The notes below the pieces were generated by a model. That model worked only from the letters and a program-made list of their open reading frames with translations, had not been told where the DNA came from and did no database searches. A stretch of 61,947 nucleotides of DNA, from the NCBI GenBank assembly GCA_902602795.1, contig CACKSF010000003.1:1-61947 (forward strand), given 5' to 3'. Origin of the DNA: an uncultured Fidelibacterota bacterium (GTDB taxonomy: Bacteria; Fidelibacterota; Marinisomatia; Marinisomatales; UBA1611). Positions 1 to 61,947 of this stretch are shown one piece after another. The position numbers and the translations under genes were made by a program. How positions within the stretch are numbered: position 1 is the first letter of the stretch; each line of letters starts with the position of its first letter.

Positions 1-2
1 TT

Positions 3-1466
3 AACCCCAAAGAGGATGATAATTTTAAAGTAGTCCGTGCTGCGTTAGACCTGATTCAATCAGAAAAATTAAGTGCAAACATATCTAAATCCACAACTGC
101 TTTTTTAAGCTTCTTTGACAGAAGATGGTGGAGAGAGAATGATGTTTTTATCAAAGCAGTTGATTTAGATCAAGATAATCCTACTCCCCAACCTTATTAT
201 GGAAACAATCTTGTACGGGTTGGTAATGGAGTAGATAATTTTGGAATCCTGAGGACTTTTTATGTTGCTGGTTTAAAAGAATCTTACAATATTGATCATA
301 CTTTCTTAGGAAATCCATCTACTATGGAGACAGGGTGGAGAGTCTACTGGGAAAGGTTTATCGATGACAGAAAAACTGGTTTTACCTCAGATTCAGTATT
401 TGCTACAGATGCAAGAGAAGGAGTCTATTTTCGAGGTAGTGGAGATTCTCTGGTCATATATCCAGGGTCCAATAGTCATCATTATGAAACTGCAGCATTT
501 TCTGCATTTATCTCTGAGTCTATTGATTTTGGTACATTAACTATTAGACCAGGTCTTAGGTTAGAGATTTTTGAACAAGCGAGAGTAGATAGATTGGCCG
601 GTTCTTTATATCAGGATAATACTCTTGTTGTCTCTCTTCCTGGTATTGCCTTCTCAAGCAACATATTAGGTACTATGATATTTGGTGGTGTTCACAGAGG
701 GTTTACACCACCTTCAAGCGGCGCTTTGAAAATTTTAAATTTTGGGGAAGGTCTTGAAGATTCTGGTCTTGATTTAGAAGCAGAAAAAAGCTGGAATAAA
801 GAAATTGGTATAAGAGGTAGTTTAGCGCTGTTTGATTATGAAATTGCAGGTTTCCATATTGATATAGAAAATTTAGTTGCTGCAGGTAGAGGGACAGCTT
901 TTAAAAATCTAGGCAAGGTAAAGTCTCAGGGAGTAGAGGTTCGAACGGATTTCTTATTATCTAAAATGAGTAAACTTCTACCCAATTTAGGTGTCGCGTA
1001 TACTTTACTTTCGACTGAAGTATTGGATGGAGCAATTTTATCCAATATTCAGCCAGTTGGCACAGAGGTCTCTATAAATGGTAAAGAGCTTCCGTATTCA
1101 CCAGACCATACTTTAAACGTGGGTGTTGAGTTAAACCCTGTATCCAGCTTCTTTTTCCGATTAGATTACAAGTATGTAAGCAAAGTATATACTGATTTTC
1201 AAAATTTAGAAGATGAAGATGACAGAGTAGGATATAATTTGGGTATATCGGGACCAATTCCAGCGTACAGTCTTATAAATTTATCTAGTAGCTATCAATT
1301 TTCTCAAAAAATCAAATTATTTCTTTCTGGAAAAAATATTACGGATGAAGTATACATAGGTTCTAGGTTGCACTCGAATCCTGGGCAAAAAGATGCAAAC
1401 ATAAGTTCTGGAATTCTACCAGGTGCTAGAAGACAAATTAACTTAGGAATAGAATATACGTTTTAA
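3..1466 (+). CDS. TonB-dependent outer membrane receptor (FecA-like iron receptor), 5'-truncated by the window edge
   Basis: The frame of ORF 324..1466 reads as coding from position 3 (NPKEDDNFKVVRAALD...). Barrel-type motifs TIRPGLRLE, GVHRGFTPP, AEKSWNKEIG, GKELPYSP, KNITDEVY and a C-terminal aromatic residue (GIEYTF). Confidence 0.9.
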   Translation, partial: NPKEDDNFKVVRAALDLIQSEKLSANISKSTTAFLSFFDRRWWRENDVFIKAVDLDQDNPTPQPYYGNNLVRVGNGVDNFGILRTFYVAGLKESYNIDHTFLGNPSTMETGWRVYWERFIDDRKTGFTSDSVFATDAREGVYFRGSGDSLVIYPGSNSHHYETAAFSAFISESIDFGTLTIRPGLRLEIFEQARVDRLAGSLYQDNTLVVSLPGIAFSSNILGTMIFGGVHRGFTPPSSGALKILNFGEGLEDSGLDLEAEKSWNKEIGIRGSLALFDYEIAGFHIDIENLVAAGRGTAFKNLGKVKSQGVEVRTDFLLSKMSKLLPNLGVAYTLLSTEVLDGAILSNIQPVGTEVSINGKELPYSPDHTLNVGVELNPVSSFFFRLDYKYVSKVYTDFQNLEDEDDRVGYNLGISGPIPAYSLINLSSSYQFSQKIKLFLSGKNITDEVYIGSRLHSNPGQKDANISSGILPGARRQINLGIEYTF

Positions 1467-1483
1467 AATTTTTTTAATCAGTT

Positions 1484-1502
1484 ATTGAGAATAAGACTTA
1501 AT
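1484..1502 (+). promoter_or_regulatory. Fur-like box 1 (ATTGAGAATAAGACTTAAT)
   Basis: Imperfect 19-bp palindrome upstream of the DUF4856-type gene; near-identical to the sites at 5728 and 16687. Confidence 0.7.
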
Positions 1503-1524
1503 AACATAACAAAGGAAAAAGTAC

Positions 1525-2811
1525 ATGTTAACTAATAGTAAATGGTTGTATTTCTTGTCTTTTATGCTAATGTTTTCTGTTGGCTGTGAAGATGAAGAAG
1601 CAGCAGATGATCATGATGATCATACAACAATAATGGAAACACCAACAGAATATGTTTTTGAAAGTCGTTTTGAAGAACATGAAGGCGAAAGCAGTGTTTC
1701 GTATTCAGGTCAAGTTGTAAGACAACTTCTTGTGAATGATATTAAAACTCAAATAGGAACAGATGCCGGTTCTGGAGATGCAACGACATTACTTAGCATG
1801 ATGGCTAATGATGATGCAAACAGAATGATTTTAACTTCAACAACACCTTCGTCCATGCAGACAAAATATCATGATATCTCAACAAGTCATTTAAATGATA
1901 GATTGGATGCGGTATCTAGTTACGTTCTTCCTGGATATGAAATGAATGCAGGTGATGCTATTGCCGGCTGGGTTACAGATGCTGTAACCAATGGAAAAAC
2001 GAATGCAGATGGAATTCGATTAGATCAGATGGTACAAAAAACACTCTGGGGCGCTGTAGCGTATTGGCAAGGTACATCAAAGTACATGTCCAAGATTCCA
2101 AATGATGACAACACTATGTCCGACGACGGGGATCCTTATACTGCGATGGAGCATCATTGGGATGAATCATTTGGATATTTTGGAGCTGCTAGAGATTATA
2201 ACACTGGCTATAGCGATGACAATGCCAGAAAAACAACCCAAAATGATTCCAATGGGGATGGATCCATTGACTTCAAAACTGAGTTTAACTCTGGATGGGG
2301 CATAACAGCAGCAAAAAGAGACTTGGTTGATGGAGTTAGTGTCGATTATGATTTTACAGGCACTATTATGAATGCATACTTGGAAGGAAGAACTTTGATC
2401 TACAATCAGGCTCCTCTTGATGAGATATTAGTTCAAAGAGATATTATCTTAAACACCTGGGAAAAGGTAGTTGCCGCAGTAACGATTCACTATGTGAATG
2501 ATGTTGCAGCTGATATGGCAGCACTTTATCCTGCAGATTCAACCGCAGGACCATTATCAGATCTATCCGCAGATTTAAATAATCATTGGGGTGAAATGAG
2601 AGGCTACGCAAATGGTCTTCTTTATAATGATTTTAAGGTAATTTCTGACAGTGATTTGAATACAGTTCTTACCACTATGGGCACTTCACCCGTCTATCCT
2701 GAAGACGGTGAGTTTGCATTCTATACATACCATGGAATGTTATTAACTACGGTTAAGAGTCTTTTACAGGCTGCTTATAGTTTTTCAGACGAGCATATGG
2801 CGAATTGGTAA
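1525..2811 (+). CDS. DUF4856-type (imelysin-like) iron-regulated lipoprotein
   Basis: Lipobox FSVGC, His/Asp-rich N-terminus, SVSYSGQVVRQ and MEHHWDESFGYFG motifs, DSNGDGSID loop; lies downstream of a TonB receptor. Confidence 0.75.
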   Translation: MLTNSKWLYFLSFMLMFSVGCEDEEAADDHDDHTTIMETPTEYVFESRFEEHEGESSVSYSGQVVRQLLVNDIKTQIGTDAGSGDATTLLSMMANDDANRMILTSTTPSSMQTKYHDISTSHLNDRLDAVSSYVLPGYEMNAGDAIAGWVTDAVTNGKTNADGIRLDQMVQKTLWGAVAYWQGTSKYMSKIPNDDNTMSDDGDPYTAMEHHWDESFGYFGAARDYNTGYSDDNARKTTQNDSNGDGSIDFKTEFNSGWGITAAKRDLVDGVSVDYDFTGTIMNAYLEGRTLIYNQAPLDEILVQRDIILNTWEKVVAAVTIHYVNDVAADMAALYPADSTAGPLSDLSADLNNHWGEMRGYANGLLYNDFKVISDSDLNTVLTTMGTSPVYPEDGEFAFYTYHGMLLTTVKSLLQAAYSFSDEHMANW

Positions 2812-2838
2812 ACTAACTTTAGTTTAAATTAAACCATG

Positions 2839-2872
2839 ATAAGGGGTCCTGTTTTAGGACCCCTTATTTTTT
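2839..2872 (+). terminator. Rho-independent terminator
   Basis: Perfect 12-bp stem ATAAGGGGTCCT-GTTTT-AGGACCCCTTAT followed by a T run. Confidence 0.9.
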
Positions 2873-2890
2873 GTTTATATTCTCCCCCCA

Positions 2891-4312
2891 ATGACAATGA
2901 AAATATCAAACCGCAATCTTATCATATTTTTATTTTTTGTCTGTCTTCTTTCTAGAATTGCAACTAGCATTTTTCATATTGAGGATATTGATAGTTTGAG
3001 GTTCGCTTTGAGTTTGCATGAGTTTAATGTTTTGAAGTTGCAACCTCATTTTCCAGGATATCCAGTATTTATAGGTATAGCAAAAGGGCTTTACTTTATA
3101 ACGAAAAGTATGGGAATCACTTTTTCTATTATCGGAGGTTTATCATTATTCGTATTAATTATTTTTACATTAAAATTATTTTATTTAAAATTGAATTCAG
3201 TACAAGGTTTATTGTGCACTTCTCTTCTTTTTTTAAATCCATTTTTTTGGTTAATGAGTAATCGGTATATGCCAGATTTAATGGGCCTTTGTGTTTGTAT
3301 TGCATGTCTTAATTTTCTTATTACTTCTGCAAATAGATTAAGATTTTTGTTAATAGGATTCTTCTTAGTAGGAATTCTTTGTGGTACCCGTTTATCCTAT
3401 GTTCCTCTTTTAGCTTTACCGTTCATTTATCATATATATAAAAACAGTAACAGGCATTATCTCTTCTTCAGCTTTTCTTTTGGTTGTCTAATATGGTTAA
3501 TTCCATTTGTATGGATTATCGGATTGGATTCATTATATATTGCTGCATTCAAACAAACCGTGGGGCATTTTTATGATTTTGGTGGGACTGCAATAACAGA
3601 TGGAGTCTGGCATCATAGAATAGTGAGTATAATAAGATCCATATGGGCAGATGGTTTGGGTGGTTTTTGGTTAGGAAGATCCTGGCAGACGCTTCTTTTA
3701 ACTGGGCCGATGGCATATTTTTTTTATCACTCTATTATTAATCTTAAAATCAAAAATTTAACCCAACATCAACTATTAATTGTAGGCTCTTTGTTCTCTT
3801 ATTTCGTTTGGGTTTTTCTCTTTCAAAATATCATTCACAAAAGTAGGCATATCATGCCCCTAATTGGATTCTTTATCATTCTTTTGAATATGGGAATAAC
3901 CAGGGCAAGAGTAAAAAATAGTTTAAGGGGAAATATTTTAACTGGATTATTACTTTTGAGTTTATTTAATGTAACATTGGTACTTACTTCGCAGCATCAA
4001 AATCCAAACGCAATTTCAAGCATAAAAGATTCAATCATAGAAAAGGATATTCGTTATCCTATTGTTAGTATACCGCTCATCAATTATTACTTAAAAAAAC
4101 ATGGATTGGATAATGAGTTTTTTGATATTGAAGATATAATGGATATAGATCCAGTTAAAATTCTAGAAAAGGATTCACTACTTTTAATTGGAAATTTTGA
4201 AAAGAGATTTTTAGACCATTATGTGCTTACTTATGATAGCACATATTATCACAATCCTTATATGAATAGAATGTGGTCAGAAATCAATGTATCTAGTCTA
4301 AAGAAGAAATAA
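2891..4312 (+). CDS. Polytopic membrane protein, GT-C (PMT/ArnT-like) glycosyltransferase superfamily
   Basis: Many hydrophobic segments; acidic loop after TM1 (EDIDSLRFAL) followed by QPHFPGYP, as in GT-C-like proteins. Confidence 0.6.
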   Translation: MTMKISNRNLIIFLFFVCLLSRIATSIFHIEDIDSLRFALSLHEFNVLKLQPHFPGYPVFIGIAKGLYFITKSMGITFSIIGGLSLFVLIIFTLKLFYLKLNSVQGLLCTSLLFLNPFFWLMSNRYMPDLMGLCVCIACLNFLITSANRLRFLLIGFFLVGILCGTRLSYVPLLALPFIYHIYKNSNRHYLFFSFSFGCLIWLIPFVWIIGLDSLYIAAFKQTVGHFYDFGGTAITDGVWHHRIVSIIRSIWADGLGGFWLGRSWQTLLLTGPMAYFFYHSIINLKIKNLTQHQLLIVGSLFSYFVWVFLFQNIIHKSRHIMPLIGFFIILLNMGITRARVKNSLRGNILTGLLLLSLFNVTLVLTSQHQNPNAISSIKDSIIEKDIRYPIVSIPLINYYLKKHGLDNEFFDIEDIMDIDPVKILEKDSLLLIGNFEKRFLDHYVLTYDSTYYHNPYMNRMWSEINVSSLKKK

Positions 4313-4313
4313 A

Positions 4314-5651
4314 GTGCTGAAAAATAATTTTTCTCAGATTGATGTACTTGGTGCAGGACCCGCCGGACTTGGGGTTGGTTATTTTGCAAAAAAATATGGA
4401 ATTCCTGTTTCGATTTTTGAGCTTTCAAATAGCGTAGGAGGTAATTCGAGAACGATTTCAAATGGAGAATTTCGTTATGATACTGGAGCTCATCGTTTAC
4501 ACAATAAGCATAGTAGTGTTACTCAAATTGTTAAGGATCTGCTTGGCGAAGATTTAAAAAAAGTAAACGTTCCTAGTAAAATTTATTATAATCAATCTAT
4601 GATTGATTTCCCATTAAATTTTATTAACCTTTTACAGTGTTTGCAGACCTCTGCCTTAATAAAAATTATTAAAGAAAATCTTTTAAATCGGATAAAGCCA
4701 AAAAGAGATATAAAAAGTTTTAAAGATCTTGCCTATCAAAGTTATGGTAAAACACTGTCTGAATTATTTTTAATCAATTATACAGAAAAACTATGGGGCA
4801 AAAATTCAAGTGAACTGGACCCAAATATATCTGGTAAAAGATTAAAGAACCTTGATTTTTTTTCGATAATCAAAAGTTTGATTCTTGGAAAATACAATAC
4901 AAAACATTTAGATGGGTCCTTTCTTTATCCAAAACATGGTTTTGGTACCATATTTGATGAATTAGCAAATAATATTGGAAATGAAAATATTTTCTTAGAT
5001 TCTAAAATTGAAAAAATTATTCATGATGGGAAAAAGATTAACCAAATAGTTTATTCCAATGGAAAATCTTTTAAACCAGGAATGGTTGTTAATACTCTTC
5101 CGCTTACCATTCTAGGCAATGTATTCGATCCAAAGCCTCCATCACATATCATAGAATGTATTAATCGAATACAATTTAGAGATGTAAGGTTATGTATTTT
5201 ATATTTAAATAAACCCAAATTTTCTAGCAATGCCTCTTTATATTTTCCAGAATCTAAATTTCCTTACAATCGTATTTATGAGCCTAAAAATAGAAGTGAA
5301 AAAATGGCTCCTCAAGATAAAACCTGTATTGTAATTGAATCTGCATTCAGTAGAAAAGACAGAGACAGTATGGATTCTGCAGAAAGTTTTTACAAGAAAA
5401 TTAGGAATTCACTTGTTTGTGAACGTTTTATACAAAAAAAGGACATCCTTGGGTACGAAATAGGTTTTATATCAAATGCCTATCCTATTATCGACGTTGG
5501 AATTCAAAAAAGGATAACTCCAGTATTATCTTATTTCAACTCATTTGATAATCATATTTTGCATGGTAGGAATGCAGAATTTCAATACGTTCATACTCAT
5601 GATTTATTAAAAAGTTCAGAAAATCTTGTTAGTGAATTTTTGCGTAAATAA
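4314..5651 (+). CDS. FAD-dependent oxidoreductase (amine oxidase/HemY/UDP-galactopyranose mutase-like superfamily)
   Basis: GAGPAGL dinucleotide motif, VGGNSRT, DTGAHRLH, YTEKLWG, FLYPKHGFG, NAYP, GRNAEFQY. Confidence 0.75.
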   Translation: MLKNNFSQIDVLGAGPAGLGVGYFAKKYGIPVSIFELSNSVGGNSRTISNGEFRYDTGAHRLHNKHSSVTQIVKDLLGEDLKKVNVPSKIYYNQSMIDFPLNFINLLQCLQTSALIKIIKENLLNRIKPKRDIKSFKDLAYQSYGKTLSELFLINYTEKLWGKNSSELDPNISGKRLKNLDFFSIIKSLILGKYNTKHLDGSFLYPKHGFGTIFDELANNIGNENIFLDSKIEKIIHDGKKINQIVYSNGKSFKPGMVVNTLPLTILGNVFDPKPPSHIIECINRIQFRDVRLCILYLNKPKFSSNASLYFPESKFPYNRIYEPKNRSEKMAPQDKTCIVIESAFSRKDRDSMDSAESFYKKIRNSLVCERFIQKKDILGYEIGFISNAYPIIDVGIQKRITPVLSYFNSFDNHILHGRNAEFQYVHTHDLLKSSENLVSEFLRK

Positions 5652-5695
5652 TATTATTTGGGAACTATAAATTTTATCATATAACTATAAATAAT

Positions 5696-5746
5696 TTGGA
5701 AAAAAGGCATTATTCCTTTAGAATCTTATTGATAATGAGTCTCATT
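5696..5746 (+). promoter_or_regulatory. sigma70-like promoter plus Fur-like box 2 for hmuTUV
   Basis: -35 TTGGAA (5696-5701), 17-nt spacer, -10 TAGAAT (5719-5724), box ATTGATAATGAGTCTCATT (5728-5746). Confidence 0.75.
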
Positions 5747-5764
5747 TTTAATAAGAAAATAACA

Positions 5765-6661
5765 TTGCTAGCGGAAAAATATAGTTATTTATCCCTTAAA
5801 TTTTTTTTAAAAAGTATGATTCTATTGTCTTTTGTTTTGTCACAGGATGATTTGCAGGATATTTGCTCAGTAGCAAAAGATGGTTCGCGAGTTGTTATTG
5901 CTGGTGGCTCTATTACTGAAATCTTTTATTTGTTAGGAATTGAGGATCGTATTGTTGCTTTGGATATTACTTCGACCTATCCTGAAGAAGCTAAAAAGTT
6001 TCCATCTGTTGGTTATGTCCGAATGCTTTCTGCAGAAGGGCTATTGTCTATGAATCCTTCCATCATTCTAGGTGAAAACGATATGGGTCCTCCGAACGTA
6101 ATTGAACAAGTTAAACAGACAAGTGTTGAGCTAAAAATAATTCCGGAAGAAAAATCAATTCTAGGCATAATTCAAAAGATTAGGTGTGTGGCCAGTGTTA
6201 TGGGAGTTTCGTCTTTAGCTGAAGACTTCATCAATCATGAATATATGGAAAAATATGATCAAATTATACAAAATCAGAGTAAAGTATCGAGCAAGAATAT
6301 ATCAGCAATGGTTATTTACTCTATGCAAGGCACTTCTCCTATTGTTTGTGGTACTGGAGAATCAGGAGACGCTTTTTTAAAATTAATAGGAGCCAAAAAT
6401 GCGTTTGCATCTTTTGAAGGTTGGAAACCGGCAAGCGCAGAGTCAATAATTACAAATGATCCTGATTATATTATAGTAACCAGTCGATTATTAAAGAGAT
6501 TCTCTAGTATTAAAGAATTAAAAAAACATCCGTCTTTATCACAGACTACAGCAGCTCAAAGTGATAACATTATTGCAAAAGATGGAATGGCTATGATGGG
6601 CTTTGGTCCAAGAACCCTCGATTGTGCTCTCGAGGTTTCTAGGATAATCTCTAGCGATTAA
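5765..6661 (+). CDS. hmuT: Heme ABC transporter substrate-binding protein
   Basis: GGSITEIFYLLG, DITSTYP, VGYVRMLSAEG (heme-ligand Tyr of ShuT/PhuT/HmuT), GFGPRT. The ORF-track start at 5696 overlaps the promoter, so the true start is probably TTG 5765 or ATG 5816. Confidence 0.9.
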   Translation: MLAEKYSYLSLKFFLKSMILLSFVLSQDDLQDICSVAKDGSRVVIAGGSITEIFYLLGIEDRIVALDITSTYPEEAKKFPSVGYVRMLSAEGLLSMNPSIILGENDMGPPNVIEQVKQTSVELKIIPEEKSILGIIQKIRCVASVMGVSSLAEDFINHEYMEKYDQIIQNQSKVSSKNISAMVIYSMQGTSPIVCGTGESGDAFLKLIGAKNAFASFEGWKPASAESIITNDPDYIIVTSRLLKRFSSIKELKKHPSLSQTTAAQSDNIIAKDGMAMMGFGPRTLDCALEVSRIISSD

Positions 6662-6662
6662 C

Positions 6663-7694
6663 TTGAGCAAAAAAAGATTATTTAGTGCTCCCTATTTAAA
6701 ACCTAATCAAATATTTTTGATTGGAAGTTTGCTATTTATTCTTGTTATGTCCGTTTTTTCTGGTTTGATTCTTGGTAGTTATTCTGTACCACTATTAGAT
6801 ATTATTTCAGGAAAGTTAGATCCATTACAAAAAACCGTACTTATTCAAATAAGATCACCAAGAGTTGTTTTGGCAGGCTTTGTAGGCGCTTCCCTCGCAC
6901 TTTCTGGCGCGTCTCTACAAGGCCTTTTTAGAAATCCACTGGCTGACCCAGGATTAATAGGAGTTTCTGCTGGAGCAGCTTTAGGTGCCACATCTATTAT
7001 CGTTTTAAGTAACCACTTTGTTCCTGAATTTCTAGCAGGTCCATTCTTGTTGCCAGTTGCTGCTGTTGCAGGGGCTATGGTAGTTATAATGTTGCTTTTT
7101 ACATTAACAAAAGGATTTCAGTCTAAAGGTACCACTTATATGTTACTTATCGGGATTGCGATAAATTCTATCTCTGGGGTCTGTATTGGTTTTTTAACAT
7201 ACATAAGTAGTGATGCAGAACTAAGGAGCTTAACATTTTGGACCATGGGAAGTTTTGGTGGAGTCAGTTGGCCTTTATTAGTACCGGCTATTATTTTAAT
7301 CTCTTTTTTTCTTTTTTGGGCCATTCCGTCATCAAGAAACCTCGATTTACTTCAGCTAGGTGAAATAGAAGCACAGAGATTGGGTGTAAACTTGAAAAAA
7401 TTAAGATTTAACATTATTTTATCTTCTGCGGTGATTGTGGGGATAAGTGTTTCGCTCTCAGGAATGATCGGTTTTGTTGGTTTAGTAATACCACACTTAG
7501 CTCGCTTGATCGGTGGGGTGAATCATAGCTATTTATTAATATCCTCGGCAATAGCAGGATCTAGCCTTATGATTTTAGCCGATCTTATAGCAAGAACATT
7601 TGTTCCACCTGCAGAATTGCCAGTGGGGCTAATAACTAGCGCCATAGGATCTCCTTTTTTTTTATATTTGATTATAAGTAGTAAAAAGTTATGA
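6663..7694 (+). CDS. hmuU: Heme ABC transporter permease (FecCD family)
   Basis: IRSPRV, QGLFRNPLADPGLIGVSAGA, GMIGFVGLVIPH, ELPVGLITSAIGSPFF. Confidence 0.92.
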   Translation: MSKKRLFSAPYLKPNQIFLIGSLLFILVMSVFSGLILGSYSVPLLDIISGKLDPLQKTVLIQIRSPRVVLAGFVGASLALSGASLQGLFRNPLADPGLIGVSAGAALGATSIIVLSNHFVPEFLAGPFLLPVAAVAGAMVVIMLLFTLTKGFQSKGTTYMLLIGIAINSISGVCIGFLTYISSDAELRSLTFWTMGSFGGVSWPLLVPAIILISFFLFWAIPSSRNLDLLQLGEIEAQRLGVNLKKLRFNIILSSAVIVGISVSLSGMIGFVGLVIPHLARLIGGVNHSYLLISSAIAGSSLMILADLIARTFVPPAELPVGLITSAIGSPFFLYLIISSKKL

Positions 7695-8464
7695 GCATCA
7701 ACATCGATTCAGTTTCTTTAAATATTAACGGTGTTAGGCTTATTAAAAATATTTCATTTATAATCAATCCAGGTGAGTTGATTACAATTCTTGGTCCGAA
7801 CGGATCAGGAAAATCAACCTTATTGAGAGTTATATCAGGTGACTTATTACCCACAAAAGGGGAAGTAGAGATTGATAATGTGCCTCTATCTGATATGAGT
7901 TTTAAAACACAAGCTTTGAAAAGAAGTGTCATGTCTCAATCTCAACAGGTGCTATATGATTATTCAGTAGAGGAGATCATTGAAATGGGTTGGGTTGATT
8001 ATGCAGATAATTGTGGTGTTGAATTAATAAAACAAAAGTGTATGAAAGCAGCAAAAGAGTCTTTTGTTGATCATTTACTCAAAAGAAACTTTAACACTCT
8101 CTCAGGTGGTGAACAAAGAAGGGTCCATTTCGCGCGAACTTTATTACAAATTGACCACCAATATGATAGTATTGGGAATCGATACATATTTCTCGATGAA
8201 CCCACAGCTAATTTGGATTTGCTTTTTGAACTCAAATTGATTCGTTTACTCAAAGCGAAAGCAAAACAGGGCATAGGTGTTCTATTAATTATTCATGATT
8301 TAAATTTAGCTTCTAAATTTTCTGATAAAATAGCAATTTTAAAAAATGGTAAAGTAGGCGCATTTGGACAACCCTTTGAGGTTTTTAAAAGTAAAATACT
8401 AAGCGATATTTTTGGTTTAGCTATGGATGTTGACTCAAAAACTTTAAGAGTAACCTATTATTAA
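7691..8464 (+). CDS. hmuV: Heme ABC transporter ATP-binding protein
   Basis: Walker A GPNGSGKST, LSGGEQRRVHFARTLLQ, FLDEPTANLD, HDLNLA. Confidence 0.92.
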   Translation: MSINIDSVSLNINGVRLIKNISFIINPGELITILGPNGSGKSTLLRVISGDLLPTKGEVEIDNVPLSDMSFKTQALKRSVMSQSQQVLYDYSVEEIIEMGWVDYADNCGVELIKQKCMKAAKESFVDHLLKRNFNTLSGGEQRRVHFARTLLQIDHQYDSIGNRYIFLDEPTANLDLLFELKLIRLLKAKAKQGIGVLLIIHDLNLASKFSDKIAILKNGKVGAFGQPFEVFKSKILSDIFGLAMDVDSKTLRVTYY

Positions 8465-8473
8465 AAAAAAAGG

Positions 8474-9211
8474 ATGGGAATGAAAAATTTTAATAAAAAT
8501 CATGAAAAAGAGGCAACAGCATTCTATAGATCTGATAAAATAGCAATCCTTTCCACAATTTCTAAACAATATGACGGTTATCCTTTTGGAAGTTTTGTGA
8601 CATATGTTTCAGGCTGGGATAGGACTATTTTTCTATATTTAAGTGATCTGGCAGATCATACTAAAAATCTAAAAAAAGATCACAGATCTTGTATTACGAT
8701 TTATAAAAAAAACGAGTCCGGAGACCTTCAAGATAGCGCTAGGTTAACTTTAATCGGAGATTTGAAGAAGGTTCAAGAAGAGGTTTATGAAGCATGCAAA
8801 GAAAGGTTTTATAATTTTTTTCCAGAAAGTAAGGCTTATGAACAAATGCACGATTTTAACTTTTATCAAATTTCCATATCTCAAGCAAGATGGATTGGTG
8901 GATTTGGAAAAATTTCTTGGTTGGATCCTAAAAATTGGAAAAGTGTATCAGTCGATTGGTTTGGTAGTGAAAAAAATATGATAGATCATATGAATGAAGA
9001 CCATTCAAATACAATTCGATCTGCATTGCATGCAGTGCACGATATCAAAGATAAAGAGGCTGTAATGATTGGACTTTCGATTGATGGATATTATATCAGA
9101 TCAAAGGGGAATGTGTTTTTTATAAATTTTGATTATCCGGTTTATACATCAAAAGAATACAGGAATGTTTTGATCGAACTATCTAAAAAATATAGGTCTT
9201 CCGAATTCTAA
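8474..9211 (+). CDS. HugZ/HutZ-like heme utilization protein (split-barrel PNPOx-like plus DUF2470)
   Basis: GYPFGSFV, SDLADHTKNL, ARLTLIG, RWIGGFG, IDHMNEDH; last gene of the hmu operon. Confidence 0.85.
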   Translation: MGMKNFNKNHEKEATAFYRSDKIAILSTISKQYDGYPFGSFVTYVSGWDRTIFLYLSDLADHTKNLKKDHRSCITIYKKNESGDLQDSARLTLIGDLKKVQEEVYEACKERFYNFFPESKAYEQMHDFNFYQISISQARWIGGFGKISWLDPKNWKSVSVDWFGSEKNMIDHMNEDHSNTIRSALHAVHDIKDKEAVMIGLSIDGYYIRSKGNVFFINFDYPVYTSKEYRNVLIELSKKYRSSEF

Positions 9212-9223
9212 ATTTTAAAAATA

Positions 9224-9412
9224 TTAAAAACAAGTACTAAAATAAGATACTCCTAACCAGGGTATTATAATATATAAAGAACCTTTTATTGAAAAAAACA
9301 GAATGAAAATAATTACTACTTTTAATCCTTTTTCCTCGACGAGATTTTTTATCCCACCATGTTTGTAAGAATCTATGCAGGATTTTATAAAATTAGATTT
9401 TAAAAGCTTCAA
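9224..9412 (-). CDS. Small hypothetical membrane protein (62 aa)
   Basis: Fills the gap downstream of ALAS; hydrophobic C-terminal half (IIFILFFSIKGSLYIIIPWL). Confidence 0.5.
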   Translation of the reverse strand: MKLLKSNFIKSCIDSYKHGGIKNLVEEKGLKVVIIFILFFSIKGSLYIIIPWLGVSYFSTCF

Positions 9413-9486
9413 GATACTTAATATTCATTAATTGGTATAGAAATGATTAATGAATTTAAATAGATTTTGGTTATAAAAGGCCTTTA

Positions 9487-10749
9487 TTAGGCGACCTGAT
9501 TTTGCCTAGCTACAGTACTTATTGATTGTTCTAGTTTTTCGCTATTAAATAAACGTTTTAAAGCGCCAATTAAATTATCGATATCTTGTATCGAATGCTT
9601 GGGGGTAATTGTAATTCTTAAACGAGCAGATCCTTCAGGAACAGTGGGATAGAAAATTGGCTGTATATAGCTATTATATTGTTCCAGTAGAAGTTTTGAA
9701 AATAGTTTAGCTTTTTTAGTGCTGTATGTAAGAATAGGAATTATATGGCTATTGCTATCAATAAAAGGAATGTCTAGAAGATTTAGTTTTTGTTTAAAGT
9801 ACTTTGCTTTATTAAAAATATCTGTTCGTTTATCATCTAAAGATTCCACAATTTCAATACTTTTTGAAGCTGCTGCAGCTATAGAGGGCATCATGGAGGT
9901 AGTAAATATAAATCCGGGAGCAAAGGATCTTATAAAGTCTATGGTAGTTTGGTTTGCTACAATATAGCCACCTATCTGTCCAAAGCCTTTTGCAAGAGTT
10001 CCATTGATAATATCAACATCATTTGAAATTTTATTTTTAAATGCAATTCCTCTCCCTCCCTTACCATAAAGACCGACGGCATGAACTTCGTCAAGGTATG
10101 TAAGAGCATTGTACTTTTTTGCAAGTTTTACATATTCATATACATTGGTTTCTGTTCCATCCATGGAATATAGGGATTCAAACACGATAATCTTTGGTTG
10201 ATCTAGATCTTTTTCAAAGAGGAGCGATTCCAGATGATCAAGATCATTATGCCTAAAAATAGAACATGATGCTTTAGAATTTTTAATACCTTCGATTAGG
10301 GAAGCATGGTTGAGCTGATCAGAAAACACTTCTATATTAGGGATCCTTTTACATAATGTTGCTAATGAAGTCTGATTTGCGACATAAGCAGAAGTGAAAA
10401 TTAAAGCAGCATCTCGTTCATGAAAATTAGCTAGTTTTTTTTCTAATTGATCATGATAAGGTGTTGTTCCAGAAATATTGCGTGTACCTCCTGAACCTGT
10501 TCCAACTTCTTTTATGACTTCAATCATTCTATTAATAACTTCTTGATTATGGCTCATATTTAAATAGTCATTAGAGCACCAGATAGTAGTTTCAGGATTA
10601 ATTTTAGTATTCTTTATTTTGTCATTAGGTAAATCTATTTTAGTGAATGGAAAAGTTTCTTGATACCTATAAATAGGTGTAAATGTCCTTTTGTATCCTT
10701 TAGAGCTAAATTCAATTAGCTGTTTTTGAAGTAAGTTTTTATAGTTCAT
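9487..10749 (-). CDS. hemA: 5-aminolevulinate synthase (C4/Shemin pathway)
   Basis: ALAS-specific motifs WCSNDYL, GSGGTRNISGT, FTSAYVAN, NHASLIEG, FESLYSMDG, DEVHAVGLYG, GTLAK (PLP Lys), PGFIFTTS. Confidence 0.95.
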   Translation of the reverse strand: MNYKNLLQKQLIEFSSKGYKRTFTPIYRYQETFPFTKIDLPNDKIKNTKINPETTIWCSNDYLNMSHNQEVINRMIEVIKEVGTGSGGTRNISGTTPYHDQLEKKLANFHERDAALIFTSAYVANQTSLATLCKRIPNIEVFSDQLNHASLIEGIKNSKASCSIFRHNDLDHLESLLFEKDLDQPKIIVFESLYSMDGTETNVYEYVKLAKKYNALTYLDEVHAVGLYGKGGRGIAFKNKISNDVDIINGTLAKGFGQIGGYIVANQTTIDFIRSFAPGFIFTTSMMPSIAAAASKSIEIVESLDDKRTDIFNKAKYFKQKLNLLDIPFIDSNSHIIPILTYSTKKAKLFSKLLLEQYNSYIQPIFYPTVPEGSARLRITITPKHSIQDIDNLIGALKRLFNSEKLEQSISTVARQNQVA

Positions 10750-10879
10750 TGTATTTTATGTTTTAGATCCAATCAAAATATATTTAGAATCCGCAGTCGA
10801 AAATACGAACACAACGTCAGTTTAAACAAATAGAAGATTATTTTCTTGCAAAAAAATAAAAATTGTATCGAGAGCAAGC

Positions 10880-12364
10880 TTGCTTGCTAAAATTCAAGCT
10901 GAAATTATAGGTAAGCAATTAGAAGATCGCTATCCTAAATTAGAAATTGAATATCATACAACCACAGCAATTGCCGATAGGGATATGGAAATCAATATCG
11001 CAAAATCTGATAGTATTGGCTTATTTACAAAAGACATAAGTGATAAGATTATAAATAAAAAGTATGATATTGCGATCCACTCTTGGAAAGATGTTCCGGT
11101 AGAACCATCATCTAAAACTGAAATTATTGGCACAGTTGATAGAGGAGATTTGAGGGATGTCTTAATTATAAAAAAAGATATTTTAGAAAATAAAAAGAAA
11201 AAAGATTTTCAAATACTTTCATCCTCTCCGCGTAGAAAACATAATCTAAAATTATACTTGGCGAAGCTTGTCCCATTTAGTTTTGATCGTTTAACATTTT
11301 TAGATGTAAGAGGAAATATTGAAACTAGGTTAAGAAAGTTTGTTCAAGGAGATTCAGATGGAATTGTAATGGCAAAAGTAGCTATTGATAGAATCTTAGA
11401 GTCCAATGACAACAGAGCAAATGAGTTTATTAAAAATATCCTTAACAAAAATAAATGGATAATTTTACCTCTTTCCATATTCCCCACTGCTCCTGGGCAA
11501 GGTGCAATTGGAATAGAGGCAAGGAAAGATCGGAAAGATTTAAAAATACTTATTAATAAAATTAGCAATAAGGTTGTTTTTGATCATGTTCTGAAAGAAA
11601 AAAATATTTTAAGTAAATACGGTGGGGGTTGTCAGCAAAAGATAGGAGTCTCTATTTATTCTCAAAATGAAAGAACTATATTTTGTTTGAAAGGAAAAAC
11701 GGAACAAGGTGACGACATTAATGAGCACGATTTTTTTGATCAAGGGTCAGATAGAAATTTTAAGAGTGTTCCTCAAAAATTACTTTATCCACTTCAAGAT
11801 GATCAAAATTTATTTCATCGTGTTCCGATTCTCAACAATGAAAAAATAAATAGGCTAACAGACAGTTTTATCTATATAAGTAGAAAAAATGTTCTAGATA
11901 ATGATCCTAAATTAAAAGATAGTAATTATCTTTGGACCAGTGGATTAAAATGCTGGTATCATGCTGTGAAAAAAGGGTATTGGATCAATGGATCCAGTGA
12001 TAGTTTGGGCAATCATAAAATTAAGGATTTAAAGAACTTTGTTCCTGAACAAATTTCACATTATAACCTAAGTCACTCAAAAGCTATTTCAAGCAACTAT
12101 GAATTAATTCCAACGTATGAATTAAAAATAAATAAAGACATTCTTGACAATCTTTCTATAAAAGGAAAAAAATACTTTTTTTGGATGAGTCCAGTTCAAT
12201 TCGAAGTAGTAGTGGAGCGATACCCTGACATATTAGATGCAAATCATAGCAGCGGTTTTGGAAAAACATTTGATTACTTAAAAACAAAATTACCTAATTC
12301 TAGTGGGATAGAATGTTTTCTATCTTATGAGCATTGGTTATCTTATTATAAAAAAAGAGAATAG
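10880..12364 (+). CDS. hemC: Hydroxymethylbilane synthase with long C-terminal extension (probable HemC/HemD fusion)
   Basis: GLFTK, AIHSWKD, SSSPRR, RGNIETRL, PTAPGQGA, GGGCQ cofactor Cys, plus about 190 extra C-terminal residues. The conserved N-terminus KIKIVSRASLLA lies just upstream of the ORF-track start. Confidence 0.92.
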   Translation: MLAKIQAEIIGKQLEDRYPKLEIEYHTTTAIADRDMEINIAKSDSIGLFTKDISDKIINKKYDIAIHSWKDVPVEPSSKTEIIGTVDRGDLRDVLIIKKDILENKKKKDFQILSSSPRRKHNLKLYLAKLVPFSFDRLTFLDVRGNIETRLRKFVQGDSDGIVMAKVAIDRILESNDNRANEFIKNILNKNKWIILPLSIFPTAPGQGAIGIEARKDRKDLKILINKISNKVVFDHVLKEKNILSKYGGGCQQKIGVSIYSQNERTIFCLKGKTEQGDDINEHDFFDQGSDRNFKSVPQKLLYPLQDDQNLFHRVPILNNEKINRLTDSFIYISRKNVLDNDPKLKDSNYLWTSGLKCWYHAVKKGYWINGSSDSLGNHKIKDLKNFVPEQISHYNLSHSKAISSNYELIPTYELKINKDILDNLSIKGKKYFFWMSPVQFEVVVERYPDILDANHSSGFGKTFDYLKTKLPNSSGIECFLSYEHWLSYYKKRE

Positions 12365-12366
12365 TT

Positions 12367-13389
12367 ATGAATGAAAGATTTGAAAAACTTTTAAAAGGTA
12401 TTCCACAACCGACTCCGCCAATATGGTTTATGCGTCAAGCAGGTAGATACCATGCACATTATCAAGGCTTAAGGAAAAGACATTCTTTTGAGGAACTTTG
12501 CAAAACTCCTGAACTTGCTGCAGAAGTTGCATGTGGTCCAATGACTGATTTTGATTACGATATTGCAATCTTATTTAGTGACATATTATTTCCACTAGAG
12601 TTGTTGGGTTTAAAATTAAGTTATAAGCCTGGACCTACTTTTGAAAATTATTTGACTGAGCAACATATAAATTTAAAAATAGGCGATAATGAGGTTGAGG
12701 AAAAATTAAGTTTTCAAACTAAAGCCCTTGATTTAACAAGGAAATCTTTAGAAAATAATAAAAGTCTAGTTGGGTTTGTTGGAGGGCCTTGGACTGTTTT
12801 ATCTTATGGAATGAACATGAAGAATGAGCATTTAATAAAAATTGATAGGCAAAATAGCGAAATAGAAAAATTATTGTATGATGTTATGTTTCCGATTCTA
12901 AGAAAAAATATTGAAATGCAGATTGATAAAGGAGCCGAATTAGTATACGTTTTTGATACAAATAGTGTTCAACTTGAGAAAGAATATTATCTTGGAACTT
13001 ATATGGAAAAAATGAAATCAGAATTATTTAAAGAGTTTAGGAAAAAAATTGCCTATTTCTCAAAAAATAAAAAGTTTTATGAGCAGAATATTGATCGATT
13101 AAATAGTTACGATTTAGCAGGAGTTGTTTTTCCAGATAATCAAGGTTTCATTGATTTTTTAAAATATGAAAAATCTTTTTTTGTCCAAGGCAATTTTTCT
13201 CCCGAATCTATGAGAAAAGAGCATCCAGAATATTTATCTGATTATCAAAATTTCGTTAGTCGAATGCAGCAACTAAGTAAAAATGATCGAAAAGGATGGC
13301 TCTGCAGTCTTAGCCATGGGGTGTTACCAAAAACTCCAGAAAAGAATGTTCGACATTTTGTTAGAGAAATTAGGAATACATTTTCATAG
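12367..13389 (+). CDS. hemE: Uroporphyrinogen decarboxylase
   Basis: PIWFMRQAGRY, AILFSDIL, GFVGGPWT, SLSHGVLPKTP. Confidence 0.95.
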   Translation: MNERFEKLLKGIPQPTPPIWFMRQAGRYHAHYQGLRKRHSFEELCKTPELAAEVACGPMTDFDYDIAILFSDILFPLELLGLKLSYKPGPTFENYLTEQHINLKIGDNEVEEKLSFQTKALDLTRKSLENNKSLVGFVGGPWTVLSYGMNMKNEHLIKIDRQNSEIEKLLYDVMFPILRKNIEMQIDKGAELVYVFDTNSVQLEKEYYLGTYMEKMKSELFKEFRKKIAYFSKNKKFYEQNIDRLNSYDLAGVVFPDNQGFIDFLKYEKSFFVQGNFSPESMRKEHPEYLSDYQNFVSRMQQLSKNDRKGWLCSLSHGVLPKTPEKNVRHFVREIRNTFS

Positions 13390-13397
13390 GAAAAAAA

Positions 13398-14393
13398 ATG
13401 GAAGGATTTGATTCAAATTATCAAAATAAAATAGGAGTGTTACTTACCAATCTTGGTACTCCAGACAATCCAACAAAAAAGAGTCTAAGAAAATACCTTA
13501 AAGAATTTTTATCTGATGGGAGGGTTGTTGATTACAATAGAGTTTTATGGTTTCTTATTCTTCACGGAATTATTTTAAACATAAGACCAAAAAGATCAGC
13601 AAAACTTTATAAAAAAATATGGACAGAAAAGGGTTCTCCATTAATGGTATATATGAGTGAAATTTTGGAGAAACTAAAAATTGTAATGAATCAAAAGAAC
13701 CTAATGGTCGAACTGGGTATGAGATATGGAAATCCTTCAATAGAAAGTGCGTTAGAAAAGTTTAAAAAGAATAATATAATGAAAATTCTTATTATCCCTC
13801 TTTATCCTCAAGCAGGATCTCCCACTTCTTCAAGTACATTGGATAAAATAAATATTGTATTAAATAAGTGGCCTTGGGTTCCTAATATACGTTTTGTAAA
13901 TGGATATCATGATAGAGAGGATTATATTAAAGCTGTGCAAAAATCTATTTCTGCTTTTGTCCCTGAGATGAAAGAAATTGAAATGTTAGTTTTCAGCTTT
14001 CATGGTATGCCCTTTAGATATTTGAAAGAGGGTGACCCATACTACTGCTTTTGTCATAAGACAGCAAGATTAGTTGCGGAAGAACTTAAAATTGAAAAAG
14101 AAAAATACTGCCTCGCCTTTCAATCTAGATTCGGAAGAGAAGAATGGTTAAAGCCATATGTTGATGAAGAAATAATAAAACTCGCAAAAAGCGGTGTAAA
14201 AAAATTGCATATTATTTCTCCTGGTTTTAGTGTGGATTGCTTAGAAACGCTTGAAGAAATTCAAATTCAGTATAAGGAATTGTTTATAGAAAATGGAGGA
14301 AAGGACCTTGTCTATATTCCCTGCTTAAATAGTAATGATGATCAAATTAATATGCTTCAATCTATTGTGAAGGAAAATACTTTGGGGTGGTAA
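13398..14393 (+). CDS. hemH: Ferrochelatase
   Basis: NLGTP, FLSDGRV, MRYGNP, PLYPQ, FSFHGMP, FQSRFGREEWLKP, DCLETLEEI. Confidence 0.97.
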   Translation: MEGFDSNYQNKIGVLLTNLGTPDNPTKKSLRKYLKEFLSDGRVVDYNRVLWFLILHGIILNIRPKRSAKLYKKIWTEKGSPLMVYMSEILEKLKIVMNQKNLMVELGMRYGNPSIESALEKFKKNNIMKILIIPLYPQAGSPTSSSTLDKINIVLNKWPWVPNIRFVNGYHDREDYIKAVQKSISAFVPEMKEIEMLVFSFHGMPFRYLKEGDPYYCFCHKTARLVAEELKIEKEKYCLAFQSRFGREEWLKPYVDEEIIKLAKSGVKKLHIISPGFSVDCLETLEEIQIQYKELFIENGGKDLVYIPCLNSNDDQINMLQSIVKENTLGW

Positions 14394-15191
14394 ATGAAAA
14401 ATAAAGCGAAAAATTGGTTTGAAAGCTTAAGAAATAATTTAGTGAAAATGATAGAAGATCATGATGGAGCTAAGTTTAAGGTGGAGAGTTGGAAACACGC
14501 TGGAAAAGGTGGTGGAATGATGAGTGTTATAAAAGGAGATGTTATTGAAAAGGGAGGTGTGAATATATCAACTGTTGCAGGAGAATTTTCTGATAAAATG
14601 CAACAGCGTATTCCAGGTGCTGATAAAGATCCAAGTTATTGGGCTACAGGTATTAGTGTCGTATTGCATCCTGTAAATCCCAACATCCCGTCTATGCATT
14701 TTAACACTCGATATTTGGTAACTCAGAAGCGTTGGTTTGGCGGTGGTATGGATGTCACACCATGTCTTGACTTTGAATTAGAAACAGAAAAATTCCATGA
14801 AGATCTCAAACAAATGTGTGATGCGCATGATAGTACTTATTATCCAAAATATAAAAAGTGGTGTGATGAATATTTTTTTCTTAAACATAGGAGTGAAGCA
14901 AGAGGAATAGGTGGAATATTCTTTGATTACCTTAACAACGATGATTTTGAAAAAGATTTTGATTTTATTCATGATGTGGGAAGTTTTTTTCATAAATATG
15001 TAAATCAAATAATAACAAAGAATAAAGATAAAAATTGGACACGAGAAGATAGAAAGCGTCAGCTAATTAAGAGAGGGAGATACGTTGAATTTAATTTATT
15101 GTATGATAGGGGTACAAAATTTGGATTGGAGACAGGTGGAAATACAGAAGCAATTCTAATGTCTCTTCCTCCTTTAGCCGAGTGGGAATAA
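14394..15191 (+). CDS. hemF: Oxygen-dependent coproporphyrinogen III oxidase
   Basis: EKGGVNIS, HFNTRY, WFGGGMD, RGIGGIFFD, RGRYVEFNLLYDRGTKFGL. Confidence 0.97.
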   Translation: MKNKAKNWFESLRNNLVKMIEDHDGAKFKVESWKHAGKGGGMMSVIKGDVIEKGGVNISTVAGEFSDKMQQRIPGADKDPSYWATGISVVLHPVNPNIPSMHFNTRYLVTQKRWFGGGMDVTPCLDFELETEKFHEDLKQMCDAHDSTYYPKYKKWCDEYFFLKHRSEARGIGGIFFDYLNNDDFEKDFDFIHDVGSFFHKYVNQIITKNKDKNWTREDRKRQLIKRGRYVEFNLLYDRGTKFGLETGGNTEAILMSLPPLAEWE

Positions 15192-15194
15192 TTA

Positions 15195-15629
15195 ATGGGT
15201 AATACGTATTTATGGGTAAAAATAATTCATATTGCTTTTGTAGTAGCCTGGATGGCTGTTTTATTATATTTACCTAGAATCTTCGTTTATCATGCTAATG
15301 TAAAAAGCTCTAGTGAGACATCTGATATTTTTAAAGTAATGGAGAAGAGACTTTACTATTATATTGGACACCCCTCAGCATTACTTGTTTGGGCTTCTGG
15401 TTTGTATATGGCACATGCCTTAGGTTTATATGATTGGCTTATAGCAAAATTTTTTTTTGTGATTTTATTAACTATTTATCACATTAATCTAGGAAAGTAC
15501 TTAGTAAAATTTTATCAGAATGATAATAAAAAAACATCTAAATTTTTTAGATTAATAAATGAAATACCTTTTTTAATCATGTTTGTAATTTTATTTTTTG
15601 TAGTTATTAAACCTGAATTCAATTTTTAG
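15195..15629 (+). CDS. hemJ: Protoporphyrinogen IX oxidase HemJ
   Basis: WVKIIHIAFVVAWMA, LYLPRIFVYHA, MEKRL, FRLINEIP. Confidence 0.93.
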   Translation: MGNTYLWVKIIHIAFVVAWMAVLLYLPRIFVYHANVKSSSETSDIFKVMEKRLYYYIGHPSALLVWASGLYMAHALGLYDWLIAKFFFVILLTIYHINLGKYLVKFYQNDNKKTSKFFRLINEIPFLIMFVILFFVVIKPEFNF

Positions 15630-15638
15630 AACTGCTAT

Positions 15639-16628
15639 ATGAATTATAGTTATAAAAAATTCCCTTTTTCCCGTATGAGACGCCTAAGAATGAAATCCTT
15701 TATCCGTAATCTTGTTTCTGAGAGCTCAATATCTTGTAACGATTTAATATGGCCAGTATTTTTGGTTGAAGGGGAAAACCAGAACCAAAAGATTAAATCA
15801 ATGCCATTTGTGTACCGATATTCTATTGATAAGCTAATTAACGAATTGGAAATTTTAGTAAAATATGGTTTACAGGCTATAGCATTATTCCCTCAAATAG
15901 AAAAAGATTTAAAAGATGAAAAGGGAACAAATTCTTTTGACCAAAACAATTTAGTGAGTAGAGCAATCAAAAAAATTAAATCTTCCTATCCCGATTTGGG
16001 TATCATAGCTGATATTGCTTTAGATCCTTACACAATTCATGGACACGATGGTATAATAAAGAATAATAAAATAATGAATGATGAGACTATAGCAGTCCTA
16101 AAAAAACAAGCTCTAGTTTATTCCGAAGCTGGATGTGATATCTTAGCTCCTTCAGACATGATGGATGGAAGAGTGGGTGCTATTCGAGAGGAATTAGAGC
16201 AAAATGGAATGCAGGATACTGTAATTATGTCATACGCGGCAAAGTATGCATCTTCTTTTTATGGACCCTTTCGAGATGCTATTAAGGCACAAAAATTGGA
16301 TAAATTACAAGATAAAAAAACATACCAAATGAATACTGCTAATTCAGATGAAGCTATGCATGAAATTGCATTAGATATACAAGAGGGAGCTGACATAGTA
16401 ATTATAAAACCAGGTATGCCGTATCTAGATATAATTTATCGAGCCAAAAAGGAATTTAAAATCCCAACATTTGCATACCAAGTGTCTGGAGAATATTCAA
16501 TGATTTTATCTGCAGCTAGCGAAGGAAGAAGTCTTGAATTAATTTTAGAAAGTATATTTAGTTTTAAAAGAGCTGGAGCGGATGGGGTATTATCCTACTT
16601 TACTCCATTTTTATTAAAAAATCTGTAA
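15639..16628 (+). CDS. hemB: Porphobilinogen synthase (non-zinc type)
   Basis: RMRRLR, APSDMMDGRV, SSFYGPFRDA, KPGMPYLD, AYQVSGEY; the metal region reads DIALDPYTIHGHDG, without the Zn-binding Cys. Confidence 0.97.
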   Translation: MNYSYKKFPFSRMRRLRMKSFIRNLVSESSISCNDLIWPVFLVEGENQNQKIKSMPFVYRYSIDKLINELEILVKYGLQAIALFPQIEKDLKDEKGTNSFDQNNLVSRAIKKIKSSYPDLGIIADIALDPYTIHGHDGIIKNNKIMNDETIAVLKKQALVYSEAGCDILAPSDMMDGRVGAIREELEQNGMQDTVIMSYAAKYASSFYGPFRDAIKAQKLDKLQDKKTYQMNTANSDEAMHEIALDIQEGADIVIIKPGMPYLDIIYRAKKEFKIPTFAYQVSGEYSMILSAASEGRSLELILESIFSFKRAGADGVLSYFTPFLLKNL

Positions 16629-16655
16629 AAAAACTCAAATTTTTTAAATAAGTTT

Positions 16656-16705
16656 TTGAAGAAAATCATATTTATTGTAGTTTCTTATTGAGAATTAGTC
16701 TCATT
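16656..16705 (+). promoter_or_regulatory. Promoter-like element plus Fur/PerR-like box 3 (ATTGAGAATTAGTCTCATT, 16687-16705)
   Basis: TTGAAG-16 nt-TAGTTT followed by the box, with the same -10-to-box spacing as at 5728. Confidence 0.75.
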
Positions 16706-16745
16706 ATCATTAATTAATATTTTTTTAAATCAAATAAGGTATTAC

Positions 16746-17045
16746 ATGCTCCATCTATATAATGAAAAGCCAATTTCAATCTTTACTACTGAAAGAGATG
16801 TTAAAATAAGAGTTCAATTTTGTAATGTAAAAATGAAGATGAAACCGTGTCAGTTTAAACATTTTCATAAGTACTTAACAAACCTTAGTAAAAAAATAGA
16901 TGTATCTACAAGCAACGTTGATTTACTTCTAGTAAGAGATAATCTAAATATTACAATTTCTTTAAATCATTTTTTACAGTTATGCAGTGCTGTTCAAACA
17001 GTCATGTCCAAAAAATTTGGTTTGAAATCAATTTATCCAAACTAG
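16746..17045 (+). CDS. Hypothetical 99-aa protein, probably iron-regulated (loosely DUF6686-like)
   Basis: AAGG RBS and ATG start directly after the Fur-like box; family resemblance by eye only. Confidence 0.6.
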   Translation: MLHLYNEKPISIFTTERDVKIRVQFCNVKMKMKPCQFKHFHKYLTNLSKKIDVSTSNVDLLLVRDNLNITISLNHFLQLCSAVQTVMSKKFGLKSIYPN

Positions 17046-17064
17046 TAATAGAAATTATAAGAAA

Positions 17065-17339
17065 ATGAAGAGAGTACAAGAAAAATTAGATGATTTTTTT
17101 CCATCAGGAGTAAAGCCTGTGTTTATGGATCCTTGGTGGATATGCTAGGCACACAATCAGAAGAGGATGCTGCATTCAGAGCTACATTCATTGTGGACTC
17201 CCATAATGTTTTCCAGCACGCTAGTCTTTATAACCTTAATGTAGGTAGAAATCCTAAGGATACCTTGAGAACTTTAGATACTCTACAAACCGATGAACTC
17301 TGCGCATGTAATAGACCTGTTCGTGGGGAGACATTCTAG
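17065..17339 (+). pseudogene. ahpC: ahpC peroxiredoxin with large internal deletion and frameshift
   Basis: N-terminus MKRVQEKLDDFFPSGVKPVF (ATG 17065) is joined out of frame to an AhpC C-terminus (RATFIVD...NLNVGRNP...LQTDELCACNR). The peroxidatic FVCPTE region is missing; ahpD follows. Confidence 0.85.
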
Positions 17340-17341
17340 GT

Positions 17342-17863
17342 TTGACTCTAAATGATTTAAAAAATAATATTCCAGACTTTGCTAAAGATGTAAAACTTAA
17401 TTTTTCATCTTTAATTATAAATTCTGAATATGATGAAGAGCTTGTGTACGGTTGTGCTTATGCAAGCTCTTTGGCAATAGGGGATAATAATATAACAAGC
17501 GTATTTGAGGAAGAATGTAGAAATAGATTTGGACGAGGATTTATTAAATCTGTAAAAGCAACTGTTGTCCTTATGGCATTAAATAATGTTTGGTATAAAT
17601 TCAGAGATTCGATGACCACTACAGAAATGAAAATGGCTCCTCAAAAAATGAGTGTAAATATTATGGCTAATCATGCTGGTTTAGATAAGATTTTTTTTGA
17701 ATCTCTATCGCTTTGTGTGAGCGCAATTAATGGTTGTTCTTTCTGTGTTAAAGTACATTCTGATCTGTTACTCGAAAACGAAAAAACAAAGGAATATGTA
17801 TTTAACATTGGCAGAATTGCTTCAGTTATTTCTTCATTATCAAAAGCTTTTTCTTTAAAGTAA
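17342..17863 (+). CDS. ahpD: Alkylhydroperoxidase AhpD
   Basis: IPDFAKDVKLN, MALNNVWY, SAINGCSFCVKVH (CxxC...H). Confidence 0.9.
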   Translation: MTLNDLKNNIPDFAKDVKLNFSSLIINSEYDEELVYGCAYASSLAIGDNNITSVFEEECRNRFGRGFIKSVKATVVLMALNNVWYKFRDSMTTTEMKMAPQKMSVNIMANHAGLDKIFFESLSLCVSAINGCSFCVKVHSDLLLENEKTKEYVFNIGRIASVISSLSKAFSLK

Positions 17864-17887
17864 GGATTATACATAGGTGGTTTTATT

Positions 17888-18316
17888 ATGAAAAATAAAT
17901 TTTTTTTGATATTCTCTTTGCTACTTGCATACTGTGGAACGAATTCAAAGATCAATGAAAGGATTTTGCTTCAGCAGAAACTAGAAGCCTTTGAGTTCTT
18001 AAGACAATATCATCATCAATTGCATATAATGATTGGCGAAGACGAAGGTGATGTAAATAAAGCGTATATAGAGTTTAAAGATGCAATTATTAAATTTGAT
18101 AACATTGAATTATTACCCATAAAAAAAGCCATAAGTAGAATTAATCCTAACAATATAAATCAGAATGAGGAGAGTGTTAAAAGATTAGATTATCTAGTTG
18201 ATTACTATCAATCAGGATTATCTATGCAAATTGAGGCTATTTTTCGAGGATATGGGTATTTAGAAATCATAGACTTTCAAAATGCCACTGACTTCTATGA
18301 TAAAATAAAAAAGTAG
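17888..18316 (+). CDS. Hypothetical exported/lipoprotein
   Basis: Signal peptide with lipobox-like LLAYC; helical, no recognised family. Confidence 0.65.
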   Translation: MKNKFFLIFSLLLAYCGTNSKINERILLQQKLEAFEFLRQYHHQLHIMIGEDEGDVNKAYIEFKDAIIKFDNIELLPIKKAISRINPNNINQNEESVKRLDYLVDYYQSGLSMQIEAIFRGYGYLEIIDFQNATDFYDKIKK

Positions 18317-18331
18317 GCTTTTATTTTTTTT

Positions 18332-18757
18332 TTAAAAATTATCTCTAAGCATTTTTTTCAATTCTGCTTCGTGCATTTCTTCTTCTGCAATTTGTGTACG
18401 AGCAAATTCTTCTAGCATGATTGAACTATCTTTAACTGAATGAAGAAGCTCATAATAAGCTTTAATTGCTGTTCTCTCATGATCTAAGCATTCATTAAGA
18501 ATATCTTCAGTAGAATGTTTATGAGTTTCGAGAAGATCACTTATTTTTAAAGTGGGATGCTCGCCAAGACTTGTAATATGTTCTCCAACTGCTTCCGCAT
18601 GCGTAAGGGATTCTTGTGCTTGCGTTCGGAGCCATTGTACTATTGATAAACGATAGGGGCCCTGAACCATAAACGCATAGTGAGTATATTTTACGACTCC
18701 AGCTAGTTCTAGTTCTAAAATTTTATTGAGATAAGAAACCACTTTTTCATCTTTCAT
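18332..18757 (-). CDS. Ferritin-like / bacterioferritin-family protein
   Basis: Di-iron ferroxidase-type motifs ELELAG, ESLTHA, EHERTA-like helix, EEEMHE. Confidence 0.85.
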   Translation of the reverse strand: MKDEKVVSYLNKILELELAGVVKYTHYAFMVQGPYRLSIVQWLRTQAQESLTHAEAVGEHITSLGEHPTLKISDLLETHKHSTEDILNECLDHERTAIKAYYELLHSVKDSSIMLEEFARTQIAEEEMHEAELKKMLRDNF

Positions 18758-18851
18758 TTTTATATACCTTTAATCTAATGACGCATATAAATTAAATGAT
18801 TTTTCTACTTAAATATAAGTTTAAATCAATAAAAGATAATTTAAAACACAT

Positions 18852-18896
18852 TTGCTAAATATCATCGTATAGTCTAATTTTCGAATGTACATTCGA
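18852..18896 (+). promoter_or_regulatory. Promoter with perfect 16-bp palindromic operator (probable TetR site)
   Basis: -35 TTGCTA (18852-57), 17 nt, -10 TAATTT (18875-80), then TCGAATGTACATTCGA (18881-18896), 15 nt before the TetR ATG. Confidence 0.8.
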
Positions 18897-18911
18897 TAAA
18901 ATATTTTTAAC

Positions 18912-19511
18912 ATGCCGCAATCACAACGTCAAATAGAAGAAAGACAACTTAGAAAGGAACGTATTTTGTCTGGAGCTCTTCAAGTTTTTAAGAAACATGG
19001 CATTGATGGTGCTACTATGGATGAGATTGCAAATGAATCGGGATTTGGTAAGGCAACTCTTTATTATTATTTTAAATCAAAAGAAGATGTTTTAACTGCA
19101 ATTTTATTAGATGGATGGTTAAAAATTTGGGAATCCTTAGAACCTGTTATAGCACAACAGCATTCGCCAAGAAAAACATTTGTAAATGTTTTGATAAAAA
19201 TTGCTGAAAATGCACAAAAACGGCCAGGATTGTTTGAGTTCTTATTTAATGTTCCTAAGGTAGTCAAAATAGAGAAACAGCCTTGGAAGGAATATCAAGA
19301 TCGTTTGTACAGTGTCATAAAAGGTCTAATTGAGGACGGTGTAAAATCTGGAGAATTTCCTAATATAAATCCAAACCATATGTTTAAGGCTTTGGGAGGA
19401 CTTTTTATGGGGCTTGTCTTTATGGGTGATAGGGAGGAACCTGTAACAGACAAGGATGTTGAAAAACTTTTAAATCAACTTATAACTGACCCTACTCTTC
19501 CAACCAATTAG
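18912..19511 (+). CDS. TetR/AcrR family transcriptional regulator
   Basis: HTH motif GIDGATMDEIANESGFGKATLYYYFKSKE. Confidence 0.95.
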   Translation: MPQSQRQIEERQLRKERILSGALQVFKKHGIDGATMDEIANESGFGKATLYYYFKSKEDVLTAILLDGWLKIWESLEPVIAQQHSPRKTFVNVLIKIAENAQKRPGLFEFLFNVPKVVKIEKQPWKEYQDRLYSVIKGLIEDGVKSGEFPNINPNHMFKALGGLFMGLVFMGDREEPVTDKDVEKLLNQLITDPTLPTN

Positions 19512-19538
19512 TTAAAAATCCTCAATCAAATATTTATT

Positions 19539-21656
19539 ATGTCTGCTAAACGCTACACGTGCATTATCTTAATATTTTTGCCTATGTTTGCTTTTTCGAA
19601 TGATTACAGTATTAGAGGATATATTAAAAATAGACATACTAAGAACCCTATTAAGGATGTCAACGTATATTTAAAAAATTTAAAAAAAGGTACTTTGTCT
19701 GATGAAAATGGATATTTTATTTTGAGATTAGACAATAGGATAGATCAAGTCTATATTGAATTTTCGCACGTAGCTTTTGAAACAATTCGGTGGCACGGAA
19801 ACTCAAGTAGATCTATCCATGTAGAAATGAAAGAGACTTTCCTTAAGCTAGATGAAATTGTCATTACTGGCACGAGAACAGAATCTACTTCTGAGGATAC
19901 TCCAGTTTTTACTGAAGTCATTAATAATTCAGATATCAATTCATCAAACGCATTTACATTAGCAGAACTTATGGAAGAGAGAGCAGGAGTTTGCAAAATG
20001 TACAATTTTGATGGAAGCTTTGATTACAACCTACTAGGATTAGATTCAAAATATATTTTGATATTAAAAGATGGTCAACCGGTTACAGGAAAGTTTAATG
20101 ATAAAATAGATTTAGACCAGCTTGCTTTAGCAAATGTAGAGAAAATTGAGATTTTAAAAGGTGCAGGATCAGCTTTATATGGCACAGAAGCGATGGGAGG
20201 GGTGATCAATATAATTTCAAAAAAGAGAAAATCTGCTTATAATGGAGAACTCAGAATGAAAAATACAAGTTTTGACGGAGTCTCCAAAAATTGGATAGAA
20301 AACCCTAATTCGCAAGATATATCATACAATATTTCATTTCCTATTAAATCTTTTAGATTAGATTTTACCTCTGTCTATCAAATGCTTGGTGAAGGAGAAA
20401 ATTTTACGATTACAGGAAAAGATGAAGCTAGTAAAATAAATCTTGATTTTGGATTATCGTGGTTTTCTCAAAACCAAAAACATTTTGTAGAAGCTGGATA
20501 CAATTATTTCACAAGCGATGACACCTCCAATACTTTTACATCGACTGGATTTTTAGTTAAATCAAATTCTACAGATATTTTTAGAAATGAATTCATGGCA
20601 AAGTATGATTATAACCCTAACCAAAATATGATCATTACTCAAAAATTAAATATTAATAATTACGAAAGGACTTTTAAGCAATCCGGATTAGATGATAGCT
20701 TTTTACGATATGCAAATACAAAAGAAAAATTATCTGACTACGAAATGAACGTAAATTTTAAAATAGGGAAAATGAACACTATTGGGGGTTTTGAGCTATC
20801 TGATCCTTCTTTTAATAACGATAGAGTTAATGGCAGGACTTATAGTAGAAGGACAAGAAGTATCTTTATTCAAAATGATTTTAAGCATTCGGATAATCAT
20901 AAAATAATTACAGGATTTAGATATGATCAATACGGGAGTACTAATGTCTATAGTCCAAGATTTGCTTATTTATTTGAATACTCTGAAAATATGCGGTTTA
21001 GATTTTCAAGTGGAACGGGTTTTCGGATTCCCTCATTTCTTGAATTATATATAGACTTTTACAATGTTGACAACGGGTATATTGTAAAAGGGAATAGATT
21101 TCTTGAACCAGAAAAATCTTTAGGATCTACAGTAAATCTTGAATATTTAAATGAAAAAATTCGAATGAATGTGTTAGCATACGAAAATATATTTCAAAAT
21201 AAAATATTTAGCACATATAAAGATACCAATAGTGCTATAACATTTTATGAATATAAAAATATAGCTAAGGCAAGATTCCAGGGACTGGAACTATTTTTAG
21301 ATTATTTAGTTAACAGATCTTCGACCTTTAAGCTAAATGTAAACTTAAGAAGTGCAATTGATGGCGAAGGGGATCCTATCGAAAATGTAATACCCTATTC
21401 TGCTGGCACCCGTTTTTCGCGAAATTTTCCAATGTATTCTTTAAAAATTTATTTTCAATCAACATTCAATTATTCTAACCACAACGAAAATAAATTTAGT
21501 ATTTATAACTTTCAAATAAGAAAAAACTTTCTAGAAAGTTTAAGTATTTCAACTGGTGTAGAAAATATTGGCAATTATACAAACATTCGAAATGGTCCGT
21601 TTATTGGCCGTTCGTTTTATCTTGAATTCATCAAAAAAATAGGAGCCTTACAATGA
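19539..21656 (+). CDS. TonB-dependent receptor (HmuR-like by context) with N-terminal CarboxypepD-reg-like domain
   Basis: GTLSDENGYF, EIVITGTRT TonB box, IEILKGAGSALYGTEAMGGVINIISK plug, GFRIPSFLELY, GNRFLEPEKS. Confidence 0.92.
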   Translation: MSAKRYTCIILIFLPMFAFSNDYSIRGYIKNRHTKNPIKDVNVYLKNLKKGTLSDENGYFILRLDNRIDQVYIEFSHVAFETIRWHGNSSRSIHVEMKETFLKLDEIVITGTRTESTSEDTPVFTEVINNSDINSSNAFTLAELMEERAGVCKMYNFDGSFDYNLLGLDSKYILILKDGQPVTGKFNDKIDLDQLALANVEKIEILKGAGSALYGTEAMGGVINIISKKRKSAYNGELRMKNTSFDGVSKNWIENPNSQDISYNISFPIKSFRLDFTSVYQMLGEGENFTITGKDEASKINLDFGLSWFSQNQKHFVEAGYNYFTSDDTSNTFTSTGFLVKSNSTDIFRNEFMAKYDYNPNQNMIITQKLNINNYERTFKQSGLDDSFLRYANTKEKLSDYEMNVNFKIGKMNTIGGFELSDPSFNNDRVNGRTYSRRTRSIFIQNDFKHSDNHKIITGFRYDQYGSTNVYSPRFAYLFEYSENMRFRFSSGTGFRIPSFLELYIDFYNVDNGYIVKGNRFLEPEKSLGSTVNLEYLNEKIRMNVLAYENIFQNKIFSTYKDTNSAITFYEYKNIAKARFQGLELFLDYLVNRSSTFKLNVNLRSAIDGEGDPIENVIPYSAGTRFSRNFPMYSLKIYFQSTFNYSNHNENKFSIYNFQIRKNFLESLSISTGVENIGNYTNIRNGPFIGRSFYLEFIKKIGALQ

Positions 21657-22177
21657 AATATATTTATTTTAAACAACTAAGCATATTTATCATTCTTCTG
21701 TTTATATTAGCATGTGGAGATGATAATGATACCTTAAGCTCAGCTGAAGAAAATCAGGTTCTTAGTGTTACGACAACTAATGTCAATGTTTCTGATATTT
21801 TCTATAATTTCAGTTCTCAGTCACAAGTCAATATGGAGGATGCTTGGGATATCGGGATTGTTAGAGATACTGTAAATTATAATATGCCTTCTTTTGTCCC
21901 AGGAGATGTTCAGGTAGCAGTTTATGAAAATGAAGACTTTAATACCCTTACTACAATGCCTGCATCATACTTAAATGACGTTCAGGAGGATCATAGTGTT
22001 TTTGGCTACGGAGGATCCTATGAAGTCCTGAGTTATGATATCACCGTTCACAAAGTTAGTGTGATAAATCCGAATTATATTTATTTGATAAAATCAGACA
22101 ACGATGTTTTTAAATTGCAATTTGTTGAGTATCTAAGCGGTATAACTGTGTTTCAGTTTGCGGAAATAAACTTATAA
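21653..22177 (+). CDS. HmuY-like lipoprotein
   Basis: Lipobox ILAC; FYNFS...WDIGI and YLIKS...FKLQFVEY motifs typical of the HmuY family; overlaps the receptor stop. Confidence 0.7.
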   Translation: MKYIYFKQLSIFIILLFILACGDDNDTLSSAEENQVLSVTTTNVNVSDIFYNFSSQSQVNMEDAWDIGIVRDTVNYNMPSFVPGDVQVAVYENEDFNTLTTMPASYLNDVQEDHSVFGYGGSYEVLSYDITVHKVSVINPNYIYLIKSDNDVFKLQFVEYLSGITVFQFAEINL

Positions 22178-22179
22178 AA

Positions 22180-23499
22180 CTATTCCGATAATTTTCCTAG
22201 TCGTCTATATTTTTCTTTGTATTTCTCCCAGAGATCTTTTTGACGATCAGACAAATCGATTTCTTTTCCTTGGATAAATGCTTTAGTTGGATGGTTAGAT
22301 TGGGTTAAGGGCTCGTTGTCGGAAATAAAAAAAGTAGCATCTTTACCAAGATCTAAAGATCCAATCCGTTCATCAACACCAAGTATTTCAGCAGCAGATA
22401 GAGTAATAGCTCTAAGTGCTTGATCTTTTGTCAAACCCCAGGAAGCTGCCCTCATTGCCTCATCGGGTAATGTTCTTACATGCCCATCCATTGGGTAGCC
22501 AGGATCTAAAGATATACAAAAATGCACTCCTGACTTTTGTAGAATTGCAGGAACTTTATATGGGGTATGAATTGGCTCAAATCTACGTCTTGGTGTATTT
22601 TGTACGCCTAAAAGGATAACCGGAATATTTTTCTCTACAAGAATTTCAGGTATTCTCCATGCGTCTCCTCCACCGACGATTACAATATTAAGATCATGTT
22701 TTGTAGACCATTTTACAGCAGCCTCAATTTGTCTAACATTATTTGCTTTAATATGGATAGGTTCTTTGAAAACTATAAATGGAATCATGGATTCTAGTCT
22801 TAGATCAGATTTTTGCTTGTGTTCTGCTTTTCTTTCCTTGGCATTTTTTCGGTGGTGGTATGCTCGAACATCCCTTACTAAAAATTCCATCTCTCTAATT
22901 GCTTTATTGTATCCTTCTCTTTGTTCCTTTTCTTTTTTCTTTGCATCTTTTCTAAAGTCAAATCGCATAGAAGGCCAATTTAAATTTAAAGCACTAGGAT
23001 GTTTAAGCGTTGCATCTTCCCATGTCCATCCGTCCATATACATCACCGAGGATTGACCAGCGACTCTTCCTGAAGTAGGTGCTGAATTGACAGTTAATAC
23101 TCCATTGGATCTTGTAACTGGTATTAAGTCCGAATCTGGGTTATATGCTACATTTGCCCTTACATTTGGATTGATTTCGCCTATTTCGGAGTGGTCATTT
23201 GTTTGTTTTACCGCTGAAATTTCTGTGAGCCCAATTCTTGTATAACCGGCAATAAAACCAGGGATTACATGTTTCCCATAAATATCAAGCACATCTGTTT
23301 CTGGTGAAGGCTGAATCTGTTCGTCTATTGTTATGATTTTACCTTCAGCAAAGAGTAAGTCATGCTCTTCAAGAACATCTCCAGTCACAGTATGGAGCGT
23401 TCCTCCTCTAAGTAATATTGGCCTTTTTTGTTCTGTTCCTGGGATTTGATTGTTCCCAAACATTATTGAAAAAATTAGAGCTACAATTAGTTTTTTCAT
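22180..23499 (-). CDS. Exported amidohydrolase-fold protein, probably non-catalytic
   Basis: GKHVIPGFI...IGL, AITLSAAEILG, IGSLDLGKDA; HxH is replaced by YTR. Confidence 0.85.
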   Translation of the reverse strand: MKKLIVALIFSIMFGNNQIPGTEQKRPILLRGGTLHTVTGDVLEEHDLLFAEGKIITIDEQIQPSPETDVLDIYGKHVIPGFIAGYTRIGLTEISAVKQTNDHSEIGEINPNVRANVAYNPDSDLIPVTRSNGVLTVNSAPTSGRVAGQSSVMYMDGWTWEDATLKHPSALNLNWPSMRFDFRKDAKKKEKEQREGYNKAIREMEFLVRDVRAYHHRKNAKERKAEHKQKSDLRLESMIPFIVFKEPIHIKANNVRQIEAAVKWSTKHDLNIVIVGGGDAWRIPEILVEKNIPVILLGVQNTPRRRFEPIHTPYKVPAILQKSGVHFCISLDPGYPMDGHVRTLPDEAMRAASWGLTKDQALRAITLSAAEILGVDERIGSLDLGKDATFFISDNEPLTQSNHPTKAFIQGKEIDLSDRQKDLWEKYKEKYRRLGKLSE

Positions 23500-26400
23500 T
23501 GTACAAACTCCGCACCAAAGAGATCACTATCAATTATATCACAATTGTGCCCATGGTTCGGAGTCTCACTATTTGGTTTTATATCTTTTCCAGTATTAGG
23601 TGTCGTTGAATTCAATATTTTTTTAATTAAACTTTCACGAAGACCTTTGTCTCGATCTTCCATTTGGGCATTTTCATCTACTGACCAGTATCTTGTTCCA
23701 TCTATCCATGTTTCTTGGACCTTTGAGTAAATGGATAAAGGAGGGCCATCCCAGATAACAAAATCAGCATCCTTTTCTTCTTCTAAAGACCCTACCCATT
23801 TGTCGATTTTTAATTGCTTTGCAGGATTGATAGTTACAAAATGGAGAGCCTCTATTTCATCGAGCCCACCATATTTTATTGCTTTTGCGGCTTCCGTATT
23901 CATCCTGCGTGCTAACTCAGCATCGTCGCTATTGAAAGATACTAAAACGTTATTCTTTGCCATCATGGTTCCATTGTATGGTATAGCATCAATTACTTCA
24001 TACTTATATTGCCACCAGTCTGAAAAAGTAGAAGCGCCAGCACCATGTTCTGCCAGTCTCTCTGCTACTTTATAACCCTCTAAAACATGTTGGAAGGTTG
24101 CTATTGTAAATCCAAAATCTTCAGCAATTCGAGTAAGCATCCAAATTTCATCTTGTCGATAGGAGTGACAGTGTAGAAGCCTTTTCCCTTCTAAAATTTC
24201 GGCTAAAGCTTCTAACTCAAGATCAATTCTAGGTGGTATATTTTTCTTTTTTGCTTTTGAATTTCTTTCATACGTTTTTTGAACGTGACGATAGTCTTGT
24301 GCTGCACGGAATGCATCCCTAATTACTTGCTCCACTCCCATTCTAGTTTGAGGATACCTTCCTGTGCCTTGCCAGTTAGCCTGCTTTACGTTTTCGCCAA
24401 GGGCAAACTTGATACCTTGAGGAGCATTCTTAAATAGAAGTTCATCAGGAGCAGATCCCCAACGAAGCTTAATGACTGCATTTTGACCGCCAATAGGATT
24501 TGCTGAACCATGCAGAATATTTGCGGTGGTCAATCCTCCCCCTAATTGCCTATAAATATTGATATCATCGGAGTAAAGGACATCTTGAATTCTTACTTCC
24601 GCTGTTACGGACTGTGCTCCTTCATTTATGGATGATGCAGCAGAATGGCTATGACAATCAATTAGACCAGGAGTTACGTGTTTACCCATTCCATCAATAG
24701 TAAGAGCACTTCCAAGCGGAACACTAATGTCAGGTGCGATCTTGTCAATTTTACCATTTACAAATAGTATATCCCAGTCCTGTAGAATTCCTTTTGGGCC
24801 ACAAGTCCATATAGTAGCATTGTCAATTAAAATAGCGTTTGGAGTCAGTAAATCTTTACCTATACCATAAGATCCTTCTGGATAAAAAAGCTTTGTATTA
24901 CTCTTCAATTCTTTTGTTCTTTTTTTATCTTTACCTTTTGTTTCCCGTTTTGCTTTAAATGATTGTTGGGCACTTCCATCGAAAAATTTCCCTATTATTT
25001 TATCTTTGCTAATCTGTCCTTTGAATGCAAGCATCCCTTCTAGACTCAAAAAGGATCCATCAGCCTTGAATTCAATAGTGCTATCGTAGATCTCTATTTC
25101 ACTTACACTAGCATTTAAATCTTTACCTTGAATTACTCCTATTAACTTTTGTTTTTTATGAGTTGAAATGTTCCCCTTTTTACTTTCTTTTTTATTATCT
25201 GAAGTTTTAAATGATAATTCATATGATTTTCCAGATATCTCCAGTTTCCAATTACCCTTGAGTACGGTTTTATATCTATTGGCGACATAATATTCTTTTC
25301 CATTCATCCAAAGAGATGTTACCCTACTTTTGTTATCAAAGTAGTCACCATCTGTAACTACTAAATTGGCAAGGTATCCAGGCTGAATCTTGCCCATTAT
25401 TTTTTCGATTCCCATTGCCTCTGCAGGATAGGTTGTAAGTGCAGATAGAGCTACACTTTTAGGCAAACCTCGATCAATAATTTTCTGAAGATTTTTCCGA
25501 AATTCTTTTTTGTTTTTTAAAGTTGCAGAAGTGAAACTAAATCGAATGCCTTTTTCGAAAACTTTGTTGATATTATCAGGAGCCATATCCCAATGTTTTA
25601 ATTGTTCGGTAGAGTACTGCAGAGCTATGTGGGGATCTTTAACTTTTGGTTTAGAGGGAAATTCTAAGGGGAATATGATAAAAGGATTTAGCTCCACGAT
25701 TTCATTAAGTCTTCTATACTCATATCCGCTTCCTAAAAGCCACGGAGCAAGATTGAATTCATCTATAATCCTTAAAGCGCGAAGCGCTCCATGTTCTTCC
25801 TTTGTCATAAAAAGCATGGGTTTTCTATTTAATTGAAAATCTGCTAATTGACTTAGGCTAGGATGGAAAGGAATAAGCTTATTTTGTTCTGGATATTTTT
25901 CAATAATTTGGGTGGATTTTTGATACCAATTTGCATCAAGTAGAGTTTGTCGAATTACCGCAATAACTCCCAGAAGAGAATTAGGATAACTTCTGTCAGA
26001 CCACCCTGTTGTTTTGAATTCTATAATTTGAGCGACATCTTTTTTATATGATGTAAAATCATCGTCTAGAATAACCAGATCTGATTTACCTTTGAAAATG
26101 CCTTCTTCAGGAACAATGTGCACAGCTGTCAATCCCAATGCTCTGAGAGCTTTTAGTTCCTTTTCTTTTATTTTAAGATCATCTTTGGCGCGATAGTCTG
26201 CCTTTATTTTTTTGTTCCAATGTTCATCTGGGCTTATTGTTTTTTCATCTTTTTTAACCTCAAACCATCCGTCTATAAACCCGGGATATATATGAGCACC
26301 TTCAAGGTCAATTTCATATGCATCAAGAGGAATTTTTATATATCTACCAACTTTATCAATTCGACCATCTCGAATTACAACCGTAGCATCTTTAAGTGAA

Positions 26401-26531
26401 TCACCAGGCTCAGTGTGAATCATGGCATTGGTAAGTGCCCACACCCGCGGAGGGTTAACATGGATATCTTTCACTGGCTCGGTCTGCGCAAGTAAAAGAG
26501 AAAAGACTACTAAGTAAGGTTTTCTTATCAA
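23496..26531 (-). CDS. Exported two-domain amidohydrolase
   Basis: Two amidohydrolase repeats; the C-terminal one has DCHSH, HCHSYR, FQHVLE and NSDD. Confidence 0.9.
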   Translation of the reverse strand: MIRKPYLVVFSLLLAQTEPVKDIHVNPPRVWALTNAMIHTEPGDSLKDATVVIRDGRIDKVGRYIKIPLDAYEIDLEGAHIYPGFIDGWFEVKKDEKTISPDEHWNKKIKADYRAKDDLKIKEKELKALRALGLTAVHIVPEEGIFKGKSDLVILDDDFTSYKKDVAQIIEFKTTGWSDRSYPNSLLGVIAVIRQTLLDANWYQKSTQIIEKYPEQNKLIPFHPSLSQLADFQLNRKPMLFMTKEEHGALRALRIIDEFNLAPWLLGSGYEYRRLNEIVELNPFIIFPLEFPSKPKVKDPHIALQYSTEQLKHWDMAPDNINKVFEKGIRFSFTSATLKNKKEFRKNLQKIIDRGLPKSVALSALTTYPAEAMGIEKIMGKIQPGYLANLVVTDGDYFDNKSRVTSLWMNGKEYYVANRYKTVLKGNWKLEISGKSYELSFKTSDNKKESKKGNISTHKKQKLIGVIQGKDLNASVSEIEIYDSTIEFKADGSFLSLEGMLAFKGQISKDKIIGKFFDGSAQQSFKAKRETKGKDKKRTKELKSNTKLFYPEGSYGIGKDLLTPNAILIDNATIWTCGPKGILQDWDILFVNGKIDKIAPDISVPLGSALTIDGMGKHVTPGLIDCHSHSAASSINEGAQSVTAEVRIQDVLYSDDINIYRQLGGGLTTANILHGSANPIGGQNAVIKLRWGSAPDELLFKNAPQGIKFALGENVKQANWQGTGRYPQTRMGVEQVIRDAFRAAQDYRHVQKTYERNSKAKKKNIPPRIDLELEALAEILEGKRLLHCHSYRQDEIWMLTRIAEDFGFTIATFQHVLEGYKVAERLAEHGAGASTFSDWWQYKYEVIDAIPYNGTMMAKNNVLVSFNSDDAELARRMNTEAAKAIKYGGLDEIEALHFVTINPAKQLKIDKWVGSLEEEKDADFVIWDGPPLSIYSKVQETWIDGTRYWSVDENAQMEDRDKGLRESLIKKILNSTTPNTGKDIKPNSETPNHGHNCDIIDSDLFGAEFVQ

Positions 26532-27370
26532 AAATTTGGTCCTTTTAATTGGTTGGATTCTATAAAATTAGTGACATAATCGAAAGTATCATTTACGTCA
26601 TCAGAAATATGGAATAAGTCTAAATCTTCTTGAGATATAGTCCCAACTTCAACAAGGTAGTCCCAATTAACTACATTCTCCCAGAATTCCTTTCCATACA
26701 AAACAATGGGCAAAGGTTTTTTAATTTTTTGAGTTTGAATTAAAGTTAATAATTCCATTAGTTCATCTAAAGTTCCAAAACCTCCTGGCCATACAATTAA
26801 TCCTTTTGCTAGGTATAAGAACCAAAATTTACGCATAAAAAAGTAATGAAATTTTAAATTCAGATCATCTGATATCCATTCATTTTCTGATGACTCAAAA
26901 GGCAATGAAATGGTAAGGCCAACATTAATTCCATTTGCCTCTGAAGCTCCACGATTGGCAGCTTCCATAATGCCTGGACCTCCTCCAGAGCAAACAATGT
27001 ATCGATGTTTGCTATCTTTGAGGTCTTTACTCCAGGAGGTGAATTTGTTTGCCAAAGATCTTGCCTCCTCGTAGTAACGACTCATTTTAAGATCCATTTT
27101 TAGTTTTGAAATTATTCGATTATCTGATCCATCTGAATGGTTTTCAAGAGCTTTTTTTGCTTCTTCTTTAGATGGGATTCTAGCAGAGCCAAAGAAGACA
27201 ATGGTCTCGGATACATTATTTCTTTCCAACTTCTGTAAAGGGCCATAATATTCAGATAAGATTCTTAATGATCTTCCTTGAGAACTTCCAAGAAAATTGA
27301 AGTCATAGTAAAATCTATTTTTTTTATCGATTTTAGACATATTGTTTATTCCTTTTAAAGGTGATAACAA
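26528..27370 (-). CDS. LOG family protein (nucleotide monophosphate phosphoribohydrolase-like)
   Basis: VFFGSAR, GGGPGIMEAANRGA, YFFMRKFWF, PGGFGTLDE; likely start at 27340. Confidence 0.9.
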   Translation of the reverse strand: MLSPLKGINNMSKIDKKNRFYYDFNFLGSSQGRSLRILSEYYGPLQKLERNNVSETIVFFGSARIPSKEEAKKALENHSDGSDNRIISKLKMDLKMSRYYEEARSLANKFTSWSKDLKDSKHRYIVCSGGGPGIMEAANRGASEANGINVGLTISLPFESSENEWISDDLNLKFHYFFMRKFWFLYLAKGLIVWPGGFGTLDELMELLTLIQTQKIKKPLPIVLYGKEFWENVVNWDYLVEVGTISQEDLDLFHISDDVNDTFDYVTNFIESNQLKGPNF

Positions 27371-27459
27371 AATATAACTTTTGATGGTTCTAGGAAAGAT
27401 ATCTTTCTTTAGAAACTAATATATTGATTGAACAAATTCATTCTGGGTATCTTACACCA

Positions 27460-27801
27460 ATGCTTTTACGTCTATTTCTATTCGTTATTGTTTGTTCTTG
27501 TGTTTTTACACCTACTCCAAATCCAATATTAATACCTCCATTAAAAAAATCTTTAGGCGGGAAAAAGCAAAAAACAGTCTATACTTTAGGCTATATGTCA
27601 GAGTATGATATATGGGAGTTTTTAAAAGAAAACCCATCAGAGAAAGAGGTTCTAGATACTTTTGGCTTCCCTGATTCTATTTGGGTAGATGATTTAGAGA
27701 CTACAAAATTTTTGTATTATTTTATATCTGATATGCAAGACTTTAATACAATTGAAATAAGCGCAAAAACAGACAGTGTGTCTGGATTTGAATGGGACTA
27801 A
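27460..27801 (+). CDS. Hypothetical exported/lipoprotein
   Basis: Signal peptide (IVCSC); EVLDTFGFPD resembles SmpA/OmlA-like domains. ATG 27460 preferred over the ORF-track start at 27424. Confidence 0.6.
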   Translation: MLLRLFLFVIVCSCVFTPTPNPILIPPLKKSLGGKKQKTVYTLGYMSEYDIWEFLKENPSEKEVLDTFGFPDSIWVDDLETTKFLYYFISDMQDFNTIEISAKTDSVSGFEWD

Positions 27802-27804
27802 AAT

Positions 27805-28893
27805 ATGAAAAATAAAAAATTGTTGAATTATTCTGACTACCTACAGCTTGAAAAGATTTTATCAGGTCAGGAGCTAATGAGTGCTAAACGTGGTACTCCT
27901 GCTCATGATGAGATGCTATTTATTATTGTCCATCAAGTATATGAGCTTTGGTTTAAACAAATTTTACATGAGCTTGATTCAGTGATGTCTATCTTTAAAC
28001 AAGAATCTATTATTGAATCAGATATTAGTTTTGTAGTTTTGCGCTTACAGAGGATAATTGAAATACAGAAAATTCTTATTGATCAAATTAGAGTTTTAGA
28101 AACCATGACTGCGATGGATTTTCTAGAATTTAGAGATGATCTTTTTCCTGCTTCAGGTTTTCAGAGTGCACAGTTTAGGCTTATGGAAAACAAGCTAGGG
28201 CTTTTAAATGATCACAGAATTATGTACGGCGGAAAAAATTATACTTCTGTACTTAAAGAGCAAGAAAAATCAACTGTACAAAGTTCAGAAGAAGAAAAAT
28301 CACTTTTTGAATTACTTGAGTCTTGGTTGGAACGCACACCATTTTTATCCTTTAAGGGTTTTGATTTTTGGAAACAATATAGTAAAGCTGTTCGTTCCAT
28401 GTTAGAACAAGAAAAGCTTATAATACTAGATAATCCAAACTATTCGCAAGAAGAGGTTGAATACCATTTAAATGAGCATGAAAATGCTGTTCTGTCTTTT
28501 GAGGCCATGATTAATGAAGAAAGACATAATAAATTAATCGTAGATAGAAAAAAGAGATTATCTCATAAAGCTACACAAGCTTCTTTATTAATATTACTGT
28601 ACCGAGATGAGCCTATTCTCCATTCTCCATTCAATCTAATATCCCGACTAATTGATATGGATGAATTATTTACCTCGTGGCGACAGAGACATGCTTTGAT
28701 GGTTAGAAGGATGATCGGTGCTAAAATTGGTACAGGAGGTTCTTCAGGGCATAAATATTTACGAGAGGCAGCAGATAAGCATAAAATTTTTTCGGATTTG
28801 GCAGATCTTTCCACATTTTTTATTCCTAGGTCTGCTTTACCTGAGTTACCAACAGATATTAAACAAAATCTAGGATATCAATTTAAGCAATGA
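27805..28893 (+). CDS. kynA: Tryptophan 2,3-dioxygenase (long, eukaryote-like form)
   Basis: YSDYLQL, HDEMLFIIVHQVYELWFKQ, PASGFQSAQFR, WLERTP, RMIGAKIGTGGSSG. Confidence 0.97.
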   Translation: MKNKKLLNYSDYLQLEKILSGQELMSAKRGTPAHDEMLFIIVHQVYELWFKQILHELDSVMSIFKQESIIESDISFVVLRLQRIIEIQKILIDQIRVLETMTAMDFLEFRDDLFPASGFQSAQFRLMENKLGLLNDHRIMYGGKNYTSVLKEQEKSTVQSSEEEKSLFELLESWLERTPFLSFKGFDFWKQYSKAVRSMLEQEKLIILDNPNYSQEEVEYHLNEHENAVLSFEAMINEERHNKLIVDRKKRLSHKATQASLLILLYRDEPILHSPFNLISRLIDMDELFTSWRQRHALMVRRMIGAKIGTGGSSGHKYLREAADKHKIFSDLADLSTFFIPRSALPELPTDIKQNLGYQFKQ

Positions 28894-29678
28894 AACAATC
28901 ATTAATAAATAAACACGCTATCGTCTGTGGAAGTACAGATGGTATTGGAAAAGCATCTGCGTTACTTTTAGCAAAGCAAGGATGTGAAATCACTCTAGTC
29001 GCAAGGAATCAAGATAAGCTCGACAAAACGCAATCAGAGTTGAACACAAATCATAACCAGAAACATTATTCTGTTTGTGCTGATTTTGATAATTCGATGG
29101 ATCTTAAAAATAAAATAAAAATGCATTTAGGTTCTTTAGGTAGATCCGTTGATATTCTAGTTAATAACTCCGGAGGACCGCATGGTGGTCCACTCATTGA
29201 AGCAGATGAGGATGAATTTAGAGTTACTTTTGAAAGGTTGTTAATATGTAATCATATCATGGCAAAAGCAGTTGTTCCAGGCATGAAAGATAAAGGGGTA
29301 GGTAGGATTATCAATATAATTTCTACTTCTGTAAAACAGGTAATCCCAGGGTTGGGAGTCTCAAACACAATTAGGGGAAGCGTTGCTCAGTGGGGAAAGA
29401 CCTTGGCATTGGAGCTTGGGGAAAATGGAATTTGTGTGAATAACATTTTACCAGGATATACTGCAACGGATAGATTGAATTATTTAGCAGAGTCTAAGGC
29501 AAATTCTTTGGGCGTGGATATAGAATATATACGGAATCAATGGGCTGAAAATACTTCCCTTAAACGTATTGGGAATGTTAATGAAGTTGCGAACACAGTT
29601 TTATTTTTAGCCTCAGATGAATCAAGTTACGTAACGGGCCATAATTTTTCTGTAGATGGAGGCAGGTTTGGTGCCTGA
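28890..29678 (+). CDS. Atypical short-chain dehydrogenase/reductase in the kynurenine operon
   Basis: CGSTDGIG, VNNSGGP, VDGG; YxxxK is replaced by SNTIR. Confidence 0.9.
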   Translation: MKQSLINKHAIVCGSTDGIGKASALLLAKQGCEITLVARNQDKLDKTQSELNTNHNQKHYSVCADFDNSMDLKNKIKMHLGSLGRSVDILVNNSGGPHGGPLIEADEDEFRVTFERLLICNHIMAKAVVPGMKDKGVGRIINIISTSVKQVIPGLGVSNTIRGSVAQWGKTLALELGENGICVNNILPGYTATDRLNYLAESKANSLGVDIEYIRNQWAENTSLKRIGNVNEVANTVLFLASDESSYVTGHNFSVDGGRFGA

Positions 29679-29706
29679 CTTAAAAAATATTTTTTAAAAA
29701 CATTTT

Positions 29707-31152
29707 ATGTTAGAAATAGTAAATAACTTTATCAATGGAGAGTTTGTAGAGCCTCATAATAAAAAATATTTAGATATATATGAACCTGCGACAGGTTCTG
29801 TTTATGGTAAAGTTGCTGATTCATCAAGCCATGATATCAAAAGAGCAGTAGAGTCTGCTAAAAATGCTTTTCCTTATTGGTCTGGACTTTACATGGTAGA
29901 GAGGGGAGAGTATCTTAAAAAAATTGCTGTTGAAATAAAAAATAGATCTAATATTTTAGCAAAGTATGAATCTAGAGATACGGGCAAGCCAATTACTTTA
30001 GCAAGCAAAGTTGATATTCCAAGGGCAATTGAGAATTTTAATTTTTTTGCCAATTTTTCAGAAAATTTTTATTTTGAATCAAGTATCGAAAATGAAGTTT
30101 CTATTAACTCTGTTTCCAAAAAAGCTTTGGGCGTGGTTGGATGCATTTCCCCTTGGAATTTGCCTCTTTATCTTTTTACATGGAAGATTGCCCCAGCATT
30201 AATTGTTGGGAATACCGTGATAGCTAAACCATCTGAGATTACGCCTTATACTGCATCAAAATTAGCTGAAATTTGTTCGGATATTGGTCTGCCTAAAGGT
30301 GTTTTAAATATTGTAAATGGAACAGGCCGAATTGCTGGAGATTTAATAGTAAAAAATAAAAATATAAAAGCTATTTCATTTACAGGTGGGACAGTGACTG
30401 GCAAAAAAATTTATCAAAATTCATTTGATTCTTTTAAAAAATTGTCTTTGGAAATGGGTGGAAAGAATCCTGCCATAATCTTTGAAGATTGTGACTACGA
30501 ATCCATGCTAAAGACAGTTGTAAAATCCTCTTTTACAAATCAGGGACAGATTTGTCTATGTAGCTCCAGGATATTAGTGGAGAGCACCATATTTAAAAAA
30601 TTTAAAACTGATTTTTGCAATGTAATATCAGAATTGAAGCCTGGAGATCCTAAGGATGATAAAACAGAATTTGGCTCAATATCCTCTGAGAGCCAGTTCA
30701 AAAAAATAAAACATTATATAAATTTGGCAAAAAATGAGAGCGGTAATATTCTTTTAGGTGGTAAGGCTATACAGCTACAAGGTAGGTGCAAAAATGGTTG
30801 GTTTATTGAACCTACAGTAATTGAAGGATTAGGTAACAGAAGTTTATTGAACCAAGAAGAAATTTTTGGACCTGTGGTTACTATACAGTCATTTAAAACA
30901 GAAGAAGAAGCCATTGAAATTGCAAATGACACAAAATATGGATTATCTGCTACTATTTGGACTAACAGTCACAAGAAAAGCAATAGAGTTGCGAAAAATA
31001 TTGATGCAGGAGTAGTTTGGATTAATTGTTGGATGGTAAGAGATTTACGTACACCTTTTGGAGGAATGAAAGATTCTGGCTTGGGAAGGGAAGGTGGAGA
31101 AAGTGTTTTAAGATTTTTTACAGAACAAAAAACAATTTGTGAACCAAAATGA
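29707..31152 (+). CDS. 2-aminomuconate 6-semialdehyde dehydrogenase (ALDH8A1-like)
   Basis: SPWNLPLYLFTWKIAPA, LEMGGKNP, NQGQICLCSSR, EEIFGPV, WMVRDLRTPFGG; kynurenine context. Confidence 0.9.
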   Translation: MLEIVNNFINGEFVEPHNKKYLDIYEPATGSVYGKVADSSSHDIKRAVESAKNAFPYWSGLYMVERGEYLKKIAVEIKNRSNILAKYESRDTGKPITLASKVDIPRAIENFNFFANFSENFYFESSIENEVSINSVSKKALGVVGCISPWNLPLYLFTWKIAPALIVGNTVIAKPSEITPYTASKLAEICSDIGLPKGVLNIVNGTGRIAGDLIVKNKNIKAISFTGGTVTGKKIYQNSFDSFKKLSLEMGGKNPAIIFEDCDYESMLKTVVKSSFTNQGQICLCSSRILVESTIFKKFKTDFCNVISELKPGDPKDDKTEFGSISSESQFKKIKHYINLAKNESGNILLGGKAIQLQGRCKNGWFIEPTVIEGLGNRSLLNQEEIFGPVVTIQSFKTEEEAIEIANDTKYGLSATIWTNSHKKSNRVAKNIDAGVVWINCWMVRDLRTPFGGMKDSGLGREGGESVLRFFTEQKTICEPK

Positions 31153-31508
31153 AACCAAAGTTTGATAAACATATTTTTATTTGTACAAATGATAGAGGTC
31201 CTGATCACCCTAGGGGAGATTGTGTCAAATGCGGGGGGCTTGATATTAGAATGCGATTCGTCCATCTAATAAATAAGCACGGTTTAAAAGGAAAAGTAAG
31301 AGCAAATAAAAGTGGTTGTTTGGATGTATGCGAAATTGGGCCTGCAGTTGTAATTTATCCAAAGAATATTTGGTATACAGGAATTACTATTAAAGATGTA
31401 GATGAAATATTTGAAAAATCAGTATTGAAAAATGAAGTAGTTAATCATTTAGCCTCTAGCGAGCAAGATTGGATGTTACTCAAGGATCTAAGAAAAAAGA
31501 AAAAATGA
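31149..31508 (+). CDS. Thioredoxin-like [2Fe-2S] ferredoxin
   Basis: HIFICTN...RGDC...SGCLDVCEIGP...YP..IWY. Confidence 0.9.
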   Translation: MKPKFDKHIFICTNDRGPDHPRGDCVKCGGLDIRMRFVHLINKHGLKGKVRANKSGCLDVCEIGPAVVIYPKNIWYTGITIKDVDEIFEKSVLKNEVVNHLASSEQDWMLLKDLRKKKK

Positions 31509-31921
31509 ATAAAAAAATAAATTCTAGCAGTGCACCAGAACCAGTAGGGAGCTACCCTCATACAAGAAAAGTAGGAAACTTATTATTTTTATCTGGAGTA
31601 GGCCCCAGAAAGCCAGGAACAAAAGTAATCCCAGGTGTTATGGTGGATGGGCAAGGAAATCCTCTTGGACATGATATAGAGATCCAGTGCCACTCTGTAT
31701 TTAAAAATGTTAAAATTATTTTAGAGGAGACAGGAAGTCATTGGAATAACCTAGTTGATGTAACTGTATTTTTAACAAATATGAAGAGAGATTTTGAAAT
31801 ATATAATTCAATTTATTCAGAATATTTTAAAGATAATCAGCCCTGTAGAACAACAGTTGAGGTAGTATCCTTACCAACTCCAATTGCGATTGAATTAAAA
31901 TGCATAGCAACAATTGACTAG
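31505..31921 (+). CDS. Rid/YjgF family protein, probable 2-aminomuconate deaminase
   Basis: GSYPH, LFLSGVGPR, PCRTTVEV..LPTPIAIELK; ATG 31505 overlaps the ferredoxin stop. Confidence 0.88.
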   Translation: MNKKINSSSAPEPVGSYPHTRKVGNLLFLSGVGPRKPGTKVIPGVMVDGQGNPLGHDIEIQCHSVFKNVKIILEETGSHWNNLVDVTVFLTNMKRDFEIYNSIYSEYFKDNQPCRTTVEVVSLPTPIAIELKCIATID

Positions 31922-31929
31922 AAGTATTT

Positions 31930-32445
31930 ATGAACTTGCTTCCTCCTATTAATTTTAAGAACTGGATTGAAAAGAATAGGCATCTTCTAAAGCCTCCTGT
32001 TGGAAACAAAGTTGTCTATGAAAATAGTGATTTTATGATCATGGTAGTAGGAGGGCCTAACTCACGAAAGGATTATCATGTGGATCCAGTAGAAGAATTC
32101 TTCTACCAAGTAGAGGGTGATATGGTCCTTAAAGTTATGGAAAACCATAAAAGGATTGATATTACTATTAAAGAAGGAGAAATATTTTTATTACCAAAAA
32201 ATATTCCGCATTCGCCTCAGAGGCTTCAGAATACAGTAGGGCTAGTGATCGAGTATAAAAGGGAGGAAGGGGCTTTAGACAGTTTTCAATGGTATTGTGA
32301 GCAATGTGATAATCTTCTTCATGAAGTAACACTAGATTTGGAAGACATAGTTACTCAACTTCCCCCATTATTTGATTCTTATTGGAATGACATTCAAGCG
32401 AGAACTTGTGTTAAATGTGGCTCTACTCAGAATCCTCCAAACTGA
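31930..32445 (+). CDS. nbaC: 3-hydroxyanthranilate 3,4-dioxygenase
   Basis: KPPVGNK, GGPNSRKDYH, EEFFYQ, PHSPQR, rubredoxin-like CEQC/CVKC. Confidence 0.97.
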   Translation: MNLLPPINFKNWIEKNRHLLKPPVGNKVVYENSDFMIMVVGGPNSRKDYHVDPVEEFFYQVEGDMVLKVMENHKRIDITIKEGEIFLLPKNIPHSPQRLQNTVGLVIEYKREEGALDSFQWYCEQCDNLLHEVTLDLEDIVTQLPPLFDSYWNDIQARTCVKCGSTQNPPN

Positions 32446-32451
32446 TTTATT

Positions 32452-33459
32452 TTGGTTGTAGACATACATACTCATATTCTTCCAAAAGATCTTCCTGATT
32501 TGGAGAAAAAGTTTGGATATGGTGGTTGGATACGTCTAGATCCCAATCCTAATGGAACTGCAAATATGATAAAGGATGGGAAGCAGTTTCGTGTAGTAGA
32601 GTGTAATTGCTGGGATCCTATTGCTAGGTTAGAGGACTGTCGCAAAAGTGGTGTCGATTTGCAAGTGCTTTCCACAATACCTGTTATGTTTAGCTATTGG
32701 GCACAACCAAAGCATACTCATATACTTTCAAGAATGCTTAATGATGATATAGCTGAGACTATTCAAGAAAACCCCAAAAAGTTTGTAGGCTTAGGTACAA
32801 TTCCAATGCAAGATGAGAAACTAGCAATAAAAGAGTTGGAAAGGTGTATCCAAGAGCTAGGATTATCTGGTGTGCAGATTGGATCAAATATTAATGGAGA
32901 GAATCTGAGTTCTCCTAACTTTTATTCAATATTTGAAGCGGCATCGGATTTAGGTGCCTCTATATTTGTGCATCCTTGGGACATAATGGGGAAAAATCAG
33001 ATGGAAAAATATTGGTTGCCGTGGTTAGTAGGTATGCCAGCAGAAACAAGTAGAGCTATTTGCTCAATGATATTTGGTGGTGTATTTGAAAAATTACCAA
33101 AACTAAGAGTGGCATTTGCTCATGGAGGCGGAGCATTCCCAGCAACTATTGGTAGAATTCAACATGGCTTTGATTCTCGTCCAGATCTTTGTGCTATTGA
33201 TAATAATGTGGATCCCATTAACTATTTAGGAAAATTTTGGATTGATTCGTTGGTACATGACATTGATATGCTGAAGTTTCTTATAAATAAAATTGGTAGC
33301 ACAAGAATTGCTATGGGATCGGATTATCCATTCCCTCTTGGCGAAACGGAACCAGGATCTCTTATCAAGAATTCAAATCTTACCAAAGAGAATAAAGAAA
33401 ATCTTCTTTATAAGAGCGCAATTGACTGGTTAGCATTAAAAAACACTTTTTTTGAATGA
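32452..33459 (+). CDS. nbaD: 2-amino-3-carboxymuconate 6-semialdehyde decarboxylase (ACMSD)
   Basis: [53 protein letters not shown]. Confidence 0.95.
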
Positions 33460-34697
33460 AGTACGAAAAATCAGAAGCATTTGCGCAACATCTTGACGAA
33501 ACAGATAAGCTTGCAAAACACCGTAACGATTTTTTTTATCCAAAAGATAATAACAATAATGAATTGATATATTTTGCTGGTAATTCTTTAGGACTTCAGC
33601 CTAAAAAAGTTTCAGATTATTTAACAAAAGAATTGTGTCTTTGGTCGGAAAAGGGTGTGCTTGGACAGGAAGAAAGATGGATCGAGTATCATGAGAAATT
33701 TAATGAATCTACCGCAAAATTAGTTGGTGCATTACCTTCAGAAGTAGTTGTAATGAATGCATTAACCTTAAATATTCACCTGCTTTTGATTTCTTTTTAT
33801 CAACCATGCGAAGCTAAATACAAAATAATCATTGAAAAGGATGCTTTTCCTTCGGACTACTATGCAGTGCAGAGCCAAATAAAATTACATGGATTTGAAC
33901 CCAAAAAAGCATTGATAGAACTCACTCCAAGAGTAGGCGAAAAAATTTTACGCCACGACGATATTTTTGCAACAATTGAATCTCACAGAGACGAAATTGC
34001 TTTGATTTACTTAGGGGGAGTTAACTATTACACCGGACAGTCTTTTAACTTAAAAGAAATAGCAAAAGTCGGTAGAAAAAATGGATCAATAGTTGGATTT
34101 AATCTTGCACACAGTGCAGGTAATTTGTTACTGCGCTTACATGATTGGGACGTAGATTTTTCTGCATGGTGCACATATAAATACCTTTGTGCTGGTCCTG
34201 GAAGTCCATCGGGTGTTTTTGTTCACAAGCGGCATCATAAATGGAATGGTCCTAGGTTGCTTGGTTGGTGGGGAAATAATAAAGATTCTAGATTTGAAAT
34301 GTCATCTACATTTGACCCTATTAATACTGCTGAAGGTTGGCAAATTAGCAATGCACCTATTATGGGTATGGCTCCTCTTTTAGCTGCTATGAATATTTAC
34401 AGCAAGGCTGGGATGAATTCAATTCGGGAAAAAGGGGAAAATATCTCGTTTTATATGGAATTTTTAATTCATCAACAGATACCATCTGTCCATATTATCA
34501 CACCAGAGGATAGAGGATGTCAACTTTCTCTGGTAGTACCTAAAGGAAAGAAGATACATGATTATCTCTTAAAAAAAGGTGTAATTTGTGATTGGAGAAA
34601 TCCTGATGTAATCCGAGTTGCCCCACATCCATTATATAACTCGTATGTTGAGGTGTTTAATTTTGTAAAAATTTTAAAGGATGCGATTGAAAACTAA
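33456..34697 (+). CDS. kynU: Kynureninase
   Basis: [26 protein letters not shown] (PLP Lys), GWWG, RGCQLS. Confidence 0.97.
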
Positions 34698-36012
34698 AGA
34701 ACATATTTCTCTTATTGGCGCAGGTTTATCTGGCCCCGTAATGGCATCCTATTTGTCATCAATAGGTTTTTCAACTGATATATACGAATCGAGATCAGAT
34801 ATGAGAACAAATTTATTATCAGCAGGAAGATCTATAAATCTTGCTTTGTCTGTTAGAGGCATTAAGGCTTTAAAAGATATAGGTGTTTATGAAAAAATTA
34901 AACCAACTCTCATACCTATGAGTGGGCGCATGATTCATGATGCTAATGGGGATGTACATCTTCAGCCTTACGGTCAAAAAAAGAATGAAGTTATTTATTC
35001 AGTATCAAGATCAAATTTGAATAAAATCTTGATGGATTATGCAGAAAGCACCTACAGTGTAAATTTTAATTTTGATCATCAATTACAAGATATTGATTTA
35101 AATAAACTGACATTACGTTTCCAGAATAAGGATATACCTTTTAATAGAATTTTAGGCTCTGATGGCGCATCTTCAAAAGTAAGAGATTTTATAAGTGAAA
35201 ATTCAGATGCCTCTTTTTTAAAAAAACCTTTAGGGCATGGATACAAAGAGCTTACGATTATTCCAAATAATAATGGTGAATTTCAACTAGACAGTAGTTC
35301 TTTGCATATTTGGCCCCGAGGAGAATTCATGCTGATTGCCTTACCAAATTTTGATCGATCTTTTACTTGCACATTATTTTTGCCAATGGAAGGAGATAAT
35401 AGTTTTTCTTATCTCGATTCAGAAAAAAAGGTGTTTAAATTTTTTAAAAAATATTTTCCGGATACCTTGCAATTGATCTCAGATATTCCAGGGGAATATC
35501 ATAAAAAACCTGTTGGGAAATTAGGCTCTATATATTGCAGTAAGTGGCATTATAATGACCGTGCCGCAATTTTTGGAGATGCTGCTCATACTATTGTTCC
35601 GTTTTTTGGACAAGGTATGAATGCGTCCTTACAAGATTGTACGGTAATGCATTCCTTTGTAAAGAGATATGACGGCAATTGGGATAAAATATTTAAAAGT
35701 TTTTCAGAAAAACATGTCCCTAATGGACATGCAATAGCTGATATGGCTTTAGAAAACTATATTGAAATGCGAGATTCTGTCAATGATCCCAAATATAAAA
35801 TCAAAAGGGAGTTAGAGTTTGAATTAGAAAATAAATTTTGGGATCGTTTTGTTCCAAGATATTCAATGGTCTCTTTCCATGATCTACCATATTTAGAAGT
35901 ATATAGAAGAGGTCAAGTTCAATCCAAATTAATGCATTCATTTATATTAGGTGATTTGACAAAGAAAAAATTGTACGAGCAGATAGAGTCAAAGTTAACT
36001 CCAATACGATGA
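34681..36012 (+). CDS. kmo: Kynurenine 3-monooxygenase
   Basis: GRSINLALSVRG, HGYKEL, LHIWPRG, GDAAHTIVPFFGQGMN, ALENYIEMRD. Confidence 0.96.
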   Translation: MRLKTKEHISLIGAGLSGPVMASYLSSIGFSTDIYESRSDMRTNLLSAGRSINLALSVRGIKALKDIGVYEKIKPTLIPMSGRMIHDANGDVHLQPYGQKKNEVIYSVSRSNLNKILMDYAESTYSVNFNFDHQLQDIDLNKLTLRFQNKDIPFNRILGSDGASSKVRDFISENSDASFLKKPLGHGYKELTIIPNNNGEFQLDSSSLHIWPRGEFMLIALPNFDRSFTCTLFLPMEGDNSFSYLDSEKKVFKFFKKYFPDTLQLISDIPGEYHKKPVGKLGSIYCSKWHYNDRAAIFGDAAHTIVPFFGQGMNASLQDCTVMHSFVKRYDGNWDKIFKSFSEKHVPNGHAIADMALENYIEMRDSVNDPKYKIKRELEFELENKFWDRFVPRYSMVSFHDLPYLEVYRRGQVQSKLMHSFILGDLTKKKLYEQIESKLTPIR

Positions 36013-36332
36013 AGAAATATTTATTGAATAGTGCATGTCTATTTTGTTGTGTTTTGATTTTATGTTGATCGGGTATTTTTGATTCATTTATCGCTACCAA
36101 TCACAATGATGTTTTACTTAGATCTATGAAAGGAAAAAATATTTTATCCAATCGATCAGATAGTCATTCTGATTTTGATAAGTTTGAGAAGGAAAGTGTA
36201 GAAGTTTTGCCAAAAAACATTGACAATATTGGTAACCTTACTGCGTTAAAAAAGATACTATTAGATCGAAGATGTACTAAAAAAATTAAGTTGAAAATTT
36301 TTAAACGTATATTTAAAGAGGTTTTGCAATGA
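36009..36332 (+). pseudogene. Probable degraded exported protein with in-frame TGA (LRR-like fragment)
   Basis: ATG 36009 overlaps the kmo stop and reads MKKYLLNSACLFCCVLILC-TGA(36066)-SGIF..., continuing in frame into ORF 36126..36332, which contains LPKNIDNIGNLTALKKILL. Confidence 0.45.
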
Positions 36333-36730
36333 CGTCCAAAGTAATTTATAAAGGAGATTTAGGAACAAAGGCACATCATCTTCAATCGGGTAATTTTATT
36401 GTGACTGATGCTCCAGTTGATAATCAAGGAAAGGGCGAAGCCTTTTCTCCAACAGATTTAGTTGCTACGGCACTGGCCTCCTGTATGTTAACTGTTATGG
36501 GGATTGTGGCCGAAAGAAATAATATAGAACTAAAAGGTACAACCGCTGAAGTAGAAAAAATAATGGGTATGATGCCCAGACAAATAAGTGAAATAAAAAT
36601 CAAAATTTTTTTTAAGAAAAATTTTGATAAAATAACAAAACGTAGATTGGAAAGTGTAGCACTAACCTGTCCTGTAAGTAATAGCTTAAATAAAAATTTA
36701 GAAGTATCTACAACATTTATCTATCCATGA
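36329..36730 (+). CDS. OsmC family protein
   Basis: TDAPVDNQGKGEAFSPTDL..ALASC, CPVSNSL. Confidence 0.93.
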   Translation: MTSKVIYKGDLGTKAHHLQSGNFIVTDAPVDNQGKGEAFSPTDLVATALASCMLTVMGIVAERNNIELKGTTAEVEKIMGMMPRQISEIKIKIFFKKNFDKITKRRLESVALTCPVSNSLNKNLEVSTTFIYP

Positions 36731-36769
36731 GCAAAATAGACATAAATCCACTAAGTTTCATTTCTAAAG

Positions 36770-37435
36770 ATGACTGATAATTTTAAACTAGCACCATCCA
36801 TTTTATCGGCAGATTTTTCCGATCTTCAATCGGCACTAAAAATTTGTGATGGAGGCAATGCTCATTGGATACATGTTGATGTTATGGATAATCAGTTTGT
36901 ACCAAATCTTACTATTGGTCCACCAGTGGTGAAATCATTGAGGTCAAAAACACAAAAATTTATGGATGTTCACATGATGGTTATTAATCCAGAGAAGCTT
37001 GTAGAGCCTTTTGCCAGAGCAGGAGCAGATAATATAACATTCCATATTGAAGCTACAGATGAACCTGAAAATATTATTGATCTGATTCGCTCTTGTGGGT
37101 GTAAGGTAGGAGTGTCTATCAAACCTAAAACGCCATTATCTGATATCTATCCTATTCTTGATAGGGTAGATGTCGTGCTAGTAATGAGCGTAGAGCCAGG
37201 TTTTGGAGGCCAAGGTTATCTTCCAGAATCAAGTGAAAAAATAGCCTCCATTAAGTCCTTTTTAACTGAAAATTGTCTTGACCGTGTATCAATTGAAGTG
37301 GATGGAGGTATTAAACTTCATAACGCGAAAAGTATTTTGGAAGCGGGTGCTGATATTTTAGTTGCAGGATCAGAAGTTTTTAAATCAAATGATCCAGTTC
37401 AAACTATTAAAGATTTTTATAAATTATCTAACTAA
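36770..37435 (+). CDS. rpe: Ribulose-phosphate 3-epimerase
   Basis: APSILSADF, HVDVMD, MSVEPGFGGQ, EVDGG. Confidence 0.97.
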   Translation: MTDNFKLAPSILSADFSDLQSALKICDGGNAHWIHVDVMDNQFVPNLTIGPPVVKSLRSKTQKFMDVHMMVINPEKLVEPFARAGADNITFHIEATDEPENIIDLIRSCGCKVGVSIKPKTPLSDIYPILDRVDVVLVMSVEPGFGGQGYLPESSEKIASIKSFLTENCLDRVSIEVDGGIKLHNAKSILEAGADILVAGSEVFKSNDPVQTIKDFYKLSN

Positions 37436-37516
37436 TAATCTGTTTAATTTATCCTTATCATAAATAAGATATTTATTAACAGCTAAAAATATTTTCAATT
37501 ATTAAAAATTAATTTT

Positions 37517-39544
37517 ATGAAAACTTATCATGATATTGCTAGTTTTACCCAATGGTCCGATTTTGATAAAGACCAATATTCAATTGCGGTAATCAAGGGA
37601 TTGGTCATGGATGCTACCAGAGAGGCTAACAGTGGCCATCCTGGAGGTCCATTATCATGTGCAGATTTTGCATACGTGCTATATAAACATTATTTAAAAT
37701 TTGATCCAGAAAATCCTAATTGGTTTAACCGAGACCGGTTTGTACTCTCTGGTGGACATATGTCAATGGTGCAATATGCATTATTACTTTTTACAGGTTG
37801 GTTAACACTCGATGACCTAAAGAAATTTCGTCAGCTTCATAGTAATACACCTGGGCATCCTGAAGTTGAAATTCCTGGGGTAGAATGTACAACTGGACCA
37901 CTAGGTCAGGGCTTTGCCATGGCTACAGGAATGGCACATGGAGAAGCTTATCTGCGTAATATATTTACCAATAGCTCTATAAAAGCATCTAATTTAGTAG
38001 ATCACTATACCTATGTACTTGCAAGTGATGGTGATCTGCAAGAACCCGTTGCGTTAGGTTCTGCATCGCTAGCTGGACATCTATGTCTATCCAAACTTAT
38101 TGTTTTTTACGATGCAAATGAAGCTCAGATATCTGGGAATACAAATCGCTCAGATTCTACGGATTATAAAAAAATATTTGATGGTTTCAATTGGCATGTT
38201 CAAGAAATAAATGGTCATAATCATGATGAGATAAAAAAATCTATAGAATCAGCCCAGCAAGAGGATAGGCCTAGTATAATTATAGGCAATACTATTATGG
38301 CTAAAGGTACTGCTAGCATGGAAGGTGATCATAATACTCATGGAGCTCCACTTCCACAAAAAGAGATTGACAGTTCTAAGAAAAAGCTTGGGCTTCCTAA
38401 TGAAAAATTTTATTATCCTGATCAAATTAAGGATTATTTTCAATCCAGATATTCTAAACTCTCTTCCGAAGTTCGTTTTTGGGATGATGAAAAAGATCGA
38501 TTAGTATCTTTGCAAGACATCTCTTCCTTAATATCAATTTGTATTGAGGATAACCTACCAAATTTTAAATATCCCACTTTTAATTCTGGAGATTCTATTG
38601 CGACGAGAAAAGCTTTTGGAGCAACTCTAGATAAATTTGCAAGTAAAATACCTAACCTTATTGGTGGATCAGCAGATTTAGAGCCATCTAACTATACTGG
38701 CAATTTTGCAGAAACGTATAAAGATTTTTCTAGAGGCGATCAATCTGGACGTAACATACCTTTTGGTGTGCGAGAATTTCCGATGGCTTCAATGATGAAT
38801 GGTATGGCTCTTCATGGAGGTTTGATACCATTTGGCGGAACATTTTTGGTTTTTGCTGATTATGAGCGTCCTGCTTTACGGCTTGGTGCATTGCAAAATG
38901 TAAGGGTTATTCATGAGTTCACGCATGATTCCTTTTATGTCGGTGAGGATGGGCCAACTCATCAGCCCATTGAACATGCAATGTCATTAAGGACAATACC
39001 TAATTTCAATGTTTTTAGACCGGCTGATGCCAAGGAGACGGCAATCTGTTTTCGTATAGCTTTGGAAAACAAGTATACCCCAAGTGCTTTATTATTAACT
39101 AGACAAGGTGTTCCGGTTCTTGCGCACAATTATGCTACATTAGAACATGATGTAAAGAAAGGAGCCTACATAGTTCAGGATAGTGAAAAAACACCGGAAT
39201 TAATATTAATTGCTACTGGCTCAGAAGTTTCTCTTGCACTTGAAACTGCTAAGTTGATGAAAGATAAGAACATTAGAGTAATTAGTATGCCATGTATGGA
39301 AATTTTCGAAAAACAGGATAGTGATTACAAGTCTTCTATTATACCTGGTAGAGGGTGTTTGAAAGTAACAATTGAGGCAGGAATAACTCATGGATGGGAA
39401 AAATTTTCAGGTGTTAATGGTCTATCCATTGGAATAAATCATTTTGGTGCTTCAGCTCCGGGGAAAGTTCTCGCGGATGAATTTGGTTTTACTGCTGAAA
39501 AAATAGAAATAAGAATTAGAGATCACCTAAAAACTCTCTTATGA
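37517..39544 (+). CDS. tkt: Transketolase
   Basis: NSGHPG, TTGPLGQG, SDGDLQE, FGVREF, VGEDGPTHQP. Confidence 0.97.
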   Translation: MKTYHDIASFTQWSDFDKDQYSIAVIKGLVMDATREANSGHPGGPLSCADFAYVLYKHYLKFDPENPNWFNRDRFVLSGGHMSMVQYALLLFTGWLTLDDLKKFRQLHSNTPGHPEVEIPGVECTTGPLGQGFAMATGMAHGEAYLRNIFTNSSIKASNLVDHYTYVLASDGDLQEPVALGSASLAGHLCLSKLIVFYDANEAQISGNTNRSDSTDYKKIFDGFNWHVQEINGHNHDEIKKSIESAQQEDRPSIIIGNTIMAKGTASMEGDHNTHGAPLPQKEIDSSKKKLGLPNEKFYYPDQIKDYFQSRYSKLSSEVRFWDDEKDRLVSLQDISSLISICIEDNLPNFKYPTFNSGDSIATRKAFGATLDKFASKIPNLIGGSADLEPSNYTGNFAETYKDFSRGDQSGRNIPFGVREFPMASMMNGMALHGGLIPFGGTFLVFADYERPALRLGALQNVRVIHEFTHDSFYVGEDGPTHQPIEHAMSLRTIPNFNVFRPADAKETAICFRIALENKYTPSALLLTRQGVPVLAHNYATLEHDVKKGAYIVQDSEKTPELILIATGSEVSLALETAKLMKDKNIRVISMPCMEIFEKQDSDYKSSIIPGRGCLKVTIEAGITHGWEKFSGVNGLSIGINHFGASAPGKVLADEFGFTAEKIEIRIRDHLKTLL

Positions 39545-39981
39545 AAATACATTTAGCTACAGACCATGCAGGTCTAAATTTAAAAAATTCAATAAAAAAT
39601 CATCTTTTACATAAAGAATATTACGTGGAGGATCATGGGGCTTATGAATATAATGCTGAAGATGATTATCCAGATTTTATTTTTCCATGCGCAAAAGCTG
39701 TTGCTAATGATAAGGAAAGTAAAGGAATCATTCTTGGGGGATCAGGTCAAGGCGAAGCAATGGCAGCAAATAGAATAAAAGGATGTCGAGCAGCAGTATT
39801 TTATAATGGTCCTAAAGAAATAGTAACCCTGTCAAGAGAGCATAATAATGCGAATATATTATCGTTAGGAGCTAGGTTTATGGATGAAAACGATATCTTT
39901 GGGGTAATTGAGTTATGGCTTAAAGAGTCGTTTAAAGGGGGTAGGCATCAAAGGCGCATTGATAAATTAGATATTTTATAA
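39541..39981 (+). CDS. rpiB: Ribose-5-phosphate isomerase B
   Basis: ATDHAG, DDYPD, GGSGQGE (Glu-type), SREHNNAN, GGRHQRR. Confidence 0.93.
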   Translation: MKIHLATDHAGLNLKNSIKNHLLHKEYYVEDHGAYEYNAEDDYPDFIFPCAKAVANDKESKGIILGGSGQGEAMAANRIKGCRAAVFYNGPKEIVTLSREHNNANILSLGARFMDENDIFGVIELWLKESFKGGRHQRRIDKLDIL

Positions 39982-39983
39982 AC

Positions 39984-40520
39984 TTAACACATCTTCCCAC
40001 CTATACTGAAATAACCAAGTTTTTTCCTTTCAACTGTTCCTTTCTTTAAATCATATATATCACATGCTTCATATGGCTTTGCATAAATATGAAGGCTAGT
40101 AGAGAAATTTTCTGATATATTTTTTACAGAATGGATATCGGCTGGCCCATCCAAGTATCCTGCATCACAGGATAATTCATTTATCATATTTAGCTCTAAC
40201 GGGGAATTTGATAATTTTTTATAATTACCTATATAAAGATTGCCACTCTCAACTCTTGCCCAGCATTTTTCTCCCTCATGACCATGGATTGGAGCGTTAG
40301 TTTTTGGTGGCCAACATATCACAAGTATCTCAAAACTTTTTTCCCGGTAAATTAAATTTCTGGTATAAAATTCGTTCTTATAAAAAGCATATTTATTCAA
40401 GCTATTATGATTAAGTGAAAGATCTTGAAGGTATTTTGAAACTTTATTAACTGGAAAGTCTTCTTCTGCCAATCTCTGTAGACTTGATATTAGATTCTGA
40501 ATCATAATTTCTTTAACCAA
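39984..40520 (-). CDS. Cysteine dioxygenase family protein (eukaryote-like residues)
   Basis: YTRNLI, CWPP...IHGHEGEKCW, IHSV, SLHIYAKP; start may be ATG 40505. Confidence 0.85.
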   Translation of the reverse strand: MVKEIMIQNLISSLQRLAEEDFPVNKVSKYLQDLSLNHNSLNKYAFYKNEFYTRNLIYREKSFEILVICWPPKTNAPIHGHEGEKCWARVESGNLYIGNYKKLSNSPLELNMINELSCDAGYLDGPADIHSVKNISENFSTSLHIYAKPYEACDIYDLKKGTVERKKLGYFSIGGKMC

Positions 40521-40678
40521 TATAAATATGATATGATATATTTAATTTACCATCGCACAAAAGATCGTAGCTTCTAAGATTCATAATATTAATTTAACTA
40601 ACCTTATTTTTTTTAACTATCTAATTAATTATTGCAATAGAATTTAAATTTATTAAAAAAACAAGTTCAAAATTTTTC

Positions 40679-41764
40679 ATGAAAAATAGATTCTTCAATT
40701 TTTCTATTGGCATTTTAATATCTGTTATAGTAGCTCTTAGCAGCCAATTTTTGAGTAAGCTTTTAGGCATACAAGTTTTGCAATTAGAAAAAAGCCCAAT
40801 ATCGCCCATTTTTTTAGCCCTCATTGTCGGTGTTCTAATTGCAAATACAACTAGGTTAGCTGACATATGTGATTTGGGAATTACATTTTGTATTAAATAT
40901 ATTTTAAAAATTGGTATCATATTGATGGGAATAAGGCTAGGGATGAATGAAATGATATCCTTTGGCTTCAAAGGTTTTCTAGTTGTCACTCCGTGCATCA
41001 TTTTAACGTTGCTAATGGTAGACAAAAGTCGTTCTTATTTTGGATTATCTTCAAATTTAGCTACTTTGATTGCTGTTGGAACTAGCATATGTGGTGCGAC
41101 AGCAATAATTGCTACCGCTCCTGCTATTAAGGCAAAAAAAGAAGAAATAGCATATGCTATTGCAAATATTTCTATTTTTGGGATTTTTGCAATGGTATTT
41201 TATCCGCTTGTCGCTCATTATTTTTTCCCAAAAAACCCTTTATCTGCAGGTTTGTTTTTAGGGTCTTCAATACATGAAACTGGTCAAGTAGCTGGAGCAG
41301 GTATGATTTACGCAGATCAATATTTATCTCCAAAAGTGCTTGATGTTTCAACAGTCACTAAATTAGTTAGGAACACTGCTATGCTTGTGGTTATACCATA
41401 CCTTTCACTCAAGCATACAAGCTATAAAGAAACAGGTATTTCGATTGGAAAAAAACTTTACCAAATCTTTCCTTTTTTTATACTTGGATTCTTATTTTTT
41501 GGACTTGTAAGAACATTCGGCGATTATAGTCTAGAACAAAGCTCAAAAGCTTTCGGTTTATTTAACATTGAGTTATGGAATTGGTTAATCCTTGAAATTA
41601 ATTTTTTATCAAAATTATTATTAACAATTGCAATGTCTGCAATTGGGATTTCTACAGACCTAAAAAAACTAAAGTTAATTGGAGTGAAAGTTTTTTATTA
41701 TGGATTCGCAATTGCATTATTTGTTGGAGTAATAAGTCTCCTTACAACTTCATTATTTTTTTGA
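40679..41764 (+). CDS. YeiH family putative sulfate/sulfonate exporter
   Basis: LIAVGTSICGATAIIA, GSSIHETGQV, TKLVRN. Confidence 0.92.
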   Translation: MKNRFFNFSIGILISVIVALSSQFLSKLLGIQVLQLEKSPISPIFLALIVGVLIANTTRLADICDLGITFCIKYILKIGIILMGIRLGMNEMISFGFKGFLVVTPCIILTLLMVDKSRSYFGLSSNLATLIAVGTSICGATAIIATAPAIKAKKEEIAYAIANISIFGIFAMVFYPLVAHYFFPKNPLSAGLFLGSSIHETGQVAGAGMIYADQYLSPKVLDVSTVTKLVRNTAMLVVIPYLSLKHTSYKETGISIGKKLYQIFPFFILGFLFFGLVRTFGDYSLEQSSKAFGLFNIELWNWLILEINFLSKLLLTIAMSAIGISTDLKKLKLIGVKVFYYGFAIALFVGVISLLTTSLFF

Positions 41765-41817
41765 TTATGAAATAATAATTAGAATTTTCTTTAAGAAGTT
41801 TTACAGAATATTATTAA

Positions 41818-42690
41818 TTATTGCTTAGGATAAAAAAGGTTCTTTCCTTCAAATAGTTTTGTTCCATTTACATAGCTATAATATTTTCGACATTCGCATG
41901 AAAGATATTCAATGTCAATTGGGTGAAAATTTCTTTTTGCTTCCGGCCAGTATTTTTTTTGAAGCTTAATCATATGAGCAAAGACTTTTTCATCGCTGTC
42001 TTTCTTTAGATAACGTTTAAGTATTTCAATGTAAGCTATAGCTCCAATCCCAACGGGGACAAAACTATCTGGCTTAATGATGTCAGGCCTAAACCAAGCA
42101 ATATCCATTACTGCCATAAAAATTGGAAAATCATTTTTCATTTTAAAAATTTGATTTATTTGATTTGTTGCTTCAATTACAGATCCATTTGAGTTGAGGA
42201 TTATGCTTGATAACATCTCTTTGCTTGATTTTAGTACATGAGTAGCAGTCTCGAGTCTAGAGTATTCCGTATCATTTAATTGAATTGGCTCTACAGGGTA
42301 TGCAGTTGTATTACACCAAAAATTAATATCGATTAGAGCACTAGATAATTTATCAGGATCTAAAAGCAACAGTGGATCTAAGATATCTAATGTCTCTTGT
42401 TTGTTACACCATCTAGAAAAAAAGATTGCTTGAATTAATGATGGAAAATCAGAATCAATTTTATTAATAAATTGTATTATAGATTTACTACCTCTATCAT
42501 CTTCGCGAAAAACATTAAGAAAACGTCCTTTTTGAAAAATGGGATCGTTGCTCCAAGGAGCAGGTAAACCCGATTCTCTTTTAAGGCGGATGTCCTCCCT
42601 TTTTTTACAAAATTGAAAAAATGCACGAACAGGATTTTCTAAAACCAATCCGTCTAATGCAGATTTATAAGGATTAAAAGTTTGGTGCAT
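41818..42690 (-). CDS. aGPT-Pplase1 / amino acid:DNA transferase-like protein (HhH glycosylase-related fold)
   Basis: REDIRLKRESGLPAPWSNDPIFQKGRFLNVFREDDRGS resembles the family's N-terminal signature; also RWCNKQET, VPVGIGA and C-terminal DIEYLSCECRKY. Confidence 0.75.
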   Translation of the reverse strand: MHQTFNPYKSALDGLVLENPVRAFFQFCKKREDIRLKRESGLPAPWSNDPIFQKGRFLNVFREDDRGSKSIIQFINKIDSDFPSLIQAIFFSRWCNKQETLDILDPLLLLDPDKLSSALIDINFWCNTTAYPVEPIQLNDTEYSRLETATHVLKSSKEMLSSIILNSNGSVIEATNQINQIFKMKNDFPIFMAVMDIAWFRPDIIKPDSFVPVGIGAIAYIEILKRYLKKDSDEKVFAHMIKLQKKYWPEAKRNFHPIDIEYLSCECRKYYSYVNGTKLFEGKNLFYPKQ

Positions 42691-42804
42691 TATAAAATTA
42701 AAAACAGGTAGTGCTTTTCATTATAACATCTAATAATAAAAAAATTACGCACAAGTGTTAATTTAAACATACTGATTAATTATTTTTTTAAGTAAAAGAA
42801 AGGT

Positions 42805-44424
42805 TTGATTTTGGTTAAACACTTTTTAACTATTTTGGTTTTAGTTCTTGTTTTAGGATGTATTAGAGAAAATAAAGATACTCAACCTAGACCAAATATT
42901 TTATTTATTATGTCCGACGATCATGCATATCAAGCAATCAGCGCCTACGATCAAAAATTAATTAACACACCGAATATTGATAAAATAGCAGAGGGTGGTG
43001 CTATTTTTGATAATGCATGTGTTACCAATTCTATATGTGCTCCCTCAAGGGCTACAATCCTTACAGGTAAGCATAGCCATATTAATGGCAAGATTGATAA
43101 TAGTTCTCCATTTGATACCGCTCAGATTACATTTCCTCAGCTTTTTAAAAAAGCTGGGTATCAAACTGCGATGTACGGGAAGTTACACTTTGGTAATAAT
43201 CCTAAAGGTGTAGATGATTTTATGATATTACCTGGACAAGGTCATTATGTTAATCCTGATTTTATAACTCCCAGAGGTGATACTACGATAACGGGATATG
43301 TTACAGATATCATTACAGATCTAACACTTGAATGGTTGAAAAAGAAAAGAGATAAAGAGAAACCATTTTTGATGATGTATCTTCATAAAGCTCCCCATAG
43401 GCCATGGTGGCCAAGTCCTGAAAAGTTTCGTGAATTTTCAAAAAAAAAATTTCCTTTACCCGAAACCCTATTTGATGATTACAAAGATAGAGGCTTAGCG
43501 GCTAAATCGGCTGAAATGAATTTATTACTTGATTTAAGATATGGTCATGATTCAAAAATAAGGCCGGAAATATTGGAATCGATGATTCCTATCGATCCAT
43601 ACGTTGAGCCTTATAATTGGGGCGGTAGTGATGGGTTTTCTACTTCTTATGTAAGGTTTAATAAAGAACAAAAGGCCCTTTATGACCCTGTAATAGATTC
43701 AATTAATGTATGGTTTAAGGACAACTGGTCTTCTTTATCAATGCAAGAGAAAATGGAATGGAAATACCAGCGTTATATGCAAGATTATTTAGGTACTATC
43801 TCATCAGTAGATGATAATCTGGGGAGGGTATTAGATTATCTTGAAAAATCAGGCTTAGATAAAAACACAATAGTCGTATATACCTCAGATCAAGGGTTTT
43901 TTTTGGGAGAACATGGGTGGTTTGATAAAAGATTCATTTATGATGAGTCTTTTAAAACACCTTTGCTTGTAAAATGGCCGGAAAAAATAGCCCCAGGTAT
44001 AAGGATATCCAAAATGGTTCAAAATCTTGATTTTGCCCAAACTTTTCTAGATGCAGCAGATATAAATCAGCCTGCTGATATGCAAGGAAAAAGTTTAATG
44101 CCATTGCTCCTTGGACAAGGAAAAAATTGGAATAGAGAAGCGGTATATTATCATTATTATGAATATCCATCGGTGCATATGGTGAAACGTCATTATGGTA
44201 TTGTAACTGAAGATTACAAGCTTGCTCACTTCTACTATGATATCGATGAATGGGAATTGTTTGATCGTCTGGCTGATCCAATGGAAATGAAAAATGTATA
44301 TTACGATTCATCCTATAACGAAATTGTAATAAAACTTAAGACTCAACTCGGAGAACTTAGAGAAATGTATAAAGACTCAAGAGAATTGGATTTATATTAT
44401 ATAAATAAGAATTTAAATAATTAA
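42805..44424 (+). CDS. Formylglycine-dependent sulfatase (S1), lipoprotein
   Basis: RPNILFIMSDDH, CAPSRATILTG (CxPxR), GKLHF, YTSDQG, GEHGWFDKRF. Confidence 0.95.
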   Translation: MILVKHFLTILVLVLVLGCIRENKDTQPRPNILFIMSDDHAYQAISAYDQKLINTPNIDKIAEGGAIFDNACVTNSICAPSRATILTGKHSHINGKIDNSSPFDTAQITFPQLFKKAGYQTAMYGKLHFGNNPKGVDDFMILPGQGHYVNPDFITPRGDTTITGYVTDIITDLTLEWLKKKRDKEKPFLMMYLHKAPHRPWWPSPEKFREFSKKKFPLPETLFDDYKDRGLAAKSAEMNLLLDLRYGHDSKIRPEILESMIPIDPYVEPYNWGGSDGFSTSYVRFNKEQKALYDPVIDSINVWFKDNWSSLSMQEKMEWKYQRYMQDYLGTISSVDDNLGRVLDYLEKSGLDKNTIVVYTSDQGFFLGEHGWFDKRFIYDESFKTPLLVKWPEKIAPGIRISKMVQNLDFAQTFLDAADINQPADMQGKSLMPLLLGQGKNWNREAVYYHYYEYPSVHMVKRHYGIVTEDYKLAHFYYDIDEWELFDRLADPMEMKNVYYDSSYNEIVIKLKTQLGELREMYKDSRELDLYYINKNLNN

Positions 44425-44522
44425 TTTGCCAATTGGAAAAGGTTGAAAACGCTCATTAAAAGTATTTTGATTTAAGTACAATATTTTTCTCAAATTACAC
44501 CTATGCAGATTAGCTATGTCTT

Positions 44523-45095
44523 TTGAAAAACAATATTTACATATGGCTTTTTTTTATTTTAATCTTGGCCTCCTGCAGTACAGAGGATAAGATTAAAACA
44601 TATCGACTGCCTAAAAAATCGATTGAAACTTCAATCCTGGTTGAAAAGGAAAAAGTACCATCTGAAATTAGCAGTGAGACTAAAAAATTTACTTTACAAT
44701 GGAAAGTACCTAGTAGTTGGGAACAATTTGACGGTCATTCTATGAGGATGGCAAGTTTTTATGTTCCTCACTCAACTGGGAAAGGAGAATTATCTATTAC
44801 TGAATTTTCGGGAATGAGTGGAGGTATTCAAGCTAATATTAACAGATGGAGAGGACAAATATCTCTCCCGCCTGAATCCGAACAGAGTATTTTAACATCC
44901 TCAAATTCATATAATAGTGAATTGGGTAATTTTTTATTTTTTGAACTAGCAAATGAAACATCTAATCAAGGTATATTGGCATCGATTTATGAATTGTCAA
45001 ACAGAACAATATTTGTAAAGTTATCTATTGAACAGTCTGCATTAATCGAGATCAAAAAGGATTTCATAGCTTTTTCTAAATCTATCTCATTATGA
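44523..45095 (+). CDS. Hypothetical lipoprotein heading the ccs operon
   Basis: Lipobox LASC; WKVPSSW, MRMASF, ANINRWRGQ; overlaps the start of the next gene. Confidence 0.75.
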   Translation: MKNNIYIWLFFILILASCSTEDKIKTYRLPKKSIETSILVEKEKVPSEISSETKKFTLQWKVPSSWEQFDGHSMRMASFYVPHSTGKGELSITEFSGMSGGIQANINRWRGQISLPPESEQSILTSSNSYNSELGNFLFFELANETSNQGILASIYELSNRTIFVKLSIEQSALIEIKKDFIAFSKSISL

Positions 45096-46219
45096 ACATT
45101 AATTTTTTAGATAAGTTTTTAAAAATTATAATGAGCCCAAAAGTTTTTTCGTATACTTTGATATGGCTTATAGTACTTGTTTTTTTTGGTACAATTGCAC
45201 AAAAAGACATTGGCTTATACGCCTCGCAGATGAAATATTTCTCATCTTTTTATTTCTTATTTCTAGGTTTTATTCCTTTGCCTGGAGGCAGACTAGTTTT
45301 GTTGCTGATGACAATTAATTTATTTTCTAGTATGTTCAAACGGAACTTGTGGCAGCTTAAGAAAATTGGTATCGTAATTGTTCATTTAGGCGGATTGTTA
45401 CTTTTGGTTGGTGGAGGACTTACTGCATATTTTAGTTCTGAGGGTAATATGGTAATAGCTGAAGGTGAAGCTACTAATTATGTAGATGATTATCACAATA
45501 TGGAGTTAGCATTTGTGAATAATTCTCTCAAAGACAGTATAGAGTATACCGTAGTTGATGAATCTCTCCTATATGAGGGCAGTCGTTTTCAAATTTTTGA
45601 TGAAGGACCAGAAATTTATGTTATAAGTAACATTAAAAATGTTCGTATTGAAAATCGCATCTCACCAGCAGATTCAATATACAAGGGTCTTTTAGAAAAA
45701 TTTGTTTTGTTGCCCAAAAGACCCGAAGCAGAGAATACTCAAAACAGACCTGCATTGATATATAAAATTGAAGGAACAAGTAATAGATCTGATGGAATTT
45801 ACGGTCTTTTTCTTGGTCAAGGTTTGAATGATCCATTTAAAATAAAAGATCAAATTTTCCATTCAGAATATCGCAGAGAAAGAACATATGTACCTTTTGA
45901 TATTCAATTAATAGACTTTGAAAAAGTAATGCATCCAGGAACCAATGTTGCCAAAAGTTTCAGTTCGGATGTTAACTTAATTGAAAATGATATTCCTAGG
46001 CGGACATTAATTAAGATGAATGAGCCGCTTCGTCACAAGGGATATACTTTTTTCCAAGCCTCTTTTATTGATGATTCAGAAATAGAGACCACTGTTCTTG
46101 CAACTGTAAAAAATTACGGAAGACTATTTCCTTATATTTCAAGTATTATAATGAGCATTGGTCTTCTTATTCACCTACTTTTGATGATGCCAAAAATGGT
46201 TAAGGGAAAGCCAAAATGA
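45092..46219 (+). CDS. Cytochrome c biogenesis protein ResB/CcsB-like
   Basis: GTIAQ, IVHLGGLLL, SFSSDV, IKMNEPLRHKGYTFFQASF. Confidence 0.85.
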   Translation: MNINFLDKFLKIIMSPKVFSYTLIWLIVLVFFGTIAQKDIGLYASQMKYFSSFYFLFLGFIPLPGGRLVLLLMTINLFSSMFKRNLWQLKKIGIVIVHLGGLLLLVGGGLTAYFSSEGNMVIAEGEATNYVDDYHNMELAFVNNSLKDSIEYTVVDESLLYEGSRFQIFDEGPEIYVISNIKNVRIENRISPADSIYKGLLEKFVLLPKRPEAENTQNRPALIYKIEGTSNRSDGIYGLFLGQGLNDPFKIKDQIFHSEYRRERTYVPFDIQLIDFEKVMHPGTNVAKSFSSDVNLIENDIPRRTLIKMNEPLRHKGYTFFQASFIDDSEIETTVLATVKNYGRLFPYISSIIMSIGLLIHLLLMMPKMVKGKPK

Positions 46220-47862
46220 ACTCTATAAAAATAAACATATCATTTTTTTATTTTTTCTTTTTTCTTGCAAATTTTTTAATTGTTCCATTAAGCGCATTTG
46301 AAGTTCAAAATATACCCGTTCAAAGTGAAGGAAGGATTAAACCTTTAGACACATTCGCAAGAAATATGTTGCTTACGTTTTACGGAAAAAGAGAGATAAA
46401 AGATCAAAATATTAAAGCAACAGATTGGTTACTAGATTTAATTCTAGATCCAGAGAGGGGTCGCGATTTAAAAGTTTTTAATATTAGAAACCCTGAGGTG
46501 GTTTCAAGTCTGTTCCTTGAATGGTCTACCCAACATAAATACAGTTTCAATGAAATAATTAACGGGATTAAAAACCAAGTAGAGTTGATAAAAACCATTG
46601 ATCAGAAAGAAAGTCAAGATAGAACTCCTTTTGAGAAACAATTACTAGAACTTAGTCAAAGTGCTATTATGTTTGAAGAACTATCATACATGAAAAATAT
46701 TAAATTGATACCACCTGCATTATTAGATGAAAATGCGGTATGGCAATCTCCATTTGATTTTATCATAAGTGGTGTAACGCCCGCCTATCATCAAGAAGAA
46801 ATTTTAAATTCCCTTCAAAAATATTTAGCAGCTCGCTTTCAGAAAAATGATCTAGAAATGAACGATGCACTATTTAATTATGAAAAAATAGTTTCTGATT
46901 TATCTTTAAGTCCTGTTGATGTGAAGAAGTTAAAAGGTGAAACTTGGATGAACGATGTTAATCTATTTGTTAAAAGTTTAGCCTTTTACATTTTATCTTT
47001 CTTACTTATTGGAATAAGTTGGATGGCAAAACCAAGTTTTTTTCGTAACATTTCTTTTATGTCTCTAATTATCGGCTTTTTGATACATGGTTATGGAATA
47101 GTCATGCGCATGTACATAATGGGCCGACCACCTGTTTCTACCTTGTATGAATCGGTTATTTTCGTTTCATTTATCCTTTTACTTTTGGCAGTTGCATTAG
47201 AATATTTTCGCAAAGATGGGTTAGGTATTTTTGTAGGATCTATTGGTGGAAGTATTCTGCATTTCATAGGATTTAGTTATGCAGCTGATGGAGATACACT
47301 TGGGATGTTAGTAGCAGTTTTAGATTCTAATTTCTGGCTGGCTACTCATGTAACAACAATAACAATAGGGTACGGAGCTTCTTTAGTTGCAGGCTTTATA
47401 GGTCATCTTTACCTTATCCAAAATATCTTAGATTCATCTAACTCTAAAAAACTAAAAAGTATATTTAATAATTTGTTCGGCATGACATTGTTTGCTTTGT
47501 TTTTTACCTTATTTGGCACTATTCTTGGAGGTATTTGGGCGGATCAATCCTGGGGTAGATTTTGGGGCTGGGATCCAAAAGAAAATGGTGCATTATTAAT
47601 TGTACTATGGCAGCTTCTTATGATTCATTCAAGGCTAGCCGGAATAGCAAAACCCCCTCTATTTGCATTAGGAATGGGTTTGAATAACATAATAGTTGCT
47701 TTAGCTTGGTTCGGAGTGAACTTGCTTCAAGTTGGTTTACATAGCTATGGTTTTGATGATGGAGTTGCAAAGAATTTATACTTATTTATACTGCTAGAAA
47801 TATTGATTTGCTGTGGATTATACTATTATCCAAAATTTAAGTTTAAGTTTCAAAGTGTCTAA
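46216..47862 (+). CDS. ccsA: Cytochrome c biogenesis protein CcsA/ResC (system II)
   Basis: GRIKPLDT, RPPVSTLYES, WLATHV, WWD domain WADQSWGRFWGWDPKEN, GLHSYG. Confidence 0.95.
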   Translation: MNSIKINISFFYFFFFLANFLIVPLSAFEVQNIPVQSEGRIKPLDTFARNMLLTFYGKREIKDQNIKATDWLLDLILDPERGRDLKVFNIRNPEVVSSLFLEWSTQHKYSFNEIINGIKNQVELIKTIDQKESQDRTPFEKQLLELSQSAIMFEELSYMKNIKLIPPALLDENAVWQSPFDFIISGVTPAYHQEEILNSLQKYLAARFQKNDLEMNDALFNYEKIVSDLSLSPVDVKKLKGETWMNDVNLFVKSLAFYILSFLLIGISWMAKPSFFRNISFMSLIIGFLIHGYGIVMRMYIMGRPPVSTLYESVIFVSFILLLLAVALEYFRKDGLGIFVGSIGGSILHFIGFSYAADGDTLGMLVAVLDSNFWLATHVTTITIGYGASLVAGFIGHLYLIQNILDSSNSKKLKSIFNNLFGMTLFALFFTLFGTILGGIWADQSWGRFWGWDPKENGALLIVLWQLLMIHSRLAGIAKPPLFALGMGLNNIIVALAWFGVNLLQVGLHSYGFDDGVAKNLYLFILLEILICCGLYYYPKFKFKFQSV

Positions 47863-48005
47863 ATTTTAAAAATAACAAAAACTGTAGATTTCTTGCTTAA
47901 AAAGTAAAAAGAATTATTTTTACCATTTTATTATTTCGAATGTTTTGGTTGATTAGGAAATACTTTGTCTCTTCAATTTTGTTATAAAAATAAATAACCT
48001 ATGGC

Positions 48006-48617
48006 GTGAAAATATCTGTAATTATACTGGCAGCTGGTGGTTCTAAAAGAATGGGTGAATTCAATAAGTTGCTTCTTTTAATTGATGGTAAGCCAATGAT
48101 ACACTTAGTCTGTAAAATGGTGTTAGGTGCAAGAGTTAATCAAATAATTTTAGTCACAGGATATCAGAACAACAAAATTGAAAAATCTATACCCAAGGGA
48201 ATTAATACAATTGTACATAATAGAAAATGGGAAAGCGGTATGATGAGCTCTATCTGTGCTGGAATGTCTAGACTTGATAAGGATGTTGAAGGGAGTATGA
48301 TTGTTCTTGGAGACATGCCCTTAATTAGTACGATAACAATTAATAGGATTATTGAAGAATTTAATAAACATAGTGGGAAGCATATAATATATCCTGAATA
48401 TAATAATAGACAAGCTAACCCTGTCATTTTCCCAAGAAAATATTTTCCAGAAATCATAAAGTCAAAGGGCGATAGTGGGTGCAAAAAAGTATTAAAAAAA
48501 TATCCTGGAGATGCCGTGGGTATTCCTATCAATACCGATGAAGTCATTATTGATTGCGATACTAGAGATGATTATCTTTTGGTAGAAAAGAAATTACTAA
48601 ACAATGTCCAGACATAA
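48006..48617 (+). CDS. mocA: Molybdenum cofactor cytidylyltransferase
   Basis: ILAAGGSKRMG..KLLL, LGDMP, NPVIF, GDSG; adjacent to xdhC. Confidence 0.85.
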   Translation: MKISVIILAAGGSKRMGEFNKLLLLIDGKPMIHLVCKMVLGARVNQIILVTGYQNNKIEKSIPKGINTIVHNRKWESGMMSSICAGMSRLDKDVEGSMIVLGDMPLISTITINRIIEEFNKHSGKHIIYPEYNNRQANPVIFPRKYFPEIIKSKGDSGCKKVLKKYPGDAVGIPINTDEVIIDCDTRDDYLLVEKKLLNNVQT

Positions 48618-49395
48618 AGAGTTGTTTCAAACCATAGCTAGGTTAGAGTCTAAAGAAATTCCTTATGCAATTGCTTCTGTTTTTCAAGTGCATGGTTCTT
48701 CTTCAGGTAAAGTAGGAGACAAAGCAATATTTGATGAAAAGGGTAAAAGAATTATTGGTTATGTTGGAGGTGGTTGCATTGAAAATCGTGTAGGTGCAAC
48801 TGCTAAAGAATCATTGATAGATGGTTTGCCCAAAAAAATTGAAATAGACTTAGATAGTGACGAAATAGAAATGGGTATACCATGTGGAGGATATATGTCA
48901 GTAATTGTTGAACCTCAAATGTTAAACAAAACCTTTTTGATTAGAGGGATGGGTGGACTTTCGGAAATTTTATGTGAAATGGCAAGTCTGTTAAAGTTTA
49001 AAGTTATTGTGCAAACATCAGAAGAAGAGAAAGAAAGATACCCTAGCGCAGCAAAAATAATTACTGATATGCTCGAATTAGAAGACATTGATTTTCATGT
49101 TGATTATTTCATTTTAGCTACTCATCATAGTAATGATGATAGAATTAGCCTTGAAGCTTTAAAGAAAGGCATTCCTTATGTAGGCGTCGTTGCAAGTGCA
49201 AAAAAAACTGGCATAATTTTAGAGTATCTTAAAAAAAATGGAGTAACAGAAAAAGAATTAGAGCACTTTTTTTCTCCTACTGGGTTAGAATTAAATGCCA
49301 AAACTCCTGAACAAATTGCATTAAGTATTCTATCCGAAATGGTCATGCTTGAAAATGGTGGATCCGGAAAACAAAAAAAATCTATTATCAAGTAA
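48604..49395 (+). CDS. xdhC: XdhC/CoxI family molybdoenzyme maturation factor
   Basis: GYVGGGCIE, GIPCGG, ATH, PTGLELNAKTPEQIALSI. Confidence 0.9.
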   Translation: MSRHKELFQTIARLESKEIPYAIASVFQVHGSSSGKVGDKAIFDEKGKRIIGYVGGGCIENRVGATAKESLIDGLPKKIEIDLDSDEIEMGIPCGGYMSVIVEPQMLNKTFLIRGMGGLSEILCEMASLLKFKVIVQTSEEEKERYPSAAKIITDMLELEDIDFHVDYFILATHHSNDDRISLEALKKGIPYVGVVASAKKTGIILEYLKKNGVTEKELEHFFSPTGLELNAKTPEQIALSILSEMVMLENGGSGKQKKSIIK

Positions 49396-49399
49396 TTAG

Positions 49400-50578
49400 A
49401 TGGCTGATCCTATATATTTAGATAATCAGGCTACTACACCATTAGATCCAGAAGTTATGGATGCTATGCTACCTTTTTTTCATGAAAAATTTGGGAATGC
49501 ATCTAGTATTCATCATTATTATGGTTTGGAGTCAAAAAAAGCAGTGGAAAAATCTCGTCAAGTATTATCTAAAAGTATTAAAGCAAATAAAAGAGAAATT
49601 ATTTTTACTAGTGGAGCAACTGAGGCTATCAATCTAGCAATAAAAGGGGTTGCAGGTACTTTTAGTAAGAAACATCATATGATCACTCAAGCTACGGAGC
49701 ATAGTGCTGTTTTAGATACGTTTAAATCAATCGAAAAAAAAGGGTGGGATATTTCTATTCTTCCAGTAAATCAAAATGGGGAGGTTGATCCTCAGGATGT
49801 TGCTGATGCAATTAGGGAGGAGACGGTTTTAGTTGCTATTATGCATGCCAATAATGAGATTGGAACTATTCAACCTATAGAAAAAATTGGAGAAATTTGT
49901 AGAGGAAATAATATTCTATTTTTTGTGGATGCTTGTCAGACATTTGGAAAATTAGAAATAAATGTTAGAGATATGAAAATTGATCTTCTAGCTGCTACTG
50001 CTCATAAACTATATGGCCCAAAAGGTATTGGATTTCTTTATGTTTGCCAGAAAGATCCAAAGGTTGCTTTAGAAATGCAAATGGATGGAGGAGGACATGA
50101 AAGAGGATACAGATCGGGTACTCTTCCCGTGCCACTAATTGTAGGCTTTTCTAGAGCAGCGGAAATCTGTATTCAAAAAAGAGAATATGAGTATCATTCT
50201 TTAGGAAAATTTCGCGATCTTCTATTGAATGGAATTAAAGATAAGCACTCTGAAGTAATATTAAATGGGAATATTGAAAACGGTTTATCTCATAATCTAA
50301 ATCTTTGTTTTCCAAATTTAGAGGCAGAAACCATAATAATGAAAATGAGAGGAATCGCCTGTTCTGCTGGATCTGCATGTACCAGTAATAGTTTAGAGCC
50401 CTCTCATGTTATTAAAGCATTAGGCCGTAATAATGAATTGGCGCATTCTGCTATTAGATTTAGTGTTGGAAGGTTTACTACACAAACAGATATAAAAAAA
50501 GCTATTCTTGAAATAAATAATGTAGTGAGTTTTTTAAAGTCGAAAAGAGAAAAGAGAATAAAAAAAACTTTTCAATAG
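49400..50578 (+). CDS. iscS: Cysteine desulfurase (IscS/NifS type)
   Basis: YLDNQATTP, FTSGATE, AHKLYGPKG, RSGT, SAGSACTS. Confidence 0.92.
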   Translation: MADPIYLDNQATTPLDPEVMDAMLPFFHEKFGNASSIHHYYGLESKKAVEKSRQVLSKSIKANKREIIFTSGATEAINLAIKGVAGTFSKKHHMITQATEHSAVLDTFKSIEKKGWDISILPVNQNGEVDPQDVADAIREETVLVAIMHANNEIGTIQPIEKIGEICRGNNILFFVDACQTFGKLEINVRDMKIDLLAATAHKLYGPKGIGFLYVCQKDPKVALEMQMDGGGHERGYRSGTLPVPLIVGFSRAAEICIQKREYEYHSLGKFRDLLLNGIKDKHSEVILNGNIENGLSHNLNLCFPNLEAETIIMKMRGIACSAGSACTSNSLEPSHVIKALGRNNELAHSAIRFSVGRFTTQTDIKKAILEINNVVSFLKSKREKRIKKTFQ

Positions 50579-50631
50579 TTGTATTATGTAATAATCAAAT
50601 ATGGATTTCGTAAAACAATTATCTTTTAACC

Positions 50632-50745
50632 AAAAAACCTATGTTTAGCTTGTAATATGGTTGATGGCCGGTAGGGTTTTAATGAAGATGTTAAAACTGG
50701 CTCCTGATTTCTGCTCTTTGGTAGAGTGTATTGGAATGAAAATGA
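50632..50745 (+). ncRNA. Possible degenerate Moco RNA motif (riboswitch) in the moaA leader
   Basis: Elements in the order expected for the Moco motif: AACCTATGT...ATATGGTT, GGCC, AGGG, stem GTTTTAAT-GAAGAT-GTTAAAAC, CTCC. The outer P1/P5 elements are not clearly seen. Confidence 0.45.
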
Positions 50746-50746
50746 A

Positions 50747-51769
50747 ATGAAAACTGATATCATCAATTCGGGTATCCCTAAGGATATATCTATAAAAGAC
50801 CATTTTGGTAGGACATTTAATTACCTAAGGTTTGCAGTAAATGAGGAATGTAATCTTCGTTGTATTTATTGCATGCCGGAAGAGGGAGTCCCATTTCAGG
50901 AAAAAGCTAGACTTTTAGGTAAAAATGAAATTTGCAGAATAATCAAAATAATGTCAGATTTAGGTATCTCAAAGATCCGATTTACCGGAGGGGAGCCCTT
51001 GCTTCGTAAAGATCTTTTAGATTTAATTAAATATACATATCAGAAAACTGATATATCTTCAATCCACTTAACCACAAATGGAGTTTTATTACCTAGGAAT
51101 ATCAATCAATTAGTAGAAGCAGGACTGGATGGAATCAATATTAGTTTAGATACACTTAACAAAGAAAAGTTTAAGAAAATAACTAGGCGAGAAGAACTTG
51201 AAAAAGTTTTAGAAGGGTTAGATTTAGCTTTAAGCTCAGGCATAAAATCCATTAAAGTGAATATTGTTGCGATGAGAGACTTTAATGATGATGAAATTAT
51301 AGATTTCGTTGAGCTAACAAGGGATAATGATATCACGGTAAGGTTTATTGAGCTAATGCCTTTTGACTCTCATCAAATTTGGAAAACAGGAAAGTTTTAT
51401 AAAGCAGATGAAATTGTGAATGATTTAAAATCACATTATAATATACTTAAGCCAGTAAAAGGGTCTAGCACTGAATATTATATATATAAAATAAAAGAAT
51501 ATATTGGAAGAGTAGCTGTGATTCCTTCCTACTCTAGGAACCTTTGCAGTGCTTGTAATCGTATTAGGATCACCGCAGATGGGAATCTTTTAAATTGTTT
51601 GTATAGTCAATCAGAAACAAATATTAGAGATGCTATGCGTACTGGAATGCAAGATAGTGGCATTGAAAAATTAATTATTGGAGCAATGCAAAAAAAATTA
51701 AAAAATGGTTGGATTGCACAAGGTCAAGGCAATGATTTAAGAGAATCTATGACCCAAATAGGAGGGTAA
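50747..51769 (+). CDS. moaA: GTP 3',8-cyclase
   Basis: CNLRCIYC radical SAM motif, RFTGGEP, CSACNRIR...CL, C-terminal IGG. ATG 50747 preferred over the ORF-track start at 50726. Confidence 0.97.
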   Translation: MKTDIINSGIPKDISIKDHFGRTFNYLRFAVNEECNLRCIYCMPEEGVPFQEKARLLGKNEICRIIKIMSDLGISKIRFTGGEPLLRKDLLDLIKYTYQKTDISSIHLTTNGVLLPRNINQLVEAGLDGINISLDTLNKEKFKKITRREELEKVLEGLDLALSSGIKSIKVNIVAMRDFNDDEIIDFVELTRDNDITVRFIELMPFDSHQIWKTGKFYKADEIVNDLKSHYNILKPVKGSSTEYYIYKIKEYIGRVAVIPSYSRNLCSACNRIRITADGNLLNCLYSQSETNIRDAMRTGMQDSGIEKLIIGAMQKKLKNGWIAQGQGNDLRESMTQIGG

Positions 51770-51771
51770 GT

Positions 51772-52713
51772 ATGACTGAATTTTCTCATATTGATGAAAA
51801 AGGTAATGTTAAAATGGTTGACGTGACAAATAAGCTGCTTACTGTTAGAGTTGCAAAGGCTGAAGGAAAAATAAATATGCGTCCTGAAACTATTGCAGGG
51901 ATTAAGGATGGTGAATTGCCTAAAGGAAACGTATTAAATATCGCCAAGATTGCGGGGATTCAAGCTGCAAAGAAGACCTCAGGTATAATTCCTTTGTGCC
52001 ATCAGCTAAACTTATCTTTTGTTGATATCGAATTCGAATTTAAATCCAATAGTATTTGGGTTCGATCTTTTGTAAAAACTAAAGAATCTACGGGTGTAGA
52101 AATGGAAGCTCTTTCTGCGGTTTCTATTGCTCTTCTTACCGTATATGATATGTGTAAAGCCGTAGATAAATCCATGGAAATAAGTGGGGTTAAATTAATA
52201 GAAAAAAAAGGCGGAAAATCAGACCATGCTACCGGATATAGACCCAAAGTAGGAGTTATAACTTTAAGTGATGGAGTCGTTAGGGGGAAAAGAGAAGATA
52301 TATCTGGGGAAATATTGGCAGATGGATTTTTGAATTCTGGATGTGTAGTTGATCATAGAATAGTTTTAGAAGATGGTTCTGATCAATTAGTTCCTATGAT
52401 TTATGATTGGATTGACTCTGGTTTGGAGCTTATTCTTACAACGGGTGGAACTGGAATTAGTCCTAGGGATCTAACTATAGAAGTTTTAGAAAGTATATTT
52501 GAATCGAAATTAACTGGAGTTGAACAGGCGTTGCATGCTTACGGTAGGGGGAAGATAAAAACAGCCATGCTTTCGCGATTAACTGCAGGTCTTGTGAAAG
52601 GAACTCTTGTTATTTGTTTACCTGGGAGTCCCGGAGCTACAAGAGATGCATTAGAGGTTTTAATTCCAACTATATTTCATTCTTTTCATATGTTGAAAGG
52701 TGAAAAACATTAA
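51772..52713 (+). CDS. moaC: Bifunctional MoaC/MoaB(Mog) fusion
   Basis: MVDV, IPLCH, TGVEMEAL, DMCKAVD, then TTGGTGISPRDLT and LPGSP. Confidence 0.95.
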   Translation: MTEFSHIDEKGNVKMVDVTNKLLTVRVAKAEGKINMRPETIAGIKDGELPKGNVLNIAKIAGIQAAKKTSGIIPLCHQLNLSFVDIEFEFKSNSIWVRSFVKTKESTGVEMEALSAVSIALLTVYDMCKAVDKSMEISGVKLIEKKGGKSDHATGYRPKVGVITLSDGVVRGKREDISGEILADGFLNSGCVVDHRIVLEDGSDQLVPMIYDWIDSGLELILTTGGTGISPRDLTIEVLESIFESKLTGVEQALHAYGRGKIKTAMLSRLTAGLVKGTLVICLPGSPGATRDALEVLIPTIFHSFHMLKGEKH

Positions 52714-53451
52714 GTGGAGTATTTTCTACCTATTCTCTTTCTTTTCGTTTCTTTTTTTTATTCTTCAGTTGGGCTTGGTGGTGGATCATCTTATACAGCT
52801 ATAATGGCGATAATGGGAGTTAGTTATCAGCTCATCCCTGCTACTTCACTTACTTTGAATTTAGGTGTCACATTTATCGGGATGATTAATTTTTGGAAAG
52901 CAGGATATGGTCGAATTAATTTAGTTGCACCATTTTTAATCACATCTATCCCAATGTCATACCTAGCTGGTTCTGTTCAATTACCAGAGCTAATTTATGA
53001 AATTATTCTTACTATGACTCTAATACTTTTTATATCAAGAATTTATTTTTTTGATAGGTTGGCTTTTACTTACCAATTATCAAACATTGAAAAATGGTTA
53101 TTGGCTACTTTTTTAGGATCTTTTTTGGGTTTTATTTCCGGTGCTGTTGGTATTGGTGGTGGTATATATTTGGTTCCATTAATCATCATGTTTGGTTTAG
53201 GAACTACAAAGGAAGCCTCTGCAGCAGGATCAATGTTCATTTGGTTTAATTCTTTTGCTGGACTTCTCCCAAGGTTACAATCAGGAATCTATGATATTAA
53301 GTTTATAACTCCATTAGTATTTGCAGTGTTGGTTGGTGGGTTTGTTGGATCGCATTTTGGGTCAGTAAGGTTTGAGTCCATATTCATTCAAAAGACTATG
53401 GGCGTTGTAATTATTTTAGCGATCATTTTTTTAATTCAAAGGATAATATGA
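52714..53451 (+). CDS. TauE/SafE family membrane protein
   Basis: YSSVGLGGGSSY, GAVGIGGGIYLVP. Confidence 0.9.
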   Translation: MEYFLPILFLFVSFFYSSVGLGGGSSYTAIMAIMGVSYQLIPATSLTLNLGVTFIGMINFWKAGYGRINLVAPFLITSIPMSYLAGSVQLPELIYEIILTMTLILFISRIYFFDRLAFTYQLSNIEKWLLATFLGSFLGFISGAVGIGGGIYLVPLIIMFGLGTTKEASAAGSMFIWFNSFAGLLPRLQSGIYDIKFITPLVFAVLVGGFVGSHFGSVRFESIFIQKTMGVVIILAIIFLIQRII

Positions 53452-54668
53452 TTTCTTATCAAAAAGCTAAAACTATTATAAATAAACATCTTTTCTTTTT
53501 AAATAAGGAAAATGTAGATCTAATTAATTCTCCGGGACGTATTTTAGGTGAAGATGTTGTTGCGCCTTTTCCATCACCAATTTTTAACAATTCAGCTATG
53601 GATGGGTTTGCAGTGCGTGCCACAGACACAAAACATGCAACTGAAGAAGAACCTATTGAGTTAAAGATCATAGATATTAGCTCGGCTGGTTCTCCATCAG
53701 AAATAATTATAGGAAAAGGAGAATGTATCCAATGTATGACAGGGGCAAAAATACCAAAAGGAGCTGATGCAATTATAATGGTTGAAGACACAAGCGGCTT
53801 TTCAAATAATGGCTCTGTAAAAGTTAAGAATTCAGCATCATGCGGTGCACATATACGCAAAAGAGGTGAAGAAATAAGTGAGGGTGATATATTAATAAAA
53901 AAAGGTACTCGGATTACAGCAAACGAGCTAGGCACATGTGCTACTTTTGGATATGGAGCTATCATTGTATCAAAAAAACCTAAGGTCTCAATTTTTGGAA
54001 CTGGTGATGAGCTTGTAGAACCAGGGAAAAAGTTGGGTAAGGGGCAGATTTATAATTCTAATCTTTACGTTTTTACAGACTTAGTAGAAAAGGCTGGAGC
54101 TTTAATTCAAATGAAAGAAGTGATAAAAGACGATAAAGAATCCTTAAAGTCATTTTTATCACAAGCATTGGAAGAATCAGATATTATTATTTCCTCGGGT
54201 GGCGTATCAATGGGACGCTATGATTATGTTAGAGATGTTTTTATTGAACTGGGAGTAAAAGAACATTTTTGGAAGGTCGCACAGAAACCTGGAAAGCCAA
54301 TGTTTTTTGGGACAAAGGAGCATAAATTAATTTTTGGACTTCCAGGTAACCCGGTTTCTTCATATATAGGGTTTATGGAATGGATATGGCCCGTAATACA
54401 ATCACTCATGGGTGAAAATATTGAGAAGCCTTTGTATGGTAAATTAGAGGAATCTTTTCCTAGAGAGAAAACAAAGTATAGATTTTTATTTGGACAAGCA
54501 GGGTATAAAAATGGAGAAATAATATGTCGTCCTACTAGTCGTCTGGGGTCTCACATGTTGACATCCTCATTAGGTGCAAATTGTATCTTGGGATCTGATT
54601 CAGGAGACGGTCCTCTCAAACCAGGTGATTTGATCAAAATAAATTTATTACCTTGGAAAAATTTATAA
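53448..54668 (+). CDS. moeA: Molybdopterin molybdotransferase
   Basis: SAMDGFA, MTGA, GTGDEL, SSGGVSMG, KPGKP, LPGNPVS. Confidence 0.97.
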   Translation: MISYQKAKTIINKHLFFLNKENVDLINSPGRILGEDVVAPFPSPIFNNSAMDGFAVRATDTKHATEEEPIELKIIDISSAGSPSEIIIGKGECIQCMTGAKIPKGADAIIMVEDTSGFSNNGSVKVKNSASCGAHIRKRGEEISEGDILIKKGTRITANELGTCATFGYGAIIVSKKPKVSIFGTGDELVEPGKKLGKGQIYNSNLYVFTDLVEKAGALIQMKEVIKDDKESLKSFLSQALEESDIIISSGGVSMGRYDYVRDVFIELGVKEHFWKVAQKPGKPMFFGTKEHKLIFGLPGNPVSSYIGFMEWIWPVIQSLMGENIEKPLYGKLEESFPREKTKYRFLFGQAGYKNGEIICRPTSRLGSHMLTSSLGANCILGSDSGDGPLKPGDLIKINLLPWKNL

Positions 54669-55642
54669 TGATTATTACGCCAGAAAAGTTAAAAAAATGG
54701 TTAGATAATGATAAAAATTTCACTTTGTTAGATACAAGGCCAAAAGATCAGATTAAACAGTCTCCAATAAAAGAACTAAAATGTATTATTGGAAACCCTA
54801 ATTCTATAGATCAAATCAAAGGCGATAAGGTTCTTGTTTGTCAATTTGGAATTGTTACAGAAGGGATGATTCTTGAAAATGAATTACAAAATTCTTTTAG
54901 CCTTTTAGGTGGGGTTCAAGCATGGAATGAGTTTATAAAAGATAAAAATGATTTGAGTCGTTGGTCACGTCAAACTATTTTGAGAGAAATTGGAATCGAC
55001 GGACAAAAAAAGATAATGAAAGCAAGAGTCGCAATAGTTGGTATGGGAGGACTTGGATGTCCAGCGGCTACATCATTAGTTGCCGCTGGTGTAGGCACTT
55101 TGAATATTATTGATGGAGATACTGTCGATTTATCAAATTTACATAGACAGCACTTATATCAGCCTGTAGATATAGGCAGAGATAAAGTTAATGTTGCAAA
55201 AAGATCCTTAGAAAATATTTCAAGTCAAACTAAAATTATAGCGTTTGATAATTTTCTTAATCAATCAAATGCAAAATCCTGTTTTGAAAACATCGATATA
55301 ATAATAGATGCAACAGACAATATTGTTTCCAGACAAATTATTGATAAAGTTTCTAAAGATGAAAATATTCCTATGGTCTATGGAAGTATATATAGATTTG
55401 AGGGGCAGGTCGGAGTTTTTAATACAAATAATAAAATAGGATATTCAGAGTTGTTCCCAGATAGTATTTCTGGTGGTAAAACCTGCGAAGAAGCAGGAGC
55501 TGTAGGTATGTTGCCATCCATTATAGGTAATATGCAGGCTCTTGAAGCAATAAAATTAATTGTTAATCTAGAGCCAAATTTAATTGGGAAGCTACTTATC
55601 TATGATAGCTTGCAACATAAGACAGAGGTAATTGAATTATGA
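54668..55642 (+). CDS. moeB: Rhodanese-MoeB fusion (molybdopterin synthase adenylyltransferase)
   Basis: N-terminal rhodanese (LLDTR, VCQFG, LLGGVQAW), then RWSRQ, GMGGLG, SNLHRQ, DATDN. ATG 54668 preferred over the ORF-track start at 54653. Confidence 0.9.
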   Translation: MIITPEKLKKWLDNDKNFTLLDTRPKDQIKQSPIKELKCIIGNPNSIDQIKGDKVLVCQFGIVTEGMILENELQNSFSLLGGVQAWNEFIKDKNDLSRWSRQTILREIGIDGQKKIMKARVAIVGMGGLGCPAATSLVAAGVGTLNIIDGDTVDLSNLHRQHLYQPVDIGRDKVNVAKRSLENISSQTKIIAFDNFLNQSNAKSCFENIDIIIDATDNIVSRQIIDKVSKDENIPMVYGSIYRFEGQVGVFNTNNKIGYSELFPDSISGGKTCEEAGAVGMLPSIIGNMQALEAIKLIVNLEPNLIGKLLIYDSLQHKTEVIEL

Positions 55643-55884
55643 TAAAAATAAGATTAAAGTGTTTTTCTCAGGTAAAGTATGCACTTGGTACAAATGAAAT
55701 CATCTTCGAATTAGAGGACGAGACTTTTACAGATGATCTAGAAAAATTAGTTCGTAAAAAGGCGGAAGGTAAGTTAGATAATGTAACACTAAGTACCGCT
55801 GTAAATAAAAAATATATATCAAAAAACATAGAACTTGTAGATGGTGATGAAGTAGCTTTTATTCCTCCTGTGCAGGGCGGATAA
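55639..55884 (+). CDS. moaD: Molybdopterin synthase sulfur carrier subunit
   Basis: AVN...DGDEVAFIPPVQGG C-terminus. Confidence 0.95.
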   Translation: MIKIRLKCFSQVKYALGTNEIIFELEDETFTDDLEKLVRKKAEGKLDNVTLSTAVNKKYISKNIELVDGDEVAFIPPVQGG

Positions 55885-56301
55885 ATGATAAAGGTTGAAA
55901 TTGTAGGCTCTTCTATAACCCCTTTTGATTCTAATGATAATCAAAAAGAAAAAGGCGCAGAGTTAATTTTTAATGGGAGAGTGCGAGGAACAGAGCATGG
56001 GAAAAAGATAAAAATGCTAGAATATGAGCAATACGAAGAAATGGCTGAAAAAGAATTAAGAATTATTGCTCAAGAGGCTCAAAATAAATTTTCTATAAAA
56101 GATCTTTTATGTAGACATCGAATAGGTGAAGTTAAAGTAGGAGAAACAAGTTTGCATGTTTCGATATGGTCAAAGCATCGTAAAGAAGGACTTGAGGCAA
56201 TGTCATTTTTTATAATTGAGTTAAAGAAAAGAGTTCCTATTTGGAAATGGGCAATCCTTGAAAATGGTGAAAAAATCCCGAGTGAGTGTAAGCACGAATA
56301 A
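55885..56301 (+). CDS. moaE: Molybdopterin synthase catalytic subunit
   Basis: GAELIFNGRVR, LEYEQY, HRIG, LKKRVPIWK. Confidence 0.95.
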   Translation: MIKVEIVGSSITPFDSNDNQKEKGAELIFNGRVRGTEHGKKIKMLEYEQYEEMAEKELRIIAQEAQNKFSIKDLLCRHRIGEVKVGETSLHVSIWSKHRKEGLEAMSFFIIELKKRVPIWKWAILENGEKIPSECKHE

Positions 56302-56328
56302 AATAAGAAATCTAGATTAGAGTTATCA

Positions 56329-57747
56329 ATGTTTGGATTTTCAGAACGTTCTATTTCTAATATACTTTTTTGGATCACTCGAAAAAAATGGTTGATCCTT
56401 TCTTTTTTATTGAGCGTCTCTTTTTTTTACTTTCCTACTCCAGATGGATTATCCTCAGAAGGTCATCGCACATTAATTATAGTGCTAGTAGCTCTTTCTT
56501 TAATTGTTAGTGAAACAATCCCATTGCCTGCAGTTGCGATGCTAATCCTAATTATGGAAGTTGTTTTGGGTGTTGACACTCCAGATGGTGTAGCATCTTC
56601 ATTTATGAGTGATGCGGTACTTTTTATAATGGGTTCTCTAATGCTGGCAGTATCAATAGTTCATCAGGGACTTGATAAGAGGTTAGCTCTTTTAGTTATA
56701 ACTATTACAGGTAATAAAACATGGAGGATTGTATTGGGGTTCGTAACCATATCTGCATTGCTATCTTCTTTTATTGGAGAACATACTGTTGGAGCCATGA
56801 TGCTACCCGTTGCATTAGCATTAATTCGTAATGCAGGTTTAAGTACAGGGAAAGCCACAAAATTATCATCTGTTTTATTGTTTTCTATTGCATATGGTTG
56901 CGCTATTGGTTCAATTGGTACTCCCTCTGGTGGAGGAAGAAACGCTATAATGATAGGTTATCTAGCAGAGTTTGGTATGGCAGAAATCTCGTACTTAGAT
57001 TGGATTAAAATGACGTATCCAATGTTACTTCTAGAAATTCCTATAGTTAGTTTAATATTGTGGAAAACTTTTACACCTTCACAAAAAACTATGGATTCTT
57101 CCGTAAGAAAATTAAAGGTTCAAGTTGCCAAAACTGGGAAAATAAATGCTAATCAACTAATGGCAATTGGTATTTTTACACTTGTTTTTTTAGGATGGAT
57201 TTTTTTTAGTCCAACTTTTGGATTAGGAATTGTAGCTCTAAGTGGTGTGTTCCTTTATTTATCTTTCGGCCTTATTAATTGGAAGGAAATCAATAGAAAT
57301 ACAAATTGGGGTGTAATTTTATTATTTGGATCTGCTATATCTTTGGGTATTCAAATGAAAGAAACAGGTGCTGCTTTTTGGGTGGCGGGGCAAACATTGA
57401 CGTATCTAGAAATTATTTTTCAAGATGTTGAAATTGTACGTTGGTTTGTTTCTGTAGTTGTCGCTGGATTGTTGACAAATTTATTAAGTAGTGCTGCTAC
57501 AGTTGCTGTGCTTGGCCCAATTGTTTTAGATATGGGTGGTAACCCTGTTATTACAGGGTTTATGACATCTATCGCTTCTGCATTTGCTTATTTAACAGTT
57601 GTGGCATCTCCTACGTGTATGATTATACATTCTACTGGACTAATTACTTCGGCTGACTATTTTAAGGCAGGCTGGAAATTATTTATTATATCAGTTTTTT
57701 TACTTTTAGTTGTCTCACTATTTTATTGGCCGACTTTATCATTATGA
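56329..57747 (+). CDS. DASS/SLC13 sodium:sulfate/dicarboxylate symporter
   Basis: IGSIGTPSGGGRN, WGVILLFG, multiple TM helices. Confidence 0.9.
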   Translation: MFGFSERSISNILFWITRKKWLILSFLLSVSFFYFPTPDGLSSEGHRTLIIVLVALSLIVSETIPLPAVAMLILIMEVVLGVDTPDGVASSFMSDAVLFIMGSLMLAVSIVHQGLDKRLALLVITITGNKTWRIVLGFVTISALLSSFIGEHTVGAMMLPVALALIRNAGLSTGKATKLSSVLLFSIAYGCAIGSIGTPSGGGRNAIMIGYLAEFGMAEISYLDWIKMTYPMLLLEIPIVSLILWKTFTPSQKTMDSSVRKLKVQVAKTGKINANQLMAIGIFTLVFLGWIFFSPTFGLGIVALSGVFLYLSFGLINWKEINRNTNWGVILLFGSAISLGIQMKETGAAFWVAGQTLTYLEIIFQDVEIVRWFVSVVVAGLLTNLLSSAATVAVLGPIVLDMGGNPVITGFMTSIASAFAYLTVVASPTCMIIHSTGLITSADYFKAGWKLFIISVFLLLVVSLFYWPTLSL

Positions 57748-58628
57748 AAATACTAATTGGAATTAGCAGTAAAAAATTTTCGGAACCTACACTTGATGTG
57801 GGGATGCGAATAGCAAGTACCTTGAATTCGTCTACAACTATTTTAGATGTTGGGAAAAAAGTAAATGAGTTTAGTTACAAGGATGTAAGTATAGCAAATG
57901 AACTAATGGAGTCTTGGGATTTAGATAGGCCAGGTGTTGATGTTTTAGAATGGGCATATAATTATTTACAAAGTGAGAACTATATAACCAAAAGTTCAAT
58001 TGATAATAGTTTTTCAAAAAATCTTTTGATTGATAAAGGTATTGGAAGGTCGGAAGTGTTTTTGAAAGGAGCTGCTGTAACAAACCTTAGTCTAATTTTA
58101 AGAAATGGAAATATTATCGAAGAATTGAGGGATGAGGTCCAATCTTTTAATTATGATTTAACAATTATTGGAGGAAGTGGAAGGCGTAGGATGGCCCATG
58201 ATTTAGTTCAATATATTGACAGTTCTATTTTTGTAGTAAATAATTTTAATCGAAAACAGACATATAGAATATTATTAGCTGTAAATGACTCCAAAGGAAA
58301 TAAAAAAGCGGTAAAGTTCGCAGTACGCGTTGCTCAAGCTTTTAATATTGAGGTAGATATCGTTTCAATTAGTAATAAAGAGAAAATTTCTGAAAAGTTT
58401 CATTCAGCTTCGCTGCGTGCGGAAAAGATGATGAGAAGAACAGGTGTGAAGTCGAAAGTAAGATCTATAGAAGGTGACTTGGTAAACACTTTAGTTGATG
58501 CTGCTCGAGATAATCATATAATTATTATGGGCACATCATCTCAATCACCAATTTCAAAATTTTTCTTAGGAAGTAAACCTCTTGCTGTAATGGAATCGTG
58601 CAATTGCCCGATGGTAATTGTAAAGTGA
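57744..58628 (+). CDS. Universal stress protein (tandem USP domains)
   Basis: KILIGIS / RILLAVNDS, DLTIIGG, IIMGT, LGS...CPMVIVK; ATG 57744 overlaps the DASS stop. Confidence 0.85.
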   Translation: MKILIGISSKKFSEPTLDVGMRIASTLNSSTTILDVGKKVNEFSYKDVSIANELMESWDLDRPGVDVLEWAYNYLQSENYITKSSIDNSFSKNLLIDKGIGRSEVFLKGAAVTNLSLILRNGNIIEELRDEVQSFNYDLTIIGGSGRRRMAHDLVQYIDSSIFVVNNFNRKQTYRILLAVNDSKGNKKAVKFAVRVAQAFNIEVDIVSISNKEKISEKFHSASLRAEKMMRRTGVKSKVRSIEGDLVNTLVDAARDNHIIIMGTSSQSPISKFFLGSKPLAVMESCNCPMVIVK

Positions 58629-58792
58629 TTTTAGGAACAAGAGTAATCTATATTACTTAGATTTTTATGAGATTTCTAGGGATAGAAAAAAATCTGACAT
58701 TTTAAATTTTGAATTATTTACAGAATCGTTGAAAATTAATAAATTAAGATAGGTTATAAACCTAAATAAATAAAGGGAGTGAGTGAATAATT

Positions 58793-59590
58793 ATGGAATT
58801 AATTCATCCAGTTTTTAAATGGCTTCATGTACTAGCAGGTATCATGTGGATAGGCCTATTATATTTTTTTAATTTTGTGAATACTGCTTTCGCACCCACT
58901 ATGGATGGCGAAACGAAAAAAAAAGTAGTCCCAGAACTTATGCCAAGAACCTTATATTGGTTTCGAATGGGTGCTGCATGGACTTGGGGTACCGGAATTG
59001 TATTACTTTACGTGATTTATTGGGCTGGAGGCATGATGCCTGAGGATTTTACTTCAAACGAGCTAACCGGTGAACCAGCAAATATGTCAATTCATATACT
59101 TTTATTATTTACCTTCGTAGCTGTATTCCTTTACGATGCTATTTATAAAAGCCCATTAGCATCGAATGTAAGAGCAGTAACTGCAGTGAGTTTTCTGCTT
59201 ATTACAGCTTATGTTTTTGCAATGCAAAAATTAGGAGGTTTTGGATATAGAGCTGTTAATATCCACCTTGGCGCGTTGTTTGGAACAAATATGGCTTTTA
59301 ACGTTTGGTTTCGAATTTGGCCTGCGCAGCAAAAAATTATTACTGCTATTAAAAATGGTGAAGCACCAGATGGTGATCTTTTAGCATTGGCAGGTTTGAG
59401 ATCTAAACATAACACTTATATGTCATTTCCTCTTGTTTGGACTATGCACAATCAGCATCATGTCACAGCGCCTACTGCTCTTGGTATACCTGGTGAGCAT
59501 TCATGGATTTTGCCAATGTTAATAGTAATTCTTGGTTGGCATATAGTATGGCAATTGTATAAAAAATCAAGTACAATTAAAGGTTTTTAA
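58793..59590 (+). CDS. puuD: PuuD-like urate hydroxylase membrane domain (no cytochrome c domain)
   Basis: WLHVLAGIMWIGLLYFFNF, WFRMGAAWT, MAFNVWFRIWPAQQK, RSKHNTYMSFP...HNQH; no CxxCH. Confidence 0.8.
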   Translation: MELIHPVFKWLHVLAGIMWIGLLYFFNFVNTAFAPTMDGETKKKVVPELMPRTLYWFRMGAAWTWGTGIVLLYVIYWAGGMMPEDFTSNELTGEPANMSIHILLLFTFVAVFLYDAIYKSPLASNVRAVTAVSFLLITAYVFAMQKLGGFGYRAVNIHLGALFGTNMAFNVWFRIWPAQQKIITAIKNGEAPDGDLLALAGLRSKHNTYMSFPLVWTMHNQHHVTAPTALGIPGEHSWILPMLIVILGWHIVWQLYKKSSTIKGF

Positions 59591-59617
59591 TTACGTCCAG
59601 AACTTAGAAAAATTTAG

Positions 59618-59654
59618 AATGCCCTTTGTTACTGCAGAGGGCATTTTGTTTTTT
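59618..59654 (+). terminator. Rho-independent terminator
   Basis: AATGCCCTTTG / CAGAGGGCATT stem followed by T-rich TTGTTTTTT. Confidence 0.8.
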
Positions 59655-59868
59655 AGACATAATAGATACTTTTTTACACATGGATCCTAAGTTCCTATCC
59701 TATTGGAAAGATTATGTTTTTCAGAGTCCTTATACTGAGGGAACTGCATTAAGGATATTATTGGGTGATTATAGGAGTATTGTTGCCTTTCTAATTAGTA
59801 CCAGTGTTCTTTTGCTAACTATAATTGCTTGTGTATCAAAACCTTATTTAAAAGATTTAGTTTAATCT

Positions 59869-60690
59869 ATGAGTCGAAAATTGGCGATTCTACTTTTGAT
59901 TACTACAGGAGTCTTATGGAGCACTGGTGGCTTAATAATAAAATTAATTCCGTGGTCTCCAGTTAGTATTGCTGGTATTCGAAGTGTACTTTCAGCTGTA
60001 ATCATTTATCTTTATAGTAAACCAGACAGGAAAAATTTTGGAAAAATAAATGGGCTGGAGCTTTTTGTTATTCTGTAATGGTTTTATGCTTTGTTTTTGC
60101 AAACAAGATTACAACTTCCGGCAATGTGATTCTTATTCAATATGCCGCGCCAATATACGTCGCATTATTTGGCTATTCTTTCCTTGGGGAAAAAGCTACA
60201 AAGATAGGTTTACTATTGCAATAATCATATTTGGACTGAGTTGTTTTTTTTATGAGGATCTATCGTTTAAACAAAAATGGGGTAATATTCTTTCCATTTT
60301 TTCTGGATTGGGTTTTGCCGGTCTAACACTATTTACGAGAAAAGAAAAAATGAAAATCCAATTGATTGTGTTTTATTAGGCAACCTCATCACGTTTGTGA
60401 TTTGTCTGCCTTTTTATTTTAAAGGAGTTACAATGGCAGCGACTCCATGGCTTTATATTACATTTCTTGGTTTAATCCAACTTGGATTAGCTTACATTTT
60501 ATTTAGTATTGCAATTAAATATGTTAACGCATTAGATGCTATAATATATCCTGTGATTGAACCTCTTTTCAATCCCTTGTTGACTTTTATATTTTTAGAA
60601 GAGACTATGAGCGAAATAGCATTAATTGGGGGCTTTTTAGTAATCGCTGGTGTAATTGGGAGAGGCTTTTTACATAAAGCTTCAAGCTAA
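59869..60690 (+). pseudogene. EamA/DMT transporter with three frameshifts
   Basis: Continuous DMT homology across frames: GVLWSTGG / WAGAFCYSVMVLCFVFANKITTSGNVILIQYAAP / GNILSIFSGLGFA / LLGNL...IQLGLAY...IEPLFNP. Breaks near 60048, 60205 and 60348. Confidence 0.85.
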
Positions 60691-60701
60691 TTATGATTAC
60701 T

Positions 60702-61934
60702 TTATCCTTCTCTAAGGTTATAGGCGACATGAACCCTATCAATTGCAACCATAAAAGAAGCAATTCTCATAGGAACTTGCTTGCTTTTTTTCATCTCGAA
60801 TACTTCGTTAAATGCATGCACCATTTTATCTTCCAGCTTTTTATTTACATCTTCTTCTGACCATTTAAATTGTTGGAGGTTTTGAACCCATTCAAAATAA
60901 GATACTGTAACTCCACCTGCGTTTGTTAAAATATCAGGTATGATACCTATTTTCCTGCCCCATAGTTTTTCTGCCGCAGATCCTGTAACTGGGCCATTGG
61001 CAGCTTCTACAATTACTTTGCAATTTAATGAATCAACGTTTTTATCATTGATAGCACTTCCTAACGCTGCTGGTATTAAAAAGTCACAATCCAAAGCAAG
61101 CAATTCATCATTAGTAATTTTTTTTCCTTGGTCGAAACCATCTATTGTCCTGTTTTCATAATTGAATTTAAAAAGTGAAGGGATATCAAGTCCATCTGGA
61201 TCAAAGATGCCACCCTTCACGTCACTTACTGCAATTACTTTACATCCATATTCGTGCAAAAACTTTGCGGCATAAGACCCTACATTTCCAAAACCTTGAA
61301 TCACAACTTTTGCATTTTTTAGTTCTATATTCCATTTTTCAGCTGTTTCTCTTGTTACAACTGCAGTGCCTTTACCAGTAGCCGCTTCTCTTCCAGCGGA
61401 ACCACCAAGTTCTAAAGGCTTGCCTGTAACGATTGCAGGAGAATATCCATGAAGTTGACTATACTCATCCATAAACCAACTCATGACTTGGGCATTTGTA
61501 TTTACATCTGGTGCTGGGATATCAACATTTACGCCTATAATTGGATCAATTGCCCTAAAAAACCGTCTGGACATTCTTTCCAATTCTGTTTTGCTATATT
61601 TTGTAGGATCAACTCCTATACCTCCTTTACCCCCACCATATGGGATATCTAATAATGATGTTTTCCATGTCATTAGTGTTGCGAGAGATCGTACCTCTTC
61701 AATATCTACATGCTGATGATATCGAATTCCGCCCTTAAAGGGTCCTCTAGTATTGTTGTGCTGAACTCTAAAACCAATTACACTCTCTACTTCACCATTA
61801 TCCCTTCTAAAAGGAACTTCTACAGTTAATTCACGGTCTGGAATCTCTAACGCATTTGCAATATTTTGTTTAAGGCCTAGCGCTTTAACTGCTTGTTCAT
61901 ACGCTGCGGATGTGGGATTAGTGCTTGAAGACAT
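60702..61934 (-). CDS. gdhA: Glutamate dehydrogenase (Glu/Leu/Phe/Val family)
   Basis: GPFKGGIRY, MTWK, GGGKGG, PAPDVNT, GREAATG, QGFGNVG, EAANGP, NAGGVTVSYFEWVQN. Confidence 0.95.
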   Translation of the reverse strand: MSSSTNPTSAAYEQAVKALGLKQNIANALEIPDRELTVEVPFRRDNGEVESVIGFRVQHNNTRGPFKGGIRYHQHVDIEEVRSLATLMTWKTSLLDIPYGGGKGGIGVDPTKYSKTELERMSRRFFRAIDPIIGVNVDIPAPDVNTNAQVMSWFMDEYSQLHGYSPAIVTGKPLELGGSAGREAATGKGTAVVTRETAEKWNIELKNAKVVIQGFGNVGSYAAKFLHEYGCKVIAVSDVKGGIFDPDGLDIPSLFKFNYENRTIDGFDQGKKITNDELLALDCDFLIPAALGSAINDKNVDSLNCKVIVEAANGPVTGSAAEKLWGRKIGIIPDILTNAGGVTVSYFEWVQNLQQFKWSEEDVNKKLEDKMVHAFNEVFEMKKSKQVPMRIASFMVAIDRVHVAYNLREG

Positions 61935-61947
61935 TGTTTTTCCTCGC

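Follow-up and report, generated by a model that had tools for sequence, protein, structure and literature searches.

In the nba/amn-type route of Burkholderia and Pseudomonas, the deaminated C6 intermediate that arises after 3-hydroxyanthranilate 3,4-dioxygenase (HAO), ACMSD, a dehydrogenase and a Rid deaminase is consumed by decarboxylation followed by aldol cleavage, which yields pyruvate and acetaldehyde. Textbook schemes carry a step from the C6 intermediate to 2-oxoadipate under the label "oxalocrotonate reductase" (PMC12899273). In animals, the 2-aminomuconate reductase has been assigned to ASPDH, with 2-aminohex-3-enedioate as product, and in eukaryotes the ASPDH-type reductase and the deaminase are mutually exclusive, according to a June 2026 preprint (10.64898/2026.06.05.730449). 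Our literature search found no paper giving a gene for the bacterial step, and none for a bacterial or fungal "oxalocrotonate reductase". In fungi, 3-hydroxyanthranilate clusters have an SDR (short-chain dehydrogenase/reductase) in synteny (PMC7842363). An earlier note on this DNA had called the reductase gene not firmly assigned; this holds for the bacterial step in the literature searched and is outdated for animals, according to the preprint.

[quoted passage not shown] A related SDR, AerF, has as substrate a cyclic dihydro-hydroxyphenylpyruvate of secondary metabolism and is not known from kynurenine clusters. In the BacG reaction, the hydride goes to C4. Here we describe a kynurenine operon of Marinimicrobia, found in a window of 61,947 nucleotides (the whole stretch of DNA analysed), which includes an SDR without the catalytic Tyr. 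We consider this SDR the best candidate for the gene-less 2-oxoadipate-forming step.

Operon anatomy and SDR signature

The operon comprises ten genes in the order unk125, tryptophan 2,3-dioxygenase (TDO), SDR, aldehyde dehydrogenase (ALDH), thioredoxin-like 2Fe-2S ferredoxin, Rid, HAO, ACMSD, kynureninase and kynurenine 3-monooxygenase (KMO) (Table 1). The ATG of the SDR overlaps the stop codon of TDO (ATGA, 28890-28893), in agreement with the coupling that the earlier note had read from the sequence. Similarly, the Rid ORF is open from TTG 31469; the sequence and the limits of tblastn matches point to ATG 31505 as its likely start, and this codon overlaps the stop of the ferredoxin gene. The place of KMO after kynureninase is conserved in related clusters. 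The first gene, unk125, has no Pfam or NCBIfam match, and its position upstream of TDO or SDR is kept in related Marinimicrobia (loci L001-L005, L179 and L181). The ferredoxin gene is a lineage-specific operon insert, present in L001, L004 and L005 and not in L006/L007.

Table 1. Features of the kynurenine operon in the window
Feature	Position	Strand	Profile matches and remarks
unk125, 125-aa ORF, hydrophobic N-terminus	27424..27801	+	upstream of TDO
Tryptophan 2,3-dioxygenase (TDO)	27805..28893	+	PF03301 8.7e-108, nearly whole profile
Tyr-less SDR (P0001), 262 aa; proposed NADPH-dependent 2-oxohex-3-enedioate reductase	28890..29678	+	Pfam adh_short_C2 8.8e-43, adh_short 1.5e-33, both over cut-off
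Aldehyde dehydrogenase (ALDH), 2-aminomuconate/2-hydroxymuconate semialdehyde dehydrogenase type	29707..31152	+	PF00171 5.1e-159; top NCBIfam match TIGR03216, 512 bits, under cut-off 693
Thioredoxin-like [2Fe-2S] ferredoxin, 119 aa	31149..31508	+	NF041612 1.1e-21, under cut-off
Rid/YjgF family protein, probable 2-aminomuconate deaminase	31505..31921	+	PF01042 4.5e-25; TIGR00004 98 bits
3-Hydroxyanthranilate 3,4-dioxygenase (HAO)	31930..32445	+	NF009763 261 bits, TIGR03037 243.7 bits, both over cut-off
ACMSD-type amidohydrolase_2 decarboxylase	32452..33459	+	PF04909 1.4e-36; position after HAO conserved
Kynureninase	33456..34697	+	TIGR01814 413 bits, over cut-off
FAD monooxygenase, KMO by position and family	34681..36012	+	PF01494

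Scanning of 58 ORFs in the window gave no PF01557 member (4-oxalocrotonate decarboxylase/hydratase) and nothing like 4-hydroxy-2-oxovalerate aldolase, which confirms the earlier description of tryptophan breakdown genes, including ALDH and Rid, without meta-cleavage genes. PF01557 also has no match in the window's whole assembly, which is 59% complete. In five near-complete HAO-positive Marinimicrobia, the PF01557 members are of the fumarylacetoacetase, HpaG or YcgM types, and no aldolase was found at the cut-off. The window's genome (G000:C43) and four relatives encode a KynB-type protein of the cyclase family, whose gene lies inside the cluster in G148; the SDR is thereby ruled out as the missing formamidase. 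In two seawater runs labelled as metatranscriptomes, contigs of 150-290 nt, 90-100% alike, lie over parts of the operon including the TDO/SDR junction; they cannot show transcription, one run is probably DNA, and they are evidence neither way.

The SDR belongs to the classical SDR superfamily, with the Gly-rich motif of the Rossmann fold (GSTDGIG, residues 14-20) and an NNAG-type motif (NNSGGP, the NNSGG part at 92-96). Its third motif is PGLGVS158-N-T-I-R162GSV, and alignment of the 262-aa ORF places S158-N-T-I-R162 in the YxxxK slot, with Ser for Tyr and Arg for Lys throughout the clade; the classical catalytic Ser-Tyr-Lys set is thus lacking, as the earlier note had seen. S158, N159 and R162 are invariant across 26 diverse homologues, and SNTIR was seen again when 70 representatives were looked through, most of which have it, so it is not a chance degeneration. 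Together with NNxGGP and LGVSNT(I/V)RxAVxxWxKTL, these residues are kept even in homologues that are only about 40% identical, and the SNTIR-type motif, read from the aligned sequences, is a signature of the clade. For operational purposes, we defined the kynurenine-cluster SDR clade as sequences scoring at least 340 bits against clade profile A1. The scores are bimodal (340-387 bits versus 263 or less), the window SDR reaches 377 bits, and the clade is split from outgroup SDRs with an SH-aLRT of 99.

Relatives of the SDR are named '3-oxoacyl-[ACP] reductase' or 'SDR family oxidoreductase' in the sources, and NCBIfam SDR models give many weak matches, every one of them far under its cut-off. 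These names and matches would suit a carbonyl reductase or dehydrogenase of the common kind, such as an enzyme that turns 2-oxoadipate or 2-oxohexenedioate into a 2-hydroxy acid, or a 3-oxoacyl-ACP reductase. We regard such an activity as very unlikely, because the catalytic Tyr and Lys are absent and both the operon and the phyletic pattern are unrelated to fatty-acid synthesis. Annotation as FabG was rejected on the missing Tyr/Lys and on the equivalog score, TIGR01830 giving 134.5 bits against a cut-off of 297.75 and the other FabG models also staying under theirs.

Fold and nearest relatives

The structure model of the SDR has a pLDDT of 93.3 and TM-scores of 0.83-0.93 to the SDR structures listed by Foldseek. 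The top matches are AerF with NADPH and with 4-hydroxyphenylpyruvate (6jha/6jhb, TM 0.93), NADP(H) SDRs of Burkholderia, and the bacilysin pathway reductase BacG/YwfH of Bacillus subtilis (3u49/3u4c; rank 6 with 3u4c, TM 0.91), with AerF/BacG types holding ranks 1, 2, 5 and 6. When the clade profile was run against the PDB, AerF came first (1.7e-70) and YwfH seventh (2.3e-59), with all FabG-type SDRs lower. The Tyr-less AerF/BacG class thus contains the closest relatives, and the Ser in place of Tyr was observed for AerF. A search of the ESM Atlas with the SDR returned bacterial SDR clusters only and was not informative.

AerF shares 31-32% identity with the SDR, the Ser at the catalytic Tyr position and bound NADPH, and its ligand is a 2-oxo acid, 4-hydroxyphenylpyruvate, according to the PDB entry titles; in contrast to the clade, it has Asn for R162 and Gly for N159. 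BacG is of the same SDR branch and likewise NADPH dependent, but shares only 27% identity with the SDR and acts on another substrate in another pathway. Further NADP(H) binders are found among uncharacterised proteins, namely the Burkholderia SDRs 5va8, 5idx/5idy and 5vps, APE0912 (2z1n) and the TM1169-type 1o5i. The Burkholderia trio (SNGAR) and 1o5i (SNSAR) share SN-x-x-R with the clade and also carry NNAGGP. These proteins form a class that scores 191-235 bits in genomes, compared with 340-387 for the clade, and is without W168. This lower-scoring class occurs in HAO-positive genomes without a kynurenine-linked SDR.

The nearest structures bind NADP(H) and R39, after strand 2, is invariant in the homologue alignment, from which NADPH would be the cofactor of the SDR. 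Judged by its sequence and relatives, we infer that the protein belongs to the Tyr-less AerF/BacG branch and reduces conjugated C=C bonds with NADPH.

Genomic association across phyla

We compared 87 homologous loci, which represent at least four phyla (Marinimicrobia, Bacteroidota, Pseudomonadota and Calditrichota); 80 loci are the best 80 of at least 597 matches, so the sample is non-random, and genomes that are related do not count as independent observations. Carriers among these 80 include Olleya, Dokdonia and Winogradskyella. At least one kynurenine gene lies within 8 kb of the SDR in 59 of the 87 loci, at least three in 44, and 49 loci have one directly adjacent. Where at least 5 kb is available on both sides, the proportion with at least one kynurenine gene is 43/53. 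The most frequent direct neighbour is ALDH (35/87 loci), and Rid accompanies the SDR in 34/87 loci. Further, HAO is found elsewhere in seven of the nine genomes whose SDR locus has no kynurenine neighbour. Clustering of the 1136 neighbour ORFs gave, beyond kynurenine genes, only lineage-specific synteny, such as an O-methyltransferase (22/87 loci), peptidases and others. One protein, P0134 (428 aa), was considered as an SDR fusion and rejected; no family was assigned to its N-terminal 174 residues, which also match no operon protein, and it is therefore probably an over-extended ORF in GC-rich DNA.

Among 401 Pseudomonadota genomes, in which the six best first-look candidates per genome were scored, a high-scoring SDR (340-387 bits) occurs in 12, which are 12 of the 30 HAO-positive genomes and none of the 371 HAO-negative ones. 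The 4-oxalocrotonate decarboxylase family is present in 9/30 HAO-positive genomes, none of which has the high-scoring SDR. When ACMSD, ALDH and Rid lie beside HAO (14 genomes), 11 genomes have the SDR without the decarboxylase and three have an adjacent decarboxylase without the SDR. The SDR and the nba/amn-type lower pathway never occur together in the 30 HAO-positive genomes, which supports mutual exclusion of the SDR and the decarboxylase route in the sample searched.

These data bear on whether the SDR has any pathway role, or whether synteny, or horizontal transfer of the cluster, has simply carried it with the genes beside it. Gene neighbourhood alone is no proof, and closely related Flavobacteriaceae supply part of the association. 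Mere carriage is nevertheless highly improbable, as the association persists across gene orders and several phyla, is also seen at genome level with the genes unlinked, and is joined by exclusion of the alternative decarboxylase branch. The comparison supports the SDR as a conserved, clade-specific part of kynurenine lower-pathway clusters in several phyla.

The frequent presence of Rid, which extends to all nine SDR-adjacent clusters of Pseudomonadota, is relevant to the substrate. The SDR could reduce 2-aminomuconate itself, as enamine or imine, before or in place of deamination in the manner of ASPDH, giving 2-aminohex-3-enedioate or 2-aminoadipate. It usually adjoins the dehydrogenase that makes 2-aminomuconate, and the ASPDH family (PF01958) has no match in the window's genome or in the four near-complete HAO-positive relatives searched. 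Also, the preprint has animals handling the same unstable intermediate by NAD(P)H-dependent reduction of a conjugated C6 compound just after the ALDH step (10.64898/2026.06.05.730449). However, with Rid travelling with the SDR, a second enzyme consuming 2-aminomuconate would be redundant. The nearest characterised relatives of the SDR act on 2-oxo acids and not on enamines, and the co-occurrence of Rid and SDR differs from the exclusivity of reductase and deaminase that the preprint gives for eukaryotes. We therefore consider reduction of 2-aminomuconate quite unlikely. The metazoan enzyme, in the preprint's account, acts on the amine and has the unrelated aspartate dehydrogenase fold, while the protein studied here has the SDR fold and not that of PF01958/PF03447. 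The term 'eukaryote-like', applied to the route in the earlier note, has to be given up, since the preprint assigns the animal enzyme to ASPDH and the operon carries instead a Rid deaminase, as in fungi and Burkholderia.

Persistence of the SDR in Marinimicrobia

In the window's own phylum, HAO is present in 7/151 genomes, and all seven have the SDR. The reverse does not hold; eight of the 15 Marinimicrobia genomes with a high-scoring SDR (95-97% complete) have no HAO. The expected co-occurrence of the SDR with the pathway and its anti-correlation with meta-cleavage genes are thus seen in Pseudomonadota (12/12 HAO-positive, none with the decarboxylase), but in Marinimicrobia only 7/15 genomes with the SDR are HAO-positive. 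The eight HAO-negative genomes also have no ALDH orthologue (best identity 31-42%, versus 59-63% in two HAO-positive controls); TDO is found in one and kynureninase in two of them, and neither in six. Their orphan SDRs are intact, keep the signature residues and occupy the same syntenic locus, with K149 of the S-x-S-V-K motif replaced in two. It follows that the enzyme performs, or is able to perform, a function for which 2-aminomuconate is not required.

Such a function would be expected of a general enone or conjugated 2-oxo-acid reductase, which acts on one or several reactive alpha,beta-unsaturated carbonyl compounds, for which 2-oxohex-3-enedioate is just one substrate or not the chief one and whose place in the operon reflects recruitment and not a dedicated step. 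The eight intact, full-signature orphans are in its favour, as are a ferredoxin near the SDR in four of these genomes, directly beside it in two (L184 and L186, both without kynurenine genes), and the separation of the SDR from the kynurenine cluster in three gammaproteobacterial genomes. However, the orphan loci resemble operons in decay: their flanks are the same, and the G133 locus retains the C-terminal remnant of a TDO immediately before the SDR. Five of the orphans nest among operon-linked SDRs in the tree, and the confinement of the clade to HAO-positive genomes in the Pseudomonadota sample, never with the decarboxylase family, likewise speaks against a general reductase. On this evidence, a general reductase is possible but rather unlikely. 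The earlier proposal of an NAD(P)H-dependent C=C reductase agrees with the gene context, the exclusion of the decarboxylase and the C=C-reductase relatives, whereas orphan SDRs that outlive the pathway speak against it.

Proposed pathway and implications

We propose, at about an even chance of being correct, that the SDR is an NADPH-dependent 2-oxohex-3-enedioate ("oxalocrotonate") reductase acting after Rid and giving 2-oxoadipate. Tryptophan would be converted to 2-aminomuconate by TDO, a KynB-type formamidase (encoded elsewhere), KMO, kynureninase, HAO, ACMSD and ALDH. Rid would then hydrolyse the imine tautomer to 2-oxohex-3-enedioate (2-hydroxymuconate/4-oxalocrotonate), and the SDR would transfer hydride from NADPH to C4, with a proton added at C3, to form 2-oxoadipate, which may enter the glutaryl-CoA route. 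The SDR branch would take the place of the decarboxylase/hydratase/aldolase meta-cleavage branch of Burkholderia-type clusters. An orthologue of glutaryl-CoA dehydrogenase was identified in the window's genome; of the ten best PDB matches to it, nine carry this name (E 1e-140 to 1e-112). This enzyme also serves lysine breakdown.

With the chances similarly balanced, bacteria may have a third, undescribed solution for 2-aminomuconate, in which Rid is followed by a Tyr-less SDR to 2-oxoadipate, and Bacteroidota, Marinimicrobia, Gammaproteobacteria and other phyla may have a kynurenine-to-glutaryl-CoA route that excludes meta-cleavage. A bacterial answer is timely, because the 2026 preprint has only now closed the gap in animals, where the enzyme is unrelated and its product is another one. 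If the proposed route is true, the 'oxalocrotonate reductase' of textbooks would be encoded by the SDR gene, and the survival of this gene in genomes that lack the pathway would suggest a second substrate. Confirmation would allow thousands of "FabG-like" genes to be annotated correctly, provide candidate chemistry for the fungal pathway and bring the small AerF/BacG class of Tyr-less SDR ene-reductases into central catabolism. Metabolic models could then send marine tryptophan carbon to glutaryl-CoA.

The kynurenine operon and its surroundings

The window, contig C3, belongs to a 1.38-Mb assembly with a completeness of 59%, and the nearest relatives of its genome are MAGs labelled Candidatus Neomarinimicrobiota (= Marinimicrobia, Fidelibacterota). 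Its kynurenine operon comprises ten genes arranged head to tail, in which TDO and the SDR overlap by ATGA and further 4-base overlaps join ALDH to the ferredoxin, the ferredoxin to Rid and ACMSD to kynureninase. The ferredoxin gene lies between ALDH and Rid in some Marinimicrobia operons and is missing from two others (L006 and L007). It directly adjoins the SDR at two loci that have lost the kynurenine genes (L184 and L186), and a functional link between the two is possible.

Coordinates of the operon genes and of other features in the window and at related loci
Feature	Position	Strand
Haem uptake and biosynthesis genes	window 1-22177	
Amidohydrolase/LOG-family stretch	window 22180-27370	-
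Ten-gene operon	window 27424-36012	+
Gene 1: ORF of unknown function, 125 aa (unk125)		+
Gene 2: tryptophan 2,3-dioxygenase (TDO)		+
Gene 3: SDR	window 28890-29678	+
Gene 4: aldehyde dehydrogenase, 2-amino/2-hydroxymuconate-semialdehyde type (ALDH)		+
Gene 5: thioredoxin-like 2Fe-2S ferredoxin	window 31149-31508	+
Gene 6: Rid/YjgF protein (Rid)		+
Gene 7: 3-hydroxyanthranilate dioxygenase (HAO)		+
Gene 8: ACMSD-type decarboxylase (ACMSD)		+
Gene 9: kynureninase (KYNU)		+
Gene 10: flavoprotein, kynurenine-monooxygenase type (KMO)		+
Molybdenum-cofactor biosynthesis cluster	window 48006-56301	
KynB-type homologue, window genome	G000:C43:328-711	
Cyclase-family gene upstream of TDO	L006:8115-8903	
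SDR beside alpha/beta-hydrolase	L156:7443-8246; L158:8102-8947	
Ferredoxin adjoining SDR	L184:1594-1944; L186:9682-10023	
TDO-SDR-kynureninase unit (G103)	L185:9011-12101	
TDO C-terminal remnant (L183)	G133:C41:29448-29564	

The region upstream of the operon contains genes for haem uptake (TonB-dependent receptors, an HmuY-like protein and a FecCD/ABC transporter), together with a haem-degrading-type PNPOx/DUF2470 protein, and adjoining them is a near-complete haem biosynthesis run (hemC/D-like, hemE, hemH, hemF, UPF0093 (HemJ-type) and hemB). TDO is a haem enzyme. A stretch divergent from the operon encodes a LOG/TIGR00730-family protein and two large amidohydrolases, one of 439 aa and the other, with two amidohydrolase modules, of 1011 aa; its synteny is kept in relatives, even those without kynurenine genes. 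The molybdenum-cofactor cluster (MobA-like, XdhC, MoaA, a MoaC/MogA fusion, MoeA, ThiF/MoeB and MoaE) contains an inserted TauE/SafE exporter gene, with a class-V aminotransferase gene alongside.

The lack of a formamidase in the operon is accounted for by a KynB-type cyclase-family gene, present in the window genome and in all four HAO-bearing relatives searched. The window genome's homologue is unlinked to the operon, and in a second Marinimicrobia lineage such a gene lies upstream of TDO (L006 and four other loci). At two loci scanned (L156 and L158), the SDR adjoins a divergent alpha/beta-hydrolase; animal arylformamidase has this fold, and the hydrolase could by analogy be a formamidase.

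Clade signature and nearest relatives

The window SDR carries the motifs GSTDGIG, NNSGGP and ISTSVK...GLGVS158-N-T-I-R162, and the earlier note was correct in observing SNTIR for YxxxK (Tyr to Ser, Lys to Arg). The closest clusters outside Marinimicrobia, in a search of 1.8 billion representatives, are 40–50% identical; in homologues there S158, N159 and R162 are invariant, NNxGGP is kept and W168 is almost invariant. On this sequence evidence, the Tyr-less motif is a signature of the clade, which a quick maximum-likelihood tree (118 rows) separates from ten outgroup SDRs with an SH-aLRT of 99.

An AlphaFold model built from 26 homologues (pLDDT 93.3) had as its top Foldseek match AerF (6jha/6jhb, with NADPH and 4-hydroxyphenylpyruvate; TM 0.93), and further top matches were three uncharacterised Burkholderia SDRs with NADP(H) and YwfH/BacG (3u4c). 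The clade profile (A1, from kynurenine-cluster SDRs) ranked AerF first in the PDB (1.7e-70) and YwfH seventh (2.3e-59); the FabG-type enzymes follow YwfH after just sorbose reductase and one uncharacterised SDR. NCBIfam gave sub-threshold matches only, FabG models reaching less than half their cut-offs, and we consider it quite improbable that the SDR is an ordinary carbonyl reductase.

In the alignment to the clade profile, AerF shares Ser at the Tyr position but has Asn at the position of R162. BacG delivers hydride to C4. Both enzymes reduce a C=C conjugated to a 2-oxo acid, which is the chemistry that conversion of 2-oxohex-3-enedioate into 2-oxoadipate needs; the BacG reaction, from dihydro- to tetrahydro-hydroxyphenylpyruvate, is described in a review (PMC9147277).

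Association with kynurenine genes

The homologous loci examined were those of 7 close relatives and the 80 top-ranking ones among at least 597 pattern matches. Among these 87, at least one kynurenine gene lay within 8 kb of the SDR in 59 and at least three in 44; where at least 5 kb flanked the SDR on both sides (53 loci), the counts were 43 and 35. The SDR directly adjoined a kynurenine gene in 49/87 (ALDH 35, HAO 23, TDO 8, ACMSD 8). The order is KYNU-KMO-Rid-ALDH-SDR-HAO-ACMSD in Flavobacteriaceae and TDO-SDR-ALDH-Rid-HAO-ACMSD-KYNU-KMO in Marinimicrobia and two Gammaproteobacteria. Where the SDR lacked kynurenine neighbours, HAO was encoded elsewhere in 7 of 9 genomes. The SDR lies away from the kynurenine cluster in three related gammaproteobacterial genomes. 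Clustering of the 1136 neighbouring ORFs revealed neither an additional conserved partner nor, in the recurrent families, any meta-cleavage gene. Among four Bacteroidota genomes and a Methylocaldum MAG, all with the SDR cluster, a single sub-threshold hydratase-like match was found, on a different contig, and none in the other four. A passenger gene is the least credible explanation, and a very improbable one.

In 401 evenly sampled Pseudomonadota genomes, HAO exceeded the cut-off in 30, whose clade-profile scores were bimodal: 12 reached 340–387 bits (SDR-high), 14 had only a paralogue (191–235 bits) and 4 had no match at E<=1e-55. With the six best first-look candidates scored per genome, an SDR at E<=1e-80 occurred in 12/30 genomes with HAO and 0/371 without, that is, in the same 12 throughout the sample. 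Nine of the 30 had a match to the 4-oxalocrotonate decarboxylase family (TIGR03218, E<=1e-20), and no SDR-high genome was among them. Among the HAO neighbourhoods examined (29 fetched plus locus L068), 14 genomes had ACMSD and/or ALDH and Rid beside HAO; 11 of these were SDR-high without the decarboxylase, and in the other three (G437, G490, G504) a decarboxylase-family gene lay alongside and the SDR was missing. G430, the remaining SDR-high genome, carries SDR-ALDH-Rid at a second locus; G378 does too. In the remaining HAO-bearing genomes HAO is, within 10 kb, solitary or in HAO-KYNU-KMO, which is the layout of NAD synthesis. The anti-correlation with meta-cleavage genes that had been proposed earlier holds in this sample for the decarboxylase family.

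Among 151 Marinimicrobia genomes, each at least 80% complete, HAO occurs in seven, all of which have the SDR. In five near-complete ones the SDRs are 49–56% identical, and three lie on the HAO contig. The PF01557 members of these five are fumarylacetoacetases (adjoining HPPD and homogentisate-dioxygenase-like genes) or HpaG-like or YcgM-like proteins; none matched the decarboxylase or hydratase models at 1e-10, and the aldolase model scored at most 74 bits (cut-off 286). The window genome encodes a glutaryl-CoA dehydrogenase orthologue (9 of the 10 best PDB matches so named; human enzyme 9e-113).

A literature search found no paper naming a gene, in bacteria or fungi, for the reduction of 2-oxohex-3-enedioate/4-oxalocrotonate to 2-oxoadipate, and 'oxalocrotonate reductase' is still drawn as a step in a 2026 review (PMC12899273). 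The single match for '2-aminomuconate reductase' was a June 2026 preprint (10.64898/2026.06.05.730449), whose accessible text identifies human ASPDH as this enzyme, with L-2-aminohex-3-enedioate as product, gives fungi a Rid-type deaminase, describes reductase and deaminase as mutually exclusive in eukaryotes, and in that portion mentions neither SDRs nor Bacteroidota. The ASPDH family had no match in the window genome or in the four that were searched of the five near-complete HAO-bearing relatives. An ASPDH-like role for the SDR, reducing 2-aminomuconate ahead or in place of deamination, is improbable.

Orphan reductases in Marinimicrobia

A high-scoring SDR is present in 15 of the 151 genomes (14 at 356 bits or more, one partial at a contig end), and eight of these, each 95–97% complete, lack HAO. 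Their loci share synteny with the window (LOG-family gene/unk125 ... SDR ... Rpe-Tkt-RpiB) but are without ALDH, Rid, HAO and ACMSD. They show the SDR alone, SDR-ferredoxin, SDR with kynureninase and ferredoxin, or TDO-SDR-KYNU; TDO persists in 1/8 and kynureninase in 2/8. No ALDH orthologue was found in the eight (top identity 31–42%, against 59–63% in two HAO-bearing controls). In G103, TDO, SDR and kynureninase form a three-gene unit that lacks HAO, ACMSD, ALDH and KMO and would take tryptophan to anthranilate at most, the SDR being retained nonetheless. Immediately 5' of the orphan SDR of G133, a weak match to the last 40 TDO residues (19 bits, E 8e-4) may be a vestige of the decayed operon.

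The orphan SDRs retain their full length and the signature, with the Lys of S-x-S-V-K replaced in two. In the 118-row tree, five orphans nest among operon-linked Marinimicrobia SDRs inside a branch with support 98 and four are basal; we take these findings to mean that a complete operon has decayed repeatedly, with the SDR left over. Either the leftover enzyme acts on a second substrate or the losses happened recently; both ways, SDR presence in Marinimicrobia cannot stand for pathway presence. The orphans count against a strict pathway-only reading, and a broader enone/2-oxo-enoate reductase, though unlikely, is the alternative to which we give most room.

Proposed function

The earlier reading of the SDR as the pathway's C=C reductase is partly supported: it gains from the AerF/BacG kinship, the kynurenine clustering and, in the Pseudomonadota sample, the exclusion of the decarboxylase, and is weakened by the eight of 15 Marinimicrobia SDR genomes without HAO. 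We put at about even the chance that the SDR is an NADPH-dependent 2-oxohex-3-enedioate reductase. Rid would deaminate first, and the SDR would then reduce 2-oxohex-3-enedioate to 2-oxoadipate with NADPH, standing in for the meta-cleavage branch. Such a route, earlier called eukaryote-like, would be better named a bacterial 'deaminate, then reduce' variant.

Follow-up and report, generated by a model that had tools for sequence, protein, structure and literature searches.

What does a gene whose family is tied to phage DNA hypermodification do on the chromosome of a marine bacterium, among genes for cellular metabolism? The question is raised by a gene for a 290-aa protein of an uncultured Fidelibacterota bacterium, located in a stretch of 61,947 nucleotides (the window). 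To our knowledge, all that is known of the aGPT-Pplase superfamily comes from phage DNA hypermodification, and activity has been demonstrated only for its clade 2. From the sequence alone, the protein had been taken for an orphan aGPT-Pplase1-like amino acid:DNA transferase with an undescribed role in a cellular setting; this setting and the undescribed role were supported by the present analysis.

Gene and genomic surroundings

The gene and its surroundings displayed the following features (positions in the window):

39984-40520, cysteine dioxygenase type I (PF05995)
40679-41764, YeiH family protein (PF03601/TIGR00698)
41818-42690, reverse strand, PF18723 gene (290 aa, stop codon included), one uninterrupted open reading frame with an ATG start
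41881-41916, reverse strand, putative active-site helix, residues 259-270, DIEYLSCECRKY, with E261, C265, E266 and K269
42040-42060, reverse strand, VPVGIGA, residues 211-217, helix-hairpin-helix-like Gly-x-Gly hairpin before helix 218-228
42391-42414, reverse strand, RWCNKQET, residues 93-100, R93 kept in at least 90% of relatives
42493-42564, reverse strand, most conserved N-terminal block, residues 43-66, PAPWSNDPIFQKGRFLNVFREDDR, with P45, W46, D49, F57, N59, R62 and D65
42733-42761, reverse strand, sigma-70-like promoter match TTAACA-17-TATTAT (10/12, consensus only), ending 43 bases upstream of the ATG
42805-44424, sulfatase (PF00884 and PF16347)

The intact reading frame described beforehand was confirmed along with its motifs, PAPWSNDPIF (residues 43-52), GRFLNVFREDDR (55-66), RWCNKQET (93-100) and DIEYLSCECRKY (259-270), and Pfam recovered the three neighbours under the names first given to them. 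It is not a chance reading frame, since it matched PF18723 and had 1546 homologues in the database (E<=0.001). Base composition of the gene matched that of the host, with a GC3 of 0.223 against 0.227 to 0.252 in the neighbours, and comparison with same-genus orthologues gave a dN/dS of 0.16-0.18 at a dS of 0.25-0.40. The gene is under clear selection and very likely does something useful. Near-identical phage DNA was not found for positions 30000-54999 among 50,697 phage records, nor was a tRNA gene within the window.

The promoter match was weak, 2 sites being found where 7.6 were expected from shuffles. Parts of the gene were covered by short contigs of two RNA libraries, each from a different study (X16 at 41829-42093 and 42304-42549, X20 at 41907-42113), mostly with 1-5 mismatches per piece and with 15 in one X16 piece; they were not counted as transcription because DNA carry-over is possible.

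Family assignment

The protein matched Pfam family PF18723 (HMUDK_hel, '5-hmdU DNA kinase, helical domain') at an E-value of 4.9e-25 and 88.9 bits (cut-off 25), over residues 21-271 and profile positions 4-272 of 281; the match was found again in the genome search, and phrog_2396 was matched at 6.9e-25. Both blocks of the family were present, W..D...F.N..R.DD in the N-terminal part and E...CE..K in the C-terminal part. PF18723 appears to be the former aGPT-Pplase clade 1 on the basis of gene order: the gene adjoining the kinase in phage SN1 was named aGPT-Pplase1, and PaMx11 gp50, at the same gene position, matches PF18723 at 5.6e-41 (141 bits). These clades were reportedly defined by Iyer et al. 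in 2013. The aGPT-Pplase1 assignment of the sequence-only reading was thus upheld by the profile match and the SN1/PaMx11 gene order. The phage-type context, i.e., an adjacent or fused P-loop kinase and a dUMP hydroxymethylase, was not found at the gene, and membership stands since this is a matter of setting and not of sequence.

Phage clade-1 proteins (PaMx11 gp50, Ab18 ORF13) belong to the same Pfam family over their whole length, and phage homologues aligned with the 290-aa protein at 23-25% identity, full length. The alignment with PaMx11 gp50 ran end to end (23% identity, E 4e-14), FxN.xREDD and E..xCE..KY being common to both. In phages, the clade-1 gene is flanked by genes for a P-loop kinase and a ThyA-like dUMP hydroxymethylase, with a clade-2 transferase gene close by, whereas the genome studied here (59% complete) yielded no such partner.

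The proposed amino acid:DNA transferase activity did not hold up. Such transfer has been demonstrated solely in clade 2 (PF18724), for M6 gp51, ViI gp247 and PaMx11 gp46; the 290-aa protein had no PF18724 match even at E<=10, a profile against which PaMx11 gp46 scores 97 bits, and M6 gp55, by inference a clade-1 protein, was dispensable in the reconstituted in vitro reaction. No report of clade-1 enzymatic activity was found in the literature consulted. By their titles and the beginnings of their abstracts, publications on HMUDK and aGPT-Pplase held nothing on this cellular clade, and no publication on PF18723 was found. Pfam matches to P-loop families, HhH-GPD and DUF2419 were absent from the protein, as was the G-x4-G-K-[ST] motif from all 290 residues. 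NCBIfam had no family for it or for the fused relative P0122, and PADLOC-DB 2.0 returned 0 families at E<=1.

Predicted fold and conserved residues

The AlphaFold model (pLDDT of 94.8) has a predicted fold of the helix-hairpin-helix (HhH) DNA-glycosylase type. Its top structural match among 48,161 chains was PUGT, i.e., PaMx11 gp46 (8z2m_A; rmsd 4.3, 206 residues aligned), at a Z of 8.5, which falls in a range common for helical proteins. Residues 22-274 of the model aligned to 8-256 of 8z2m_A, ranges that fit a Glu-x3-Cys on apparently equivalent C-terminal helices, and 13 of the top 14 structural rows were PUGT, QNG1 or HhH DNA glycosylases. Profile and structure searches thus both agreed with the family first proposed. 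Foldseek found nothing in the PDB at E<=0.001 (clade 2 came up only at E 0.4-0.8), and searches of PDB sequences, by phmmer from the protein itself and by hmmsearch from a 51-sequence profile, retrieved only designed helical proteins. In a language-model feature search without the PF18723 clusters, the nearest clusters were those of PF18724 ADDT (scores of 0.90-0.92).

Homology to the characterised clade 2 has no statistical support at the sequence level. Clade-2 ADDT proteins (PUGT 8z2m, M6 gp51, ViI gp247) supplied the best structural match and the nearest language-model clusters, but their profile similarity to the 290-aa protein covered only 27-28 columns, and no counterparts were matched to the residues that form the phosphate and glycine pockets of PUGT. 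QNG1/DUF2419 (PDB 7u07, 7ugk), with a glycosylase-type helical fold aligned over 204-209 residues (Z 8.0-8.2), sets a precedent for activity of such a fold towards a modified nucleotide in free form; it differs by its 7-10% identity, its purine-type substrate and the lack of a DUF2419 match here. The HhH-GPD glycosylases (OGG/AGOG, Mag1, AlkA, Nth, MutY) resembled the protein in overall fold (Z 5.2-7.4) and in the Gly-x-Gly hairpin, but they have a conserved catalytic Asp after the hairpin, while the conserved Cys/Glu pair of the 290-aa protein is not a glycosylase feature.

Conservation was read from an alignment of 24 diverse relatives (A1) and another of 51 sequences (A2). R31, D49, R62, D65, Y131, E261, C265, E266 and K269 were invariant in A1. 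R62 was also invariant in A2, where D49, D65, C265, E266 and K269 reached at least 90% and E261 was not among the columns at this level. G214 and G216 of the hairpin, which precede helix 218-228 of the AlphaFold model, were at least 90% conserved; going by the pattern of HhH families, the hairpin may bind backbone phosphate. Between G216 and E261, no column reached 90% conservation and no conserved Asp followed the hairpin in these alignments. Across three phyla 92 columns were invariant, which together with the invariant Glu-x3-Cys-Glu-x2-Lys is more suggestive of an active site than of a scaffold.

Comparisons by hhalign, made with a single PUGT sequence and with a 24-sequence alignment, both times gave a short local match pairing E261 and C265 with PUGT E243 and C247, a weak pairing over 27-28 columns (E 0.012-0.02, probability 2-4%). 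PUGT Glu243 is described as binding a metal that contacts O4, and Cys247 as the proposed C6 nucleophile (PMC11472151). Cys-to-Ala and Glu-to-Ala mutants of M6 gp51 and ViI gp247 are described as inactive (PMC8989533).

A marine clade of cellular proteins

Relatives of the protein were encoded in 185 candidate stretches of a one-genome-per-species collection, on contigs of up to 1 Mb, and the cell clade was found in SAR406, Ca. Actinomarina and Myxococcota. The gene was nearly core in Ca. Actinomarina (54 of 61 genomes of the family, 0.6-1.1 Mb in size) and patchy in SAR406, where 14 of 41 relatives carried it, or 7 of the 24 that were at least 90% complete. At the level of the SAR406 family, 11 of 24 genomes had it. 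Identity across phyla was 55-60% with short branches, and the tree placed the cell clade apart from phage gp50, phage proteins forming part of the second main branch (support 100/98). The clade is cell-only, marine and inherited on chromosomes. The description of the gene as an orphan therefore held only in part: no partner gene was found, but the gene is not a one-off, as it belongs to this large clade. Isoelectric points were uninformative (5.6 to 9.4 in the clade, 5.7 for PUGT).

A survey of 80 loci displayed metabolic and housekeeping neighbours, recurrent ones being lineage-specific and none shared between lineages; no function was read from them. Gene positions were shared within lineages, at about 17 Actinomarina and about 14 SAR406 loci. 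LptF/G, GreA and PEPCK recurred in one SAR406 group, while the genes recurring in Actinomarina were one resembling dihydroorotate dehydrogenase on the upstream side, with RpiB and a fumarase-family gene on the downstream side. A diaminopropionate ammonia-lyase-like neighbour was seen at three loci, a homoserine-kinase-like one at two, and a Cys/Met-metabolism PLP enzyme 3' of the fused gene at three Myxococcota loci.

At 9 of the 80 loci, the cell-clade protein was fused to an AAA_28 domain (5.8e-25 for the fused kinase). These fusions of about 490 aa, from marine Myxococcota and similar MAGs (P0122, P0124, L058 and L084 among others), belong to the same tight clade, with 50-57% identity to the 290-aa protein across the helical domain and all motifs kept; they carry a C-terminal NadR-like P-loop kinase, whereas the 290-aa protein ends after the helical domain. 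The fused kinase matched the ribosylnicotinamide-kinase part of NadR in TIGR01526, and its model was closest to NadR (TM 0.67), then to adenylate, thymidylate and deoxynucleoside kinases. Kinase fusion in cells and, in phages, adjacency to a P-loop kinase of a different kind fit an activate-then-substitute logic.

Partner genes

PF18748, PF13521, PF00303, PF18724 and PF12851 had no match in the 1.38-Mb assembly (59% complete), as the sequence-only reading had anticipated for the kinase and the hydroxymethylase within the window. Thus neither a phage-type 5-hmdU kinase, a clade-2 transferase, a ThyA-like hydroxymethylase nor a TET/JBP enzyme was found in this 59%-complete genome, and with no hydroxymethylase, TET/JBP or 5-hmdU kinase, no source of 5-hydroxymethyluracil (5-hmU) was found in it either. 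Phage-type kinase and transferase genes, and with them a modification module, were likewise not found in four relatives that were 95-99% complete. PF18748 was absent from all four (G005, G012, G018, G035) and was detected in a phage record used as positive control. The fused-kinase query P0304 had no match in G000, G005, G012 and G035, and only 17.8 bits (E 0.0027) in G018; one 1.1-Mb Actinomarina genome had no AAA_28 match above the cut-off.

Several candidates for an enzyme that the gene might replace were rejected. Pseudouridine-5'-phosphate glycosidase occurred in this genome as well as in 10 of the 14 PF18723-positive relatives, and UDG in all 4 distinct genomes tested. ThyX (37 of 41 relatives) and ThyA (1 of 41) occurred irrespective of the PF18723 gene, and thymidine kinase, present in 39 of 41, did not discriminate.

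Candidate function and alternative readings

The reading that we favour, tentatively and at a little under an even chance, is that of a stand-alone clade-1 enzyme with a glycosylase-type fold, acting through a cysteine on C5-substituted uracil outside any hypermodification module. The 290-aa protein would bind a uracil-type base in its pocket, most likely on a nucleotide flipped from DNA. Glu261 would serve as a metal ligand or as a proton relay at O4. Attack by Cys265 on C6 of the pyrimidine would allow the group carried by the C5-methylene carbon to be exchanged or removed, by the Cys/Glu chemistry shown for phage clade-2 transferases. Since no partner genes were found, the protein probably works on uracil-type bases outside a phage module, and since the clade is cell-only and chromosomally inherited, its substrate, probably a 5-hydroxymethyl-type or other C5-substituted uracil, would arise or arrive without phage genes. 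Several observations count against this reading: the statistically unsupported homology to clade 2, the Pfam name, which makes the domain the helical part of a kinase, the dispensability of M6 gp55 in vitro, the failure to find a reported clade-1 activity or a source of 5-hmU, and the patchiness among SAR406 relatives. The fusions with nucleoside/nucleotide-like kinases, and QNG1 scoring almost as high as PUGT, would favour a free nucleotide over DNA.

The same chemistry could indeed be performed on a free nucleoside monophosphate, as a QNG1-like salvage or clean-up of a modified pyrimidine nucleotide, which we regard as somewhat unlikely. NadR-type fusions would then phosphorylate the nucleoside first, whereas the stand-alone form would start from the nucleotide. 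QNG1, solved with queuosine-5'-monophosphate according to the entry titles, tied with PUGT, and the fused kinase matched AAA_28 and NadR with nucleotide and nucleoside kinases next in structure; yet phage 5-hmdU DNA kinases share this general fold and act on DNA, so that the kinase type is indecisive between the two substrates. The Actinomarina gene follows a run of genes in the same orientation that includes the dihydroorotate-dehydrogenase match (this gene and RpiB were checked by Pfam), and thymidine kinase in 39 of 41 SAR406 relatives implies that nucleoside salvage exists there. On the other side, the conserved Gly-x-Gly hairpin is typical of DNA-backbone binding, no neighbour was common across lineages, no candidate substrate emerged, and pseudouridine-5'-phosphate glycosidase co-occurs with the gene. 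It is unlikely that the protein is a non-catalytic helical module that recognises a modified base or presents it to a partner such as a kinase, or that it serves in DNA binding or regulation. Such a module would suit the Pfam name, the adjacency or fusion of PF18723 to P-loop kinases, and a clade 1 unneeded in vitro for phosphorylation or glycine transfer, but the AAA_28 or phage-type kinase to be served was not found in this 59%-complete genome, in the relatives searched (apart from the weak G018 match) or, for AAA_28, in the 1.1-Mb Actinomarina genome, and the invariant Glu-x3-Cys-Glu-x2-Lys and invariant columns over three phyla also speak against it.

Roles related to phages were weighed as well. 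A protein recognising or stripping thymine hypermodifications of infecting phage DNA would agree with the origin of the family in the phage-host arms race, with its patchiness among SAR406 relatives, and with the inclusion of the aGPT-Pplase domain among the predicted, unvalidated defence domains reported for DefensePredictor (PMC13092281). Such a role is very unlikely given the lack of a PADLOC model match, the metabolic and housekeeping neighbours at positions stable within lineages, the nearly core status in Actinomarina, and the short branches at 55-60% identity across phyla, unlike those of fast-evolving defence genes. The gene as a relic of a decaying prophage modification module, now without function, is close to refuted: full-length homologues do occur in phages with thymine-modification clusters, but the frame is intact, selection is evident, the composition is host-like, neither phage DNA nearby, a tRNA gene in the window nor a module elsewhere in the genome was found, and the clade spans three phyla separately from phage sequences.

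Implications

Clade 1 is here a strongly conserved chromosomal gene, nearly core in Ca. Actinomarina and also found in SAR406. Ca. Actinomarina genomes are among the smallest of free-living bacteria, and such genomes are thought to retain few dispensable genes, so the PF18723 protein is very likely useful to them. That the marine clade represents a new cysteine-dependent enzyme on 5-hydroxymethyluracil-type bases, serving repair, detoxification or salvage in streamlined and abundant ocean bacteria (SAR406, Ca. Actinomarina, marine Myxococcota), is distinctly unlikely at present. If true, 5-hmU could come from thymine oxidation, from 5-hmU-rich dinoflagellate DNA or from hmU-containing phages; thymine, uracil or some other adduct could result, and the fused kinase of Myxococcota would activate the hydroxymethyl group first. 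This would constitute an unrecognised branch of cellular pyrimidine metabolism with a common ancestry with phage DNA hypermodification.

The present value of the locus is a question made testable, not an answer. Solving the function of cellular clade 1 could explain clade 1 in phages too, could uncover a novel way in which cells process C5-substituted pyrimidines, whether of DNA or of nucleotides, and might yield an enzyme for labelling and mapping 5-hmU.

Family assignment

The focal gene was a single uninterrupted ORF of 290 codons, carrying all four motifs quoted in the sequence-only reading (residues 43-52, 55-66, 93-100 and 259-270). Its product matched a single Pfam family, PF18723 ("HMUDK_hel, 5-hmdU DNA kinase, helical domain"; E 4.9e-25, 88.9 bits with a cut-off of 25 bits, residues 21-271, profile positions 4-272 of 281), with no other family of note up to E<=10. 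PHROG 2396 (function unknown) was also matched (6.9e-25), and NCBIfam and PADLOC searches returned no match.

Phage PaMx11 encoded members of both related families: gp50 matched PF18723 (141 bits) and lay between a small P-loop kinase (gp49) and a ThyA-like protein (gp51), and gp46 matched PF18724, the current Pfam "ADDT, amino acid:DNA transferase" (97 bits). Because the gene in the gp50-equivalent position of the M6-like phage SN1, beside a kinase, is named aGPT-Pplase1 (available text of PMC9476957), we infer that PF18723 is the former aGPT-Pplase clade 1. The family name proposed from sequence thus stood, but the function quoted with it, transfer of amino acids or amines to DNA, belongs to clade 2. 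Amino-acid transfer was demonstrated for M6 gp51 and ViI gp247, and reactions omitting M6 gp55 still worked (Lee et al. 2021, PMC8989533, in the part available); judged by gene order in SN1, the clade-1 gene of M6 would be gp55. No activity for any clade-1 member was found in the literature on aGPT-Pplase and HMUDK proteins.

Distribution and phylogeny

Homologues of the focal protein numbered 1546 in a word-indexed search, the best 120 of which were 60-90% identical and nearly all from marine metagenomes (two labelled Marinimicrobia). An exhaustive search gave 1463 representatives at E<=0.001, with only 26 at E<=1e-30, and the identity of full-length matches dropped from at least 50% to 27-35%, a gap that marks a discrete clade. 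When one genome per species was scanned with a sequence pattern, 185 of 247 candidate stretches encoded a relative; the best 80 of these fell into three groups, namely Neomarinimicrobiota (SAR406), Ca. Actinomarina / OCS155, and Myxococcota together with "Deltaproteobacteria", plus a few other labels. The proposed cellular paralogue proved to belong to a genuine clade of conserved cellular genes, found on chromosomal contigs of up to 1 Mb, within a family associated with phages.

The gene was present in 14 of 41 SAR406 relatives (7 of the 24 at least 90% complete; 11 of 24 within the same family) and in 54 of 61 genomes of the Ca. Actinomarina family (0.6-1.1 Mb). One 1.1-Mb SAR406-order genome (G035, the same as G044; locus L050/L012; 99% complete) kept the PF18723 gene and was unlike the other 40 relatives in that ThyA replaced ThyX and thymidine kinase was not found.

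Cell sequences formed one group in a 43-row tree (support 83/97, stem 0.64, short inner branches), with PaMx11 gp50 and Ab18 ORF13 in the other main branch. Actinomarina sequences were nested among those of SAR406 with modest support (85/83), perhaps a trace of gene transfer among marine lineages.

The reading of the gene as a phage relic is all but excluded. None of the 50,697 phage records searched contained a near match to the 30000-54999 region, and no tRNA genes were found in the window. Compared with same-genus orthologues, dN/dS was 0.16-0.18 (at dS 0.25-0.40), and GC3 (0.223, with a GC of 0.321) was like that of the neighbours (0.227-0.252). RNA libraries from two studies yielded short contigs over parts of the gene, which hint at transcription at most.

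Genomic context

Features around the focal gene (coordinates, strand, description)
36770-39981, +, three ORFs of 221, 675 and 146 aa, a run 2 kb upstream
39984-40520, -, cysteine dioxygenase type I
40621-41025, -, ORF of 134 aa, antisense inside the YeiH gene
40679-41764, +, YeiH-family putative sulfate exporter
41818-42690, -, PF18723 protein gene (focal gene)
42805-44424, +, arylsulfatase / N-sulfoglucosamine-sulfohydrolase-like enzyme
44523-45095, +, ORF of 190 aa, lipoprotein-like N-terminus, no Pfam or NCBIfam family

The neighbours named earlier (cysteine dioxygenase, YeiH-family membrane protein and sulfatase) were found as described, and these three genes (39984-44424) had a sulfur theme in common. 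At least two other genomes of the genus also have the gene between sulfatase and YeiH (loci L002 and L006; L015/L016 are apparently from the same genomes), and the flanking genes were different in other lineages. ORFs matching the upstream run (221/141, 675 and 146 aa) occurred at L015/L016, where the 146-aa ORF clustered with the ribose-5-phosphate isomerase B (RpiB) family (Pfam on the Actinomarina member). An RpiB gene was the next one downstream of PF18723 at about 17 Ca. Actinomarina loci, where it is encoded on the other strand; its proximity in both settings may be coincidence. The 190-aa ORF was immediately followed by two large ORFs for putative membrane proteins (45092-46219 and 46216-47862), the second displaying, by eye, a WGxxWxWDxxE-type motif reminiscent of cytochrome c biogenesis CcsA. 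The 134-aa antisense ORF recurred in same-genus loci because its sense gene is conserved, and is most likely not a gene.

Neighbour clustering across 80 loci displayed no gene common to different lineages; gene positions were stable within lineages, among housekeeping or metabolic neighbours.

Kinase fusions and partner genes

Nine of the 80 loci encoded a fused form of 416-500 aa with an AAA_28 P-loop domain at the C-terminus; each bore one of the labels Myxococcota, Deltaproteobacteria, Nannocystaceae, Hydrogenedens or Rickettsiales. This domain matched the ribosylnicotinamide-kinase part of NadR, and its model (pLDDT 80) resembled NadR most closely (TM 0.67), with adenylate, thymidylate and deoxynucleoside kinases next. 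In phages, clade 1 is paired with another kind of P-loop kinase (AAA_33 / Zeta-toxin / PF18748 type). Since clade 1 was joined to kinases twice separately, by cell fusions and by phage pairing, we argue for a functional link. At three Myxococcota-type loci (L087, L088 and L090), the gene downstream of the fused one, on its strand, encoded a Cys/Met-metabolism PLP enzyme from the methionine gamma-lyase / cystathionine gamma-synthase family, with PNGase-F-like and DUF4215 domain genes nearby on either strand; phage modification clusters are likewise accompanied by PLP enzymes.

The lack of partner genes noted from sequence held in this 59%-complete assembly, where PF18724, PF12851 (TET/JBP), PF00303 (ThyA, hydroxymethylases), AAA_28 and PF18748 were not found and ThyX was present. 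PF18724 and PF18748 were not found either in four gene-bearing relatives (95-99% complete), the PaMx11 control record being detected. The fused-kinase query returned nothing in this genome (G000) or in relatives G005, G012 and G035, and only 17.8 bits (E 0.0027) in relative G018; one 1.1-Mb Actinomarina genome had no AAA_28 above cut-off.

Fold and putative active site

The AlphaFold model of the focal protein (51-sequence alignment) was confident (pLDDT 94.8, pTM 0.90). Foldseek gave weak rows only (OGG1, DUF2419 and PUGT; E 0.4-0.8). Exhaustive structural alignment ranked PUGT, the clade-2 transferase PaMx11 gp46, first (8z2m_A; rmsd 4.3 over 206 residues, model 22-274, chain 8-256; Z 8.5, values near 8 being common for helical proteins by the aligner's own warning), followed by the queuosine-5'-monophosphate glycosylase QNG1/DUF2419 (Z 8.2 and 8.0) and HhH DNA glycosylases (Z 5.2-7.4). 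These types accounted for 13 of the 14 top matches, and the structural argument rests on the coherence of this list, not on the Z score. With PF18723 clusters left out, the nearest clusters in a language-model feature search were PF18724 (0.90-0.92).

Nine residues (R31, D49, R62, D65, Y131, E261, C265, E266 and K269) were invariant in 24 diverse relatives, and G214 and G216 of a Gly-x-Gly hairpin were conserved at 90% or above. A classical HhH-GPD glycosylase was ruled out because no conserved Asp followed the hairpin in alignments of relatives, and a kinase because the focal protein has no P-loop. Profile-profile comparison with PUGT or a 24-sequence clade-2 alignment gave a weak, local match only (E 0.012-0.02, probability 2-4%), pairing E261 and C265 with PUGT E243 and C247. 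In PUGT, Glu243 binds a metal contacting thymine O4, and nucleophilic attack at C6 is proposed for Cys247 (excerpts of PMC11472151); mutation of the Cys or the Glu inactivated M6 gp51 and ViI gp247 (excerpts of PMC8989533). A Glu-x3-Cys motif common to the focal protein and PUGT is plausible but not proven.

Possible function

The focal protein was no obvious stand-in for PsuG, UDG, ThyX/ThyA or thymidine kinase, because all were present alongside the gene or irrespective of it: PsuG co-occurred with it, UDG was in all five handles tested (four distinct genomes), and ThyX/ThyA and thymidine kinase were present with or without it.

In the best-supported reading, drawn from sequence and model, the focal protein would be an active aGPT-Pplase superfamily enzyme, in which a uracil-type base would sit in a glycosylase-type pocket and Cys265 and Glu261 would act on a C5-substituted uracil. 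Within this reading DNA would be the likelier substrate, with a free nucleotide as the main rival. The closest structure, a DNA base-flipping enzyme, the conserved Gly-x-Gly hairpin and the action of phage relatives on DNA argue for the former; the nucleoside and nucleotide type of the fused kinases, and QNG1 scores nearly equal to those of PUGT, point to the latter. A non-catalytic helical module is less likely, as is a defence role; an aGPT-Pplase domain is listed among unvalidated predicted defence domains in the accessible part of the DefensePredictor paper (PMC13092281).

Since dinoflagellate DNA is rich in 5-hmU, according to published abstracts, it is a conceivable, though speculative, ecological source of substrate. 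Overall, the focal gene belongs to a conserved clade of cellular genes in a family linked to phages, and its putative catalytic motif is plausible.
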